From an uncultured Alphaproteobacteria bacterium (GTDB taxonomy: Bacteria; Pseudomonadota; Alphaproteobacteria; DATDPM01): DNA of 64,000 nt. The notes beneath the pieces were generated by a model. That model searched no databases. It was given only the letters and a program-made list of their open reading frames with translations, and had not been told where the DNA came from. Of the stretch, positions 1 to 64,000 are shown in pieces (positions within the stretch are counted from its first letter, which is position 1; each line of letters opens with the position of its first letter). Made by a program: the position numbers and the translations under genes. The stretch is from assembly GCA_963841995.1 (NCBI GenBank), contig CAWJEX010000011.1:67105-131104 (forward strand), in the 5' to 3' direction.

Positions 1-2085
1 TTGGCGGAGGAAGAAGAAGCCCGCAAACGCGCCAAGGACGGCGAGGCGAAGAAAGCGCTGGTCGTCGAGCTGAAGCGCGAAACGGAAGTCATCGAGGAAG
101 AAGAAGCCGACGACGCCGAAAAAGCCCGCCGTGGCAAAGCGGCTCCGCCACGCCATCCGCCGGCCAAGCGCACCGAACCGCGCCGCCGCGAAGGCAAACT
201 CACGATCGCTCAAGCCCTCGAAGGCGGCGCCCAGGAGCGCATGCGAAGCATGGCCGCCCTTCGGCGAGCCCGCGAAAAAGAAAAGCAAAGGGCGCGTGAA
301 AACCAAGTTGCCGAACCGGCAAAAAAGATTACCCGCGATGTGGTCGTGCCGGAATCGATGACGGTTCAGGAATTGGCCAATCGCATGGCGGAGCGCGGCG
401 CCGACGTGGTCAAGGCGCTGATGAAGCTTGGCGTTATGGTCACGATCACCCAGATGATCGACGGCGATACCGCCGAATTGGTCGTGAATGAATTCGGTCA
501 CCGCGTGCGCCGCGTTTCGGAAGCCGACGTCGAAATCGGTCTTAAGGGCGAGGAAGACAATCCGGAAGCGATGCAGCCGCGGGCGCCGGTCGTCACGGTC
601 ATGGGCCACGTCGACCACGGGAAGACGTCCCTGCTCGATGCCTTGCGCCAGACCGATGTGGTCAGCGGCGAAGCCGGCGGCATCACGCAACACATCGGCG
701 CTTATCAAGTGACGCTCAAATCAGGCGCTCATATCACCTTCCTGGATACGCCGGGCCACGAGGCCTTCTCGGCGATGCGGGCGCGGGGCGCCAATGTCAC
801 CGATATCGTGGTGCTGGTCGTGGCGGCCGATGACGGCGTCAAAGATCAGACCGTGGAAGCGATCCATCATGCCCAGGCGGCCAAGGTTCCGTTGATCGTG
901 GCCATTAACAAGATCGACAAGCCGGATGCCAATCCGCTCCGTGTCCGCACCGATTTGCTGCAGCACGGCGTGGTCGTGGAAACCATGGGCGGCGACGTGC
1001 TGAGTATCGAGGTCTCGGCCAAAGAAAAGCGCAATCTCGAGAAGCTCGAAGAAGCGATTCTGCTCCAGTCCGAAGTGCTCGAATTGAGCGCCAATCCCAA
1101 TCGCCCCGCCGAAGGAGTCGTGATCGAAGCAAAACTGGAACGGGGCCGCGGCTCGGTTGCAACCGTGCTGGTTCAGCGCGGCACGCTCAAAGTCGGCGAC
1201 ATTTTCATCGCCGGCTCCGAATGGGGCCGTGTTCGCGCGCTCATCGACGATCGCTTGCGGCAGGTCAATGAGGCCGGTCCTTCGGTCCCGGTCGAAGTCC
1301 TCGGATTGAACGGCACGCCGTCGGCGGGCGACGATTTCGTCGTCGTCGAAGACGAAGCCCGTGCCCGCGAAATCGTTTCCTACCGCGTCCGTCAGACCCG
1401 CGGCCTGCAAAGCGTTGCGGGGGCTCGCGGCACCATCGAACAGATGATCACCGCCATTCAGGCGGGCGAAGCCAAGGAATTGCCGTTGGTGGTGAAGACC
1501 GACGTTCAGGGATCGCTCGAAGCCATCGTCAGCAGCCTCGAAAAGATGGAAACCAAAGAGGTCAAGGCGCGGGTCCTGCACGGTGGGGTCGGCGGCATCA
1601 ATGAATCGGACGTGACCCTCGCCGCGGCTTCGGGCGCGATGATTCTCGGCTTCAACGTCCGGGCCAATGCCCAGGCGCGCGACTTGGCGCGCCGGGACGG
1701 AATCGAAATCCGTTATTACTCGGTCATTTACGACATCATCAACGACGTCAAAGCCGCACTCTCCGGCATGTTGGCGCCGACAGTGAAAGAAACCGCGCTC
1801 GGCGCCGCCGAAGTGCGCGAGGTCTTCAGCATCACCAAGGTCGGCAAGATCGCGGGCTGCATGGTCACGGAGGGCGTTATCCGCCGCGGCGCCAAGATGC
1901 GGCTGCTCCGCGATTCGGTCGTCATTCATCAGGGCACGATCGGAACGCTTCGCCGTTTCAAAGACGAGGCCCGGGAGGTCAAGGAAGGTTTCGAATGCGG
2001 CATCGGCGTCGAAAACTACCAAGACGTTCAAACCGGCGATATCATCGAGTGCTTCGAGCTCGAAGAGATCGCGCGCTCGATCTAA
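1..2085 (+). CDS. infB: Translation initiation factor IF-2 (5' end outside the window)
   Basis: GTPase motifs [13 protein letters not shown] and NKID; typical IF2 C-terminal domains; followed by rbfA-truB-rpsO-pnp. Confidence 0.99.
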
Positions 2086-2112
2086 CGTCCCGCACCTACA
2101 GCGGGTCATCGC

Positions 2113-2580
2113 ATGCGAAAGAATGGTTCCATCGGACGCGGGCCTTCTCAGCGCCAATTGCGCGTTGCCGAGGAAATCCGGCATAGCATCGCCGAGCTGA
2201 TCGAGCGGGGCGCGATGAAAGATCCGGAACTCCGCGATGTTCCGGTTACCGTCACCGAGGTTCGAACGACACCCGATTTGCGGCGTGCGGAAGCGTTCGT
2301 GACGCCCTTGGGCGGCGGCGATCCGAGCAAAATTCTGGCCGCCCTCAATCGCGCAGCCCCCTATTTTCGGGCCCAAGTCGCGCGCGCGATACGCCTCAAA
2401 TTCGCCCCCGTCATCGTGTTCTCAGCCGATACCTCCTTCGAGCAGGCGGGCAAAATCGAATCAATTCTGCGCCGGCCCCATGTCCGCCAGGACTTGGAAA
2501 ACCCGAACCCCGACGCGTCCGCGGATCTGCCCGAGGACTCGCCAAACGATTCATCGGAGGATTCGGGCGATGGGTCGTAG
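2113..2580 (+). CDS. rbfA: Ribosome-binding factor A with acidic C-terminal tail
   Basis: SQRQLRVAEEIR, VTVTEVRTTPDLRRA and LKFAP motifs; synteny after infB. Confidence 0.97.
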   Translation: MRKNGSIGRGPSQRQLRVAEEIRHSIAELIERGAMKDPELRDVPVTVTEVRTTPDLRRAEAFVTPLGGGDPSKILAALNRAAPYFRAQVARAIRLKFAPVIVFSADTSFEQAGKIESILRRPHVRQDLENPNPDASADLPEDSPNDSSEDSGDGS

Positions 2581-3493
2581 GCATAAGGGCGAGTCTGTTC
2601 ACGGCTGGATCGTTCTCGACAAGCCAATAGGGCTGACCTCCGCCCAGGCGGTGGCACGAGTGCGCCGCATCTTCAACGCCGCCAAGGCGGGCCATGGCGG
2701 GACCCTCGATCCGCTGGCAACGGGCGTTCTTCCCATTGCTCTCGGCGAGGCAACCAAAACCGTTGCTTTCGAAATGGACCGAACCAAGACCTATCGCTTC
2801 ACTTTGCGCTGGGGCGAGGCACGTAGTACCGACGATGCGCAAGGCAAGATCACGGCGACCAGCCCCAGCCGGCCGAGCGGGGCGGAAATCCAATCCGTCT
2901 TGTCCCGCTTTACCGGCGAAATCCAGCAAACGCCGCCGCGGTTTTCGGCAATCAAGGTCGAAGGGCGCCGGGCCTATGCCATGGCCCGGGGCGACGAGGA
3001 ATTCGAGTTATCGCCTCGGCCCATCCTCATTGAAAAACTGGCGGTTATTAGCCTTGAAGGGGATCTCGCGAGTTTCGAGGTCGCCTGCGGCAAGGGGGCC
3101 TATATGCGCTCGCTTGCCCGGGATCTTGGGCTCGCTCTTGGCACCTATGCCCATGTGGTTGAATTGCGCCGTCTTTCGGCCGGTCCGTTCGTGGAATCCC
3201 AGGCGATTTCGCTAGATTCGCTGGAAACCCTGAGGCATAGTGCCGCCGCACTTGCAACCCTTCTTCCGATCGAGACCGCGCTGGACGGCATCCCGGCGCT
3301 GGCCCTGTCGGAAGGCGAGGCCCGAACGCTGAGGAGCGGACAATCCGTCCCTCTGTTTCGGGCAGTGGACGTAAACCGCATTGGCGGCCTCGTCCCCGGG
3401 ATCGCAGTTTGCGCCATGGCTAATGGAAAACCCGTTGCAGTGGCGCGATTCGATCAGGGGAAGCTCCGCCCGGTTCGAGTTTTCAATCTTTAA
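2570..3493 (+). CDS. truB: tRNA pseudouridine(55) synthase
   Basis: LDKP, KAGHGGTLDPLATG and QTPPRFSAIKVEGRRAY motifs; start moved to ATG 2570 (MGRRHKG), overlapping the rbfA end. Confidence 0.97.
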   Translation: MGRRHKGESVHGWIVLDKPIGLTSAQAVARVRRIFNAAKAGHGGTLDPLATGVLPIALGEATKTVAFEMDRTKTYRFTLRWGEARSTDDAQGKITATSPSRPSGAEIQSVLSRFTGEIQQTPPRFSAIKVEGRRAYAMARGDEEFELSPRPILIEKLAVISLEGDLASFEVACGKGAYMRSLARDLGLALGTYAHVVELRRLSAGPFVESQAISLDSLETLRHSAAALATLLPIETALDGIPALALSEGEARTLRSGQSVPLFRAVDVNRIGGLVPGIAVCAMANGKPVAVARFDQGKLRPVRVFNL

Positions 3494-3508
3494 TGAAGGT
3501 AGCAGCCG

Positions 3509-3778
3509 ATGTCGATTAACACTCAGCGCAAGCTTGAGATCATCAAGGATTATGCAACGAAGGACGGTGACACCGGTTCGCCGGAGGTCCAGGTCGCGAT
3601 TCTGTCGGAACGCATCAAGACCTTGACCGAGCACCTGAACTCCCACGGCAAGGACTTTCATTCGCGCCGCGGCCTTCTCATCATGGTCGGCCAGCGCCGC
3701 CGCCTGCTCGAATATTTGAAGCGCAAAGATGAAGCGCGATACGAGCGGCTGCTCCAGCGCCTCGGTCTGCGCCGATAG
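3509..3778 (+). CDS. rpsO: 30S ribosomal protein S15
   Basis: [13 protein letters not shown] and [10 protein letters not shown] motifs; 89 aa. Confidence 0.99.
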
Positions 3779-3996
3779 GCGATGGCCGCGGCAACGCGGC
3801 CTCGATCGGAGCATGGGTTCATCGAAAAATGCGTTGCTGTTCCGGCCGGGAATTCGGCCGGCGCTGGCGCGTGGGATTTAAGTTTTACAGTGTTGGAGCT
3901 GCGCCATGAGGGCGCAGATGACGACGGCCGCAATCGGGCGGCCAATTTTGGAAAGGGGAATGCATTCGGCACCCCTTTAGGAAAGGTAGAGAGAGT

Positions 3997-6108
3997 ATGT
4001 TTAAGGTAATACGCAAGGAGATCACCTGGGGCGGACGCAAACTAGTTCTTGAATTGGGCAAGGTGGCCCGGCAAGCCGATGGCGCAGTGCTTGCCACCTA
4101 TGGCGGCACGACCGTCTTGTGCACGGCGGTTGCGGAAAGATCCGCGAAGCCTGGAATCGATTTTTTCCCGCTGACCGTCAATTACATCGAAAAGGCGTAT
4201 GCCGCCGGAAAAATTCCCGGCGGCTTTTTTAAGCGCGAAGGACGTCCTTCGGAGAAGGAAACTCTGACCTCGCGCTTGGTGGACCGGCCGATCCGGCCCT
4301 TGTTCCCGCACGAATTCCGCAATGAAACCCAGATCATCTGCACCGTGCTGTCCCACGATCTCGAGAACGATCCGGACGTTGTGGCGATGATCGGCACATC
4401 GGCCGCCTTGACCCTATCGGGCGTTCCGTTCTTGGGCCCGATCGCGGGTGCTAGGGTCGGCTATATCAACGGCCAATTCGTTCTCAATCCGCAACTCGAC
4501 GAGATGACGAACAGCGAGCTCGATCTCGTGGTTGCCGGTACCGCAAACGGCGTTCTGATGGTCGAATCCGAGGCCAAGCAATTGTCCGAGGAAATCATGC
4601 TCGGTGCCGTGATGTTCGGTCACGAGCAAATGCAAGCGGTCATCAAGCTCATCATCGACTTGGCCGAAGATTGCGCGAAGGAACCCTGGGCATTGCCGAC
4701 CGCGCCGGAAGGCACGGAACAGGTCGCGGCGCGCCTGAAGGAAATCGCGGAAAGCGATCTTCGCGCCGCTTACGCGGTGACGGACAAGCAAAGCCGTCAC
4801 GAAAAAATTTCCGCCGCGAAAGCCAAGGCGGTTGAAACGATCGCGGCCGAAGGTTTAAACGCCGAGCTCGCACCCGGTCTCTTCAAGGATCTCGAAAAGA
4901 ACATCGTGCGCGGCAATATATTGAAAACCGGAAAGCGCATCGATGGCCGCACGACGAGCGATATCCGGCCGATCGTTTGCGAGGTCGGAATCCTGCCGCG
5001 CGCCCATGGCAGCGCGTTATTCACCCGCGGCGAGACGCAAGCGTTGGTCATCACCACGCTCGGCACCGGCCAGGACGAGCAAATCGTCGACGCGCTCGAA
5101 GGCGAATACCGGGAGCATTTCCTGCTGCATTACAATTTCCCGCCGTTTTCCGTGGGCGAGACGGGCCGCGTCGGCTTTACCGGGCGGCGCGAAGTCGGCC
5201 ACGGCAAGCTCGCATGGCGGGCGCTGCGTCCGATTCTGCCGGACAAGACCGAGTTCCCCTATACGACCCGCGTCGTTTCGGAAATCACCGAATCCAACGG
5301 TTCGTCGTCGATGGCAACCGTCTGCGGTACGTCCCTGTCGATGATGGATGCCGGTGTTCCGATCAAAACGCCGGTTGCCGGCATTGCGATGGGATTGATC
5401 AAAGAAGATCACGACCACGCGGTGCTCTCGGACATCCTCGGCGACGAGGATCATCTCGGCGACATGGACTTCAAGGTGGCGGGAACCGACAAGGGCGTTA
5501 CCTCGCTGCAGATGGACATCAAGATCACCAGCATCACCCGCGACATCATGGAGACGGCGCTTGCCCAAGCGCGCGACGGCCGCCTGCATATCTTGTATGA
5601 GATGCGCAAGGCGCTCGAAACCGCACGCGAGCAATTGAGCGATCATGCGCCACGGATCACCGTCATCAATGTGCCGAAAGACAAAATCCGCGAGATCATC
5701 GGCACCGGCGGCAAGGTGATTCGCGAGATTACGGAAAAGACCGGCGCCAAGATCGATATCGAGGATGATGGGACGGTGAAAGTCGCGGCGGTCGACGGTG
5801 CGGCGAGCCAAGCCGCGATCGATTGGATCCGCAATATCGTGGCCGAACCCGAGGTTGGCGCCATTTACAAAGGCAAGGTGGTGAAGGTCGTGGATTTCGG
5901 CGCCTTCGTGAATTTCTTGGGGCCGCGCGACGGGCTGGTGCATATCAGCGAACTGGCGCCCGGCAGACCGAAGACCGTCGGCGAGGTCGTCAAGGAAGGC
6001 GATATGGTGTCCGTCAAGGTGCTGGGCATGGATGATCGCGGTAAGGTCAAGCTGAGCATGAAGGCGGTGGACCAAGCGACTGGCCAGGATTTGACCAAGC
6101 CCGCATGA
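3997..6108 (+). CDS. pnp: Polyribonucleotide nucleotidyltransferase (PNPase)
   Basis: [36 protein letters not shown] and S1 domains. Confidence 0.99.
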
Positions 6109-6157
6109 CTTTCGGGGCGCCTAGCCGGAACATGACTTTCGGGGCGCCTAGCCGGAA
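6104..6157. repeat. Perfect 27-bp tandem duplication spanning the pnp stop codon
   Basis: catgactttcggggcgcctagccggaa at 6104-6130 and 6131-6157. Confidence 0.95.
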
Positions 6158-6277
6158 AGGGTGGTTGAAGAACGACCGTTCGCCCCATATAGCCTTATAT
6201 GGGGTTGGGACGCGGTCCATTGACTGCGGTAGTCGGGTAATCTTCGGAGTGCGGGCTCAGGGAGTGGGCGGCATCGA

Positions 6278-7671
6278 ATGAAGCCTCTGAATTCGATCTT
6301 CATGTCCGGCCGCGAGGTGCTTCCCCTGGTTGAAGGGGGCAAGGGCATCTCGGTGTCGAACGGCGAAAGCTCCGGGCCGTGGGCTGCGGGAGGCGGCGTT
6401 GGAACGTTTTCGGGCGTCAACGCCGATTTCTTTGAAAATGGAAACCTGTCGCCGCAAATCTATTACGGCAGGACCCGGCGCGAGCGCCACCAAGAACTGA
6501 TCGATTTCGCGGTGAAAGGTGCCTTGTATCAGGCGCGCGTTGCCCACGATATCGCGAACGGATTGGGCCGCATCCACATGAACGTGCTGTGGGAGATGGC
6601 GGCGGCGGAGACCATTCTTCACCGTACGCTGGAAGCAGCCAAGGGAATCATCCATGGTGTGACTTGCGGCGCCGGCATGCCCTATCGCATCGCCGAGATC
6701 TGCACCAAATACGGCGTTTATTATTATCCGATCGTGTCGTCGGCCCGTGCGTTCCGCGCCTTGTGGAAACGCGCTTACCATCGTTTCCGGGATTGGCTGG
6801 GCGCGGTGGTCTATGAAGACCCTGGCTGGCGGGCGGCCATAACGGTCTCAGCAATGTCGAAGATCCCGAGAAGCCCGAGCCGCCGTTGCCGCGCGTCCTC
6901 GAAATGCGTCACCTGATGAATGAATACGGCCTGCACGACACGCCGATCATCATGGCGGGCGGTGTGTGGTTCCTGCGTGAATGGGAAGATTGGATCGACA
7001 ATCCGGAATTGGGCCCGGTGGCTTTCCAGTTCGGCACCCGGCCGCTGTTGACGAAAGAAAGCCCGATTTCCGATGCATGGAAGCAAAAGCTGCTCACGCT
7101 CAAGCAAGGCGAGATTTTCCTCAATCGATATAGCCCGACCGGATTTTATTCATCGGCCGTCTACAACGATTTCATCAAGGAACTCGAAGAGCGCTCCGCG
7201 CGCCAAGTCGCCTATTCCACCAATCCCGTCGGCGAGCATGACACGGCATTTCCGGTGGGCGCGCGCCAGCGCGTCGTCTATTTGACCGCCGCCGACAAGA
7301 TCCGGGCCGAAGCCTGGGTGCGCCAGGGCTTCACCGAAGCCATGCGCACGCCCGACTCAACGCTCATTTTCGTGACGCCGCGGAAGTCGAATGAAATTCG
7401 GCTCGACCAGATCAACTGCATGGGCTGCCTCAGCGCGTGCCTCTTCAGCAATTGGGCGCAGAACGAGCAGGGCACCACCGGCAAGAAAGCCGACCCGCGG
7501 TCCTATTGCATTCAGAAGACGCTGCAAGCCATCAGCCACACCGACAGCATCAATACGGAATTGATGTTCGCCGGGCATAATGCGTACCGATTTGCGGGTG
7601 ACCCATTCTATTCGAATGGTTTCATTCCGACGGTGCAGCAGCTGATCGAGCGTATCCAAACCGGCGATTGA
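6278..7671 (+). CDS. Nitronate monooxygenase-family (FabK/FabX-like) FMN oxidoreductase, split by a 1-bp deletion near 6821
   Basis: ORFs 6278-6916 and 6886-7671; adding one base at gaagac-cc-tgg restores VYEDPWLAGGHNG; IIMAGG and QFGTR FMN-binding motifs. Confidence 0.85.
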
Positions 7672-7845
7672 CCGCGTGCCGGCGGCGTTTGGTTAATGGG
7701 CTCATTCGGCCCAGCTGCCGGCCTCGATAATGATTTTGATCTTTTCCAAATCAATGACTATCTTATGGATAGCGGTTGGGTTTGGCCGCTTCGTGCTTTC
7801 GCTGCAAGCGGTAAAACAAACGGTAAAATAGGCTTCGCGCGGTAA

Positions 7846-8277
7846 ATGGACGGAAATCGCGACATGCGCCCCTTTACTTCTGCTCTTGACCGCTTGCGTG
7901 GTGCTGGGCTTAGGCCGACGCGTCAACGCCTGGCGTTGGCCAAACTGCTGTTCGAATCCGGGCATCGCCATGTCACAGCGGAAGAGCTGCACAAAGAAGC
8001 TCGCGACGCCGACGTCGGCGTTTCGCTTGCCACCGTCTACAACACGCTCCACCAATTTACCGAAGCGGGTTTGCTCCGCGAAGTGGTGGTCGATTCGGGC
8101 CGCTGCTATTTCGATACCAATAACGGCGAGCACCATCATTTCTTCTTTCAGGATTCGGGCAAGCTCGTCGATATTCCGGCGGCCGGAATTTCGGTCGCCA
8201 ACCTCCCGGCACCACCCGAAGGAAGCACGGTTTCCCGCGTCGAAGTCATCGTCAGGGTTGCCGCTAAGACCAAATAA
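7846..8277 (+). CDS. irr: Fur-family iron response regulator Irr (alternative start 7864)
   Basis: GLRPTRQR, HRHVTAEELH, SLATVYNTLHQF, YFDTN..EHHHFF; ICE box immediately downstream. Confidence 0.88.
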   Translation: MDGNRDMRPFTSALDRLRGAGLRPTRQRLALAKLLFESGHRHVTAEELHKEARDADVGVSLATVYNTLHQFTEAGLLREVVVDSGRCYFDTNNGEHHHFFFQDSGKLVDIPAAGISVANLPAPPEGSTVSRVEVIVRVAAKTK

Positions 8278-8308
8278 TTCCCAGTAATATTAGGTACCTG
8301 GAGACTAC

Positions 8309-8325
8309 TTTAGAAAAGTTCTAAA
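8309..8325. promoter_or_regulatory. Iron control element (ICE, Irr operator)
   Basis: TTTAGAA-AAG-TTCTAAA, an exact match to the TTTAGAA-N3-TTCTAAA consensus. Confidence 0.9.
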
Positions 8326-8328
8326 CGA

Positions 8329-8357
8329 TTGACAATGGGGCCTGCGGGCCCCATAGT
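8329..8357 (+). promoter_or_regulatory. Sigma70-type promoter of the rubrerythrin operon
   Basis: TTGACA (8329-8334), 17-nt spacer, CATAGT (8352-8357); 3 bp downstream of the ICE. Confidence 0.65.
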
Positions 8358-8439
8358 CATGCATGAGCCGTGGGGCGGGCGCTGTTGTAGGCCCGCCCGC
8401 CGGCATATGAATGACGCCTGCAGCACGGGAGTGTGTTCG

Positions 8440-8856
8440 ATGAAACTCAAAGGCAGCAAAACCGAAAAGAACCTGAAAGACGCTTTCGCCGGCGAATCGA
8501 TGGCCAATCGCCGTTATCTCTATTTCGCGCAAAAAGCCGATGTCGAAGGCCTCAACGACGTTTCGGCGGTGTTCCGCTCGACCGCCGAAGGCGAGACCGG
8601 ACATGCGCATGGCCACCTCGAATTTCTCGAAGAGGTTGGCGATCCCGCGACGGGCGAGCCGATTGGCGACACCCGCAAGAACCTGAAGTCCGCCGTGGTC
8701 GGCGAAACCCACGAGTACACCGACATGTATCCGGGGATGGCCAAATCTGCCCGCGAGGAAGGGTTCGAGGAAATCGCCGACTGGTTCGAGACGCTTGCCA
8801 AAGCGGAAAAGTCCCACGCCGGCCGGTTTCAGCGGGCGCTGGAAGAGATCCGCTAA
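8440..8856 (+). CDS. Short rubrerythrin (ferritin-like diiron protein lacking the rubredoxin domain)
   Basis: [47 protein letters not shown]; ATG 8440 has a GGGAG RBS. Confidence 0.95.
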
Positions 8857-8879
8857 CGAAGACGACGTCAACGCGATGT

Positions 8880-8899
8880 GGGGGGCCGGCAGGCCCCCC
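8880..8899 (+). other. Intercistronic GC-rich stem-loop
   Basis: ggggggcc-ggca-ggcccccc between rubrerythrin and the FeS oxidoreductase; no U-tract. Confidence 0.55.
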
Positions 8900-8957
8900 T
8901 ATCGCTACCCCCATCGAACGCCGCCCGCTCTTCGCGCGGTCCTATTAGGATGCTGTC

Positions 8958-10334
8958 ATGAGAGAAGGAAGCCTTGAGGCGCCAATCCGCCACCCCTTGG
9001 CCTGGACGGATCCTGATTTCACCGATGCCGAAAAAATCGACGCTGAGCTGCGGCGGGTTTTCGACGTCTGCCATACCTGCCGGCGCTGTTTCAATTTATG
9101 CGACAGCTTCCCGCGGCTTTTCGATCTGATCGACAACTCGAAAACCGGCGAGTTGGATTCGGTTGCGAGCTCGGATTTCAAGCCCGTCGTCGACGCCTGC
9201 ACGCTGTGCGATATGTGCTTCATGACGAAGTGCCCTTATGTGCCACCCCATGAATTCAACATCGATTTTCCCCATCTGATGCTGCGCTACCGCGCCGCGG
9301 AACTGGCAAAAGGCGAAATTCCTTTCACCGAGCGCCAGCTCACCAAGACCGACCGCAATGCCAAAATCGGCGGATTTCTGGCACCGCTCGCCAATTGGGC
9401 GACGTCCCGCAAAAGCAAATTCACGCGTGCGGCAATGGAACGGATCGTCCATGTCGATCGCAATGCCGACCTTCCCCGATACCACCGCAAGAGTTTCGCA
9501 AGCCTCGCCAAATCCGACCCCTTGACCGCAAATCGCGAAGCGCCGGGTTTCGGGCGCAAGGCGGTGATCTACGCGACCTGCTTTGCCAACTACAACAATC
9601 CGACTATCGGTAGGGCGGCCCGGGCCATTCTCGCTCGCAATGGAGTCGAGACTGAGGTTGCCTATCCGGGTTGTTGTGGGATGCCGCAGCTCGAACATGG
9701 CGACATCGCGGCGGTCGCCGAGAATGCGCGCAAGGTTGCGAAGGAACTCGGCGGGTTTGTCGACAAAGGCTATGACGTGGTGGCGCTGGTTCCCTCCTGC
9801 GCGCTGATGCTGAAATTCGAATGGCCGCTCATTGTTCCCGACGACCCGGATGTTAAACGCTTGGCGCAAGCCACTTACGACGCCAGCGAATACGTGGTCG
9901 ATATCGCCCGCCATGAAGGCCTGGCGCCGGGCCTGAAGCCGCTCGATCGCGCGGTGACGGTCCACATCGCCTGCCATGCCCGCGCCCAAAACATGGGTCA
10001 AAAGGCAGCCGAAATGCTGCGCCTCATCCCCGATACGTCGATCAATGTGATCGAGCGTTGCTCGGGGCATGGCGGTTCTTGGGGCGTGTTCAAAGGAAAT
10101 TTCGAGACGGCCCTTAAAGTCGGCGCACCGGTTGCACGCCAAGCGGCAAGGCTCGCCAAGGAAGGCTCCCAGCCATCAAGCGGCCCGGCGCCTTATGTCG
10201 CGTCCGAGTGCCCGCTGGCCGGTGCGCACATCGTTCAGGGCATGGAAAAATTAGAGGGGGCCCCCGTCGAAGGCGGGGCGCCGCATCCAATCGAGCTTTT
10301 TGCCCGGGCTTACGGTTTTTCGTTTACGGAATAA
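8958..10334 (+). CDS. Rubrerythrin-associated Fe-S oxidoreductase (GlpC/heterodisulfide-reductase-like, CCG domains)
   Basis: CHTCRRCFNLC, CTLCDMCFMTKCP, GCCG, CSGHGG, SECP. Confidence 0.9.
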   Translation: MREGSLEAPIRHPLAWTDPDFTDAEKIDAELRRVFDVCHTCRRCFNLCDSFPRLFDLIDNSKTGELDSVASSDFKPVVDACTLCDMCFMTKCPYVPPHEFNIDFPHLMLRYRAAELAKGEIPFTERQLTKTDRNAKIGGFLAPLANWATSRKSKFTRAAMERIVHVDRNADLPRYHRKSFASLAKSDPLTANREAPGFGRKAVIYATCFANYNNPTIGRAARAILARNGVETEVAYPGCCGMPQLEHGDIAAVAENARKVAKELGGFVDKGYDVVALVPSCALMLKFEWPLIVPDDPDVKRLAQATYDASEYVVDIARHEGLAPGLKPLDRAVTVHIACHARAQNMGQKAAEMLRLIPDTSINVIERCSGHGGSWGVFKGNFETALKVGAPVARQAARLAKEGSQPSSGPAPYVASECPLAGAHIVQGMEKLEGAPVEGGAPHPIELFARAYGFSFTE

Positions 10335-10364
10335 AAACCGCGGCGGCGGATGGAGAGGATTTGA

Positions 10365-10955
10365 ATGATGGCACGGTTTGAGATCACCAAGGCAGATATC
10401 ATGGCTCCTGCCGATTACGCGAAAATTCGCGCCGACCGCCGCAAGGCAGTGACGGCGATCAAGCGCAATCGCCGCATTTCGGTCGGCCCGTTCGCCACGT
10501 TCTATTTCGAGAATTTCGACACCATGTGGCATCAGGTTCACGAAATGCTGCATATCGAAAAGGGCGGAGAGGCGCAAATTGCCGATGAGCTTGCCGCCTA
10601 TAACCCGCTCATCCCGAAGGGCCACGAATTGGTGGCCACCATCATGTTCGAGATCGAGGATCCGGAGCGCCGGAAGCGGGTTCTCGGAAAACTCGGCGGC
10701 GTTGAAAATACGACGTCGTTGACGGTTGGCGATCAAAGGATGGTGGGCGTTCCGGAAGAAGATGTCGATCGCACCAATGCCGCCGGCAAGGCTTCATCCG
10801 TGCATTTCATGCATTTTGCGTTTACGGGTGATCAGATTGCGCGGTTCAAGAAGCCGGGCGCGCGCGTCGTGGTGGCCATCGATCATCCGGAATACGCGCA
10901 CATGACCGTGATAGCCGAATCGGTGCGCGCGGCGCTGAGCGCCGATTTCGTCTGA
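10365..10955 (+). CDS. DUF3501 family protein
   Basis: KRNRRISVGP, FENFDTMWHQVHEML.IEKG, ELAAYNPLIP, KASSVHF; canonical partner of rubrerythrin and the FeS oxidoreductase. Confidence 0.88.
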   Translation: MMARFEITKADIMAPADYAKIRADRRKAVTAIKRNRRISVGPFATFYFENFDTMWHQVHEMLHIEKGGEAQIADELAAYNPLIPKGHELVATIMFEIEDPERRKRVLGKLGGVENTTSLTVGDQRMVGVPEEDVDRTNAAGKASSVHFMHFAFTGDQIARFKKPGARVVVAIDHPEYAHMTVIAESVRAALSADFV

Positions 10956-10959
10956 GCGG

Positions 10960-11481
10960 TTATTCGAAGCGTTCGTCGTCCAGAACGCCCCAAATCTCGG
11001 TCCGCTTCATATAGCCTCTGAAGCCCGAGATCTCGAGGCGGCACCACGCATGCTCGCAAGACAGGACGTGCCCGATGACCCCCGGCTCGACCTTCGCCAC
11101 GATCGGCGAGGCTTCGTCGGCGCTTCGTCTCAAGGCCCGCATCTCGTTCATCACGACGGCGGTACGGTTCCCGGAAAGCATATTTTGGTGGACCCAGCCC
11201 TCGGTTCCCTGCCAATCGCGAATTTTTCTCCAGTGCTCGAACTCGGCGACGATTTCGACGGGCATGCTCTTGCGCACCAAGACCCAATCGACCGGGTAGC
11301 GGGCCCCGGGGCCGGTCCGGACATTGACTTTCGGGGCATGAATCGAGACGAAGCGGGGGACGGGCAAGCCGCTTTGGGCTAGGCCGAAACCGGTTACGGC
11401 GAGCCATAGTCCCAAGGCCAGCGCTCCGAAGCGATATCCGGCAGGAACAGAAGTGCGGCCTAAAGAATGCGCCTTGGGCAT
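10960..11481 (-). CDS. Exported tandem bacterial SH3-domain protein
   Basis: Signal peptide; SGLPVPRFVS, VNVRTGPG.RYP, WRKIRDWQGTEGWV. Confidence 0.9.
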   Translation of the reverse strand: MPKAHSLGRTSVPAGYRFGALALGLWLAVTGFGLAQSGLPVPRFVSIHAPKVNVRTGPGARYPVDWVLVRKSMPVEIVAEFEHWRKIRDWQGTEGWVHQNMLSGNRTAVVMNEMRALRRSADEASPIVAKVEPGVIGHVLSCEHAWCRLEISGFRGYMKRTEIWGVLDDERFE

Positions 11482-11673
11482 GGGGCGCGCATTATAAGGG
11501 CGGGCGGAAACGGCAGGTCAAGCCGTTGCCGCTAGGGCTCGGCCGGGCCGGATAAGGCGGGCCCGGACATTTACTGGACAAGGCAGCGCCATCTTGTTAT
11601 GGGCGTGGCGAACAAAGACGGGCCGCGGCGTAGCAGGGCCCGTGCCCAAGGAAACCGGCTGGAGTAGGCAAAA

Positions 11674-12660
11674 ATGGCGCGCAAGAGGCCCGTGGTGATC
11701 GTCACCCGGAAAATCCCGGACGTGATCGAGGCCCGGATGGTGGAGCTTTTCGAGACGCGCCTCAATACGGCGGACAAGCCGATGAGCCAGACGGATCTGA
11801 TTGCGGCCGTTAAGGATGCCGACGTTTTGGTCCCGACCGTGACCGACCGGATCAATTCCTCGGTGCTGTCCCAGGCCGGGCCACGGCTCAAGCTGATCGC
11901 CAATTTCGGCACCGGCGTCGACAATATCGATCTCGCCACCGCCCGCCAGCGCGGCATCGTGGTCACCAATACGCCCGGCGTATTAACCGAGGACACCGCC
12001 GACATGACCATGGCGCTTATTCTGGCCGTGCCGCGGCGGCTGGTTGAAGGCGAGCGGCTGGTGCGCTCGGGCGAGTGGAAAGGATGGAGCCCGGTCTCCA
12101 TGCTCGGCCACCGCATCTGGGGCAAGAAGTTGGGGATTATCGGCATGGGCCGGATCGGCTGCGCGGTCGCGAAGCGCGCCAAGGGATTCGGCATCGCCAT
12201 TCACTATCACAACCGCCGCCGGATTTCCGCCGACGTCGAAAAAGAATTGGAGGCGACCTATTGGGAGAGCCTCGATCAAATGTTGGCGCATATGGATATC
12301 GTCTCAATCAATTGCCCGCATACGCCCGCAACGTTCCATCTGCTGTCGTCGCGGCGTCTCAAATTGATGAAGCCCGATGCCTATATCGTCAACACCTCGC
12401 GGGGCGAAGTGATCGACGAGAACGCGCTCGCCCGGATGCTGCGCGCGGGCGAGATTGCGGGCGCCGGACTAGACGTGTTCGAACACGAGCCGTCGATCAA
12501 TCCGAAGTTGCTTGAGCTCGAAAATGCGGTGCTGTTGCCGCATATGGGTTCATCGACCCTGGAAGGCCGCATCGATATGGGCGAGAAGGTCATTATCAAT
12601 ATCAAGACCTTCGCCGACGGCCACAACCCGCCGGATCGGGTCATCGAGACGATGTTCTAG
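11674..12660 (+). CDS. D-2-hydroxyacid (glyoxylate/hydroxypyruvate) reductase
   Basis: GIIGMGRIG Rossmann motif, VNTSRG, GLDVFEHEP, LPHMGS. Confidence 0.93.
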   Translation: MARKRPVVIVTRKIPDVIEARMVELFETRLNTADKPMSQTDLIAAVKDADVLVPTVTDRINSSVLSQAGPRLKLIANFGTGVDNIDLATARQRGIVVTNTPGVLTEDTADMTMALILAVPRRLVEGERLVRSGEWKGWSPVSMLGHRIWGKKLGIIGMGRIGCAVAKRAKGFGIAIHYHNRRRISADVEKELEATYWESLDQMLAHMDIVSINCPHTPATFHLLSSRRLKLMKPDAYIVNTSRGEVIDENALARMLRAGEIAGAGLDVFEHEPSINPKLLELENAVLLPHMGSSTLEGRIDMGEKVIINIKTFADGHNPPDRVIETMF

Positions 12661-12705
12661 AGCATGATCTGGCGCGCCATCGGGGCCGGAACATCCGGGG
12701 CGGCG

Positions 12706-13161
12706 TCAAACGAAGACGATCTTTCCGTCTTCGGTCTTGTTCAGCATCGTGACGATGCCGCCTTCGACATAGGGGATATCGCTGCGCAAATCGCCGCGGC
12801 TGAACCCCATCGCGCGAAGTCCCATTTCGCAAATCATGAACGTGACGCCGAGCCCGGCGCAGGCTGAAAGCAGCTCGGCGACACTCGCGGCCCCGCGTTC
12901 TTCGAGTTGTTTGTCCCGTACGGCCGGGGAAAGTCCGCTTTCGCCCGGCGAAAGAGCGTGCCAGCCGGGTTGGCCGTCGCGATCTTTCAGCAGCGCGCGA
13001 AGCCCGCCCATCGTGAAAAACAAAATCGCCCGCGTGTTGACGGCGGCGGCCGAGCTGGCCAGCGCCAAGGCATAGTGCACCCGCTCCACATCGCCGGAAT
13101 GAACAATGATGCCCAACGCGCTTCGCGCGTCTTTCAATGCGCCGTGCGGGTCTTTAGCCAT
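12706..13161 (-). CDS. DsrE/DsrF-like (peroxiredoxin/sulfur-carrier) protein
   Basis: IIVHSG..ERVHYALALASSAAA, LFFTMGG, GVTFMICEMG; ATG 13161 overlaps the moeB stop. Confidence 0.8.
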   Translation of the reverse strand: MAKDPHGALKDARSALGIIVHSGDVERVHYALALASSAAAVNTRAILFFTMGGLRALLKDRDGQPGWHALSPGESGLSPAVRDKQLEERGAASVAELLSACAGLGVTFMICEMGLRAMGFSRGDLRSDIPYVEGGIVTMLNKTEDGKIVFV

Positions 13162-13945
13162 GACCGCCGATCTCGGTGATCGTCGGGCGATCGCCGCAAA
13201 GCGGGCAATCGGGATCGCGGTGAATGCGGATCTTGCGGAACACCGCCGACAGCGCGTCATAGACAAGGAGCGAACCGGATAGTCCCTCGCCGATCTGCAG
13301 GAGCTCTTTGATTACCTCGGTCGCTTGAATCGAGCCCGCGGCGCCGGCCAGCGCACCCAAGACGCCGCCTTCCGAACAAGTCGGGATAAGCCCCGCTGGC
13401 GGTGGCTCGCGGAACAGACAGCGATAACAGGGATTGTCGCCCGGCTGATAAGCGCGGAAGGTCGAAAGTTGCGCATCGAAACGCAGGATCGCCGCCATCA
13501 CCAGCGGTTTTTTGGCGCAATAACAGGCGTCGTTCAACAGATAGCGGGTCTCGAAATTGTCGGACCCATCGGCGATAAGATCGTAACCGGCGATGATGCC
13601 GGCCACATTGCGCGTCTCTATTTTTACGGGATGGGCGACGAGGGTCACGTCGGGATTGATGTCGGCGATGGTCTTTTCGGCGCTTTCGACCTTGGCCATC
13701 CCGATCCGGGATGTGCCGTGAATGACTTGGCGCTGAAGATTGGTCAGGTCGACCGTATCATGATCGGCGATGCCGATTTTGCCGACACCGGCGGCCGCCA
13801 AGTAAAGCAAAAGCGGCGAGCCCAAGCCGCCCGCCCCCACCACGAGCACCGAAGACGACAGGAGCTTCGCCTGCCCCGTCCCGCCTACTTCACGCAAACT
13901 GATGTGGCGGGCATAGCGGCGGAGCTGGTCGTCGCTGAAGTCCAT
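13154..13945 (-). CDS. moeB: MoeB/ThiF adenylyltransferase (no rhodanese domain)
   Basis: RYARH, VGAGGLG, NLQRQ, DNFETRY, PCYRC, TCSEGGVLG, CPLC. Confidence 0.9.
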   Translation of the reverse strand: MDFSDDQLRRYARHISLREVGGTGQAKLLSSSVLVVGAGGLGSPLLLYLAAAGVGKIGIADHDTVDLTNLQRQVIHGTSRIGMAKVESAEKTIADINPDVTLVAHPVKIETRNVAGIIAGYDLIADGSDNFETRYLLNDACYCAKKPLVMAAILRFDAQLSTFRAYQPGDNPCYRCLFREPPPAGLIPTCSEGGVLGALAGAAGSIQATEVIKELLQIGEGLSGSLLVYDALSAVFRKIRIHRDPDCPLCGDRPTITEIGGHG

Positions 13946-13957
13946 CGAAAAGGGCGC

Positions 13958-14941
13958 TTACAAATTCTCGAACAATGCGGTGGAGAGATAGCGCTCGGCA
14001 AAGGACGGAATGATCGCCACGATCATCTTGCCGGCCATCTCGGGCCTAGCGCCCACTTCGAGGGCCGCGGCGATGGCGGCACCGGAAGAAATGCCGACCG
14101 GAATTCCCTCGAGCCTTGCCGCCTTGCGCGCCATGGAAAAAGCGGTCTCATTTCCGATGCGAATCACTTCGTCGATCACGCTGCGGTCGAGGATTTCCGG
14201 CACGAAACCGGCGCCAATGCCTTGAATCTTGTGCGGGCCGGCAAGGCCGCCGGAAAGCACCGGACTGTCCTCGGGCTCGATCGCGATCATTTTGACGGAA
14301 GGTTTGCGGGATTTGAGCACCTGGCCGATGCCGGTGATGGTGCCGCCGGTGCCGACACCCGAGATCACCGCATCGACGCCGCCGGCGGTATCGCGCCAGA
14401 TTTCTTCGGCGGTGGTCCGGCGGTGAATTTCCGGATTGGCGGCGTTCTTGAATTGCTGAGGCATGAAGGCGTCAGGCAATTCTGTCACCAAGGCTTCCGC
14501 GCGGGCAATAGCGCCTTTCATCCCTTGCGCCGCCGGCGTGAGTTCGATTTGCGCGCCGAGCAACATCAGCATCTTGCGCCGCTCCACGGACATGCTTTCC
14601 GGCATGGTGAGGATCAGCTTGTAGCCCTTGGCGGCACAGACGAAGGCCAGCGCTATCCCGGTATTGCCGCTGGTGGGTTCGACCAGAACGGTTTTCGGGC
14701 CGATCTTCCCCGCCTGTTCCGCGGCCTCGATCATGGCAAGCCCGATCCGGTCTTTAACCGAAGCCAGCGGATTGAAGAATTCCAGCTTGGCCAGAATGTC
14801 GGCTTTGCACCCTGCCTCTTTGGCGAGCCGGTTGATGCGCACCAAGGGGGTGGCGCCGATGGTCTCAATAATGCTGTCGTAGATGCGGCCGCGAAATTCG
14901 GGCCCCGGCGCGGTTGCGGTCTTCATTGGCGCAGCTTTCAT
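13958..14941 (-). CDS. cysK: Cysteine synthase A (O-acetylserine sulfhydrylase)
   Basis: [12 protein letters not shown] lysine, [22 protein letters not shown]; GGAGG RBS. Confidence 0.97.
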
Positions 14942-14987
14942 TGTGATTTCCTCCGTTTCCCCGCGAATTCCTCAGCGGTCAATATTT

Positions 14988-15443
14988 TCAAATCGAAAAG
15001 TCGAGCTTTCGATCGGCTTCGCTTTCCACACGTTCCTTGTGGGCGCGAAGGCAAAGGTCCTCGATGGTGACCGATTCCAGACGGCTCATGACCTCGGATT
15101 CGAGGTCGAGCCAAAGCGGTCGCACGACTTTGTGCCCGAGCTCGGAACCGGCCGGATCCTTGATGGGGTTGGCGGCCGTCTCCATGGTGCGCACGATCCG
15201 GGTGATGTCGGCGACGGAAATCCGCCGCCGCTCCCGTGCCAAACGGTATCCACCCTTGGGTCCGCGCACCCCGGTCAGAATTTCGGCCCGCACCAATTGT
15301 TGCAGGACCTGTTCAAGATAACGCCGCGGAATGCCCTGGCGCAGCGTGATCTCGCGGCTTTGCACCGGCTGGCTCCCCGCGTTGTAGGCGATATCGAGTA
15401 CGGCCTCGATCGCGAACAGTAGTTTTTTCGAAAGCTTCAGCAT
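14988..15443 (-). CDS. Rrf2-family transcriptional regulator (CymR-like, lacks the IscR Cys triad)
   Basis: RYLEQVLQQL, GVRGPKGGYRLAR. Confidence 0.92.
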   Translation of the reverse strand: MLKLSKKLLFAIEAVLDIAYNAGSQPVQSREITLRQGIPRRYLEQVLQQLVRAEILTGVRGPKGGYRLARERRRISVADITRIVRTMETAANPIKDPAGSELGHKVVRPLWLDLESEVMSRLESVTIEDLCLRAHKERVESEADRKLDFSI

Positions 15444-15449
15444 GGGCGG

Positions 15450-15908
15450 TTACGACCGGATTCCTCCGGTCGATCCGAAGCCATCGCCGCCGCGGTCGCT
15501 TTCTTCGAGGATTTCGGTTTCCTGCCAGTCGACGCGTGAGATCCGGCCCACGACGAGTTGGGCGATACGCATGCCCCGCGTCACCGTGAACGAAGTATCG
15601 CCCAAATTGACGAGGATGACGCCGATTTCGCCCCGATAATCCGAATCGATCGTTCCCGGCGCGTTCAGAACGGTGACCGCGTGGCGGAGTGCCAGGCCCG
15701 AGCGCGGGCGCACTTCGGCTTCGAATCCTGCGGGCAAGGCGATCTCGATGCCGGTTGGAACCATGGCGTGTTTCCCCGGCTTCAGCACGAGATCGGTCTC
15801 GACCGCCGCCATCAAATCCAGCCCGGCAGCACCCGCCGAGCCATAAGCGGGCAAGGGCAAGTCCTTGCCATGGGGAAGCCGGCGCACCGCAAGCGTCAGT
15901 GTGTTCAT
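15450..15908 (-). CDS. dut: dUTP diphosphatase
   Basis: [37 protein letters not shown]. Confidence 0.98.
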
Positions 15909-17122
15909 TGAATCCTCGTGAAATATCCGGCAATGCGCTCGGCGAGGCGCTGCGCAACTTCAACCTTCGGCAGGCGCGGCCAAGAAGTGGCACCCATCTC
16001 GTCGATGACATGAACCGCATTTTCGTCGCCGCCGAATGTGCCGGTCGCGTCACCGACATCGTTCGCCACGATCCAGTCACAGCCCTTTTCGGCACGCTTG
16101 GCCGTTGCCTTGGCGATGATCTCTTTCGCGTCCGGCTCGGTCTCGGCGGCGAATCCGATAACGAGACGGGGTCGCATATTCGATGCCGCCGATAGTGCCG
16201 CCAAAATATCCGGATTGGGCGTCAACGCGATTGCCGCCGGTGCGCCGTTCTTTTTCTTGATCTTGCGGGATTGCGGCTCGGAGGGCCGCCAATCGGCGAC
16301 GGCCGCCGCGCAAACCGCGATGTCGACCGGCAGCGCTGCTTTGCACGCTTCCAGCATCTGGGCGGCGGTTTCCACGCGAACAACCGAAACCCCGGGCGGA
16401 TTGGGCTGGGAGGTTGGCCCCGCGACCAAAATCGTTTCGGCGCCCAATCGTGCCAGGGCCGCCGCCACCGCGTGGCCTTGCTTGCCCGAAGAGCGATTGG
16501 CGATGAAACGAACCGGATCGATCGGTTCTTGGGTGGGGCCGCTGGTCACCAAAGCCCGCCGGCCCGAAAGGGGCGCACCGGTCGCAAAATAATTTTCAAC
16601 GCCGGCGACGATCTCGGAAACTTCTGCCATCCGGCCAGGCCCTTCTTCGCCGCAGGCCATGGCGCCCTCATTGGGGCCGATGCGGCGAAGGCCGCGTTTC
16701 TCGACGACCGCCAAATTGCTTTGAGTGGCGGCATTGGTCCACATGCGATGATTCATCGCCGGCGCGATCAGAACCGGCTTGTCGGTGGCGAGCAGAACGG
16801 CGCTGGCCAAATCATCGGCGCGGCCTTGCGCCACTCTCGCCAGCAGGTCGGCACTTAAGGGTGCGACGATAACCAGATCCGCTTCCCGCGACAGCCGGAT
16901 ATGGCCCATCTCGCTTTCATCGGTTAGGGAGAAGAGCTCGGAATAGACTTTGTCCTCGGAAAGGGCCGCGACCGAAAGCGGGGTCACGAATTCCGCCCCA
17001 CCTTTGGTCAACACGCAGCGCACCGATGCGCCGCGTTCCCGCAGCCGCCGAATCAGATCGAGGCTCTTATAAGCGGCGATCCCGCCAGAGATGATGAGAA
17101 GGATGCGTTTGCCGGCAAGCAT
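15905..17122 (-). CDS. coaBC: Bifunctional phosphopantothenoylcysteine decarboxylase/ligase
   Basis: [38 protein letters not shown]; start set at MLAGKRI. Confidence 0.96.
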
Positions 17123-17269
17123 GTCGGTCAATACCGTAAAATCCAAAGCATTTACGCAAGAGCTTTGTATTATCGTAGCGGAGCAAAGGTGGTAGGCGCA
17201 AGCTCGATTGCTGCCAGGCGGCCCGCGCCCGAGGGGGCTGCTGGCCCGGATGTAACCGCCGGACAGGCC

Positions 17270-18823
17270 CTAGAGCAAAGCGACGAGGGAAAGAGCGATG
17301 GCCAGCGCTACCGCCAGCCAAAGCGGCCATGAGGGCGTTTGACGGGCATGCTGGGCCGCAAGCTGCTTGAGTGACTCAGGGTGCAGCCGCAAACCGCCGT
17401 CGGCAATCATGGCGGTCGCGGTTTCCATATCCCGGAGAAGGCTTGGCAGCCGATCGAGCCCGGAAACGACCTCGCGCAGGACTTCGCGAAACCGGGCCTC
17501 GGGGCTGCGATTGTCGCGCATCCATTTCTCGATGAGCGGCCGCGCCAAAATCCACATGTTGACGTTCTCGTTCAAACGCCGTCCCACCCCTTCGGCCATC
17601 AGCAAGGTTTTCTGAAGCAGCAACAACTGGGGCTGCGTTTCCATCTCGAAGGTTTTGGTCACTTGGAAGAGTTGGCCCAAAAGCCGGGCGATCGAAATTT
17701 GATGGAGCGGCAGGCCCAGGATCGGCTCGCCGATCGAGCGGCAGGCTTGGGCGAAAACATCGCGCGATTGATGGGCGGGAACATAGCCGGCGCGGAAATG
17801 CACGTCCGCCACCCGCTCGTAGTCGCCGTTCAAAAAACCGAGCAGCATGTCGGCGAGGTAATTGCGAGTCTTATGATCGAGCCGGCCCATGATCCCGAAA
17901 TCGACCGCGACAATTCGTCCCTTGGCGTCCACAGACAAATTGCCGGGATGAAGATCGGCGTGAAAAAATCCGTCCCGGAAAACTTGCGCGAAAACGAGAT
18001 TGGCCGATTTGGCGAGGATTGTGTCCGGATCGTGGCCGGCGGCGATCAAGGCCGCGCGATCGTCGATGCGAATCCCGCTAACGCGTTCCAAGGTCAGGAC
18101 GCGTCGTGCGGTGCGCGTCCAATCGATTTTCGGAACCACGAATCCGGGATCGTCGGCGAAGTTCTTCGCCAGCTCCGACGCGGCTGCGGCCTCGAGCCGC
18201 AAATCCATTTCGGCGCGCACCGTATCGGCGAATATTTTTACCGCTTCGCAAGGGCGTAAGCGCCGAAACTGAGGCTGCAACCGTTCGATCGTCTCGGCCA
18301 CCCATAAGAAAAGATCGAGATCGCGGGCGAAGGCCCGTTCGATGCCGGGGCGCAGCACCTTGACCGCGACGTCGCGGCCATCGGCCGTGGTGGCGTAATG
18401 AACCTGCGCGATCGAGGCCGCTGCAATCGGAACGTCGTCAAATCTTGCATAGAGCTGCTCCACCGGCCGGCCCAGCTCGGCCGCGACGGTTTCTCTGGCG
18501 ATGGCACCGGAAAACGGCGGCAGGCGATCCTGCAGTTCGGAGAGATCGATGGCGATCCCTTCGCCAACCAGATCGGAGCGAGTGGCGAGCATCTGGCCGA
18601 GTTTGATGAAGCTCGGGCCGAGGGTCTGCAAGGCACGCGCCAGCCGTTGTCCGGGGCGTAAGCCCGCGACCGCCGATTGAGGCCGCCAAAACACCCCGAC
18701 GAGCACAACCAGCTTCGGCGCAACCGCGAGAGATTTCAGGGCGAACAGGGCATCGAAGCGCGCCAGCGTACGGGCGATGCCGATCAGGCGCGCAAGATTG
18801 CGAAGGCTGCGCGATGCATCCAT
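17270..18823 (-). CDS. ubiB: Ubiquinone biosynthesis kinase-like protein UbiB
   Basis: LGPSFIKLGQ, AASIAQVH, VAVKV, FFHADLHPGN, DFG; start at MDASRSL. Confidence 0.96.
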   Translation of the reverse strand: MDASRSLRNLARLIGIARTLARFDALFALKSLAVAPKLVVLVGVFWRPQSAVAGLRPGQRLARALQTLGPSFIKLGQMLATRSDLVGEGIAIDLSELQDRLPPFSGAIARETVAAELGRPVEQLYARFDDVPIAAASIAQVHYATTADGRDVAVKVLRPGIERAFARDLDLFLWVAETIERLQPQFRRLRPCEAVKIFADTVRAEMDLRLEAAAASELAKNFADDPGFVVPKIDWTRTARRVLTLERVSGIRIDDRAALIAAGHDPDTILAKSANLVFAQVFRDGFFHADLHPGNLSVDAKGRIVAVDFGIMGRLDHKTRNYLADMLLGFLNGDYERVADVHFRAGYVPAHQSRDVFAQACRSIGEPILGLPLHQISIARLLGQLFQVTKTFEMETQPQLLLLQKTLLMAEGVGRRLNENVNMWILARPLIEKWMRDNRSPEARFREVLREVVSGLDRLPSLLRDMETATAMIADGGLRLHPESLKQLAAQHARQTPSWPLWLAVALAIALSLVALL

Positions 18824-18827
18824 GGGC

Positions 18828-19628
18828 TTAGAGTCGCCACGCTGAATGCAGGGCAGCAACGCCGCCGGAAAGCAGCCGGTATCGCGCGCGGCCAAAACCC
18901 GCCTCGCGCATCATTGCGGCAAGCGAATCGGCGTCAGGAAAGCGCCGGATGCTTTCGACCAGGTAACGGTACGCTTCTTCATTCCCGGCAACGACGCGGC
19001 CCAGGAGGGGCACGACGGAAAAAGAATAGCGATCGTAGAGGGCGGCGAGAATCGGCGTATCGACCCGGCTGAATTCAAGGCAGAGAAACCGGCCGCCGGG
19101 GGTGAGGACCCGATACATCTCGGCCAGGGCTTTGCGGAAATCGGTGACGTTGCGCAAACCAAAAGCAATCGTGCAGGCGTCGACCGTGACACTCGCGACA
19201 GGAAGATTTTCCGCCGAGCCGCAGACAAAACTCAAATTCCGCACGATTCCGCGATCAAGCGCCCGCGATCGCCCGACCTGCATCATCGCCTCGTTGACGT
19301 CGCAGACGATGGCTTCGGAAGCCCGTTGTCCCGATCCCGGCTTATCTTGCACCCGCGCCAGAAAACGCAGGGCAACGTCGCCGGTTCCGCCGGCGACATC
19401 GAGAAGCCGCATGCCCGCCTGCGGCGCCAGCCAATCGAGAAGTGTGTGCTTCCACAGCCGATGAATGCCGAACGACATCAAATCGTTCATCAGGTCATAG
19501 CGATCGGCGACGCCATCGAAGACGGCGCGGACAAGCGCGGATTTGTCGCTGGCGCGGACCCGGCGGAAGCCGAAGTCGGTGGTGATCTGCGCCCCGCTCG
19601 GTCGCGATTCGGGAGCGTTCGGGTCCAT
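18828..19628 (-). CDS. ubiE: Ubiquinone/menaquinone C-methyltransferase
   Basis: YDLMNDLMSFGIHRLWK, LDVAGGTGD, FGLRNV, YLVESIRRFP. Confidence 0.97.
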   Translation of the reverse strand: MDPNAPESRPSGAQITTDFGFRRVRASDKSALVRAVFDGVADRYDLMNDLMSFGIHRLWKHTLLDWLAPQAGMRLLDVAGGTGDVALRFLARVQDKPGSGQRASEAIVCDVNEAMMQVGRSRALDRGIVRNLSFVCGSAENLPVASVTVDACTIAFGLRNVTDFRKALAEMYRVLTPGGRFLCLEFSRVDTPILAALYDRYSFSVVPLLGRVVAGNEEAYRYLVESIRRFPDADSLAAMMREAGFGRARYRLLSGGVAALHSAWRL

Positions 19629-19676
19629 CGCGTAAAGATAGCGCAGGGACGCCACCCTAGGCTATATGTGCCGGCC

Positions 19677-20516
19677 ATGCCCGAATTGCCGGAAGTTGAA
19701 ACCGTGCGCCGAGCCTTGGCGGCAAGGCTCGTCGGCCGGCGATTGACCAGGGTCGAGGCGCGCCGTCCGGATTTGCGAAAGGCCCTGCCCCGCGATCTTG
19801 CGGGGCGCCTGGTCGGCCGGAAAATCACCGGGATCGAGCGCCGCGCCAAATATCTTCTTCTGAACCTCGATGACGGACATGCGTTGATCGTGCATCTCGG
19901 CATGTCCGGCCGGATGCTGCTCTATCGAAAGCCGCCGCCGCCCGGGCCGCATGACCACGTCATCTTGGGCGTCGATGACGGAACGTTCGTTTATTTCAAT
20001 GACGCACGCCGGTTCGGTTTGATGACGCTTGCCGATCAAAACGAGCTATTCCGTCATCCGCTTCTCAAGGATTTGGGCATCGAGCCGCTTGGGCCCGGTT
20101 TTAACGCGCCGTATTTGCGCGAGGCCCTGAAAAATCGCGCGACGACGATCAAAGCCGCCCTTCTCGATCAACACGTGATCGCGGGGCTCGGCAACATTTA
20201 CGTGAGCGAGGCGCTGTTCCGGGCCGGCATTTCGCCGCGTCGCCGGGCGCGGTCTCTTAGCCCGGACCGGCTGGCCCGCCTCGCCACAGCCATTTGCGCC
20301 GTGCTGAATGATGCGATCGCCGCTGGGGGTTCCACCTTACGCGATCACCGCCGGCCGGACGGCGACCCCGGCTATTTCCAGCATAATTTTACGGTCTATG
20401 GACGCGAGGGCGAAGCCTGCCCGGGTTGCGATTGCGATGTTGCGGCAACCGGCGGAATCCAGCGAATCGTCCAAGCCGGGCGCGCAACCTTTTATTGCCC
20501 GCGCCGCCAGCGCTGA
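19677..20516 (+). CDS. mutM: Formamidopyrimidine-DNA glycosylase
   Basis: MPELPEVE N-terminus at 19677, HLGMSG, GLGNIY, C-terminal zinc finger. Confidence 0.97.
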   Translation: MPELPEVETVRRALAARLVGRRLTRVEARRPDLRKALPRDLAGRLVGRKITGIERRAKYLLLNLDDGHALIVHLGMSGRMLLYRKPPPPGPHDHVILGVDDGTFVYFNDARRFGLMTLADQNELFRHPLLKDLGIEPLGPGFNAPYLREALKNRATTIKAALLDQHVIAGLGNIYVSEALFRAGISPRRRARSLSPDRLARLATAICAVLNDAIAAGGSTLRDHRRPDGDPGYFQHNFTVYGREGEACPGCDCDVAATGGIQRIVQAGRATFYCPRRQR

Positions 20517-20602
20517 CAAAAAATCGCCCGCAAGCCCGCAACCGCCGGTGCACTCTCCGGCATGCTGGCGCGATGAAATCGGCACGATGAATGTGATAGG
20601 CT

Positions 20603-21022
20603 TTGTTGATGAATTCTCTTCCCGCCCGGCACCGCAGATTCGGCTTGGTGATCGCGCTTATTGTCGTTTGCGCGTTCGTTGAGCAGCCGCTTGTAGCAGC
20701 CGAGAACGGCGGCGGCAGTTTCGTTTCGGGATTCGACGATCTTCCTCTGATGCCGGGTTTGACCCAAGTGCCCGATGCCGGAACGATGTTCGATACGCCA
20801 TCGGGCCGGGTCGTTGAGGCCTATGCGAAAGGCAAAGTCACGGTGGCCGAAGTCGCCGCTTTCTACGATAAGACCTTGCCCCATCTCGGCTGGAAAAAGG
20901 TCACGGCACACCGTTATCGCCGTGAGGGCGAGGTTCTGGATCTCGAAATCAGCGACGGGCAAGGCAGCGACGACAGGTCCACCACGGTTCGCTTCTATTT
21001 GGCGCCGAATGCCATGCCATGA
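20603..21022 (+). CDS. Exported hypothetical protein (start uncertain)
   Basis: Signal-peptide-like N-terminus followed by FVSGFDDLPLMPGL..FDTPSGRVVE..FYDKTLPHLGW; fills the mutM-rpsT gap. Confidence 0.75.
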   Translation: MLMNSLPARHRRFGLVIALIVVCAFVEQPLVAAENGGGSFVSGFDDLPLMPGLTQVPDAGTMFDTPSGRVVEAYAKGKVTVAEVAAFYDKTLPHLGWKKVTAHRYRREGEVLDLEISDGQGSDDRSTTVRFYLAPNAMP

Positions 21023-21081
21023 CCTGCGCCGGCATTGATTTTACGGGCGTTTAAGAGGCCTTTGACGACGCCGGCCTCGGC

Positions 21082-21110
21082 TTGACGGGGCGGCGGACCA
21101 AGGTTATAAG
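21082..21110 (+). promoter_or_regulatory. Sigma70 promoter of rpsT
   Basis: TTGACG-N17-TATAAG, 51 nt upstream of the ATG. Confidence 0.65.
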
Positions 21111-21161
21111 GCCCAGCCCGCGAGCGGCAGGGCTTCTCGACGGTAAACAGGGGTTTCGGCC

Positions 21162-21423
21162 ATGGCCAATATCCGTTCCGCAAAAAAGCGGACTCGTCAA
21201 ACGATCACGCGCACCGCGGTCAATCGCGTTCGGAAATCGCGGTTGCATACTTATTTGCGCAAAGTCGAAGAAGCGATCGCCGGCGGCGACAAGAAAGCCG
21301 CCCAAGCCGCGTTCCGCGTGGCGCAACCCGAGCTGATGCGCGGCGTGCACAACAAGATCGTTCACAAGAACGCCATGGCACGCAAACTATCGCGAACTCT
21401 CGGCGCGCATCAAAAAGCTTTAA
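21162..21423 (+). CDS. rpsT: 30S ribosomal protein S20 (extra base near 21396)
   Basis: [21 protein letters not shown]; removing one A gives [11 protein letters not shown] (21421-21423), the normal S20 end. Confidence 0.95.
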
Positions 21424-21711
21424 CGAAAAATTTTACGACTTCATTTTCGCGCCGCGGCATTCCATGACCGCGGCGATGTCTTGTGTCGACAGCGAACCGC
21501 CGCAGCTAGTGGTTCGTCGAGGGCAACGCACAATACTTCTGTGTACATGTGCGGGCATGTCATTGTTTCTGCCGCGATTCGTTTGCTATGTCGCGTCATC
21601 GTACCGCGTCTGATTTTTTTCCCGTTGCGCGATTCAATCGTATTGCCAGAAACGGGGTCTCTGAGTAAAGTCACCGGCGAGGGCGGGCGAGGACTTCGGA
21701 CAAATCACAAA

Positions 21712-21742
21712 TATAATACGTCGAAAATCTTGCGATTTTCGA
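21712..21742 (+). promoter_or_regulatory. Putative -10 box followed by a 9-bp inverted repeat upstream of rhodanese-dnaA
   Basis: TATAAT 21712-21717; tcgaaaatc-ttgc-gattttcga 21721-21742. Confidence 0.45.
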
Positions 21743-21908
21743 TGCTCCGGGTTCGGGCGTAAATTTCCGAAAAGAACTTTCCTTCTCTCACGCGAAACGG
21801 GCGGGGTTTCGATTTTCGTGGCGGGGCAAACGTGTTGCGTTATGGGACGGACACGAACTGGTTTGTTTGCTCGCGTCGCGGGCCACGGGCTCAAAGGGAG
21901 GCGCGGGC

Positions 21909-22334
21909 GTGACGGGGGGACAATACGCAGGCGATCTCGCTCCCAAAGAAGCCTGGGAGTTGCTCGCCTCTGATCCCAAAGCAATGTTGGTGGATTGCCG
22001 CACGCTTCCGGAATGGATGTTCGTCGGCGTCCCGGATTTGCGGCCGCTCGGCAAGAAGCCGATCTTTGCGGCCTGGCAGATTTTCCCGGCGATGCAGCCC
22101 AATCCCGCCTTCGCCGAGCAGGTGCGGGCGGGGGGCGCGCGCGAAGAGACGCCGCTTCTTTTCATTTGCCGCTCCGGCAACCGATCGAAGGCGGCGGCGA
22201 TGGCCTTGAGCGCGCTCGGATTCAAGCGCTGCTACAACGTCGCCGAAGGGTTTGAAGGTCCGACCGACGATCGAGGGCATCGAGGTGCCGCCGGCGGGTG
22301 GAAACACGCCGATCTACCCTGGACGCAGGAATAG
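21909..22334 (+). CDS. Single-domain rhodanese (sulfurtransferase)
   Basis: YAGDLAPKEAW, VDCRTLPEW, active loop CRSGNRS, YNVAEGFEG; GTG 21909 has a GGGAGG RBS. Confidence 0.92.
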   Translation: MTGGQYAGDLAPKEAWELLASDPKAMLVDCRTLPEWMFVGVPDLRPLGKKPIFAAWQIFPAMQPNPAFAEQVRAGGAREETPLLFICRSGNRSKAAAMALSALGFKRCYNVAEGFEGPTDDRGHRGAAGGWKHADLPWTQE

Positions 22335-22337
22335 CGG

Positions 22338-23732
22338 ATGACCGTCGGCCACAACAATGCTGGATTGGGAGCCGAATGGGCGCGTGTGCGCGGCCAGCTT
22401 CGCCAGGAATTCGGCGAAGATGCCTTCCGCAGCTGGCTGAAGCCTCTCACCTTGATCGGCGCCAGCAACGGCGAAATTCGCATTTCGGCGCCGACCCGGT
22501 TCGTCCGCGACTGGATTGTCGATCACTATGTGGATCGCATCCAGGCGCTCTGGCGCGAAGAGAATCCGGCGATTCGAGCCATTGCCATCCAGGTCGATCC
22601 GGGGCGAGCGACCAAGACCGAAACTTCGTCGGAGTCCGCGCCCGCCGCGACTTTTCCGTCGATGTCGCGCCGCGTTCCCGCCAACGATGGTACGGAAGAG
22701 CGTGACGACTTCAGCGCGCCGCTCGATCCGCGACTCACATTTTCCAATTTCGTCGTCGGAAAACCGAACGAGCTTGCGTTTGCCGCGGCGCGGCGCGTCG
22801 CCGAAAGCGAAAGCGTTTCGTTCAATCCCTTATTCCTTTATGGCAGCACCGGACTTGGCAAAACCCATCTCATGCACGCCATTGCCTGGCATATCCGGGA
22901 ACGGGACCCCAAGCGCCGCGTATTCTACATGTCGGCCGAGAAATTCATGTACCGGTTCATCCGGGCGCTGCGTTTCAAGGACACCATGGCGTTTAAGGAG
23001 CAATTCCGGTCCGTCGACGTGCTGATGATCGACGACATTCAGTTCATCAGCGGCAAAGAGACGACGCAGGAAGAATTTTTCCACACTTTCAATGCCTTGG
23101 TCGATCAGAACCATCAAATTGTCGTTTCCGCCGACAAATCGCCGGTGGACTTGGAGCAACTTGAAGAACGCCTGCGCTCGCGGCTTGGCTGGGGTTTGGT
23201 CGCCGACATTCACCCCACCACCTATGAGCTTCGTCTGGGGATCCTTCAATCCAAGGCCGAGCAGATGAAAATCGAAATCCCCTCCAAGGTGCTCGAATTC
23301 CTGGCGCATAAGATCAGCTCGAACGTGCGCGAGCTCGAAGGCGCGCTGAATCGCATCGTCGCCCATGCCACCTTGGTCGGCCGACCGGTGACCTTGGAAA
23401 CGACCCAGGAAGTCCTGCATGACCTGCTGCGGGCCTCCGACCGGCGGGTCACGATCGAGGAAATCCAGAAGAGGGTGGCCGAGCATTACCGCATCCGCAC
23501 TTCGGACATGCATTCGGCCCGCCGCGCCCGGGCGGTTGCCCGGCCCCGCCAGGTCGCCATGTACCTGTCCAAGCAGCTCACCTCCCGCTCGCTGCCGGAA
23601 ATCGGCCGCAAATTCGGCGGCCGCGACCACACCACGGTCATGTATGCGGTCCAGAAGATCGAGGAGTTGCGGGCGACCGATTCCGGCCTGGCCGAGGACA
23701 TCGACCTTTTACGCCGGATGCTGGAGGGCTGA
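22338..23732 (+). CDS. dnaA: Chromosomal replication initiator DnaA
   Basis: NPLFLYGSTGLGKTHL, IDDIQF, QEEFFHTFN, RPRQVAMYL, GGRDHTTV. Confidence 0.99.
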   Translation: MTVGHNNAGLGAEWARVRGQLRQEFGEDAFRSWLKPLTLIGASNGEIRISAPTRFVRDWIVDHYVDRIQALWREENPAIRAIAIQVDPGRATKTETSSESAPAATFPSMSRRVPANDGTEERDDFSAPLDPRLTFSNFVVGKPNELAFAAARRVAESESVSFNPLFLYGSTGLGKTHLMHAIAWHIRERDPKRRVFYMSAEKFMYRFIRALRFKDTMAFKEQFRSVDVLMIDDIQFISGKETTQEEFFHTFNALVDQNHQIVVSADKSPVDLEQLEERLRSRLGWGLVADIHPTTYELRLGILQSKAEQMKIEIPSKVLEFLAHKISSNVRELEGALNRIVAHATLVGRPVTLETTQEVLHDLLRASDRRVTIEEIQKRVAEHYRIRTSDMHSARRARAVARPRQVAMYLSKQLTSRSLPEIGRKFGGRDHTTVMYAVQKIEELRATDSGLAEDIDLLRRMLEG

Positions 23733-23772
23733 AAAAGCCCGTCTTTGTTGGGGGTCTCCGGCCCCCTTATCC

Positions 23773-23832
23773 GAGACCCGCTCCCAGGCCTGCTCCGAGG
23801 CCCGCTCCAAGACCCGATTTTAGGCCCGGAAA
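23773..23832. repeat. Degenerate 12-bp tandem repeat, 5 units, in the dnaA-dnaN spacer
   Basis: gagacccgctcc / caggcctgctcc / gaggcccgctcc / aagacccgattt / taggcccggaaa. Confidence 0.65.
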
Positions 23833-23900
23833 ACCGCCCTTTTTCGGGGCAAGGAGAGCTCGGTTTTTCAGCCGAAAAAACTTCGGATTTCAACCGCTTC

Positions 23901-23909
23901 TGCTATAAT
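23901..23909 (+). promoter_or_regulatory. Extended -10 promoter for dnaN
   Basis: TGcTATAAT followed by an A-rich run, about 115 nt upstream of dnaN. Confidence 0.55.
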
Positions 23910-24025
23910 AAATAAACCCGCCGAAAGGGCTGATAAGGCCCCCTGTGGCGAGGTGCCCGGACGGGGTTCAAAAGCCCCTCGATCCGGGCCTTCTTCGGGG
24001 CCGTCTTGCAGCCACTTAAACGCGC

Positions 24026-25140
24026 ATGAAGTTCACCATCGAACGCGCCGCACTTCTCAAGTCGCTCGCCCATGCCCAAAGTGTCGTCGAGCGCCGCACC
24101 ACGATCCCGATTTTGGCCAATGTGATGTTGAGCGCCGCTGGCGACGCCCTGTCGTTGACGGCGACCGACATGGATATCGCCATTGTCGAGAAGACTCCGG
24201 CGACCATCCGCGCCAAAGGCACGACCACCGCGCCCGCGCACACGCTGTACGAGATCGTGCGCAAATTGCCCGAAGGTGCCGAGGTCGAAATCGCATTGGG
24301 CGAGGAAGGGGCGCGGCTCGCGATCAAATCCGGGCGCTCGCGATTCACGTTGGCGTCGCTGCCGCCGGAAGAATTTCCGATGATGACCGGCGGCGAGTTT
24401 CCGCATCGTTTCGTCTTGCCGGCGGCAGAGCTCCGTACGCTCATTGATCGATCGAGCTTCGCCATTTCCACCGAAGAGACGCGCTATTACCTGAACGGCA
24501 TTTATTTACACGTGACTGAAAGCGGCAAGGTGCCGGTCTTGCGTGCGGTGGCAACCGATGGCCACCGGCTTGCCCGGGTCGAAATGGCACGGCCCCAGGG
24601 CGCTTCGGGCATGCCGGGTGTCATTGTTCCGCGCAAAACGGTCCAGGAATTGCGGCGGCTTCTCGAGGATCTCGACGCTGAAGTCTCGATTAGCCTATCG
24701 GACACCAAGATTCGCTTCGCTTTCGACGACGTCGAGCTGACCTCGAAACTGATCGACGGCACCTTCCCCGATTATCAGCGGGTGATTCCCGAGGCCAACG
24801 ACAAAGTGATGGACGTCGGCTGCAAGGAATTCGCCGAGGCGGTTGATCGCGTCTCGACGATTTCCACTGAGAAATCGCGAGCGGTAAAAGTCGAGCTCAG
24901 GGACGGGACGTTGAAGCTTTCTGCCACCAGTCCGGAGAACGGTACCGCGACCGAAGAGCTCGGGGTGAGCTATTCCGGAAGCGTGCTCGAAATCGGGTTC
25001 AACTCGCGATATCTCCTCGACATCACGCGCCAGATCGAGGGCGAGACCGCCCGGTTCGCGATGGCCGATGCGGCGTCGCCAACGGTGGTCCGGGATGTCG
25101 CCGACGCGAGCGCGCTTTATGTCCTGATGCCGATGCGGGT

Positions 25141-25144
<4 letters not shown>
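24026..25144 (+). CDS. dnaN: DNA polymerase III beta sliding clamp
   Basis: TIPILANV, ATDGHRLA, KLIDGTFPDY, C-terminal VLMPMRV. Confidence 0.99.
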
Positions 25145-28806
<3,662 letters not shown>

Positions 28807-28973
28807 CCGCGCTCTGGCGTGGCGGTCTCGCCAACAGGGAATGCGCGTGACGCATTTTTCACACGCATCGCCGCCTTGAATCCCGCTTATAAGCGGCAGG
28901 ATGCCCGCTATATTTTACGTCGATCTCGCTTGCGCCTTGATTTGCCCGAGGCTCCCGTCTCATCATGTCCTCT

Positions 28974-29005
28974 CTCGTCAGCTCGTCAGCTCGTCAGCTC
29001 GTCAG
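28974..29005. repeat. 8-bp tandem repeat, 4 perfect copies (ctcgtcag)
   Basis: Intergenic between gyrB and PBP1A. Confidence 0.9.
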
Positions 29006-29086
29006 CCTCGTCGCGATTGTGAATGGGTGTTGCGCCTGTTCGAGTTGTCCGTGGCAGGAATAAAGTCAGACCCCAGATAACAAGAA

Positions 29087-31142
29087 ATGACTCAAAGCTC
29101 CCCCGAGAAAGGCCAAGACGGCCGAAAGAGCAGCGGCCGCAAACCGGAGGCGCCTAAAGCCCGGCGCCGGGCGCGCCACTCGCTGGTCGGAACGCTGTTT
29201 TTCTGGGGCGCGATCGCCGCCGTCTGGGGGGTCGTGTTCGCCGTCGGCGTGGTGGCTTATTACGCCCAGGATCTCCCCGATATCAATACCCTGGCCACCC
29301 CGGCCCGGCAGCCGAGCATCACGGTTCTGGCCGCCGACGGATCGACAATCGCCACCATCGGCAATCAATACGGCGAATATGTCGATGTCAAAAACATGCC
29401 GAAATATCTTCCCGAAGCGGTGGTCGCCACCGAGGACCGGCGTTTCTATCAGCATTTCGGCGTGGATTTTCGCGGACTGGCCCGGGCCGTCGTCGCCAAT
29501 TTGCGGGCCGGCGAAATCGTGCAAGGCGGCAGCACCATCACGCAACAGCTGGCCAAGAATTTTTTCTTGAGTTCCGGAACGCACCCTCAAACGCAAAATT
29601 CAAGAATCGCTGCTGGCGCTCTGGCTTGAGCATCGTTTCACCAAGGATCAAATCCTCACCATCTATCTCAATCGTGTTTACCTGGGCGCCGGTTCTTATG
29701 GTGTCGATGCCGCGGCGCGGCGCTATTTCAATAAATCCGCGCGGGACGTGACTCTTTATGAGTCGGCGGTACTCGCCGGACTTTTGAAAGCCCCGTCGCG
29801 CTTTGCTCCCACCCATGCCACCGATCTCACCGAGGCGCGCACGGAACAGGTTCTCAATCGCATGGTCGACACCCATTTCATCACGGCGGCGGAGGCGAAA
29901 AAAGCGAGCGCTGGGGGCGCCGCCTATGCCAAGAACGACGGGACCGATTCCGGCACGCGCTATTTCGTCGATTGGATCGTCGACCAGACCGACAGCTTTA
30001 CCGGCGGAATCAATCGCGATCTCGTGGTGAAAACGAGTCTCGATCCGAAATTACAGCGGATTGCCGAAGCGAAAGTGAAAGACACCCTCGGCGGCGCCGC
30101 CAAGGATGCCGGAGTCAGCGAAGGGGCGATGGTCGTTCTCACCCCCGATGGCGCCGTCAAGGCGATGGTCGGCGGCCGCGACTACGGCACCAGCCAATTC
30201 AATCGGGTGACTCAAGCCCTGAGGCAACCCGGTTCGTCGTTCAAATTGTTCGTCTATCTCGCGGCCCTCGAATCGGGGATGCATCCCTTCGACACGGTTC
30301 TCGATGCGCCGATCTCAATTCGCAATTGGAGCCCGGGGAATTTCGACGACAAATACGCCGGCGAAATCACGCTGACCCAAGCGTTGTCGGAATCGCGGAA
30401 TACCGCGGCGGTGCGCATCGCCCAGCGCGTCGGCGTGCCGCATATTATCGAGATGGCGCAGCGTCTCGGCATTACGTCGAGCCTACAGCCCAATCTCTCG
30501 ATAGCACTGGGAACGAGCGAGGTAACGCTGGTCGAACTGACCTCCGCCTATGCCACGCTCGCCAATGACGGGATCGGCGTCTGGTCTTATGGCATCACCG
30601 AGATTCGCGATTGGCAGGGTCAGGTGCTCTATCGGCGCAGCGGATCGGGACCCGGGCGTCTGCTCGACAAACCCGTGGTCGCGGAAATCGTGCCCATGCT
30701 CGAACGCGTGATTACCGACGGCACCGGCAAGGCCGCGGCAATCGATCGCCCAGCGGCCGGCAAGACCGGCACCAGCCAAGGGTTCCGCGACGCCTGGTTC
30801 ATCGGCTACAACACCGACCTCATTGCCGGGATTTGGATGGGCAACGACAACGAGGCGCCGATGCAACATGTGACCGGCGGCCGCGTCCCGGCAAAGCTGT
30901 GGCACGATTTCATGATCGAGGCTTTGGCGGGTATGCCTGCGCGGCCGCTACCGGGATTGGAGGCGCCGCCCGCGCAGGAATTGCCGCAAGCGCCTATGGC
31001 GCGAGCCGCACCACCCGCAGCAGAGCAAGCGTCCGCAACGGAGCCGATGAGCCCCGAGCAGGCGGCGGCCTACGACCATCTGCATCGCAATCCGGGGGCC
31101 GGATTCTGGGATCAGGTGATGCAAAACATCGGGATCCGCTAG
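29087..31142 (+). CDS. Class A penicillin-binding protein (PBP1A family), extra base near 29573
   Basis: Transglycosylase EDRRFY.H.GVD and GGSTITQQLAKN; removing one T restores FLSPERTLKRKIQE; transpeptidase SSFK, SRN, KTGT. Confidence 0.92.
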
Positions 31143-31155
31143 GAAACGGATCGGT

Positions 31156-32490
31156 TTAGAGAGCCCGGTCCACCAAATGAACGAAGGAGCCGAGGACCCG
31201 GCCGGCGATAATCCCGGCGGGGGCTATTTGCGCGCCGGACAAATCGCGGCAACGGAACAGCGGTGTACCGGGACCTTCGCTTAAGGTCGTCGCGTAATGA
31301 AATTCATGGCCCCGGAAACGAGCGCCCGCCGCGCCGAGCGGCGATTCCCGGGCGGTCTCAATTTCGCGATAGCCGAGATGAAGCTTCCGCCGGGCGAAAG
31401 ACGTTTCCAGCGGGAGCAAGCCCGCCATTTCATGACGGTTGCCCGACGCGTCCTCGAGCCCAACGCCTAGAACCATATAGCCGCCGCATTCGCCGTAAAT
31501 CGCGGCGCCGCGACCGGCGGCCTCGTGCAAACCGGGAAGCGCCGGCGATTGGGCGATTGTGCCGGCATGAAGTTCGGGATAGCCGCCGGGAAGATAGATG
31601 GCGTCGCAGGACGAATCGGGACACTCGCCCGCTAGCGGCGAAAAAAACGAAATTTCCGCACCCTGTTGACGCCAACCAGCAATCGTCGCCTCATAGCAGA
31701 ATGCAAAAGCGTCATCGCGGGCGATTGCCATCTTCTGGCCGAGCGCCCGCAGCGGCGCGTGACGGGCATTTCCTGGGTTGAGGCGTGCCGGCATCGCGAG
31801 CGACAATAATTTTTCCAGATCGACGCAGGCCGAAACAACCGCGCTTGCATGATCGAGGAGGGCTTCGAGACCGGCGATCTCCCGCGCTTGAACGAGCCCA
31901 AGATGCCGCTCCGGGGTCGCCAAGTTTTGATCGCGGGGAATAAATCCGAGTAGGGGAATTTCGGGACAGCGTCGCGCCATGGCATCTTTGATTGCGGCTT
32001 CATGGGGCGCGCTGGCCACCCGATTGAAGATGACGCCCGCAACCGAAACGTCATGGCGGTGATGGGCGAAGCCTTGAATAAGAGCCGCCGTCGAAGCACC
32101 TTGGCCGCGCACGTCGACGACGAGAACGACCGGCCAGCCGGTCATTGCCGCCAGATCGGCGGTCGAGCAGCCGTAACCGCCGTCGAACAGCCCCATGACG
32201 CCTTCGCAGAGAATAATTTCGGCGTTCGCGCCGGCAATGAGAGCGGCGACGGTCTCGCTCCGCATCGCCCAGGGATCGAGATTGAAACAGGGCTTGCCGC
32301 AGGCCGCCGCGTGAAAGGCGGGGTCGATGTAATCGGGGCCCGCCTTGGCGCCCGCAACGCCGCGCTTCATAAGGGCGCGCAAACAACCCAGCGTCAACAC
32401 GGTCTTGCCGGAGCCGCTGGCCGGTGCAGCGACGATCAAGCCGCGGGGGCTCATGGGCTGATTCACGAGCGGGTTCATCGGCGCGCTCAC
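31156..32490 (-). CDS. cobB: Cobyrinate a,c-diamide synthase
   Basis: PASGSGKT, GPDYIDP, EGVMGLFDG, ERHLGL, GGYPELH, ECGG, GHEFHY. Confidence 0.96.
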   Translation of the reverse strand: MSAPMNPLVNQPMSPRGLIVAAPASGSGKTVLTLGCLRALMKRGVAGAKAGPDYIDPAFHAAACGKPCFNLDPWAMRSETVAALIAGANAEIILCEGVMGLFDGGYGCSTADLAAMTGWPVVLVVDVRGQGASTAALIQGFAHHRHDVSVAGVIFNRVASAPHEAAIKDAMARRCPEIPLLGFIPRDQNLATPERHLGLVQAREIAGLEALLDHASAVVSACVDLEKLLSLAMPARLNPGNARHAPLRALGQKMAIARDDAFAFCYEATIAGWRQQGAEISFFSPLAGECPDSSCDAIYLPGGYPELHAGTIAQSPALPGLHEAAGRGAAIYGECGGYMVLGVGLEDASGNRHEMAGLLPLETSFARRKLHLGYREIETARESPLGAAGARFRGHEFHYATTLSEGPGTPLFRCRDLSGAQIAPAGIIAGRVLGSFVHLVDRAL

Positions 32491-33089
32491 AGAAATTTGG
32501 CGATCCCGGCGGCCATGTCTTGCGGGTTCACATCCGGGCTGAAATGGGTGAGATAATGGCCGTCGCGGTCCATCAGATAAATGAGCGATGTGTGATCCAT
32601 GGAATAGCCGCCGCCGGATTCTTCATGCTTTGCGAAATAGACACGATAGGCTTTCGCCGCCGCGGCGATGTCGGCGGGCGCACCGGAGAGGGCGACAAGC
32701 CGCGGCGAAAAGCGGGCGGCGTATTCTTTCATCTTCGCCACGCTGTCCCGTTCGGGATCGATCGTGATGAAAAGAGGCACGACGGATTGACCCTTGTCGC
32801 CCAGCGCCGTGAGCGCGCTGCTCATGTTCTGAAGAGTGAGGGGACAGACATCGGGGCAGGACGTATACCCAAAATAGACGAGCATGAGCGAGCCGCGGAA
32901 GTCGGCGTCGCTGCGCTTCTTTCCGTCTTGATCGATCAGCGAAAACGGCCCGCCGATCGCGACCGTGGTTTCATTGTTCGGAGAGCTCGGGCCGCGCGTT
33001 CCGAAATAGACCAGGAGGAAGGCCGCTGCGGCGACGGCGGCGAGACCGAGAATGAGGGAACGAAGATCCGGCCTGCTCGGGCGCGTCAT
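32487..33089 (-). CDS. SCO1/SenC copper chaperone
   Basis: N-terminal TM helix, FGYTSCPDVCP, ITIDPERD, YSMDH. Confidence 0.95.
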   Translation of the reverse strand: MTRPSRPDLRSLILGLAAVAAAAFLLVYFGTRGPSSPNNETTVAIGGPFSLIDQDGKKRSDADFRGSLMLVYFGYTSCPDVCPLTLQNMSSALTALGDKGQSVVPLFITIDPERDSVAKMKEYAARFSPRLVALSGAPADIAAAAKAYRVYFAKHEESGGGYSMDHTSLIYLMDRDGHYLTHFSPDVNPQDMAAGIAKFL

Positions 33090-33095
33090 GGCGCG

Positions 33096-33395
33096 CTATT
33101 CGTCTTGATCGGGGCCGAGAGAAAATCCCTTGGCCTGCATGCAATCGCTAAAGATATCCGCTTGGCGCGCCGCGCCATTGGCATTGATGCTGGAATAGCG
33201 CTCGCCCTGCGACGTCATGGTCCGTTGCGACGGATACGCACCGTCGAGAAAGTCATAGCCCTGGGATTCGCTGACGCAGCCCTGGCGCGCCATTTCAAGC
33301 TCGCCCGAACCCGCCCCTTCTTTGTTCCAGCCGTAACGGGATTCACAGGCGACAAGCGCCAACGCCAGCAGCAAAAGCGTTCCCTTGCGAATCAT
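33096..33395 (-). CDS. Small lipoprotein of unknown function (99 aa)
   Basis: MIRKGTLLLLALALVAC lipobox; two further Cys (GCVSE, DCMQAKGF); true start at 33395 within the longer track ORF. Confidence 0.75.
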   Translation of the reverse strand: MIRKGTLLLLALALVACESRYGWNKEGAGSGELEMARQGCVSESQGYDFLDGAYPSQRTMTSQGERYSSINANGAARQADIFSDCMQAKGFSLGPDQDE

Positions 33396-33433
33396 CGTTT
33401 TCCCGTTCGGGCCTTCCCTAAATTCCGGATTCT

Positions 33434-33544
33434 CTAATTGAGAGGATCGGGATCGCGGAATTCGTCGTGCTCCAACCACATCGCATTCAATATGGCAAAG
33501 CAGCAGGCCAATCCCAAGCCCAGAATCCAGCTGAAGTACCACAT
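33434..33544 (-). CDS. cydX: Cytochrome bd oxidase small subunit CydX (36 aa; missing from the ORF track)
   Basis: Translated by hand: MWYFSWILGLGLACCFAILNAMWLEHDEFRDPDPLN; directly after cydB, with a GAGG RBS. Confidence 0.95.
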   Translation of the reverse strand: MWYFSWILGLGLACCFAILNAMWLEHDEFRDPDPLN

Positions 33545-33559
33545 ATCTTCTTCCTCGCC

Positions 33560-34762
33560 TCAATAAATGCTTTCGTGATCTTTCATGTATTGGAGTGTGA
33601 CTTTTCCGCGCATCACGCGGAAGACGAAGCTCGTATAAACCAGAATGAGTGGCATAAATATGGCGGTCGCAATAAGCATGATGAACAGCGTCAGCTGGCT
33701 CGACGACGCGTCCCAAACCGTCAAACTGCTGTTGGGATCGAGCGAGGACGGCATCAGGAACGGAAACATGGCAAGACCCACGGTGCCGATGATGCCGGCG
33801 AGACCGATGCTGCTGGCGATCATCCCAAGGCGCCCGCGCGTATAGCGCGCGAGATGAGGAGCGGCGATGGCGCTCAAGGATCCGATAACGGGAAACGTGA
33901 GCTCCCAGACGTTGCCCAGGATGCTCCCGGAAGAGACTTCCTTCTGATATTCCCAAGCCGCGCCGGCAAAATTGCCGAGCCAGGCCTGCGGCAGGCGCTC
34001 CACGGTTTTTAGAAGCGGATTGCTGGGTCCGTTGGGATCGATGCCGCCGGTGACGACATAGCCGTCAACTCCAAAGAGGATGAAAAACGCGCCGGCGGCG
34101 AACAGGATGACGGTCACGACGCTGGCGATAGCCGCGATCTGTACGGCCCTCTTCTGAATGACGCCGTCCGTTTTCATGCAAAGGTAAACCCCGCCATGCA
34201 TGATAAACATGGAGACGCTCAAGATGCCGCACAGGATGGTGAACGCGCTGAAGAGATCGAAGAAACCGCCTTCATAGACGATGCGCAGCAATTCGTCGAA
34301 GCGGAAGGGAACCCCCCGAAGAAGGTTCCCGAAAGCAACACCGAAGACGAAAGCCGGAATGATGCCGGCGGCAACCAGCGCCCAATCCCACGCTTCGCGC
34401 CAAACCGGATTTTCGATCTTATTGCGGAATCCAAAACCGACCGGGCGCAGAATGAGAGCCGCAAGCGCCAGGAACATGGCGATGTAAAATCCCGAGAACG
34501 CCACGGCGTAGAGCAGCGGCCAGGCGGCAAAGGCCGCTCCCGCTCCCAAGATCAGCCAAACCTGATTGCCTTCCCATACCGGCTCGATCGTTTCCAGGAC
34601 GACGCGGCGCTCAAGATCGCGCACCGCCACGAGCGGCAAGATCGCGGCCACGCCGAGATCGAAGCCGTCCATGATTGCGAATCCGATGAGAAGAATGCCC
34701 AGGATCGCCCACCAAAGGATGCGCAAAGTCTCGTAGTCGAGGAACATAACTTTTTCCATCAC
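33560..34762 (-). CDS. cydB: Cytochrome bd ubiquinol oxidase subunit II
   Basis: [30 protein letters not shown]. Confidence 0.98.
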
Positions 34763-36447
34763 GACGCTCCGCTGGGTTTCGAGGGCGGCTTCGGCGGTTG
34801 GGGTCCTGGCGGTTGCTGGGGCGGCCGTTGGAGCGGCTGCGATTTCGGACCGCCGCCCGGCGTGGCCATTTTCAATTGAATGCCGGGCCCTGCCGGCCCT
34901 CCGGCAGGACCGGGTTTTTCACGGAGCTTCGCAACGCCGTCCGGGCCGAGACGGATGTATTTGCCGAGAAGGTAAACGTCGACCGCGGCGAGCGTCGAAT
35001 AGAACAGCACGAATCCGACGATCGAGAACGCGACTTGCCCGGCGGAGATACTCGAAACCGAAAGAAAGGTCGGCAGCACGCCGTCGATGGTCCAAGGTTG
35101 ACGGCCGTGTTCGGCGACGATCCAGCCGAGTTCCGCCGCTAGCCAGGGGAAGGGGAGGCTGTACAGGGCGAACCGCAACAGCACAGCGTTTTGGAATCGC
35201 CGTCGCGACGCGAAATAAAATGCGATGACGAACAGCGCGATGAAATAGAAGCCAAATCCCGCCATGAACCGGAACGACCAGAACAAGACTCCGACATCGG
35301 GCACGGTGTCATTGGCGGCCTTGGCAATCTGTTCGTCGGTGGCGTCCGTCACTTTCGCAGTGTAGCGTTTCAGCAGCAGCGCATAGCCCAGATCCGCCCG
35401 GTGCTCTTCGAAGGCTCTCCGCGCGTCCTCGTCATTGCGATTGGCGTGGAGCTTCGATAGCGCGTCATAGGCCGTCATTCCGCTGACGATTCGGGCCTTG
35501 GCGCGATCCACGAGTTCGTTGATGCCGGGAACCGGAGTATCGAAGGACCGTGTCGCAATGATTCCCAGCGGCCAGGGAATTCGAATTGCCATATGGGTTT
35601 CCCGCGTCTCGCGATCCGGGATTCCAAAAACCGAAAAATCGGCAGGGGCCAATTCGGTGTCCCACATCGCCTCGATGGCCGCCAATTTCATTTTCTGATC
35701 TTCCGATGCGGTGTAGCCGCTTTCATCGCCGAGCACGACGACCGAAAGCACCGACGCGAGACCGAAGCTTGCGGCAACCGTGAAGGACCGCCGGGCAAAA
35801 TCGATATTGCGCCTTCGCAACAAATAATAGCTGCTCACGGCGAGCACGAAGATCGCCCCGGTGACATAGCCGGCGCTAACCGTGTGCACGAACTTCGACT
35901 GGGCAACAGGATTGAAGAACACCTCGTAGAACGAGGTGAGTTCCATGCGGAGCGTATCGATATTGAATTTTGCGCCGATCGGATTCTGCATCCAGGCATT
36001 GGCGACCAGAATCCACAGTGCGGAAAAATTCGAGCCCAGCGCCACCAGCCAAGTAACGGCGAGATGGCCGGTCTTGCTCATCCGGTTCCAGCCGAAAAAG
36101 AAGAGCCCGATGAACGTGGCTTCCAAGAAGAATGCCATCAGCCCTTCGATGGCGAGGAGCGAGCCGAATATGTCGCCGACATATTGGGAGTAATAGGCCC
36201 AATTCGTCCCGAACTGGAATTCCATGGTGATGCCGGTCGCAACCCCCATGGCGAAGTTGATGCCGAAGAGCAGGCCCCAGAATTTCGTCATGGTCCGCCA
36301 GATTTCGCGGCCGGTCATGACATAGACGCTCTCCATGATCGCGAGCAGAACCGACAACCCGAGCGTCAGCGGCACGAAGAGAAAATGGTAAAGCGCGGTC
36401 AGCGCGAATTGGAGGCGGGAAAGTTCGACGACATCCATTCCGATCAC
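34759..36447 (-). CDS. cydA: Cytochrome bd ubiquinol oxidase subunit I (long Q-loop, Pro-rich tail)
   Basis: [45 protein letters not shown]. Confidence 0.98.
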
Positions 36448-36638
36448 CGGGTTTCGGCGGGCATGGTCGATGCCGCCGGGGAGAAGAAAATCCCGCTCGC
36501 ATCGCGCGGGGCAGGATTTGCAAAAAACGCGAAATAGAGCACCGCCAGGAATGCCGCCTTGAACACCAGAACCGCGACGATTTCTCTGGTCAGCTTATGT
36601 GCCAGCTTATGCCGAAGCGACGAGATGTGGCCGGTCAC
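36444..36638 (-). CDS. cydP: Putative small membrane subunit CydP (start uncertain; GTG 36638 chosen)
   Basis: LTREIVAVLVFKAAFLAVLYFAFF single TM helix; stop overlaps the cydA GTG. Confidence 0.7.
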   Translation of the reverse strand: MTGHISSLRHKLAHKLTREIVAVLVFKAAFLAVLYFAFFANPAPRDASGIFFSPAASTMPAETR

Positions 36639-36754
36639 GATTGCCTGGACCTGATCGAAAGCCAATTTCGGGTGAAAGGGGCGTAACGGATCGACATTAA
36701 CGGAGGCCGGGCCTCGCCTCAAGGACCGCAGCGGCGGCAAATTATCCCCTGCGG

Positions 36755-37549
36755 TCAGGGCTTAGACGGCATTGTCGCTTGCAGGGGCGTGAACCAATCC
36801 AGCGCGGCGCTGAGCTTCACGACCTCGCCCACCACGACTATCGCCGGGGGCTCGATCCCTTCCAATTCGGCGACACAGGCCGAAAGCGAGGAAATCAGCA
36901 CTTTCTGGGCGGCGGTAGTGGCTTTGGAGATGATGGCGACCGGTTCATCGCCGCGCCTGCCGGCGGCCATCAGCTTTTCGACGATTTGCGGCAAATGGGT
37001 CAGCGCCATATAAAAGACGATGACCGGGACTCCCTTGGCCAGGGCCGTCCAATCGAGGGTATCGGGAAGATCGCCGCCGGCAGTGTGCCCGGTCACGAAA
37101 GCGACGGCGGCGTTGGCTTCGCGGTGGGTCACCGGAATGCCGGCATAAGCAAGGCCGCCAATGCCGGCGGTAATGCCCGGTATAAGCCTGAACGGGACGC
37201 CGGCTGCGACCAGGGCCAGCGCCTCTTCCCCGCCCCGTCCGAAGACGAAAGGATCGCCGCCTTTAAGGCGCAGCACCCGGTTATCGGCCTTGGCGAGCTC
37301 AACCAGCCGCCGCGAAATATCGGGCTGGGTCGACGAAGGCCTTCCCCCGCGCTTCCCGGCGAATTCGAGCCGGGCCTTCTTGCCGGCAAGATCGAGGATC
37401 CGAGTATCCACCAGCGCGTCATAGACGACGACATCGGCCGAGCGCAGGGCGTGCAGCGCATAAAGGGTCAACAGGCCGGGATCGCCCGGCCCGGCCCCCA
37501 CCAGCCATACCGAACCCGGTTCAAAAGCGGGAAGGTCGATTTCGTCCAT
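36755..37549 (-). CDS. cobA: Uroporphyrinogen-III C-methyltransferase (SUMT)
   Basis: VWLVGAGPGDPGLLT, YDALV, RLKGGDPFVFGRGGEE; real start MDEIDLP at 37549. Confidence 0.95.
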   Translation of the reverse strand: MDEIDLPAFEPGSVWLVGAGPGDPGLLTLYALHALRSADVVVYDALVDTRILDLAGKKARLEFAGKRGGRPSSTQPDISRRLVELAKADNRVLRLKGGDPFVFGRGGEEALALVAAGVPFRLIPGITAGIGGLAYAGIPVTHREANAAVAFVTGHTAGGDLPDTLDWTALAKGVPVIVFYMALTHLPQIVEKLMAAGRRGDEPVAIISKATTAAQKVLISSLSACVAELEGIEPPAIVVVGEVVKLSAALDWFTPLQATMPSKP

Positions 37550-37594
37550 CTCCCTTTCATAGCGGACGGCGCGCGCTTGTAGAATAATCATGCG

Positions 37595-38680
37595 ATGGCG
37601 CGAAAACCGGGGCTGCGGAAGGGTTTTACCACGGGGGCATGTGCAACGGCCGCGGCGAGGGCTGCGATCGAGGCGCTGCTGACCGGCCGATTCCCCGATC
37701 CGGTGACAATTACCTTGCCCAAGGGCGAAACCCCCTCCTTTCCCCTGGCTTCCACCGGGTTGGCGGAAAACTGGGCGAAGGCCGGAGTCGTCAAGGACGC
37801 CGGTGACGATCCGGACGTCACCCATGGCGCGCTCATCCTGGCCGCGATCGCACCGGGCTTGCGAGGCGGCGGAATCAAATTCCGCGCCGGCGAAGGTGTG
37901 GGAACCGTAACGAGACCCGGCTTGGCGCTCGCCGTCGGCGACGCGGCCATCAATCCGGTGCCGCGGCGCATGATTGCGGAAACGATGGTAGAAGCACTGG
38001 CGGCTCATGGCGCACCCGGAATCGCCGCCGATTTCGAGGTGACGATCAGCATTCCAAACGGGGCCGAGCTCGCCGAACGCACCCTCAATGCTCGGCTCGG
38101 GATCATGGGCGGGCTTTCCATTTTGGGCACGACCGGAATTGTCATTCCCTATTCCTGCTCGTCCTGGATTCATTCGATCCATCGCGGCATCGACGTGGCG
38201 CGGGCTGCGGGCATCGGCCACGTGGCCGCATCGACCGGGCGCACGTCGGAACGCACGGTGCAGAAACTCTATGACCTTCCCGACGTGGCGCTCATCGATA
38301 TGGGCGATTTCGTCGGCGGCACGCTCAAATATTTGCGCGCCCATTCCATACCGCGGGTGACGCTGGCTGGCGGATTTGCCAAAATGGCGAAGCTCGCCGC
38401 CGGCCATCTCGATCTTCATTCCAGCCGGTCGAAAATCGACGGCGAAACGCTCGCGCGCATGCTCGAAGATCTGGGGGCCGATGATTTGGCGGCGTCGGCG
38501 CGCACGGCGGCATCGGGCGGCGAAGTCCTGGCTCTCGCGCAAGCAAAGGAAGTTCCTCTTCCCGATCTTGTGGCAAGGCGCGCCCGCGAAGTCGCGATGG
38601 CAACGGTTGGCGGCGCCGTCGCCGTTGACGTCGTTGTCGTCGATCGCGAGGGCCACACGATCGGCAGGGCCGGTCCATGA
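37595..38680 (+). CDS. cbiD: Cobalt-precorrin-5B C1-methyltransferase
   Basis: LRKGFTTGACATAA, KDAGDDPDVTHG, GEGVG, GGLSILGTTG. Confidence 0.96.
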   Translation: MARKPGLRKGFTTGACATAAARAAIEALLTGRFPDPVTITLPKGETPSFPLASTGLAENWAKAGVVKDAGDDPDVTHGALILAAIAPGLRGGGIKFRAGEGVGTVTRPGLALAVGDAAINPVPRRMIAETMVEALAAHGAPGIAADFEVTISIPNGAELAERTLNARLGIMGGLSILGTTGIVIPYSCSSWIHSIHRGIDVARAAGIGHVAASTGRTSERTVQKLYDLPDVALIDMGDFVGGTLKYLRAHSIPRVTLAGGFAKMAKLAAGHLDLHSSRSKIDGETLARMLEDLGADDLAASARTAASGGEVLALAQAKEVPLPDLVARRAREVAMATVGGAVAVDVVVVDREGHTIGRAGP

Positions 38681-39495
38681 CGGTCTTGCCTGCAGCGATA
38701 GCGGTTGCGCCGCGCCGACTTTTGATTCTCGGCGGAACCGGCGAGGCGGCGGATTTGGCCGATGCCATTCAATCACGATTCGGCGCGCGCATACGCATTG
38801 TGACGTCGCTGGCTGGTCGCACCGAACATCCGCGGGCGGTTTCCGGCGAGCGTCGGATCGGTGGCTTCGGCGGTTCGCAGGAGCTGTCGCGTTATTTGCG
38901 CGAAGACGGATTCGATTTCGTGATCGACGCCACTCATCCCTTCGCGGCGAAAATATCGGCCTCGGCGCGCGAAGCGTGCGATGCGGCGCGTGTCCCGCGG
39001 CTGGTTTTGACCCGGCCGGCGTGGCAACGGGATCCAAAGGATCGATGGTTTGAGGTCGAGGATGCGCAATCCGCCGCAAAACTCATTCCCGATTTGGGAA
39101 AGCGCGTATTCGTGACCGTCGGACGGCGAGAGCTTGCGCCGTTCGCGGGATTGACGGGTTGCCGGTTTCTGATTCGTCTTGTTGAACGGCCGAAAGATCC
39201 TATCCCGCTTCCCCATAACCGCTACGAACTGATCGTTGCGCGGGGCCCGTTCGCAGTCGGTGACGAACGGGCGCTGATGGAGCGGTACCGCATCGACGTT
39301 CTGGTAGCGAAGGCCAGCGGCGGCAGCGCCACTGAAGCGAAACTTTTGGCGGCGCGGGAGCTCGGCCTGCCGGTAATCCTGTTGAGCCGACCCGCGCCGG
39401 AACCCGGGGAAATGGCGGAAAACATCGGGCAAGCCCTGGATTGGTTGACTCGGATGCTGGAACGGCTTGACGAAACCCCGCCCGCGCGGACCTAA
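38677..39495 (+). CDS. cobK: Precorrin-6A reductase
   Basis: LILGGTGEA, SLAGRT, GGFGG, IDATHPFA. Confidence 0.94.
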   Translation: MTVLPAAIAVAPRRLLILGGTGEAADLADAIQSRFGARIRIVTSLAGRTEHPRAVSGERRIGGFGGSQELSRYLREDGFDFVIDATHPFAAKISASAREACDAARVPRLVLTRPAWQRDPKDRWFEVEDAQSAAKLIPDLGKRVFVTVGRRELAPFAGLTGCRFLIRLVERPKDPIPLPHNRYELIVARGPFAVGDERALMERYRIDVLVAKASGGSATEAKLLAARELGLPVILLSRPAPEPGEMAENIGQALDWLTRMLERLDETPPART

Positions 39496-39502
39496 TGTCG
39501 TC

Positions 39503-39739
39503 ATGCGAAAACTCGATCGATTGGCCCGGCTCATTGCCGCCGGGATTTTGGTGTTCCTAGGCCTGGCACAAGCGGCGCTGGCGACACCCATCCAAAGCGA
39601 CATTGCACCTATCCTCTCCTTCTTCGGCGCCGTGCGCGAAGGCGATGTCGACGGCGTGCGGAAGGAATTGTCCAAAGGCGCCAATCCCAATGCGGTCGAT
39701 GCTAAAGTTGAGGCGCCACCCCAGGCATCGTTGCCATGA
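39503..39739 (+). pseudogene. Truncated exported ankyrin-repeat protein
   Basis: Signal peptide then AVREGDVDGVRKELSKGANPNAVD; the next repeat (G.TPL) is missing and the frame closes on unrelated sequence. Confidence 0.65.
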
Positions 39740-39757
39740 ACTTCTCAACCGCGACTT

Positions 39758-41008
39758 TCAGAAGTTTATTTTGGCGCGGGAAACGACGGCGACGGCGCCC
39801 TGGCCCCTCTGGCCGCCGGCGTTCATCTGATAGGCCGCGTTGGCTTGCAGCGCGAGGCTGCCGCCGAGGAAGCTGGTCACATAGCCCAGTTCGATGTCGG
39901 ATTCGGGCGCGTCACCCAGCAGCGAATTGTTGCCATTGAGGAGGAGATTGCCGTTGCTGTCGGCAAGAAAGCCCGATGTGGTGCCGGAAAACTGCAGCGG
40001 TCGCGACAGCGAAAGCCCCAGCGTATCGTTGCCGAATAATCCTTCCTTCGCCACCGTGATGCCGTAAGCGGTGCTGCTGATGGTGCTGGCGCTTGGCGCA
40101 AAGCCGCTCGAGCGCAGATTAAGCTGCGTCAGGCCCTGATTGTAGGACACCGTTGTCACCCAGCCTGCGCCAAAGCCCACGCGCGCCGAAATGCCGAGCG
40201 CTGCGGTTTCCGCCGCGTTGACCACGGCGATGGGAGCCGAGGTCACATCGCCCAGCAGCGAGTTGCTTTCGCTGCTATGCGAAGCCGTGACATCGAGACC
40301 GCCCCAATCGGCGAAGTTCCAGTCGATGGCTGCGGCCGTCGTGCTGGCGCTGCGCCCGTCCGCGGCTAACCGCAAGGCAAGATCGGGCGGCAATGCGCTT
40401 AACCCCGCGCCGGCGAGCAGGCTTTGACGGCCTGCGGCTTCGAGCCCAAGTGTGGCGTGGCCGATGCGCAATTGCAGATTGTCCGCGAGATGCGCGGTGA
40501 TGCCTGCGTAGACGCCGCCATCGGTCAACGACAGATAAGGCGAACGCGCGCCCGGAGAGGAAAGGAAGAGGCTGTCTTCCGGGTTGGCACCGCCGCCAAA
40601 TGCGCCCATGGCGGCAAGATCTCGCCCTTGCGCGAAATTGACTTCGATGCCCGGCGCCAAAGCCGCGGACAGCATAATGTCGCGCAGTGACCATGCGGCT
40701 TGTGCTGAAAGATCCGAGGCGATGGATGTCGTGAGCGAAAGATTATCCGACAACAGCCCGGACGCGGTGACGCCATTGCCTACCAGGCGGAAAGGGATTG
40801 TTGTCGCTGGCGGCTCGAGCAAAATGGTGGCGAGATTGCCGGCGGGGAAATTCGGATCGGAAACGCCTGCGGGTGTGGTGAGCGCGTTGCCGGGCACAAG
40901 CGTCAGCACCGCGTCGTCGTTCGACGGCACGGCATCCGTTGCGCTCCACGCTGAACTTGCCCACAGGCCCGCTAGCGTGGCCGCGACAGTCAGAACTCGA
41001 CCGCGCAT
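39758..41008 (-). CDS. Exported hypothetical protein, probably an outer-membrane beta-barrel
   Basis: Signal peptide (SAWS/A), alternating hydrophobic beta-strand pattern, C-terminal Phe (AKINF). Confidence 0.65.
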   Translation of the reverse strand: MRGRVLTVAATLAGLWASSAWSATDAVPSNDDAVLTLVPGNALTTPAGVSDPNFPAGNLATILLEPPATTIPFRLVGNGVTASGLLSDNLSLTTSIASDLSAQAAWSLRDIMLSAALAPGIEVNFAQGRDLAAMGAFGGGANPEDSLFLSSPGARSPYLSLTDGGVYAGITAHLADNLQLRIGHATLGLEAAGRQSLLAGAGLSALPPDLALRLAADGRSASTTAAAIDWNFADWGGLDVTASHSSESNSLLGDVTSAPIAVVNAAETAALGISARVGFGAGWVTTVSYNQGLTQLNLRSSGFAPSASTISSTAYGITVAKEGLFGNDTLGLSLSRPLQFSGTTSGFLADSNGNLLLNGNNSLLGDAPESDIELGYVTSFLGGSLALQANAAYQMNAGGQRGQGAVAVVSRAKINF

Positions 41009-41193
41009 AACCCCGCACTCTCCTCTGGGAGCCAGACTCCCATGCGGTATTGTACCAAACGCCTGACTCCACGAAAATGAAGCTTCTGAAATTATTGAGG
41101 CAGAACTTGGTCTTATCTGTTACCGCAGAGCAACATGAGCGTGGATGTCTGTTTTTGGCAAATAATACAGCAAATGCCTGTGGTTAGCGGCCA

Positions 41194-41967
41194 CTAAAAC
41201 GACCAGCCGCCATAGGCCTCGCCGAAATAAAGCACCGACAAAGCCGTGCCGACTACAATGACGATGCCGCGCAACCATTTTGGCGGAATGAGCCGCACCG
41301 CCCGCGCGCCGGTGAAGCCACCAAGGATCGCGCCCACCATCACCGAGAGCGCGGCGAGCCAGCGCACGGCGTCCACTACGATAAACATCGCCGCCGCGAC
41401 GCCGTTGATGGCGACGGCCAGCAGATTTTTCTGCGCGTTAGCGCTTTGCGTATCGCTGTAACCGGCAAGCGCCAGGCCAGCCATCAAAAGCACGCCCATG
41501 CCTGCGCCAAAATAGCCGCCATAAACCGCGAAGACGAATTCAAGCACGTAAGGCAGAACAACATAGGCGCGATGGCCTTCGACATAATGCGAGACCTGCT
41601 TGACGATGGGGCCGCTGAAAGTAAACAACAATGTGGCGACGGCCAGCAGCCACGGCACGAGGCTGAAAAAAAGTGCATTTGTGGAGGAAAGCAATAAACC
41701 GGCGCCGACGGCGCCGCCAAACGCCGCCACGCCAAGACGCAGGCCAAGGTCTGTGCGAACTTTTTTCAGTTCCGGAAGATAGATCGCCGACGCCGTGACC
41801 GAGCCTGGCCACAAAGCAACCGTGCTGGTTGCATTGGCGAGCACGGGCGGCAGGCCAATGCTCAGCAATACTGGAAACGAGAAAAACGTGCCGCCGCCCA
41901 CCACGGCATTGGACGCGCCGGCGAGAAAACCGGCGCCCGCGAGCAGGGCGATTTGCGTGAGCGTCAT
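41194..41967 (-). CDS. TauE/SafE sulfite-exporter-family membrane protein
   Basis: NAVVGGGTF, ANATSTVALWPG, YGGYFGAGMG. Confidence 0.92.
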   Translation of the reverse strand: MTLTQIALLAGAGFLAGASNAVVGGGTFFSFPVLLSIGLPPVLANATSTVALWPGSVTASAIYLPELKKVRTDLGLRLGVAAFGGAVGAGLLLSSTNALFFSLVPWLLAVATLLFTFSGPIVKQVSHYVEGHRAYVVLPYVLEFVFAVYGGYFGAGMGVLLMAGLALAGYSDTQSANAQKNLLAVAINGVAAAMFIVVDAVRWLAALSVMVGAILGGFTGARAVRLIPPKWLRGIVIVVGTALSVLYFGEAYGGWSF

Positions 41968-41991
41968 GCAGAACCGGAAAACTGGCGCAAA

Positions 41992-42570
41992 TTACATCTT
42001 ATGCGATTCTCCCGCCCGCAATCTCGCCGTCCATTCGGCGAGGCTGACGAGAAGCTGTTGGATTAATTTCTTCGTCATCTCATCGGTGAGGCGGCCTTCC
42101 TTATCGAACTTCTCCTGTGCGCGGGCGATCATCACTTCAGGCCGGTTGAGCGGAAAGGCGTTCAAGAACACGCAAATTTGGCGCAAATGATATTGCGCCC
42201 GCGCGGTGCCGATATTGCCCTGGCTTGCTCCCATGATGGCGACGGGCTTGCCGTTGAAGGGCTGGCTGGGCACGCGCGACATCCAATCGATGGCGTTCTT
42301 CAGCACGCCGGGAACGGAATAATTGTATTCGGGCGAGACAAAGAGCACGGCATCGGCAGCAGAGATCTTTGCGCCCAGCACCTGCACCGGCGCCGGAAAG
42401 CCCTGATCTTCGACGTCCTTATTGTAAGGCGGGATCGAACCGATCTCAGCCGTGTCGATGGTCATGCCGGCGGGCACGAACTCGATCGCCGCGCGCAGCG
42501 CCAAGCGGTTGTACGAGCCCTTGCGCAGACTGCCGCATAGGCCGAGCACGTCGAGCCTGGAGTCGGCCAT
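41992..42570 (-). CDS. NAD(P)H-dependent FMN reductase (ChrR/YieF-like)
   Basis: GSLRKGSYN, PEYNYSVPGVLKNAIDW, GTARAQYHLRQ. Confidence 0.93.
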   Translation of the reverse strand: MADSRLDVLGLCGSLRKGSYNRLALRAAIEFVPAGMTIDTAEIGSIPPYNKDVEDQGFPAPVQVLGAKISAADAVLFVSPEYNYSVPGVLKNAIDWMSRVPSQPFNGKPVAIMGASQGNIGTARAQYHLRQICVFLNAFPLNRPEVMIARAQEKFDKEGRLTDEMTKKLIQQLLVSLAEWTARLRAGESHKM

Positions 42571-42616
42571 GGCAATCTCCTCCGTTTCGAGAGACCGGAT
42601 GTTAAGATGCGATGAG

Positions 42617-42655
42617 AAAATATAAAACGCCCGGGCCAGTGGTCGGCCCGGGCGT
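42617..42655 (-). terminator. Intrinsic terminator of the PRC-barrel gene
   Basis: 11-bp stem acgcccgggcc/ggcccgggcgt followed on the minus strand by TTTATATTTT. Confidence 0.75.
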
Positions 42656-42678
42656 AGCTGACTGCCTGACAGCGATGC

Positions 42679-43185
42679 TTAGGTTCCTTTGGCTTGCGGC
42701 AGGGCCTTGATCTGGTTCTTGGTCATGGTCGTGACCAGAATGTTGCGGTCTTGCTGGAACTTCAGCTTGTTCGCCCTGATGGCGACGACCTTGCTGCCGG
42801 TGCCGAGGAAGCTGCCGACATCGACCTTGACCGCCGTCGGCTTTCCGTTGGAACCCAGCACAACGTCATGGACCGGGCCGATGGAATTGCCCTGATCGTC
42901 CTGCACGCTCGCGCTGGCCAGCGTCTCCTTGGGGTTCTGGACCTCCGTCAGTGCAATACTGGCCGCGCTGGTTGTGCTGGCGTTCGCGCCCGTGCTTTGG
43001 GTCTGAGTGCCCTGGCTCATCGGATCCTGGCTGGAGGTCGTCTGGCTATTGGTATCGCTTGAGCTTGGCGCGGCGGCTTGCGTTGAGCTCCTATCGGCCG
43101 CTGCTACCCCGCTTGCATTCGCAGTAATAGCGAACGCGGCGAGCGCAACAATGGCTGCGCCACCTAGTAAGGTTTTGAGTGTCAT
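42679..43185 (-). CDS. Exported PRC-barrel domain protein
   Basis: Signal peptide, S/T/Q-rich linker, VQDDQGNSIG.VHDVV..VDVGSFLGTG.KVVAI. Confidence 0.88.
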   Translation of the reverse strand: MTLKTLLGGAAIVALAAFAITANASGVAAADRSSTQAAAPSSSDTNSQTTSSQDPMSQGTQTQSTGANASTTSAASIALTEVQNPKETLASASVQDDQGNSIGPVHDVVLGSNGKPTAVKVDVGSFLGTGSKVVAIRANKLKFQQDRNILVTTMTKNQIKALPQAKGT

Positions 43186-43245
43186 CGAGCATTCTCCTTC
43201 TTACGTTGTGCCCCGACCCGGAGGAAATCATCCTCGCGTGCTCAC

Positions 43246-43270
43246 AACGTCTGCGCGTATTTACCGTTCC
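43246..43270 (-). promoter_or_regulatory. EcfG/SigT general-stress-response promoter for the PRC-barrel gene
   Basis: Minus strand GGAAC-N16-CGTT, 60 nt upstream of the ATG. Confidence 0.75.
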
Positions 43271-43329
43271 CGATGTGGACGGTGGTCTTCAGAGAATTCA
43301 AGATGTTGGTGGGATAAATGCGGAAATGC

Positions 43330-43355
43330 GGAACATTTAGCGTCACTTGCGCGTT
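43330..43355 (+). promoter_or_regulatory. Second EcfG-type promoter, plus strand, antisense to DUF2891
   Basis: GGAAC (43330-43334)-N17-CGTT (43352-43355). Confidence 0.55.
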
Positions 43356-44378
43356 TTAAACATCAGGCCATGGATCGAGCGCGAGCGCGGCGAAACTCGC
43401 GAGCCAGTGCTCGCCCATGTAATCGCCGCTGACATGATCGATGGCGCTGGCGATATGGCGTTCGATTGTTTCCTCGACACGAGAAGTGAGCGCGGCATCG
43501 CCGCCCAGGCAGGGCAAAATCAGCCGCCAGCACCAGGCGCGCGACAGATTGAGGCCGTCGAGATGGGCGATCTTGCCGTCGCTCCTGTCGCTGACCGTGG
43601 CGGGACGGAACAATGTCGCCGGTGTGCCTGACGCGGCTTGCGGCAGAAAGCGGGCGAACCAGTCGCGGTACTTCGAAGCGGGCAAAGTCGCTCTCATGCA
43701 TGCCGCTTCGATCAGTGCGGGCGAAAGAAAATCGTCCTGGCTTGGTTCCCACGCCTGACAATCAGCGTCGTTGCCATACCAATTTTTAGCCTTCTCTGTG
43801 CAAAGCACAGTCAAGCGCATGTCGCCTGCGGTCTTCGCATAATCCTGCGCCAGCAGCAGCGCGAAAGCCGTGTTGAAATGCGCGCCCGTGCGCACGGGAT
43901 ATGTCGCCAGCGGCAAGAAATTCAGGAAACGATCCGCGAAGGTTATGGCCAGCGGCTTGAGCGCTTTCGCCCAGCGCATCCCCTCGGCTTCCTTGTGACG
44001 CGCGAGTTCCCCCGCCAGCATCAACGCCCAGGCCCAGCCATAGGGCCGCTCGAACCCGCGCGCCTGCGGCAACGCCAGATAATCGAGTTCGCCCGCGATT
44101 TTCTCGGCGATGAACTGGCCATCGAACAGCGCACGGATTTCGCGCGCCTCGGGCAGGTCAGGAAACCGGCGATAGACCCGCGCCAGCAGCCAATAGCCGT
44201 GCACGCAGGAATGCCAGTCGAAGCTGCCGTAGAAAATCGGATGCAGAGTGCGCGGCCCCCGCACGTCTTCCGGCGCCAGCATCACGTGATCTAGCTTGTT
44301 CGGCCATTCCCGTGTGACATGGCCGAGCGCCACGCGCGCAAACCGCGATGCCAATTCGGGCGTGAGCGCGCGCGTCAT
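43356..44378 (-). CDS. DUF2891 family protein
   Basis: HPIFYGSFDWHSCVHGYW, FERPYGWAW, HLDGLNLSRAW, YMGEHWLASF. Confidence 0.9.
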   Translation of the reverse strand: MTRALTPELASRFARVALGHVTREWPNKLDHVMLAPEDVRGPRTLHPIFYGSFDWHSCVHGYWLLARVYRRFPDLPEAREIRALFDGQFIAEKIAGELDYLALPQARGFERPYGWAWALMLAGELARHKEAEGMRWAKALKPLAITFADRFLNFLPLATYPVRTGAHFNTAFALLLAQDYAKTAGDMRLTVLCTEKAKNWYGNDADCQAWEPSQDDFLSPALIEAACMRATLPASKYRDWFARFLPQAASGTPATLFRPATVSDRSDGKIAHLDGLNLSRAWCWRLILPCLGGDAALTSRVEETIERHIASAIDHVSGDYMGEHWLASFAALALDPWPDV

Positions 44379-44385
44379 GGCGTCC

Positions 44386-45342
44386 TCAAAAACGGAACAC
44401 CGTCAAATACATCAGAACCGTGTTGGCAAGCAAAAGCGGAATGGCGGTGGGGATTTGCACCTTGATCACAGCGTTGGCGTCAGGGAGTTCCAGCAGCGCC
44501 ACTGGCACGATGTTAAAATTGGCCGCCATTGGCGTTGTCAACGTGCCGCAAAAACCCGACAGCATGCCCACCGCCGCCATGATGGTGGGACTGCCGCCGA
44601 ATTTGTGCACGATGATGGGAAGGCCAATGGCCGCCGTCATCACCGGGAAGGCGGCGAAGGCGTTGCCCATCACGGCTGTGAACAGCGCCATGCCGAGGCA
44701 GTAAAAAGCGACGGCAGCGAACGGCGAGCCCAGCGGAAGATAATTGGTGGCGAGATCACCGACTGCGCGGCCGACGCCCGCCAGCGCGAACACGGCGCCC
44801 AATGACGCCAGCATCTGCGGCAGCACGGCGGCCCAGCCGATGGTGTCCATCAGGCGGCGGCCTTCCTGCAGCGCCCCCAGTGCCGGCGGGCGCAGCCACA
44901 ACGTGGCGACGATAAGCGCAAGCGCGATACCAAAAACGAGCGAGATGAGCGTGACCTGTTTTGCATCGAGCAAGGCCACGCCGCCGATGGTTACATCTTT
45001 CAAGAACAACGTGCCCAAAAGCGCAACGGCCGGAATGACAAGCGCCGGCACGAATAGAAAATTGCCACGGGCCTCTGCGCTGGCGCGGCGCTCGGCAGTC
45101 GTTGTCGTAGCTGGCTTGCCGATGCCCATTCCCTTGAGCCCGCCCAATAGCACCAGCGCCAGCACCAACACGCCATTGGCGAAATCGCCGATGTAGGAAC
45201 CAAAAAGAAAACTCGCGGCCAGCAGGCCCCAAAATGCAGCGTTGCCGAGGCGTTTCGCGTTCGATTTGTCGCTCGCGCTCAGAATGGCAAAGGCCGCGAA
45301 CACCAGCCCGGCGAAAATGTAGACATGTTCGAGCGTAATCAT
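44386..45342 (-). CDS. DUF979 membrane protein (putative 5-oxoproline transporter subunit)
   Basis: LPQMLASLG, MGNAFAAFPV, GTLTTPMAANFNIVP. Confidence 0.9.
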   Translation of the reverse strand: MITLEHVYIFAGLVFAAFAILSASDKSNAKRLGNAAFWGLLAASFLFGSYIGDFANGVLVLALVLLGGLKGMGIGKPATTTTAERRASAEARGNFLFVPALVIPAVALLGTLFLKDVTIGGVALLDAKQVTLISLVFGIALALIVATLWLRPPALGALQEGRRLMDTIGWAAVLPQMLASLGAVFALAGVGRAVGDLATNYLPLGSPFAAVAFYCLGMALFTAVMGNAFAAFPVMTAAIGLPIIVHKFGGSPTIMAAVGMLSGFCGTLTTPMAANFNIVPVALLELPDANAVIKVQIPTAIPLLLANTVLMYLTVFRF

Positions 45343-46037
45343 TCGGACACTTTAACATCCGGCTTGATTGTGCGGCGGAGCTCGCGGTCGAACAGGATCA
45401 GCCGCGCGCCATGAATAAGAAGCGCGCACAGCGCGGTCGGTATCGCCCATACCGACAAATCGAATGGCTCGACGATAATGCCGGAGGTCTGCTGGAGGAA
45501 GCCCTTGATCAGCAGGATGGAGCTGATGGCGATGAAAATATCCTCACCGAAAAACAGAGCGACATTGTCGGTGGCGGCGGCGAAAGCGCGGATGCGATTG
45601 CGGACGGTATCGGAAAGCACGCCGAAATGCGTTTCGGCCGCGGCCTCGGCCATCGGCGCGATCAGTGGGCGCACCATTTGCGGGTGGCCACCCAGCGCCG
45701 TGAGGCCGACCGATGCCGTCAGTTGCCGCGCTATGAAATAGACGATGAGCAAGCGCCCCGTGGTCGCTGCGCGCACCTTGGCGATCAACAGGCGCGCGCG
45801 CTCTTGCAGGCCATAGCGTTCCAGAAGTCCGATCACCGGCAGGATTAGCCAGACCAGGCTGACATAACGGTTGTCATTAAATGCCTTGCCGAAGGCGGAA
45901 AGAATGTGAATGGGGTCGATGCCCGCCGCCAGCCCCGTAACGAGCGCGGCAGCGGCGATAACCAGGAGAGGGTTCTGCCGGATGAGAAATCCGGCGACGA
46001 CAACAGCGATGCCAAGAAGTGTGAGCATTTCGTCCAC
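45339..46037 (-). CDS. DUF969 membrane protein (putative 5-oxoproline transporter subunit; alternative start 46028)
   Basis: NPLLV, LPVIGLLERYGL, GGHPQMVRPL, FFGEDIF. Confidence 0.9.
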   Translation of the reverse strand: MDEMLTLLGIAVVVAGFLIRQNPLLVIAAAALVTGLAAGIDPIHILSAFGKAFNDNRYVSLVWLILPVIGLLERYGLQERARLLIAKVRAATTGRLLIVYFIARQLTASVGLTALGGHPQMVRPLIAPMAEAAAETHFGVLSDTVRNRIRAFAAATDNVALFFGEDIFIAISSILLIKGFLQQTSGIIVEPFDLSVWAIPTALCALLIHGARLILFDRELRRTIKPDVKVSE

Positions 46038-46055
46038 ACACGTGAGAGAGAAGCG

Positions 46056-46130
46056 TGGGCCCGGGAGGATTCGAACCTCCGACCAGACCGTTATGAGCGG
46101 TCGGCTCTAACCAGGCTGAGCTACAGGCCC
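46056..46130 (-). tRNA. tRNA with CAT anticodon, most likely tRNA-Ile2 (lysidine type); CCA not encoded
   Basis: Cloverleaf GGGCCTG-TA-GCTC..GAGC-C-GACCG-CTCATAA-CGGTC-TGGTC-GGAGG-TTCGAAT-CCTCC-CGGGCCC-A; paired G1-C72 and no GGG/CCC anticodon stem, so not an initiator. Confidence 0.93.
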
Positions 46131-46253
46131 GAAGAATCCCGTTGATAGCAGGAAATCCCGCAGGACAGAACGGCCGCGTGATGCCGTCTGCCGGCCCCAG
46201 ATTTGCCGCGATCATGCGCGATGCTGCGCTCGCAACGGCCGGAGAATTAGACA

Positions 46254-47000
46254 ATGAATTCGCCCAGCAAAATCATGTTCCGTGGCGCATATCTGCTCGC
46301 TCTGTGCTGCGCGATTTCCATTTTCAGCGTGTGCCTTGCGCCTGCTGCATTTGCCGCCGACGCCATGCCGCGCACGCTCTCTGTCAGCGGCGAAGGCAAG
46401 GTTATGGCGAAGTCCGACCAGGCGCAGCTTTCGGCAGGTGTGGTGACGCAGGCGCCGACCGCAGCCGCGGCGCTTGCCACCAACTCAGCGGCGATGAACA
46501 AAGTCTTCGCCACTCTCAAAGCGTTCGGCATTCCCGAGAACAAGATCCAGACATCGAATTTTTCGGTTACGCCGCAATACCCGCTCTATAGCCAGAGCAA
46601 CCCGCAGCCGCGGCGCATCACCGGTTATGAGGTGTCCAATCAGGTGACCGTCATTGTTGACGATCTGGGCAGGCTCGGCCCCGCACTCGACGCGCTGGTG
46701 AGGAGCGGCGTCAATCAGCTTGACGGCGTGAGTTTCTCCATTGCCAACCCGGCGCAGCTGGAAGAAAAAGCACGCCGCGCGGCCGTCGCCGACGCCATCG
46801 CTAAGGCCAAAGGCATGGCGCAGGCAGCCGGGATTGTGCTTGGGCCCATTTTGTCCCTTGAGGAAGGCATCAACGAAATGCCGCGACCGATGCCGATGCT
46901 GGCAATGCGTGCAAACCTCGCGGCGCAAGCGCCTCCACCGATGGCGGAAGGCGAACAAACAGTTTCCGCCTCCGTCACCATCGTTTACTTGCTTCAATAG
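46254..47000 (+). CDS. SIMPL/DUF541 (YggE/BP26-like) periplasmic protein
   Basis: Signal peptide, LSVSGEG.V...D.A, IQTSNFSV.PQY, GYEVSNQV. Confidence 0.92.
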   Translation: MNSPSKIMFRGAYLLALCCAISIFSVCLAPAAFAADAMPRTLSVSGEGKVMAKSDQAQLSAGVVTQAPTAAAALATNSAAMNKVFATLKAFGIPENKIQTSNFSVTPQYPLYSQSNPQPRRITGYEVSNQVTVIVDDLGRLGPALDALVRSGVNQLDGVSFSIANPAQLEEKARRAAVADAIAKAKGMAQAAGIVLGPILSLEEGINEMPRPMPMLAMRANLAAQAPPPMAEGEQTVSASVTIVYLLQ

Positions 47001-47032
47001 ACGAAGGAAGAGGAACAAACCTAGCTCGGAAT

Positions 47033-47074
47033 AAAAACCCCGCCGTTCAGCTTGGACGGCGGGATTTCGCTTTT
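47033..47074. terminator. Bidirectional intrinsic terminator between convergent SIMPL and pepF
   Basis: cccgccgt-N9-acggcggg flanked by aaaaa and atttcgctttt. Confidence 0.75.
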
Positions 47075-47083
47075 GAATATCCT

Positions 47084-48986
47084 TTACTGCTGTTTTTGCA
47101 ACGCCTCGATCTCATCCAAGATATGGCTCATGCGCGCGACAAGCTTCTGATACGGCTCAGGGCTAGCCATATCGATGCCGGCTTTCTTGTACAGATTGTA
47201 GGGGTAGTCCGAGCCGCCAGCTTTCAGCATGGCGATGAAACGGTCGCGCGCGGGTGTGCCCTGGCTGATGATGTCGTCGGTTAATTGCGCCGCGCCCGCC
47301 ATCGAGGTGGCGTATTGCCATACATAGAAGCCGTAATAGAAGTGCGGGACGACTGCCCACTCGGTACAATAGGTGGGATTGATCTTCGTCACCCCTTCGG
47401 CTTCGCCGTAATATTTCTTCACTAGGTCGCAATACATGGTCGTCATCCGCTCGCCCGACAGCGGGCGGCCCGCTTCCAGCTCCTCGTGAATGGCAAGTTG
47501 GAATTCAGCGAACATCACCTGGCGGAAGAAGGTGGTGCGGATCGATTCCAGCCCCTGCCCCAGATAATAGAGCTTTTCTTCGTTGTTCTTGGCATGCGCG
47601 ACCATATAGTCGTTCAGCATCATCTCGTTACCGATCGAGGCCGTTTCGGCAACGAAGGTCGAATAGTTCGACTTCTCGAAGGGTTGCGCACCATGGGTGA
47701 GCATTGTGTGCACCGCATGGCCCCATTCATGGGCGATTGTGGAAAGCGAATTGTAATCGTCGTTGTGGTTGAGCAGCAGATAGGGATGAACGTCATAGGC
47801 CGAGCCGTTCATATAGGCGCCCGAAGCCTTGTGTGGCTGTGGATAGGCGTTCATCCAGCGCCCGGCAAATCCCATCTTCAGCAGATCAAGATATTCGTCG
47901 CCATAGGGCTGCAACGCATCGATGGTGATGCGTTCGGAAATCCGCGACCGAAAATTTGGGTGGGTTAGCGAGCTTAAACATGTTGGGATACATATCCTCA
48001 TAGCCCAGATCGTCCTTAATGCCGAGCATCTGCTTTCTTAGCTTCAGATAGCGATAGAGCACGGGCAGGCCTGCGTTCGCCTGAGCCACCAGCGTGCGGT
48101 AAACCGCATCGGGCATGTTGTCGGCAAAGGTGGCCGCTGCCAGCGCACTCGGGAAGTGACGCACCTTGGCGTTGAACTCTTCGGTCATCACCTGCGTGGT
48201 CAGGGTTGCGCCGAAGGTGTGCGCGTAATTCTGATAGGCGCCATAGAACGCATCGAATATCTTTCTGCGGTCGTTGCGATCCTCCAGCTGGCGATATTTG
48301 GTGAAAGCAGCGTCACTAAGTTTCGCCTCCGTGCCGTCTGACAATTTAACGGTGGGAAACTGCAGATCGCTATGCGCGAGCTGGTCGCGGATGTTGTCAG
48401 GTTGCTGCATCACATCGCCTGCAGCGGCGATGACACCTTCGGATTCGGCACTCAGTGTGTGCGGCGCTGCGCGCAACGTATCGGCGAGAAAGAAATCGAA
48501 GCGCGAAGCCAATTCTTTGTTGCTTTTTTCGAATGCCCCAACCTTCTGCGCTCCCACTTTCAGGATTTCCGGTGCTAGCCACGCGGTCTTTTCGCCTGCT
48601 TCGGTAAACAGCGCTTGAGCGAGCTGGCGACGTTCCTGACTCGCGGAATTGCTCAAATCCTCGTCGCCCTTGAGGCTGGCATAGACATTGAGCCGTGCGG
48701 TTTCTTTGTTGACTTCGCTAATAGCGGAAAGCGCTTTCAGCATCGCGGCCGCACTTTTGCCCAGGGTGCCCTTGTATTGATCGAGCTTGTCGGTCTCGGC
48801 CTTGATTTTGTCGTGCTCGGCCGTCCAAGCCTCGGGCGTGGGATAAAGATCGCTTAAATCCCAGACATATTTCTGATCGGGATTGGCCGCTGCCGCATTA
48901 TCAGCGGCGTTCGTGGAGCTCGTGCCAAGCAGAAGTACCGCGGCAAACGCAATCTGTGCGGCAGACCGGTGGTGTAAAATCATCAT
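47084..48986 (-). CDS. pepF: Oligoendopeptidase F (M3B) with signal peptide; extra base near 47940
   Basis: WDLSDLY N-terminus; HEWGH zinc motif, FVAETAS, FRQVMFAEF, PHFY; two overlapping ORFs join at PKFSVAD/SERITID. Confidence 0.92.
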
Positions 48987-49207
48987 GGGCTCCCCCTTGA
49001 AAATTCGCTTCCGAAATCGGATTGCAACCTTAGCCAATGCGGGGAGCAATTCCAAAGCCGCGAGGTTACACCCGTGCAATCTGCGGTGGACTCTGCGGGC
49101 GTAAAAATTCCTTTGTATTTCAGTGGCCTGAAGGGCATTAAGTAAAACAATCAGCGACAACGCTTACCGGCCTATGCTTCACAACGCCGCGAGCAAAGGA
49201 GCCCCAA

Positions 49208-50032
49208 ATGAACCCCGTCACTCTTGTGCTGACTGTTATCTGTTTCTTCGCCGGCGCGTTTTCGGTGCAGTTCGTCGATCTTCGCCTTGGCATCGCGTTC
49301 TTTGCGCTTGGGCTTTTCATTTCGCTGGCGCTGAAAATGGCGAACCAGTGGGAAAGATTCGTCATCCTGAGGCTTGGCAAATTGCAGAGCGTCAAAGGGC
49401 CCGGCCTGTTCATGATCATCCCCATTGTCGATTCCGTGACCGCGATCATCGACGGGCGCATCCAGACCACCGCATTTTCCGCCGAACAAGCGCTGACACG
49501 CGACACCGTGCCGGTGAATGTGGACGCGATTATCTTCTGGCAGGTGCATGACGCGCAAAAGGCTGCGCTCAACATCACCAATTACCGCGAAGCTATTGAC
49601 CGCGTGGCGCAAACGAGTTTGCGTGAAACTATCGGCTCTTCCATGCTGGCGACGCTGTTGTCCGATCGCGAGGAAGCCGATGCGCATTTGCGCGATTCCA
49701 TCGGACAGAAAATCGGCGAGTGGGGCATTACGGTGCGTGCAGTTGAAATCCGCGATGTGGCGATTCCCGTGGCGTTGCAGGACGCCATGTCTCGCCAGGC
49801 GCAGGCCGAGCGCGAGAAGCAAGCGCGTGTCATCCTGGGCTCCGCCGAAGCGGAAGTGGCGGCGAAGTTCGTCGAAGCTGCTGCGACCTATGCCAACAAT
49901 CCGGCGGCACTGCATTTGCGCGCTATGAACATCATCTACGAAACCACCAAGGAACGCGGCGCGACTATTCTGATCCCAAGCTCGATGGTGGACAGTTTGA
50001 ATCCCACCACTTGGCTTAATAAAGCAAAATAA
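49208..50032 (+). CDS. SPFH/stomatin (slipin) family membrane protein
   Basis: QWER.VILRLG, GPGL..IIP.VD, LTRDTVPVNVDA, AMSRQAQAERE. Confidence 0.93.
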   Translation: MNPVTLVLTVICFFAGAFSVQFVDLRLGIAFFALGLFISLALKMANQWERFVILRLGKLQSVKGPGLFMIIPIVDSVTAIIDGRIQTTAFSAEQALTRDTVPVNVDAIIFWQVHDAQKAALNITNYREAIDRVAQTSLRETIGSSMLATLLSDREEADAHLRDSIGQKIGEWGITVRAVEIRDVAIPVALQDAMSRQAQAEREKQARVILGSAEAEVAAKFVEAAATYANNPAALHLRAMNIIYETTKERGATILIPSSMVDSLNPTTWLNKAK

Positions 50033-50061
50033 CAACCGCCGATTCTAAATTGGGGTTGAGC

Positions 50062-51300
50062 ATGCGCATTGAAGCGCTGTCGGGTTGGACAAAAGCGCAA
50101 AAAAGTGTCGTTGTGGCGAGCTTCCTTGGCTGGACGCTCGACGCCTTCGATTACTTCCTGCTGGTGTTTGTGCTGAAGGACATCGCCGCCGAGTTCCACA
50201 CCGATGTCGAGACCGTTTCCTGGGCAACGTTTCTTACGCTGGCCATGCGTCCCATCGGCGCGTTTCTCTTCGGCCGCGCCGCCGACCGTTACGGCCGCAG
50301 ACCGGTGCTGATGGTCGACGTGTTGTTATATTCCGTGCTGGCTTTTGCTTCGGGTTTTGCGCCCGGTGTCACCGTGCTGCTGGTCATCCGTGCCCTCTTC
50401 GGCGTCGCCATGGGAGGCGAATGGGGCATCGGCGCCTCTCTCACCATGGAGACCATCCCGCCCAAAGCGCGCGGGCTGGTTTCGGGCCTGCTGCAATGCG
50501 GTTATCCCACGGGCTATCTGATCGGCTCGCTGGTTTATTTCGCGCTATTCCCACTTATCGGCTGGCGCGGCATGTTCATGGTGGGCGCTATCCCGGCGCT
50601 GCTTGTCCTTTATATACGCCGCAGCGTGCCGGAATCGCCTAGCTGGAAAGTGAAAGAGGACATTTTCGACGACACGATCGCCGTAGTGAAAAAGCATTGG
50701 CCGCTCGCTATCTACGCTGTCGTGCTGATGACGGCGTTCAATTTCTTCAGCCACGGCACGCAGGACGCCTACCCCACTTTCCTGCGCGTGCAGCACAAAT
50801 TCGATCATTTGACCGTCAGCACCATCCTGATCGTGTTGAATCTGGGTGCGATTGGGGGCGGGCTCTTTTTCGGATCCATATCGGAATGGCTGGGACGGCG
50901 GCGGACCATTATCATTGCCTCTTTACTGTCCTTATTGGTGTTGCCGCTGTGGGCATTTGCCGAAGCACCGCTGTGGCTGGGCGTTGGCGCCTTCCTGATG
51001 CAGTTCATGGTACAGGGCGCCTGGGGGGTTATCCCCGCACATTTGAACGAGCTGTCACCGCATCAGGCCCGCGGCACGTTTCCGGGGTTCACCTATCAGC
51101 TGGGCAATTTGTTTGCAGCCATCAATTTGCCTTTACAGACGGGTCTGGCCGCCCAATGGGGCGGCAATTATTCCTGGGCCCTGATGCTGGTCGCGGGGAG
51201 CGCTGCCATTGTTATCGTGTTGTTGACCGCCTTTGGCCGTGAAGCCAAAGGCGCGCTGTTAGGCGCGGAAGAACCTCCGCAGGCAGCCATGACGTTTTAG
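50062..51300 (+). CDS. MFS transporter, sialate/carboxylate:H+ symporter (SHS) family
   Basis: GWTLDAFD, GRAADRYGRR, MGGEW, NFFSHGTQD, GTFPGFTYQLGNL. Confidence 0.92.
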   Translation: MRIEALSGWTKAQKSVVVASFLGWTLDAFDYFLLVFVLKDIAAEFHTDVETVSWATFLTLAMRPIGAFLFGRAADRYGRRPVLMVDVLLYSVLAFASGFAPGVTVLLVIRALFGVAMGGEWGIGASLTMETIPPKARGLVSGLLQCGYPTGYLIGSLVYFALFPLIGWRGMFMVGAIPALLVLYIRRSVPESPSWKVKEDIFDDTIAVVKKHWPLAIYAVVLMTAFNFFSHGTQDAYPTFLRVQHKFDHLTVSTILIVLNLGAIGGGLFFGSISEWLGRRRTIIIASLLSLLVLPLWAFAEAPLWLGVGAFLMQFMVQGAWGVIPAHLNELSPHQARGTFPGFTYQLGNLFAAINLPLQTGLAAQWGGNYSWALMLVAGSAAIVIVLLTAFGREAKGALLGAEEPPQAAMTF

Positions 51301-51394
51301 GCTTTGCTGGGACCCTGGTTGCTCTTGCTTTTGCTGGGTCGCGGGTGATGTTGTGTGATTTCAATATGGGTCAAAGACCCATGAGGGGGTAGCT

Positions 51395-53660
51395 ATGCAC
51401 CGTATCGTCCTGCTCGCCAGCGCGAGCCTTATTTTCGCGGGCGCTTTGGCCGCGAGCGCAGCCGTTCCTGCACAGGCGCCAGACGCCGAAACGGCTCTCG
51501 AACAAAAATTCGACGAGGCCGTCCAGCCCAACGAGATGCGCGACTGGATGAAGCTGTTGGCAGCGCAGCCCAATCATGTGGGCTCACCGCACGACAAGGC
51601 CAATGCCGAAACGATACTCGGCTGGTTCAAGCAATGGGGCTGGGACGCACATATCGAGACGTTCCAGGTGCTATATCCTACGCCCGTTTCCGAGACGCTG
51701 GAGATGCTGGCGCCCAAGCCGTTCAAGGTCACGCTACAGGAGCCGCCAATCCCTGGCGATTCCAGCGCGACGGCAACCGATCCGGCACTTCCGGCCTATC
51801 TCGCCTATCAGGGCGATGGCGACGTGACGGCGGGCCTCGTCTACGTCAATTACGGCATGCAGGACGACTACAAGACGCTTGAAAAACTTGGCATCAGCGT
51901 CAAAGGCAAGATCGCCATCGCGCGCTATGGCCATGGCTGGCGCGGGTTGAAGCCGGAACTCGCGCAGGATCACGGCGCTGTTGGTTGCATCATCTACTCC
52001 GATCCGGCCGACGATGGTTATTCCGTCGACGCAACCTATCCCGATGGCCCGGCGCGGCCACCGCATGGCATCCAGCGCGGCTCGGTTGCGATCATGCAGA
52101 TCTATCCCGGCGATCCATTGACCCCGGGCGTTGGCGCGACAGCAGACGCGACACGGCTGGACAGATCGCAGGCGCAGACGCTGCTGAAGATTCCGGCGCT
52201 ACCGATTTCCTATGCCGACGCGCAGGTACTGCTGGCAGCGATGGGTGGCCATGTGGCGCCGCCGGAATGGCGCGGCGCGCTGCCGATCACCTATCGGGTC
52301 GATTCCGGCAACACGATGGTTCATCTCGCAGTCAATTCCGATTGGAGCCTGAAAACAATTTATGACGTCGTCGCGATGATGAAGGGCTCGACCTATCCCG
52401 ACCAATGGGTCATGCGCGGCAATCATCATGACGGATGGGTGTTTGGCGCCAGCGATCCACTTTCGGGCCAGGTGTCGCTGCTCGAGGAAGCACAGAATTA
52501 TCGGCGGCCTGGCGAAGCAAGGTTGGCAGCCCAAACGCACGCTTGTCTATTTGAGCTGGGATGGAGAAGAGCCGGGGCTGTTAGGCTCGACCGAATGGGT
52601 GGAAACCCATGCCGACGAGTTGAAGCAGAAGGCTGTGCTTTACGTCAATTCCGACACCAATGGCCGGGGACATTCTTAAGATCGATGGCAGCCATGACTT
52701 TCCAGCATCTAGTGAATATGGTCGCCAGCCGACGTGATCGATCCCGAAAAGAACGTCCCTGTCGGCCAGCGCCTACGCGCCAAGCTGCGCCTTGACGCAC
52801 TCGCGCCGGATGCCAAGCCGCACGTAAAGGAAGAGGCCAAGATCGCGGCTAACCCCACAAAAGATTTCCCCATCGAGGCGATGGGTTCGGGCTCGGATTA
52901 TGCGAGCTTCATCGAACATCTGGGCTTGCCTGCGCTGAATATCGAGTATGGCGGTGAAGGTAGTAGCACAGGCGTCTATCACTCGCGCTATGACACTTTC
53001 GAGCACCACAGCCGGTTCGTGGATCCAGGCTTTGTTTACGACGGACTTCTAACGAAGACGATTGGGCGCGTGGTGTTGCGTACGGCCGATAGCGATCTGC
53101 CGTTGCAGCGAGCAAGCGGTTTCTCTGACGCGATCTCGGATTACCTCGCCGAAATCAAAAAATTGATCAAAGACAAGAGCGAGGAAGCTGAAACACAAAC
53201 GAAATTGCTGCGCGATTGAGCCTTCGCGCTGGTGGCCGACCCGACCAAATCGAGCGGCCAGCCGACGGCATTACAGCCTGTGCCGAAGATCGATCTTGCG
53301 GCGCTGGAAAACGCAACCAACAGACTTAAGCGTAGCGCCAAGGCTTATGACGATGCTTTCGCCAAGAACGCCGCGCGGCTTAATGCAGGCCAGCAAGCCC
53401 GCCTGCAGGCGCTGATGCGCGATATCGATCAGACGCTGGCGCCTGCCATCGGCCTGCCCGGCCGGCCCTGGTACAAGAATCTGATTTACGCGCCGGGACG
53501 CTTCACCGGTTACGAGACCAAGACCTTGCCCGGCGTGCGCGAGGCGATCGAGGATCAACGCTGGGCGGATGTCGATCGTTACGCCAAGTTCACCGCGGGT
53601 GCGCTTAATGCTTACAGCAAGCGGCTGGATCAGGCGGCGGCGCTGCTCATGGGAAAATGA
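51395..53660 (+). pseudogene. M28 peptidase (glutamate carboxypeptidase II / transferrin-receptor-like), broken by several indels at ~52490-52740 and an in-frame TGA at 53217
   Basis: PA domain YVNYG and IIYSDP, GNHHDGWVFGA, WDGEE, GSGSDY, YHSRYD, C-terminal GLPGRPWYKN. Confidence 0.85.
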
Positions 53661-53704
53661 GCCGGGCGTGGCTCATCTCAGGAGGTTGCGGCTGCGAGAA
53701 ACAG

Positions 53705-55381
53705 TCAGAAGACCACGCGCTGATAGGTGATCTCTTGGGCGATCTTGGCGAACGTGCTGATGATTTCGCCCGACGTCGTCAGATCGAAATACTTATTTGA
53801 ATCCGTGGCACAGGCCTGCAGCACAGCCGAATTTCCTTGCGTCCCATTGAGATCGACGAAGACCGTATAGATGGTGACGCCAGCCGCCTTGGCGTTGTTG
53901 CAGGCCAACGTCATGCGTGCGTCGACCTGTGTGCTTTGATCGGAGCCATCGCCATACCAGCGGTCTTGCGTGTTCAACCCGTCGCTCAGCAGTATCATCA
54001 CCTGCCTGATCTTTTGCGGCGCAGGTGGCGGCGCTGGCGGTTTAAGCGGATTGCCTTGTGTCATGGCCTGCCAGCCCCAGGCCAAGCCAATCGTCTGATT
54101 GGTCGAGCCGCCAGCCGACATGGCATTCACCTGGCTGGTCAACGATATCCAATTGTCGCTGAGCCCGCCAAGCACGCTCGGCACACAGGATTGTGCGTTC
54201 TCGACCGGGAAGTTCGGGTAGAGACCTGGCGCGGCATTGGACACATCATAGTCTTGCGGACGATCCATAACGCAGCCGTTCCAAGTATTGTGGGCGTTTG
54301 CGACCCAAGTGTGGGTATAGGTTGGCTGCTTGCAAACCTTGCTTTTGCCACTTCCCGTGCATGAACATGCAGTGCTATGGCCGCTGCAAGAGCATGAACT
54401 TCCTGTGCAAACAGTCACAATCGTTGAGGTCTGCACGCTGTTGTAACAGCCATTGTAAAAGTGGCCGAGCCTGCCGGAATTTTTACTGCCATTGTCGACG
54501 CTGGGGCAGATGTAGCCGGCATAATTACCGCTCGAGGGCACAGTGCCCGCGCTCGAACTGCCGTTGGTTGGTGTGCTCTGGCACACATAGCCTTGACTGC
54601 TCGTGGTGTAGGGGCAGGTCGAGCCTGGACCGACATTAGCAAAAGAAGCGGGCGTGCCATTGGCGGGCGCCGATACCCAATCAGTCCAATCGATCCAGCT
54701 GGCGTTGACATTGGCAGTGCCGACGTTCACGTCCTTACTGAACGGAACTATCGCCACTTCCACGTCGCCAGGTGTAGTTACGGCGTTCTGCAATTGGGTG
54801 AGCAATTGGTTCGTAGCAGTCTTGAGGGCCGCTATCTTGCTGATGCCGCTGAAGTCAGTCTGGGTCATCGACCCGGTATTATCAAGCACCAGCGACACCC
54901 AGAGCTTATCCGTGGCGCTTGTGGCGATCGCGGTTGTTACGATACTCCAGTTGTTTACTCCGATTAGCGACAGAAGTGTCGTGGGCAACGCATTGCCGTT
55001 AGCGGCCGAACGCTTGACCGTGACCTGCACTGCGTTAAGTGGCGCACCGTTGGGCGTGAAGGTGCGCGTGTCGGTGTCCCAAAAGCCGGTGATGACATCC
55101 GTGTTAGCCAGCACGTCGCCATTGCTCGCCACGGGCATATTCTTGGCCGCGTATGTTTGGGCCATTTGAATGGTGTTGGCCGAATTCGGCAATTCCGTAA
55201 CGGCAGCAAGCGCCGCCGCGTCGGCGGTGGCCTGCATGATGGTGCGAACGCGCCAGGCATTGGCGCCATCGATGGCAAGTCCCCCCAGTGCCAGAAACGC
55301 TGGGATCAGACAGATTGCGAACACCGACGCCGAGCCACGCTCGTCGCTAGTTAGTTTACGGAAGGGCCGGAAGCAGATCAT
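53705..55381 (-). CDS. tadG: TadG-like pilus tip protein (Tad N-terminal, vWA domain, Cys-rich insert)
   Basis: DERG pseudopilin start, GLAIDG..MQATADAAALAA, MIDAS VLDNTGSM, GSTN, LLSDG. Confidence 0.85.
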   Translation of the reverse strand: MICFRPFRKLTSDERGSASVFAICLIPAFLALGGLAIDGANAWRVRTIMQATADAAALAAVTELPNSANTIQMAQTYAAKNMPVASNGDVLANTDVITGFWDTDTRTFTPNGAPLNAVQVTVKRSAANGNALPTTLLSLIGVNNWSIVTTAIATSATDKLWVSLVLDNTGSMTQTDFSGISKIAALKTATNQLLTQLQNAVTTPGDVEVAIVPFSKDVNVGTANVNASWIDWTDWVSAPANGTPASFANVGPGSTCPYTTSSQGYVCQSTPTNGSSSAGTVPSSGNYAGYICPSVDNGSKNSGRLGHFYNGCYNSVQTSTIVTVCTGSSCSCSGHSTACSCTGSGKSKVCKQPTYTHTWVANAHNTWNGCVMDRPQDYDVSNAAPGLYPNFPVENAQSCVPSVLGGLSDNWISLTSQVNAMSAGGSTNQTIGLAWGWQAMTQGNPLKPPAPPPAPQKIRQVMILLSDGLNTQDRWYGDGSDQSTQVDARMTLACNNAKAAGVTIYTVFVDLNGTQGNSAVLQACATDSNKYFDLTTSGEIISTFAKIAQEITYQRVVF

Positions 55382-55815
55382 GAGTTTGAGTTCAGTGCGG
55401 TTTCGTCGCGCATGGTGACCTTGGCGTCGAGGATGGAGTTGCTGAAGCCTCCGAAAGCGGCCAGCACGCCAAAGATGCTGGCATCCGATACCGGTAGGGA
55501 AATTTCGACCACATCATCGGTGCCCTGCGTCGCAGTTATGGTGTAGGGCCTATTAGGATATAGCAGCGCGCTTTGAGCATAGGTCTCCGCCGCGGGCGCG
55601 CTCAATTGGCCTGTCGTCATGCGGCGGACGGTATCGCGGGCAACACTCCACATGTCCGCCTGCATTAGGTAAAGCGAAGTCGCGTCCGCGATGAATCCCA
55701 TGATAACAAGAAACACAGGGATCCAGATCACGAACTCGACTGTTATGCTGCCGCTCTGCTCGCGGCCGAACCTGTTCAGGCGGGCGCGCTTGCGGCCAAA
55801 TCTTGAAATTCGCAT
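55378..55815 (-). CDS. tadE: TadE-like pseudopilin
   Basis: EQSG|SITVEFVIWIP, VARDTVRRM; stop overlaps the tadG ATG. Confidence 0.85.
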   Translation of the reverse strand: MRISRFGRKRARLNRFGREQSGSITVEFVIWIPVFLVIMGFIADATSLYLMQADMWSVARDTVRRMTTGQLSAPAAETYAQSALLYPNRPYTITATQGTDDVVEISLPVSDASIFGVLAAFGGFSNSILDAKVTMRDETALNSNS

Positions 55816-55853
55816 TTTACCCTACGCTGCCCCTCACACTTAATTTGTAAATT

Positions 55854-57122
55854 TTACAGTCTTATCCTGGCGAAAGCAATTTGAGGAGAATCAGCCTTTT
55901 CGTCCAAGGCCGTGGAGTCATCACGGTTAAGACGCAACAGCAGCCGTATCATCAGAATCATCAGAAAGAGCGAAAGCGCGGGCTGTCCGAAATAAGGATA
56001 GGGGGTAGTAACGATTGGCATGCTCCAGATGGAAAACATGAGGAGATCATCGATCAGGTTGCTGTCGTCGCGCGCGCTTAATTTTGCGAACATCCAGCCG
56101 AACGCGACCATGTCGTAGACGAATGCGTAAGGCGTGAAAAGATAGGTGGCGACAAGAAAAACCGCGCAAGACAGAAGCGGATCGCGCCTGCGCCAGAAGG
56201 TCCAGATCACAACTGCCAATGCCGCCAGCGAAATGGGCGCCTGCACCATCCAGGCGACGCCAGGCGAGAAACCAAACGCCCGCATGTTCATGAAAACCGT
56301 CGGCATTCCCCGCACCGACCAGCCTTGAATACCACGCAAAATGTAATTTTGCACTGGCACGGCGACATTCAGATAATCCGCCCAGATGTGGACGCCGTAG
56401 ATGACCGCGGTGAGTGCTGCAAGCAGGATTGCCGTTGCCGAAGCCGTGGCAAAGCAGCGCCAATTGCCGCGCAGAATAAGCACTACCGGCAACAGCAATC
56501 CCAGCTGTGGCTTCAGCGTCAGCAGGCCGAACAGCACGCCAGACAAAACGGGGCGCTTTTCCAGCTGCGTGAATCCGCCGATGATCAGCGCCGCGCTGAA
56601 AAAACCGTTCTGGCCGCAAAAATAACTGAGCGTGCCGGCGGGCCAGGTGGCGATGAGAGCCAGACGATTGAAAGGCTGCTCGACTTGCGTGGCGGTGAAA
56701 AAATATGCCGCGTAACCCGCCACGCTCCACAGAATCCAAGCGGGCAAATAAGGCAGCAAGCCCAGGATCCAGGTAAAAAGCAGGATATGCGGAGGATACG
56801 ACCAGTTGTAGAGTGGAGTGTGAGCGGAAAGCGCGAGGGCCTGGCGCAACGCGTCGTTATAGACAATCCGGTCGAACCATGCCGCCGGATCGTGGCCCAG
56901 CGCCGCGCGGCCCGACATCCAGGTGTTCATGAAATCGCGGCCGACGGGAATTCCGGACGGATCTAAAGGCGGGTGCGAGCCCCCGAAATATGAATAGCTA
57001 TAAATGATGAAATAAGCCGCGCCGCCAATGGCCAAAGGCCCGTAAAGCGCTTCAGAAAATTGCGCTTCGACGCCGAGCGTAACGGGCTGGCGGAGTTTGA
57101 TTTTGCTTCTTTTGAGGGTCAT
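55854..57122 (-). CDS. GT87/DUF2029-like multi-TM glycosyltransferase (GT-C fold)
   Basis: GRDF.N.W, WSYPP, GQNG, LTLKPQLG, TPY.F.YD; about 10 hydrophobic segments. Confidence 0.85.
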   Translation of the reverse strand: MTLKRSKIKLRQPVTLGVEAQFSEALYGPLAIGGAAYFIIYSYSYFGGSHPPLDPSGIPVGRDFMNTWMSGRAALGHDPAAWFDRIVYNDALRQALALSAHTPLYNWSYPPHILLFTWILGLLPYLPAWILWSVAGYAAYFFTATQVEQPFNRLALIATWPAGTLSYFCGQNGFFSAALIIGGFTQLEKRPVLSGVLFGLLTLKPQLGLLLPVVLILRGNWRCFATASATAILLAALTAVIYGVHIWADYLNVAVPVQNYILRGIQGWSVRGMPTVFMNMRAFGFSPGVAWMVQAPISLAALAVVIWTFWRRRDPLLSCAVFLVATYLFTPYAFVYDMVAFGWMFAKLSARDDSNLIDDLLMFSIWSMPIVTTPYPYFGQPALSLFLMILMIRLLLRLNRDDSTALDEKADSPQIAFARIRL

Positions 57123-57274
57123 TATAAAATCGCGAGACGCGCAAACCGCGGGATCGGGGAACGGAATGCAGAGCCCCGGTTACTATCCTCGAATGTTACC
57201 CTCTACATTGTCCGCCCGTTTCTATAACATGGGAGGTCAGGGAATGGAGTCGTGAAGATGAAAATCTTCAACTG

Positions 57275-57487
57275 GTGGTGGGAAGGCGGTTTTCTCGCTT
57301 CGCCAATTTTGCGCGAGAGGACAAGGGCCTTGTCACTGTCGAGTGGGTTGCATTGGCGGCCGCGATGGTCATCGGCGCGGTCACCATTGCCTGGATAGCC
57401 CTCACCAGTGTGGAGACTCAATCGAACACGGTCGGTTCGACGATTGGAAGCGTTGCCAACACGACGACCACTCAGCCACCTCCGTAA
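57275..57487 (+). CDS. Flp-type pilin 1 (start uncertain; an RBS-preceded ATG at 57258 is out of frame)
   Basis: EDKG|LVTVEWVALAAAMVIGAVTI; tail NTTTTQPPP. Confidence 0.82.
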   Translation: MVGRRFSRFANFAREDKGLVTVEWVALAAAMVIGAVTIAWIALTSVETQSNTVGSTIGSVANTTTTQPPP

Positions 57488-57855
57488 TGAAAACGTTGCA
57501 GTTGGGTTGCCATAAGGTGGCCTATTTGCCACGCAGCGAGGCAATTCACCATACTTCTTTGGTAAAAACTGACACTGCTACGCGCCCGACTGGAACTAAC
57601 CCGCTTAACTTATTGGTATTTTTGGCCAATTCTAGCTGGTTACTCTTTCGCGAAATCTGTTCCTTAAAAACTGAGGGATTGTGTATATAATCCACTTAAA
57701 TCTTTGCATGCCGCGGTGTGCATTAGACATACTCGGCGCAGGGGTTTTGGTGGGGACAGCGGGGCAAGCCGTCTCTGCATTCATCGTCATGTTTCGTGCC
57801 CAGAGCAGTGGACTGGTTGCGCACGTGTGCGCGAATTTTTCGGAAAGGGAAGTCA

Positions 57856-58062
57856 ATGAAAACGCGTAGAGGATTTATAAGCCGCCTCGCCAGGAGCGAA
57901 GACGGACTGGTTACGGTGGAATGGGTGGCGTTGGCCGCAGCTATGGTAGTCGGGGCGATAACAATCGGTTGGCTGGTGATGACTAACTTGAAAGCCCCCG
58001 CTAACCAAATTGGCACTGGAATCAATGCAGCGGCAAGTCAACCACTTCCAACTCCTCCGTAA
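57856..58062 (+). CDS. Flp-type pilin 2
   Basis: MKTRRGFISRLARSEDG|LVTVEWVALAAAMVVGA; tail SQPLPTPP; GGGGA RBS. Confidence 0.87.
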   Translation: MKTRRGFISRLARSEDGLVTVEWVALAAAMVVGAITIGWLVMTNLKAPANQIGTGINAAASQPLPTPP

Positions 58063-58123
58063 TTGCACTCGGCCTGCGGCACATGGATCGTGCATCTATG
58101 TGCTGTTTCGCTTGCTTGGATCG

Positions 58124-58149
58124 TGGCGGCGGTTATCTGACCGCCGCCA
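58124..58149 (+). terminator. Stem-loop between pilin 2 and cpaB (terminator or mRNA stabiliser)
   Basis: Perfect 10-bp stem tggcggcggt-tatctg-accgccgcca; second hairpin at 58079-58103. Confidence 0.6.
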
Positions 58150-58210
58150 AATCACTTGCAGAAGCCGCTGTTGAGCAACAGCGTTTTTGTCGTTTCTTGA
58201 AGGATGGCTA

Positions 58211-59023
58211 ATGCAGCGCTCGGTTATCAGCCTCATTGTTGGAGTGGTGCTGGCTGGCATAGCGCTCATCCTGCTGAGCGTTTACTTGAGCTCGGCCAGG
58301 CCCGATGCTGAAGCCGACCAGGACAAAACCGGCACTGTGGTGGTGGCAGTTAGCGATTTCGCCGCCGGCACGCCGATACACCGCGAATATCTTAAGGCCG
58401 TGCCCTGGCCGCGGACATCGGTTCCGCAAACCTCGTTTGCCAGCATTGACGATGTCTTTCTTGGCGCCAAGACCGAAGCCGACCGCATCGCGCTGAAACA
58501 GATCGGCGCCGGCGAGCCGGTCCTGAAAACCGACATTTCCGGCTTCGGCTCGCGCGGGACGTTGTCGCGCCAGGTTTCGCCCGGCATGCGTGCCTTCGCC
58601 ATCCCGGTGAACGATGTCAGCGGCGTGGCGGGCTTCGTGCTGCCCGGCGATCACGTTGACATCATGCTGACGCGCACCACCGGCAACGACAACGAAAATC
58701 GCGTGACCGACGTCATCCTGCAGAACATCACCGTGCTGGGCGTCGACCAAGTAAGCGACCAGACCCGCGAGCGCCCCGAAGTCGCGCGCACGGCGACCGT
58801 GGAAGTGACGCCAGAGCAGGCGCAGAAGCTCGCGCTGGCCCAGCAGGTCGGCACGCTGAGCCTTTCGCTGCGCAACGCGGAGACGGTTGGACAGGTGCCT
58901 TCCGCGCGCATCGCCACCAGTGATCTTTCGACAAGCGGTCCTCAAGCGCCAGGCCAGGCCGGGCCCACGGTGCGCATTCATTACGGCCTGAACAGCACTG
59001 TTGAGAAAGCCGTACCGCAATAA
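58211..59023 (+). CDS. cpaB: Flp pilus assembly protein CpaB/RcpC
   Basis: VVVA SAF domain, PGMRAFAIPVNDVSGVAGFVLPGDHVD, ILQNITVLG, TVEVTPEQAQKL. Confidence 0.95.
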   Translation: MQRSVISLIVGVVLAGIALILLSVYLSSARPDAEADQDKTGTVVVAVSDFAAGTPIHREYLKAVPWPRTSVPQTSFASIDDVFLGAKTEADRIALKQIGAGEPVLKTDISGFGSRGTLSRQVSPGMRAFAIPVNDVSGVAGFVLPGDHVDIMLTRTTGNDNENRVTDVILQNITVLGVDQVSDQTRERPEVARTATVEVTPEQAQKLALAQQVGTLSLSLRNAETVGQVPSARIATSDLSTSGPQAPGQAGPTVRIHYGLNSTVEKAVPQ

Positions 59024-59080
59024 CCGCCGAAACGGGGTTTGCGCCCGCCCCTGGCGCTGGCCCCATCAAGCGGTGAGACA

Positions 59081-60526
59081 GTGGAGAGTATATTGGGTAT
59101 TCGAAAGCAATTCGTTGCTTCGGTTTTGGGGGCCCTGTTCGTTTTCGCCGCCTTTGCCCTGGCACCAGCGCGCGCCGCCGAAGGGGATGCGCCCGCTGCC
59201 ACGCGCACGCATCACCATCATATGCGCCCAGCGTATACCGGCATGATCGAGATTGATGGGGCACGCAAGGCGGTTCAGATAGTCGTCGCGGTGGGCAAGT
59301 CGCAGCTCATCCATGTCGAACGGCCGTTCAAGGATATCACCGTCGGCAGCAAGGATGTCGCCGACGTCGAGCCGCTGTCGGACAATATGCTCTATGTGCT
59401 GGGCAAAGCGCGCGGCACCACCAATGTCAGCCTCACCGACGCCTACCACAAAGTCATCGCCATCGTGGATGTCGAGGTCACTTACGATCTCGACGGCTTG
59501 CGCGAGCGGATTGCCGAAGTGGCGCCGGGCGACCCCGTCACCATCCGCCCAGCCGGTGACTCGATCCTGCTGAGCGGCACGGTCTCCAGCGCCGATCATC
59601 TGCGCGCGATTGCAGAACTTGCCGGGCATTTTGCGCCCGGCCCGACTGGTGTGACCAACATGCTGAGTATCAGCGGCAGCCAGCAGGTGCTGTTGCAAGT
59701 ACGCTTCGCCGAAGTGCAGCGCTCGGCCTTAAAGGAACTTGGGGTCAACACGAATTACTCACTGACCAGCGGCAAAGATCTGATCACTTCGACCACTGGT
59801 CAGGGTATCTCAGACACACCGTTCGGCGCCGCGGTGGCAAGCCTGATCAGCGGCAATTACACCTTCAGTGCAACAGTTGACGCACTGGAACAGAAAGGCA
59901 TTCTCCGTACGCTGGCCGAGCCCAACATCAGTGCACTTTCGGGCGCCAGCGCCAGTTTTCTTGCAGGCGGCGAAGTGCCCATCCCGGTGCCGCAATCGAT
60001 CTCAACCGGTGGCAGCGGCCTGACCACAATTCAGTATAAGGATTTCGGCGTTGGGTTGTCGTTTACCCCTACTGTAATCGCTCAGGACACCGTCAATCTC
60101 GAGATCAAGAGCGAAGTAAGCTCTATTGACCCAACCGTTTCGATCACTACGAATGGAATAACGGTGCCAGGCTTCAAGGTCCGCCGCAGCAACACGACGA
60201 TCGAGCTCAAGGACGGCCAAAGCTTCGCCATCGCCGGCTTAATCCAGGACGATTTCCAGGACGGCATCAACCAGCTGCCGGGCCTCGGCAATTTGCCCAT
60301 CATCGGTGCGCTGATGCGCTCTACCAGCTATAAACACAACCAGACAGAGCTGGTCGTGTTCATCACCGTGCATCTCGTGCAGCCGGTGGTGGCAAAGGCC
60401 TTGATGTCGCCTACCGATGAAGTGCAGTTACCATCTCCGATGGCGCTGTTTGGCCTGGGGCAACTTAACGGCAACCCCGCGCCTGGCGGCGGTATCGATG
60501 GAACCTATGGGTATATCTTGCCATGA
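59081..60526 (+). CDS. cpaC: Tad secretin CpaC/RcpA (start uncertain)
   Basis: QQVLLQVRFAEV, LAEPNI.ALSG..ASFLAGGEVP, ELKDGQSFAIAGL, LPGLGNLPIIGAL. Confidence 0.95.
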   Translation: MESILGIRKQFVASVLGALFVFAAFALAPARAAEGDAPAATRTHHHHMRPAYTGMIEIDGARKAVQIVVAVGKSQLIHVERPFKDITVGSKDVADVEPLSDNMLYVLGKARGTTNVSLTDAYHKVIAIVDVEVTYDLDGLRERIAEVAPGDPVTIRPAGDSILLSGTVSSADHLRAIAELAGHFAPGPTGVTNMLSISGSQQVLLQVRFAEVQRSALKELGVNTNYSLTSGKDLITSTTGQGISDTPFGAAVASLISGNYTFSATVDALEQKGILRTLAEPNISALSGASASFLAGGEVPIPVPQSISTGGSGLTTIQYKDFGVGLSFTPTVIAQDTVNLEIKSEVSSIDPTVSITTNGITVPGFKVRRSNTTIELKDGQSFAIAGLIQDDFQDGINQLPGLGNLPIIGALMRSTSYKHNQTELVVFITVHLVQPVVAKALMSPTDEVQLPSPMALFGLGQLNGNPAPGGGIDGTYGYILP

Positions 60527-60810
60527 CCAAAACCATACTCTTGTGTGTGCTACCCTGCCTTTTGCTGATGCAGGCCTGTGCGGCTGAGGCAGACAGGGAC
60601 CCGCATTTCGGTGATGCGGTGCGTAACAACATTACCGTGCAACTCGCCAATCCCAACGCGCCCAGTGGTCAGCCGATGACGACCAATGGTGAAAATGCGG
60701 CGGAAGCGCAGAAGCGATATGCTACAGATAAGGTGAAGACGCCTCCGGATGTTAATACAAAGGAAAACTCTGGCTCAAACTCGGGTGGTAGTTCTGGTAC
60801 TACCCCATAA
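60523..60810 (+). CDS. Small Tad-associated lipoprotein (pilotin-like)
   Basis: LLMQAC lipobox; FGDAVRNNI..Q..NP motif; overlaps the secretin stop. Confidence 0.75.
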   Translation: MTKTILLCVLPCLLLMQACAAEADRDPHFGDAVRNNITVQLANPNAPSGQPMTTNGENAAEAQKRYATDKVKTPPDVNTKENSGSNSGGSSGTTP

Positions 60811-60867
60811 TCGGGTGCCCCTATTTCGTGCGAGTTGGCGCCGGGTCTTGCCAAGTGGAAGCAGATA

Positions 60868-62173
60868 ATGGCGAAGAAACGGAACCAAAAAATCGAACCG
60901 ACGAATGAGTCTTCTGCTCAATCGCCTTTGGCCTCTATGGCGGCCGAGCTTGCCGCCAGCAAGCCCACGACCGAAACCCATGAACTGAAAATCCTAGCAC
61001 TGCTGCGCTCGGAGCCAGCGCGTGCCGAAGTGCTCTACGCACTGAAGCCGCTGGCCGAAGTCGCAGTCCAAATCATCGGGCGCAATGCGGATGTGGCCAA
61101 TTTCGTCATGCCTGATGGCTCCACGCCGACCGCTGTGCTCTTCGACGCCGATGTTTCCAATCCGGAGGACCTCGAGCAAATCCGCGAGTTAAAGAAAGCG
61201 GCGCCTATTGGCTCTTCAGTGGTGGCGCTTACCGATCGTGCCACCGATCTGGCCGCGCTGCGTGCCATACGCGCGGGCGCTGACGACGTGCTCTTAAAGC
61301 CCATCGAGACCGGCGAAGCGCGCGAGGTTCTTGGCCGTGTTCGCCACCTCAATACTGACGACCATGGCCAGACCGCAAGTGCCAGGACGCTCGTTTTCAT
61401 ACATGTGGCGGGTGGCGCAGGGGCAACGACACTGGCTGTAAACGCCGCCTTCGCGCTGACAAATGCGGCTCATAAACCACGCACCTGTCTGCTCGATCTC
61501 GACATACAGTTTGGCACCTGTGCAAGCTTACTCGATCTACCAACGACCTCGCCTATTGAGAATCTTTTCGAAGATCCCGAACGGCTCGACCGCGAGATGC
61601 TCGACAGCATGATGTTGCGGCATGCAAGCGGTCTCCGCATCCTGACCGCACCGAAAACGCCGTTACCTTTCGAATCCTTCGATGCGCGGTCTGGTCGGCG
61701 ATATCCTGCGCCTCGCGAAGCGCAGCTATCAATATATTATTGTCGATATGCCGGTAGCGCTTGCGCCATGGACCGAGACCGCGCTGCGCTCGGCTTCGAC
61801 CCTTTACCTTGTCAGCGAATTAAGCGTGCCAGCGGTGCATCGTATCAACCGCCTATTCGATCTGTTTCGTGACGAAGACCTGACACAAGTGCCGCTCAAG
61901 ATCGTGCTCAACAAGCAGCCTACTTCCATAACACAAGGGAGCGAGCTCACGGTTTCGCAATTCGCCAAGGCCGTTGGCCGCCAGGTTGATTACATCATCC
62001 CTGACGACCACGCGCTGATCTCAAGCTCGCACAATCACGGCCGCCCAGCCTTACAACTGAAACCGACCAGCCTGTTTGCCACACGCCTTGAGGAGATGCT
62101 CAACAAGGATCTGGGCGGCGATGTATTCGAGATCGCGCCGCGCGGATGGCGGCTGTCATTCCGGAGAGCGTGA
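60868..62173 (+). CDS. cpaE: CpaE/TadZ (receiver plus MinD-like ATPase), frameshift near 61690
   Basis: AIRAGADDVL, GGAGATTLAVN, LLDLDIQFG; second frame YQYIIVDMP. Confidence 0.9.
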
Positions 62174-62180
62174 GTAAGTT

Positions 62181-63554
62181 ATGTTCCAGAAAACCACGCG
62201 CGGCGGCGTCAAGTCCGGCAAGACCCTGCCTCCCGATGTAGGCCAGATTTTCACCTCGACGGTCGAAACCGATGAGCGGGTGGCCAGTACGGTCGCACGC
62301 AAAACCGAACTCAAGGTCTTCCTGCACGAGAAATTGTTGGGGATGCTCAACCTCAGCGTACTCGACACCATGTCGCGCGATGAGCTTGGCAAGGAGCTAG
62401 TGCCGATCATCAAGGAACTGCTGATCGCGCGCGGTATCGTGCTCAACACACCGGAATACGCGCAGCTAGTCAATGAAGTATTGGACGAGGTGCTGGGCCT
62501 GGGACCTCTAGAGCCGTTTCTTAAGGACCCAACCGTCTCCGATATTCTAGTCAACACCTTCAAGCAGATTTTTGTGGAGCGCCACGGACGCCTTGAGCAC
62601 ACCACCGCGCGCTTCAAGGATGAGAAGCATTTCTTACGCGTGATTCAGAAGATCGTGAGTGGCGTGGGCCGGCGTGTGGATGAATCCCAACCCTGGGTCG
62701 ATGCGCGCCTACCCGACGGCAGCCGCGTGAACGCGCTTGTCCCCCCTTGCGCCGTCGACGGCCCACTACTGTCGATTCGTAAATTTTCCAAGATGCCCTT
62801 CACCATCGATCGTCTGATCGATGCAGGGTCAATCGACGCACGCATGTCAGTGCTGTTCGAGGTCATCGTCAAGGCGCGACTTAACGTGTTGATTTCCGGC
62901 GGCACCGGCACCGGCAAGACCACGCTCTTGAACGCGCTTTCCAGCTACATCAGCAACCGGGAACGCATCATCACCATCGAGGACACCGCCGAACTTCAAT
63001 TGCAGCAGTTCCATGTCGCACGCATGGAAACGCGCCAAGCCAATCTCGAAAATCAGGGCGAAGTGAGCCAGCGCGACCTGCTACGCAACGCGTTGCGCAT
63101 GCGGCCCGACCGGATCATTCTGGGCGAGGTACGCGGCGCCGAAGTTCTCGATATGTTACAGGCCATGAACACCGGCCACGACGGCTCGATGACCACGGTC
63201 CACGCCAACACGCCGCGCGACGCGCTAACCCGGCTAGAGCACATGGTCGGCATGACGGGAATTGAGATTCCGCTAAAGGCGCTGCGTGGCCAGATCGCCT
63301 CGGCGCTCAATGTCATCATCCAGGTGCAGCGGCTGAGTGACGGCCGTCGCCGTGTCGTCAGCATCCAGGAATTGGTCGGCATGGAGGGCGATGTGGTCAC
63401 TATGCAGGAATTGATCCGCTTTGAACGCACTGGAGTAGACACAGATAGTAATGTGCTCGGCAGCCATCGACCGACCGGCATCCGGCCGAAATTCATGCGC
63501 CGCTGCGAAGAATATGGCCTTACCATTCCCGCCGATCTGTTCCGAGCCGAATAG
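62181..63554 (+). CDS. cpaF: Tad secretion ATPase CpaF/TadA
   Basis: [57 protein letters not shown]. Confidence 0.97.
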
Positions 63555-63565
63555 GGGACGAGGCC

Positions 63566-64000
63566 ATGTCCACAATAGTCAACGTGGCCATTTACGGTGT
63601 CGTCATCCTTTGCGTCATTTTTCTCGCCGATGCGATCGTCGGCTTTTTTAGGGTGGCTCGCGGCCTCGATGAGGACGTGATTACCCGGCGCCTTGCGCAG
63701 GCGCCGCGCGAAGTTCAAACTCCAGAAGGTGATACACTTCCGCTCCTACGCCCCGCCATTATCGCAGCCACCGGGTGGATGCGCTATGTGCCGTTTCTGA
63801 GTGCTCTGGAAATTCTCGTTACGCAATCGGGAACGGGCATTTCGGTCAAACGGCTGCTGTCTGCGATTGCCATTTCGGCGGCCGTAACCTTTGTCGTTTT
63901 CGCCGTTATCCTGCCTGGCACGCTGTTGCTCGTGGCCATCGGCATGGCTTTGCTCGCGGCCTTCGCTCCCATTCTCTACCTCATGCGCGCGCGAAGCACG
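63566..64000 (+). CDS. tadB: TadB-like type II secretion F-family protein (runs off the window)
   Basis: Open frame from ATG 63566 ([19 protein letters not shown]..) with TM segments, directly after cpaF. Confidence 0.75.

What the first reader, a model, noticed from the sequence alone, without database searches (positions are those of the whole stretch)
53705..58062. Candidate Tad/Flp pilus glycosylation system built around a GT87-like GT-C enzyme
Seen: a GT87/DUF2029-like membrane glycosyltransferase ends 38 bp upstream of tadE-tadG on the same strand and shares a short (~150 bp) divergent intergenic region with two Flp pilins. Both pilins end in Ser/Thr/Pro-rich tails (STIGSVANTTTTQPPP; AAASQPLPTPP), and TadG is also very Ser/Thr-rich. 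Known: GT-C enzymes use polyprenyl-phosphate sugars in the periplasm; the GT-C enzyme TfpW glycosylates Ser/Thr of a Pseudomonas type IV pilin; characterised GT87 members are actinobacterial mannosyltransferases. Inference: this enzyme O-glycosylates the pilins or TadG, for example for phage evasion or adhesion. I know of no described GT87-based Tad glycosylation system, but cannot check novelty.
Basis: partly seen in the sequence, partly recalled or inferred. Interest (0 to 1): 0.72.

Follow-up and report, generated by a model that had tools for sequence, protein, structure and literature searches.

The report
Membrane glycosyltransferase gene tied to Tad pilus
A PimE-like membrane sugar-transferase gene sits in one operon with Tad pilus minor-subunit genes next to two unusual pilin genes, and relatives of this enzyme lie beside Tad pilus genes far more often than chance in other bacteria, which suggests an undescribed way of sugar-coating these adhesive pili that still needs a bench test.

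Summary
A 422-aa GT87/DUF2029 protein (55854-57122, minus strand) lies 38 bp upstream of tadE-tadG. It is 152 bp divergent from two short pilins whose tails are rich in Thr, Ser and Pro. A full cpaB-C-E-F/tadB-C-D/A24 locus follows.

New findings:
- The pilins form a divergent Flp subfamily that Pfam misses, with conserved Thr/Ser-rich tails that mostly end in a Pro-x-Pro-type motif.
- The enzyme model resembles PimE most closely.
- GT87 homologues lie within 10 kb of cpaB or tadE in 7-8 of 41 alphaproteobacterial genomes that carry one. Chance expectation is 0.33. An ArnT-like control family gave 0 of 85 matches.
- The arrangements differ: beside tadE/tadG, beside flp, inside cpa operons, and as flp+GT87 pairs.

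Against a simple story:
- Tad-linked enzymes are not one clade.
- Most homologues sit in housekeeping contexts.
- Three GT87-positive genomes have no Tad genes.
- Elsewhere the linked pilins are ordinary Flp with no special tail.

Best reading (about 0.42): the enzyme glycosylates Tad pilus subunits in the periplasm from a polyprenyl-phosphate sugar. The main rival is a Tad-coupled envelope glycan that is not a protein. My literature searches found no description of such a system. No glycan has been shown.

The parts
53705..55381 (-). TadG-like minor pilin or tip protein. It has an N-terminal Tad/TadE-G-like segment, a Tad_C domain, and a VWA domain split by an insert of about 190 aa rich in S, T and Cys.
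   Evidence: Pfam PF13400 E 1.9e-10, PF09977 E 1.5e-09, PF00092 E 2.1e-07. S+T is 20.6% and there are 16 Cys. The C-terminal part (53661-54918) is non-homologous in the close relative L002.
55378..55815 (-). TadE-like pseudopilin.
   Evidence: Pfam PF07811 E 8.3e-07. It overlaps the tadG start by 4 bp.
55854..57122 (-). GT87/DUF2029 GT-C membrane glycosyltransferase. It is the first gene of the GT87-tadE-tadG unit.
   Evidence: PF09594 E 2.9e-33. The AF2 model has pLDDT 74 and pTM 0.76. The top Foldseek hits are PimE 9dm7 and 9dm5. D63 and K204 are invariant. No terminator-like site lies in the 38-bp gap to tadE. It is the only GT87 in the genome.
57123..57274 (.). Divergent intergenic region of 152 bp between GT87 and pilin 1.
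   Evidence: The sigma-70-type scan found nothing above its background.
57275..57487 (+). Pilin 1, a divergent Flp-type prepilin. It has the leader ...EDKG/LVTVEW and the tail ...ANTTTTQPPP.
   Evidence: No Pfam hit. It belongs to family alignment A2. hhalign against canonical Flp gives probability 95.4%.
57856..58062 (+). Pilin 2, of the same subfamily, with the tail ...AAASQPLPTPP. A promoter-like site lies at 57664-57691 and a terminator-like hairpin at 58166-58183.
58187..59023 (+). CpaB/RcpC.
   Evidence: PF16976 E 2.3e-35.
59039..60526 (+). CpaC/RcpA secretin.
   Evidence: PF00263 E 3e-44 and PF13629 E 1.6e-17.
60523..60810 (+). Small putative lipoprotein in the place of CpaD, with a Ser/Gly-rich C-terminus.
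   Evidence: ORF and sequence. There is no family match above cut-off. A 29%-identical counterpart occupies the same position in G001.
60835..62173 (+). CpaE/TadZ-like ATPase read in two frames, with the shift near 61690.
   Evidence: Two overlapping ORFs. Weak Response_reg and AAA_31 hits. The same break is present in L002.
62181..63554 (+). CpaF/TadA ATPase.
   Evidence: PF00437 E 2.1e-67.
63566..64000 (+). TadB, running off the window. TadC, a TPR TadD-like protein and an A24 prepilin peptidase follow downstream.
   Evidence: L006 (G000:C11:130600-145600): T2SSF twice, TPR, and Peptidase_A24 E 3.3e-16.

Best explanation
The gene encodes a PimE-like GT-C enzyme. Its active site, with the invariant Asp63 in the first periplasmic loop, faces the periplasm and takes a sugar from a polyprenyl-phosphate carrier. 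By analogy with PimE the sugar is most likely mannose. The carrier would be made and flipped by GT2/GtrA proteins encoded elsewhere in the genome.

The gene is transcribed together with tadE and tadG, and divergently from the two pilin genes. It most likely O-glycosylates subunits of this Tad pilus: the Thr/Ser-Pro tails of the two Flp-like pilins, or the S/T-rich TadG or TadE, or both. This would happen after the subunits enter the inner membrane and before or during assembly.

Shown: the family, the fold, the gene order, and the recurrent non-random linkage of the family to tad genes. Inferred: co-transcription, the donor, the acceptor and the glycan.
For: Identity of the enzyme
- Family and fold: PF09594 at 116 bits. 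PimE is the top structural match, with TM-scores of 0.54-0.62.
- D63 and K204 are invariant. PimE has a catalytic Asp at the tip of its first loop and a phosphate-binding Lys (passages of bioRxiv 10.1101/2024.09.17.613550).

Operon anatomy
- The gap to tadE is 38 bp with no terminator-like site, and tadE and tadG overlap.

Linkage in other genomes
- GT87 lies within 10 kb of cpaB or tadE in 7 (8) of 41 genomes from 6 (7) GTDB families, that is 8 (9) of 61 matches. Chance expectation is 0.33 and Poisson P is 6e-8. The PMT_2 control gave 0 of 85 matches, Fisher p 2.7e-4.
- The arrangements differ, so the linkage has been kept or re-made repeatedly. They include tadG-(unassigned ORF)-tadE-GT87 (L088), tadC-tadE-tadE-marR-GT87 (L089), tadE-tadE-tadG facing GT87 (L093, and G128 contig 140), cpaA-GT87-cpaB (L031) and tadC-GT87 (L012, L034, L045, L048).
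- In L055 no other tad gene was detected by tblastn within 10 kb of the flp+GT87 pair. In L004 none was detected within the 10 kb and 7.4 kb of flank available. This is like pilA-tfpW, and it points to the pilin rather than the machinery.
- flp is directly adjacent to GT87 in 5 of 34 genomes of the L004 genus.

Within the window's lineage
- GT87 and pilins of this subfamily share a contig in 4 assemblies: the window, L002, a 99,513-bp contig and a 765,214-bp contig.
- The same-genus genome G001 has the homologous locus (CpaF 59% identical, with tadE-tadG). It has no GT87, and its pilin is of another type without the Thr/Pro tail.
- The pilin subfamily keeps Thr/Ser-rich tails, and most end in a Pro-x-Pro-type motif (38 sequences).

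Donor supply and precedent
- GT2+GtrA genes are present on contig 1.
- TfpW, a GT-C enzyme encoded next to pilA, O-glycosylates a type IVa pilin (passages of bioRxiv 10.1101/2020.04.19.049825).
Against: - No glycan has been observed. The acceptor is entirely inferred.
- Tad-linked enzymes are scattered over the family tree: 21 changes against a shuffled mean of 22.3. There is therefore no dedicated Tad clade.
- In 33 of the 41 genomes no GT87 copy lies near tad genes.
- Three GT87-positive genomes have neither cpaB nor tadE.
- The closest non-linked homologues (36-46% identical) sit beside grpE/dnaK, efp or dsbA. That suggests a constitutive envelope role.
- Outside the window's lineage the linked pilins are ordinary Flp. 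In the L004 genus they are identical or near-identical to unlinked paralogues.
- Characterised GT87 enzymes act on lipoglycans, not on proteins.
- No donor-synthesis gene lies in the locus.
- cpaE is read in two frames, so the machine may be defective, unless this is an assembly error.
- The cryo-EM map of the Caulobacter Tad pilus showed no density attributable to glycosylation (PMC10710030 passage).
Confidence: 0.42

Rival explanations
1. The enzyme adds a sugar to an envelope glycoconjugate that is not a protein, such as LPS core, lipid A, a lipoglycan or an adhesive polysaccharide. It is linked to tad genes because pili and that surface glycan are used or regulated together during attachment.
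For: - Characterised GT87 enzymes use lipid-linked glycan acceptors.
- Many close homologues are stand-alone genes beside dnaK/grpE, efp or dsbA.
- Fifteen of the 120 listed homologues are fused to GtrA, and some lie beside GT2 genes (L004, L034, L009). That is the layout of Gtr-type surface-glycan modification.
- GT87 occurs in 3 genomes with no tad genes.
- The linked copies are not a clade.
Against: - This reading does not explain why the gene sits inside pilin and pseudopilin operons: cpaA-GT87-cpaB, tadE-GT87 and flp-GT87 pairs with no other tad gene detected nearby.
- The ArnT-like GT-C family, which does modify lipid A and LPS, is never near cpaB in the same genomes: 0 of 85 matches.
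- In the window's genus the gene is accessory. It goes together with the special pilins, not with the core genome.
Confidence: 0.28
2. The protein is tied to the Tad machine, but not by decorating the filament. For example, it might glycosylate a machine lipoprotein or the secretin, or act as a membrane scaffold that has lost catalysis.
For: - Linkage is sometimes to the machinery end of the operon, after tadC or between cpaA and cpaB.
- The small lipoprotein at 60523-60810 has a Ser/Gly/Thr-rich tail.
- PIG-U, a non-catalytic relative of the fold, is among the structural hits.
Against: - The catalytic-type Asp and Lys are invariant.
- flp+GT87 pairs occur with no machinery gene detected in the flanks available.
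Confidence: 0.1
3. The neighbourhood is a coincidence in this genome. The GT87 gene has nothing to do with the pilus.
For: Most family members are unlinked. Linkage is facultative within a genus, at 5 of 34 genomes.
Against: - Linkage is about 20 times the chance level, with a clean control family.
- The spacing to tadE is operon-like.
- The synteny is kept in L002 although this segment is the most diverged part of the locus.
Confidence: 0.12

Closest known systems
TfpW of Pseudomonas aeruginosa group IV strains, a GT-C enzyme that arabinosylates the type IVa pilin PilA
   Same: It is a polytopic GT-C enzyme encoded next to the pilin gene. It uses a polyprenyl-phosphate sugar of a kind known from mycobacterial cell walls and O-modifies Ser and Thr of a pilin. 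The donor pathway, including a GtrA-like protein, is encoded elsewhere (passages).
   Different: TfpW has 646 aa and a C-terminal periplasmic TPR domain, and it resembles Emb and ArnT. The window's protein has 422 aa, has no such domain, and resembles PimE. The pilus here is type IVc (Tad/Flp), not type IVa. Sequence similarity to TfpW was not tested.
PimE (GT87), the mycobacterial polyprenyl-phosphate-mannose:PIM4 alpha-1,2-mannosyltransferase
   Same: They share the Pfam family and PimE is the best structural match. Both have an invariant Asp in the first periplasmic loop and a conserved Lys.
   Different: A profile of the window's family finds no PDB sequence at E up to 1, and Foldseek reports 14-17% identity. 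PimE's acceptor is a glycolipid found only in Corynebacterineae. The host here is an alphaproteobacterium and the gene lies in a pilus operon.
O-oligosaccharyltransferases PilO/TfpO and PglL
   Same: They glycosylate pilins at Ser or Thr in the periplasm. tfpO is encoded directly downstream of pilA.
   Different: They belong to a different family (Wzy_C type). They transfer a preassembled undecaprenyl-pyrophosphate-linked glycan en bloc. The family assignment is recalled, not tested here.
Three-component Gtr-type glycosylation (GT2 synthase, GtrA flippase and a GT-C transferase)
   Same: Homologues of the window's enzyme are fused to GtrA in 15 of the 120 listed or lie next to GT2 genes. The genome has GT2+GtrA pairs.
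   Different: The known acceptors are O-antigen, teichoic acids and arabinan. In the window no GT2 or GtrA gene lies in the locus.
Canonical Flp/Fap pilins (PF04964) and cpa/tad loci, for example in Caulobacter
   Same: The machine components are the same set. The pilins are short, with a G/xxxxE-aromatic cleavage motif and a hydrophobic helix.
   Different: The pilins have an invariant LVTVEW in place of ATAIEY and get no Pfam hit. They carry a Thr/Ser-Pro tail. The Caulobacter pilus map showed no glycan density, and Caulobacter has no GT87 (control line).

Membership tests
GT87 / DUF2029 (PF09594) | Match to the family profile above the curated cut-off | tested here: met
   E 2.9e-33, 116 bits against a cut-off of 25, covering profile positions 1-237.
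GT87 / DUF2029 (PF09594) | GT-C membrane fold like the solved member PimE | tested here: met
   The AF2 model has pLDDT 74. The Foldseek top hits are 9dm7 and 9dm5 (PimE), E 9e-4 and 3e-3, TM-scores 0.54-0.62. Other GT-C enzymes follow.
GT87 / DUF2029 (PF09594) | Catalytic Asp at the tip of the first periplasmic loop, and a phosphate-binding Lys | tested here: inconclusive
   D63 (GRDF) and K204 (TLKPQ) are invariant in 10 of 10 homologues. PimE uses D58 and K195. No residue-by-residue structural superposition was available.
GT87 / DUF2029 (PF09594) | Polyprenyl-phosphate-mannose donor and alpha-1,2 transfer | not testable with these tools
   This needs an enzymatic assay. The genome does encode GT2+GtrA candidates for making a donor.
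Flp/Fap pilin (PF04964) | Match to the Pfam profile | tested here: not met
   No family at E up to 10 for 3 of 3 pilin versions. None of the 41 homologues carries a precomputed Pfam domain.
Flp/Fap pilin (PF04964) | Short prepilin with a G/xxxxE-aromatic site, a hydrophobic helix, and homology to Flp at profile level | tested here: met
   The motif G/LVTVEW is present and the mature length is 51-52 aa. hhalign of A2 against 19 canonical Flp gives probability 95.4% and E 1.9e-8 over 64 columns.
Tad/Cpa type IVc pilus locus | Core set: CpaB, secretin, CpaE/TadZ, CpaF/TadA, TadB, TadC, A24 peptidase, and the TadE/TadG pseudopilins | tested here: met
   All were found. However, cpaE is read in two frames. 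There is no CpaD profile match; a small lipoprotein takes its place.
TfpW-type pilin glycosylation | GT-C gene adjacent to the pilin gene | tested here: met
   The intergenic region is 152 bp and divergent. Same-strand flp-GT87 pairs occur in 5 of 34 genomes of the L004 genus.
TfpW-type pilin glycosylation | Large C-terminal periplasmic TPR domain, and Emb-like motifs | tested here: not met
   The protein has 422 aa and GT87 is its only Pfam family. The model is all membrane helices.
TfpW-type pilin glycosylation | The pilin carries an O-linked glycan that depends on the enzyme | not testable with these tools
   This needs mass spectrometry of wild type and mutant.
Gtr-type three-component system | GT2 synthase and GtrA flippase encoded with the GT-C | tested here: not met
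   There is none in the window or in the 15 kb downstream. GT2+GtrA genes lie on another contig.

The most novel reading that the evidence does not exclude
GT87-type GT-C enzymes form a previously unrecognised, repeatedly recruited glycosylation module for type IVc (Tad/Flp) pili. It would be the Tad counterpart of TfpW. A PimE-like enzyme would transfer mannose, or another polyprenyl-phosphate-borne sugar, onto the exposed C-terminal part of Flp pilins and onto TadE/TadG. In the window's lineage the module would have co-evolved with a new pilin subfamily that carries a dedicated Thr/Ser-Pro acceptor tail. The GT87-tadE-tadG-pilin segment is the fastest-diverging part of the locus, as expected for a surface under selection.
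Probability: 0.35. Interest if true: 0.8.

Novelty: new variant of a known kind. Interest (0 to 1): 0.62.

Why it matters
Tad pili drive attachment, biofilm formation, surface sensing and predation in many bacteria. Their pilins are generally treated as small, unmodified helices.

- A dedicated GT-C glycosylation module would add a layer of surface variation to Tad pili, with possible effects on phage receptors, adhesion and antigenicity.
- It would extend the GT87 family from actinobacterial lipoglycans to protein substrates in Proteobacteria.
- It would give a function to some of the many proteins annotated as DUF2029 or "alpha-1,2-mannosyltransferase".

The hypothesis can be tested directly in cultured Bradyrhizobium strains that carry the flp-GT87 pair.

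Tried and rejected
- Pfam and NCBIfam gave nothing for the pilins.
- A PDB sequence search with the family profile gave 0 hits.
- tblastn of the enzyme against PLSDB plasmids gave no match at E 1e-15.
- The complex prediction of GT87 with pilin 2 gave no verdict: score 0.00, controls not run. It counts neither for nor against.
- The idea that tad-linked GT87s form one orthologous clade was rejected by the tree.
- The idea that GT-linked pilins carry S/T/P tails in general was rejected. Canonical Flp in linked loci have ordinary C-termini. In the L004 genus the adjacent pilin is identical or near-identical to unlinked paralogues.
- Genome-level co-occurrence of GT87 with cpaB is 36 of 41, against 153 of 359 GT87-negative genomes. 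I do not use it as evidence, because genome size and lifestyle confound it.
- Promoter and terminator scans were at background level.
- The G222 locus (L090) is only borderline "linked". fabD, fabG and fabF lie between GT87 and flp.
- I could not determine whether LVTVEW-type pilins on five long metagenome contigs have a GT87 nearby. These are the contigs of 380,477, 260,728, 815,861 and 371,482 bp, and others.

Full report
**What is there**

On the minus strand:
- A 422-aa GT87/DUF2029 protein lies at 55854-57122 (PF09594, E 2.9e-33, 116 bits against a cut-off of 25).
- After a 38-bp gap comes a TadE-like pseudopilin at 55378-55815 (PF07811).
- Overlapping it by 4 bp is a 558-aa TadG-like protein at 53705-55381 (PF13400, Tad_C, split VWA).

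On the plus strand, 152 bp from the GT87 start:
- Two small pilins lie at 57275-57487 and, more likely from the ATG at 57856, to 58062.
- Then come CpaB, the CpaC secretin, a small lipoprotein, CpaE (read in two frames), CpaF and TadB.
- Beyond the window's end lie TadC, a TPR protein and an A24 prepilin peptidase.

No terminator-like site lies between GT87 and tadE. TadG has 20.6% Ser+Thr, against about 10% in the window's long ORFs. The quoted pilin tails are correct. The window is ordinary chromosome, with dnaA, dnaN, recF and gyrB at 22-29 kb. It holds no sugar-donor genes.

**The pilins**

Neither pilin matches Pfam Flp_Fap, even at E 10. They do have a G/LVTVEW processing motif and a hydrophobic helix.

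A protein search found 41 homologues, none with a precomputed Pfam domain. In an alignment of 38 of them the segment DG/LVTVEWVALAAA is invariant or nearly so. The C-termini are Thr/Ser-rich and most end in a Pro-x-Pro-type motif. A profile-profile comparison with 19 canonical Flp pilins gives probability 95.4% and E 1.9e-8. These are therefore a divergent Flp subfamily with a conserved Thr/Ser-Pro tail.

The genome also has a second, canonical cpa locus on another contig. Its two pilins match PF04964 and end in Ser/Ala-rich extensions. That locus has no GT87.

**The enzyme**

- This is the only GT87 in the 3.29-Mb genome.
- A profile of 10 homologues finds no PDB sequence at E up to 1.
- The AlphaFold model has pLDDT 74 and pTM 0.76. 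Its best structural match is PimE (9dm7 and 9dm5, TM-scores 0.54-0.62). ArnT, ALG3, EmbA/B, AglB and GPI mannosyltransferase I follow.
- Passages of the PimE preprint (bioRxiv 10.1101/2024.09.17.613550) describe a polyprenyl-phosphate-mannose donor, a catalytic Asp58 at the tip of the first juxtamembrane loop, and Lys195 at the phosphate.
- In the window's family Asp63 (GRDF) and Lys204 are invariant. That they are equivalent to the PimE residues is inferred, not superposed.
- Of the 120 homologues listed, 15 are fused to a GtrA domain.
- The genome has GT2+GtrA pairs and a GT2-GtrA fusion on contig 1. A polyprenyl-phosphate sugar supply is therefore plausible, but it is not encoded in the locus.

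**Is the linkage recurrent? Class-wide sample**

I searched 400 other alphaproteobacterial species genomes. Of these, 41 have a homologue at E 1e-20 or better, at 26-36% identity, giving 61 matches. I mapped cpaB (PF16976) and tadE (PF07811) in those 41 genomes.

A GT87 match lies within 10 kb of one of them in G286, G143, G155, G073, G254, G128 (two loci) and G182. G222 is borderline, because fab genes lie in between. That makes 7 (8) of 41 genomes, 8 (9) of 61 matches, and 6 (7) GTDB families.

- The chance expectation from genome sizes and copy numbers is 0.33. Poisson P for 7 or more is 6e-8.
- As a control I mapped the ArnT-like GT-C family PMT_2 in the same genomes. It gave 85 matches in 33 genomes, and none was within 10 kb of cpaB. 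Fisher p is 2.7e-4, or 7e-4 without G222.
- Related genomes are not independent, so these p-values overstate the case.
- G219, an unpublished genome, is among the 41 and is counted as unlinked.

**Is the linkage recurrent? Other loci and one genus**

Among 83 other loci, tblastn with the window's and the second locus's Tad proteins found tad genes in the flanks of 10: L004, L012, L031, L034, L045, L048, L055, L056, L081 and L086. The 83 comprise 80 metagenome contigs and L003-L005. Most of the 83 contigs are too short to judge. L055 and L056 encode identical GT87 proteins.

In a sample of the genus of L004, whose record names Bradyrhizobium yuanmingense, 37 of 60 other genomes have a homologue of the flp-adjacent copy. 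The tally includes the unpublished genome G427. In 5 of the 34 genomes checked an flp gene lies within 0.7 kb of it. In the others the nearest flp on the same contig is 105-250 kb away.

**Anatomy of the linked loci**

- Beside pseudopilin genes: GT87-tadE-tadG (window, L002); tadG-(unassigned ORF)-tadE-GT87 on one strand (L088); tadC-tadE-tadE-marR-GT87 (L089); and tadE-tadE-tadG facing GT87, followed by flp-cpaA-cpaB (L093, and G128 contig 140).
- Beside flp: L091, L092, L095, L004, and L055/L056. In L055/L056 three flp genes precede a GT87-GNAT fusion.
- Inside or after cpa operons: cpaA-GT87-cpaB (L031), and tadC-GT87 (L012, L034, L045, L048, L094).

L055 shows flp+GT87 with no other tad gene detected by tblastn within 10 kb. 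L004 shows the same within the 10 kb and 7.4 kb of flank available. This resembles pilA-tfpW.

**Evidence that limits the claim**

- A FastTree tree of 133 GT87 proteins shows the tad-linked rows scattered. It needs 21 changes, against a shuffled mean of 22.3, and 124 of 500 shuffles were as low. ORFs under 300 aa, or with alignments under 200 aa, were left out. Nine of the 61 class-sample matches were not fetched.
- The window's protein groups only with L002. It lies in a 51-row supported clade that holds 7 linked, 8 unlinked and 36 unjudgeable rows.
- Unlinked homologues with full or long flanks lie beside grpE/dnaK (L003, L014, L053, L061), beside efp, inositol monophosphatase and fba (L017, L024, L027, L032), or beside dsbA (L013, L046, L049).
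- Three GT87-positive genomes have neither cpaB nor tadE.
- Pilins in linked loci outside the window's lineage are ordinary Flp.
- In five genomes of the L004 genus the GT-adjacent pilin is identical or near-identical to unlinked paralogues. Ser+Thr in the last 18 residues is 5-7 for the adjacent pilins and 2-8 for the intact paralogues.

**Within the window's lineage**

- L002, a MAG chromosome whose CpaF is 100% identical, keeps the synteny.
- A GT87 that is 78% identical and a pilin of this subfamily share a 99,513-bp contig. A member of the window's 90% cluster and a pilin fragment share a 765,214-bp contig.
- In the window's own family, 0 of 5 genomes have the pilin, and only one has a GT87, a distant one at 34% identity.
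- G001 (same genus, 96% complete, no GT87) has the homologous locus (CpaB 46%, CpaC 44%, CpaF 59% identical, with tadE-tadG). Its pilin is of another type and lacks the Thr/Pro tail. This is one comparison only, but it points the way the hypothesis predicts.
- Between the window and L002, cpaB to cpaF are mostly above 97% identical. tadE and the tadG N-terminus are 73-89% identical. The intergenic region and the pilin 1 tail are 65-88% identical. The tadG C-terminal domain is replaced by unrelated sequence, 1258 bp against 1941 bp. The pilin-GT87-tadE-tadG segment is therefore the locus's hot spot of divergence.

**Literature**

- 'DUF2029' with 'pilus': 0 papers.
- 'Flp pilin' with 'glycosylation': 7 papers, 6 listed. 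I read passages of two. Neither mentions GT87 or glycosylation of a Tad pilin.
- 'tad, Flp, glycosylated, pilin, glycosyltransferase': 6 papers, seen as a listing, with passages of one.
- 'GT87' with 'Proteobacteria': CAZyme surveys only, seen as a listing.
- 'tad, pilus, mannosyltransferase, cpaB': listing only; nothing relevant by title or abstract.
- The Caulobacter Tad pilus paper reports no density attributable to glycosylation (PMC10710030, passage).
- TfpW is the nearest precedent (bioRxiv 10.1101/2020.04.19.049825, passages).
- Older reports that the Aggregatibacter Flp1 pilin is post-translationally modified are recalled only and were not seen here.
- Subscription journals are not covered, so 'not described' means not found in these searches.

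**Verdict**

The family-level association with Tad genes is well above chance, and I did not find it described. The mechanism, periplasmic O-glycosylation of Tad subunits from a polyprenyl-phosphate sugar, is the best-supported reading at about 0.42. It remains an inference. The family is functionally mixed, and a Tad-coupled glycan that is not a protein is a serious rival.

Noticed in passing
window 60835-62173 (shift near 61690): cpaE/tadZ is read in two overlapping frames, inside the ATPase domain. The same break is in L002. It is either a real frameshift, so the machine may be impaired, or a systematic assembly error shared by two assemblies. There is no homopolymer at the site.
   Followed up: partly
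window 51395-53660 and 47084-49160: A PA/TFR-dimer (M28-like) peptidase is split into three ORFs, and the same frame changes occur in L002. An M3 peptidase is also split in two. Together these suggest indel errors or gene decay in this assembly.
   Followed up: partly
window 53661-54918 against L002 (reverse complement 7127-9067): The TadG C-terminal domain is replaced by unrelated sequence in a relative whose cpaF is 100% identical. L002 also has an extra EamA-like transporter gene there. This looks like a cassette-like swap of the presumed tip-protein domain.
   Followed up: partly
L007:2295-2879, L031:1963-2796, L088:10839-11588, L092:9671-10399: A PEMT/ICMT-family membrane methyltransferase gene lies next to flp genes in four canonical alphaproteobacterial cpa loci, including the window genome's second locus. 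It may be another pilin-modifying enzyme. I did not look for a published description.
   Followed up: no
G000 contig 17 (L007:3113-3983): The genome's second, canonical cpa locus has two PF04964 pilins that end in Ser/Ala-rich extensions (...AAASASSSSAATS and ...AAASASASTS). Both pilus systems of this organism therefore carry hydroxyl-rich tails.
   Followed up: partly
L055:9911-11539 (identical protein in L056): A GT87 domain is fused to a C-terminal GNAT acetyltransferase, directly after three flp genes. A phage terminase gene lies about 3.5 kb upstream.
   Followed up: no
L003, L014, L053, L061; L017, L024, L027, L032; L013, L046, L049: Close homologues (36-46% identical) of the enzyme have conserved housekeeping neighbours in other Alphaproteobacteria: between grpE and dnaK, beside efp and inositol monophosphatase, or beside dsbA. 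Their function is unknown.
   Followed up: partly
L004:8218-13248 (G411 contig 48): In the genome whose record names Bradyrhizobium yuanmingense, three GT87-like genes lie in a row next to an flp gene. A GT2 gene lies 4 kb further on.
   Followed up: partly
L174 (G001 contig 23, 9058-19400): In a same-genus relative, tadE-tadG lie inside the cpa operon, between the small lipoprotein gene and cpaE, and there is no GT87. The tadE-tadG unit has therefore moved relative to the window.
   Followed up: partly
window 22338-28806: dnaA, dnaN, recF and gyrB are present. The window lies at the chromosomal replication-origin region.
   Followed up: no
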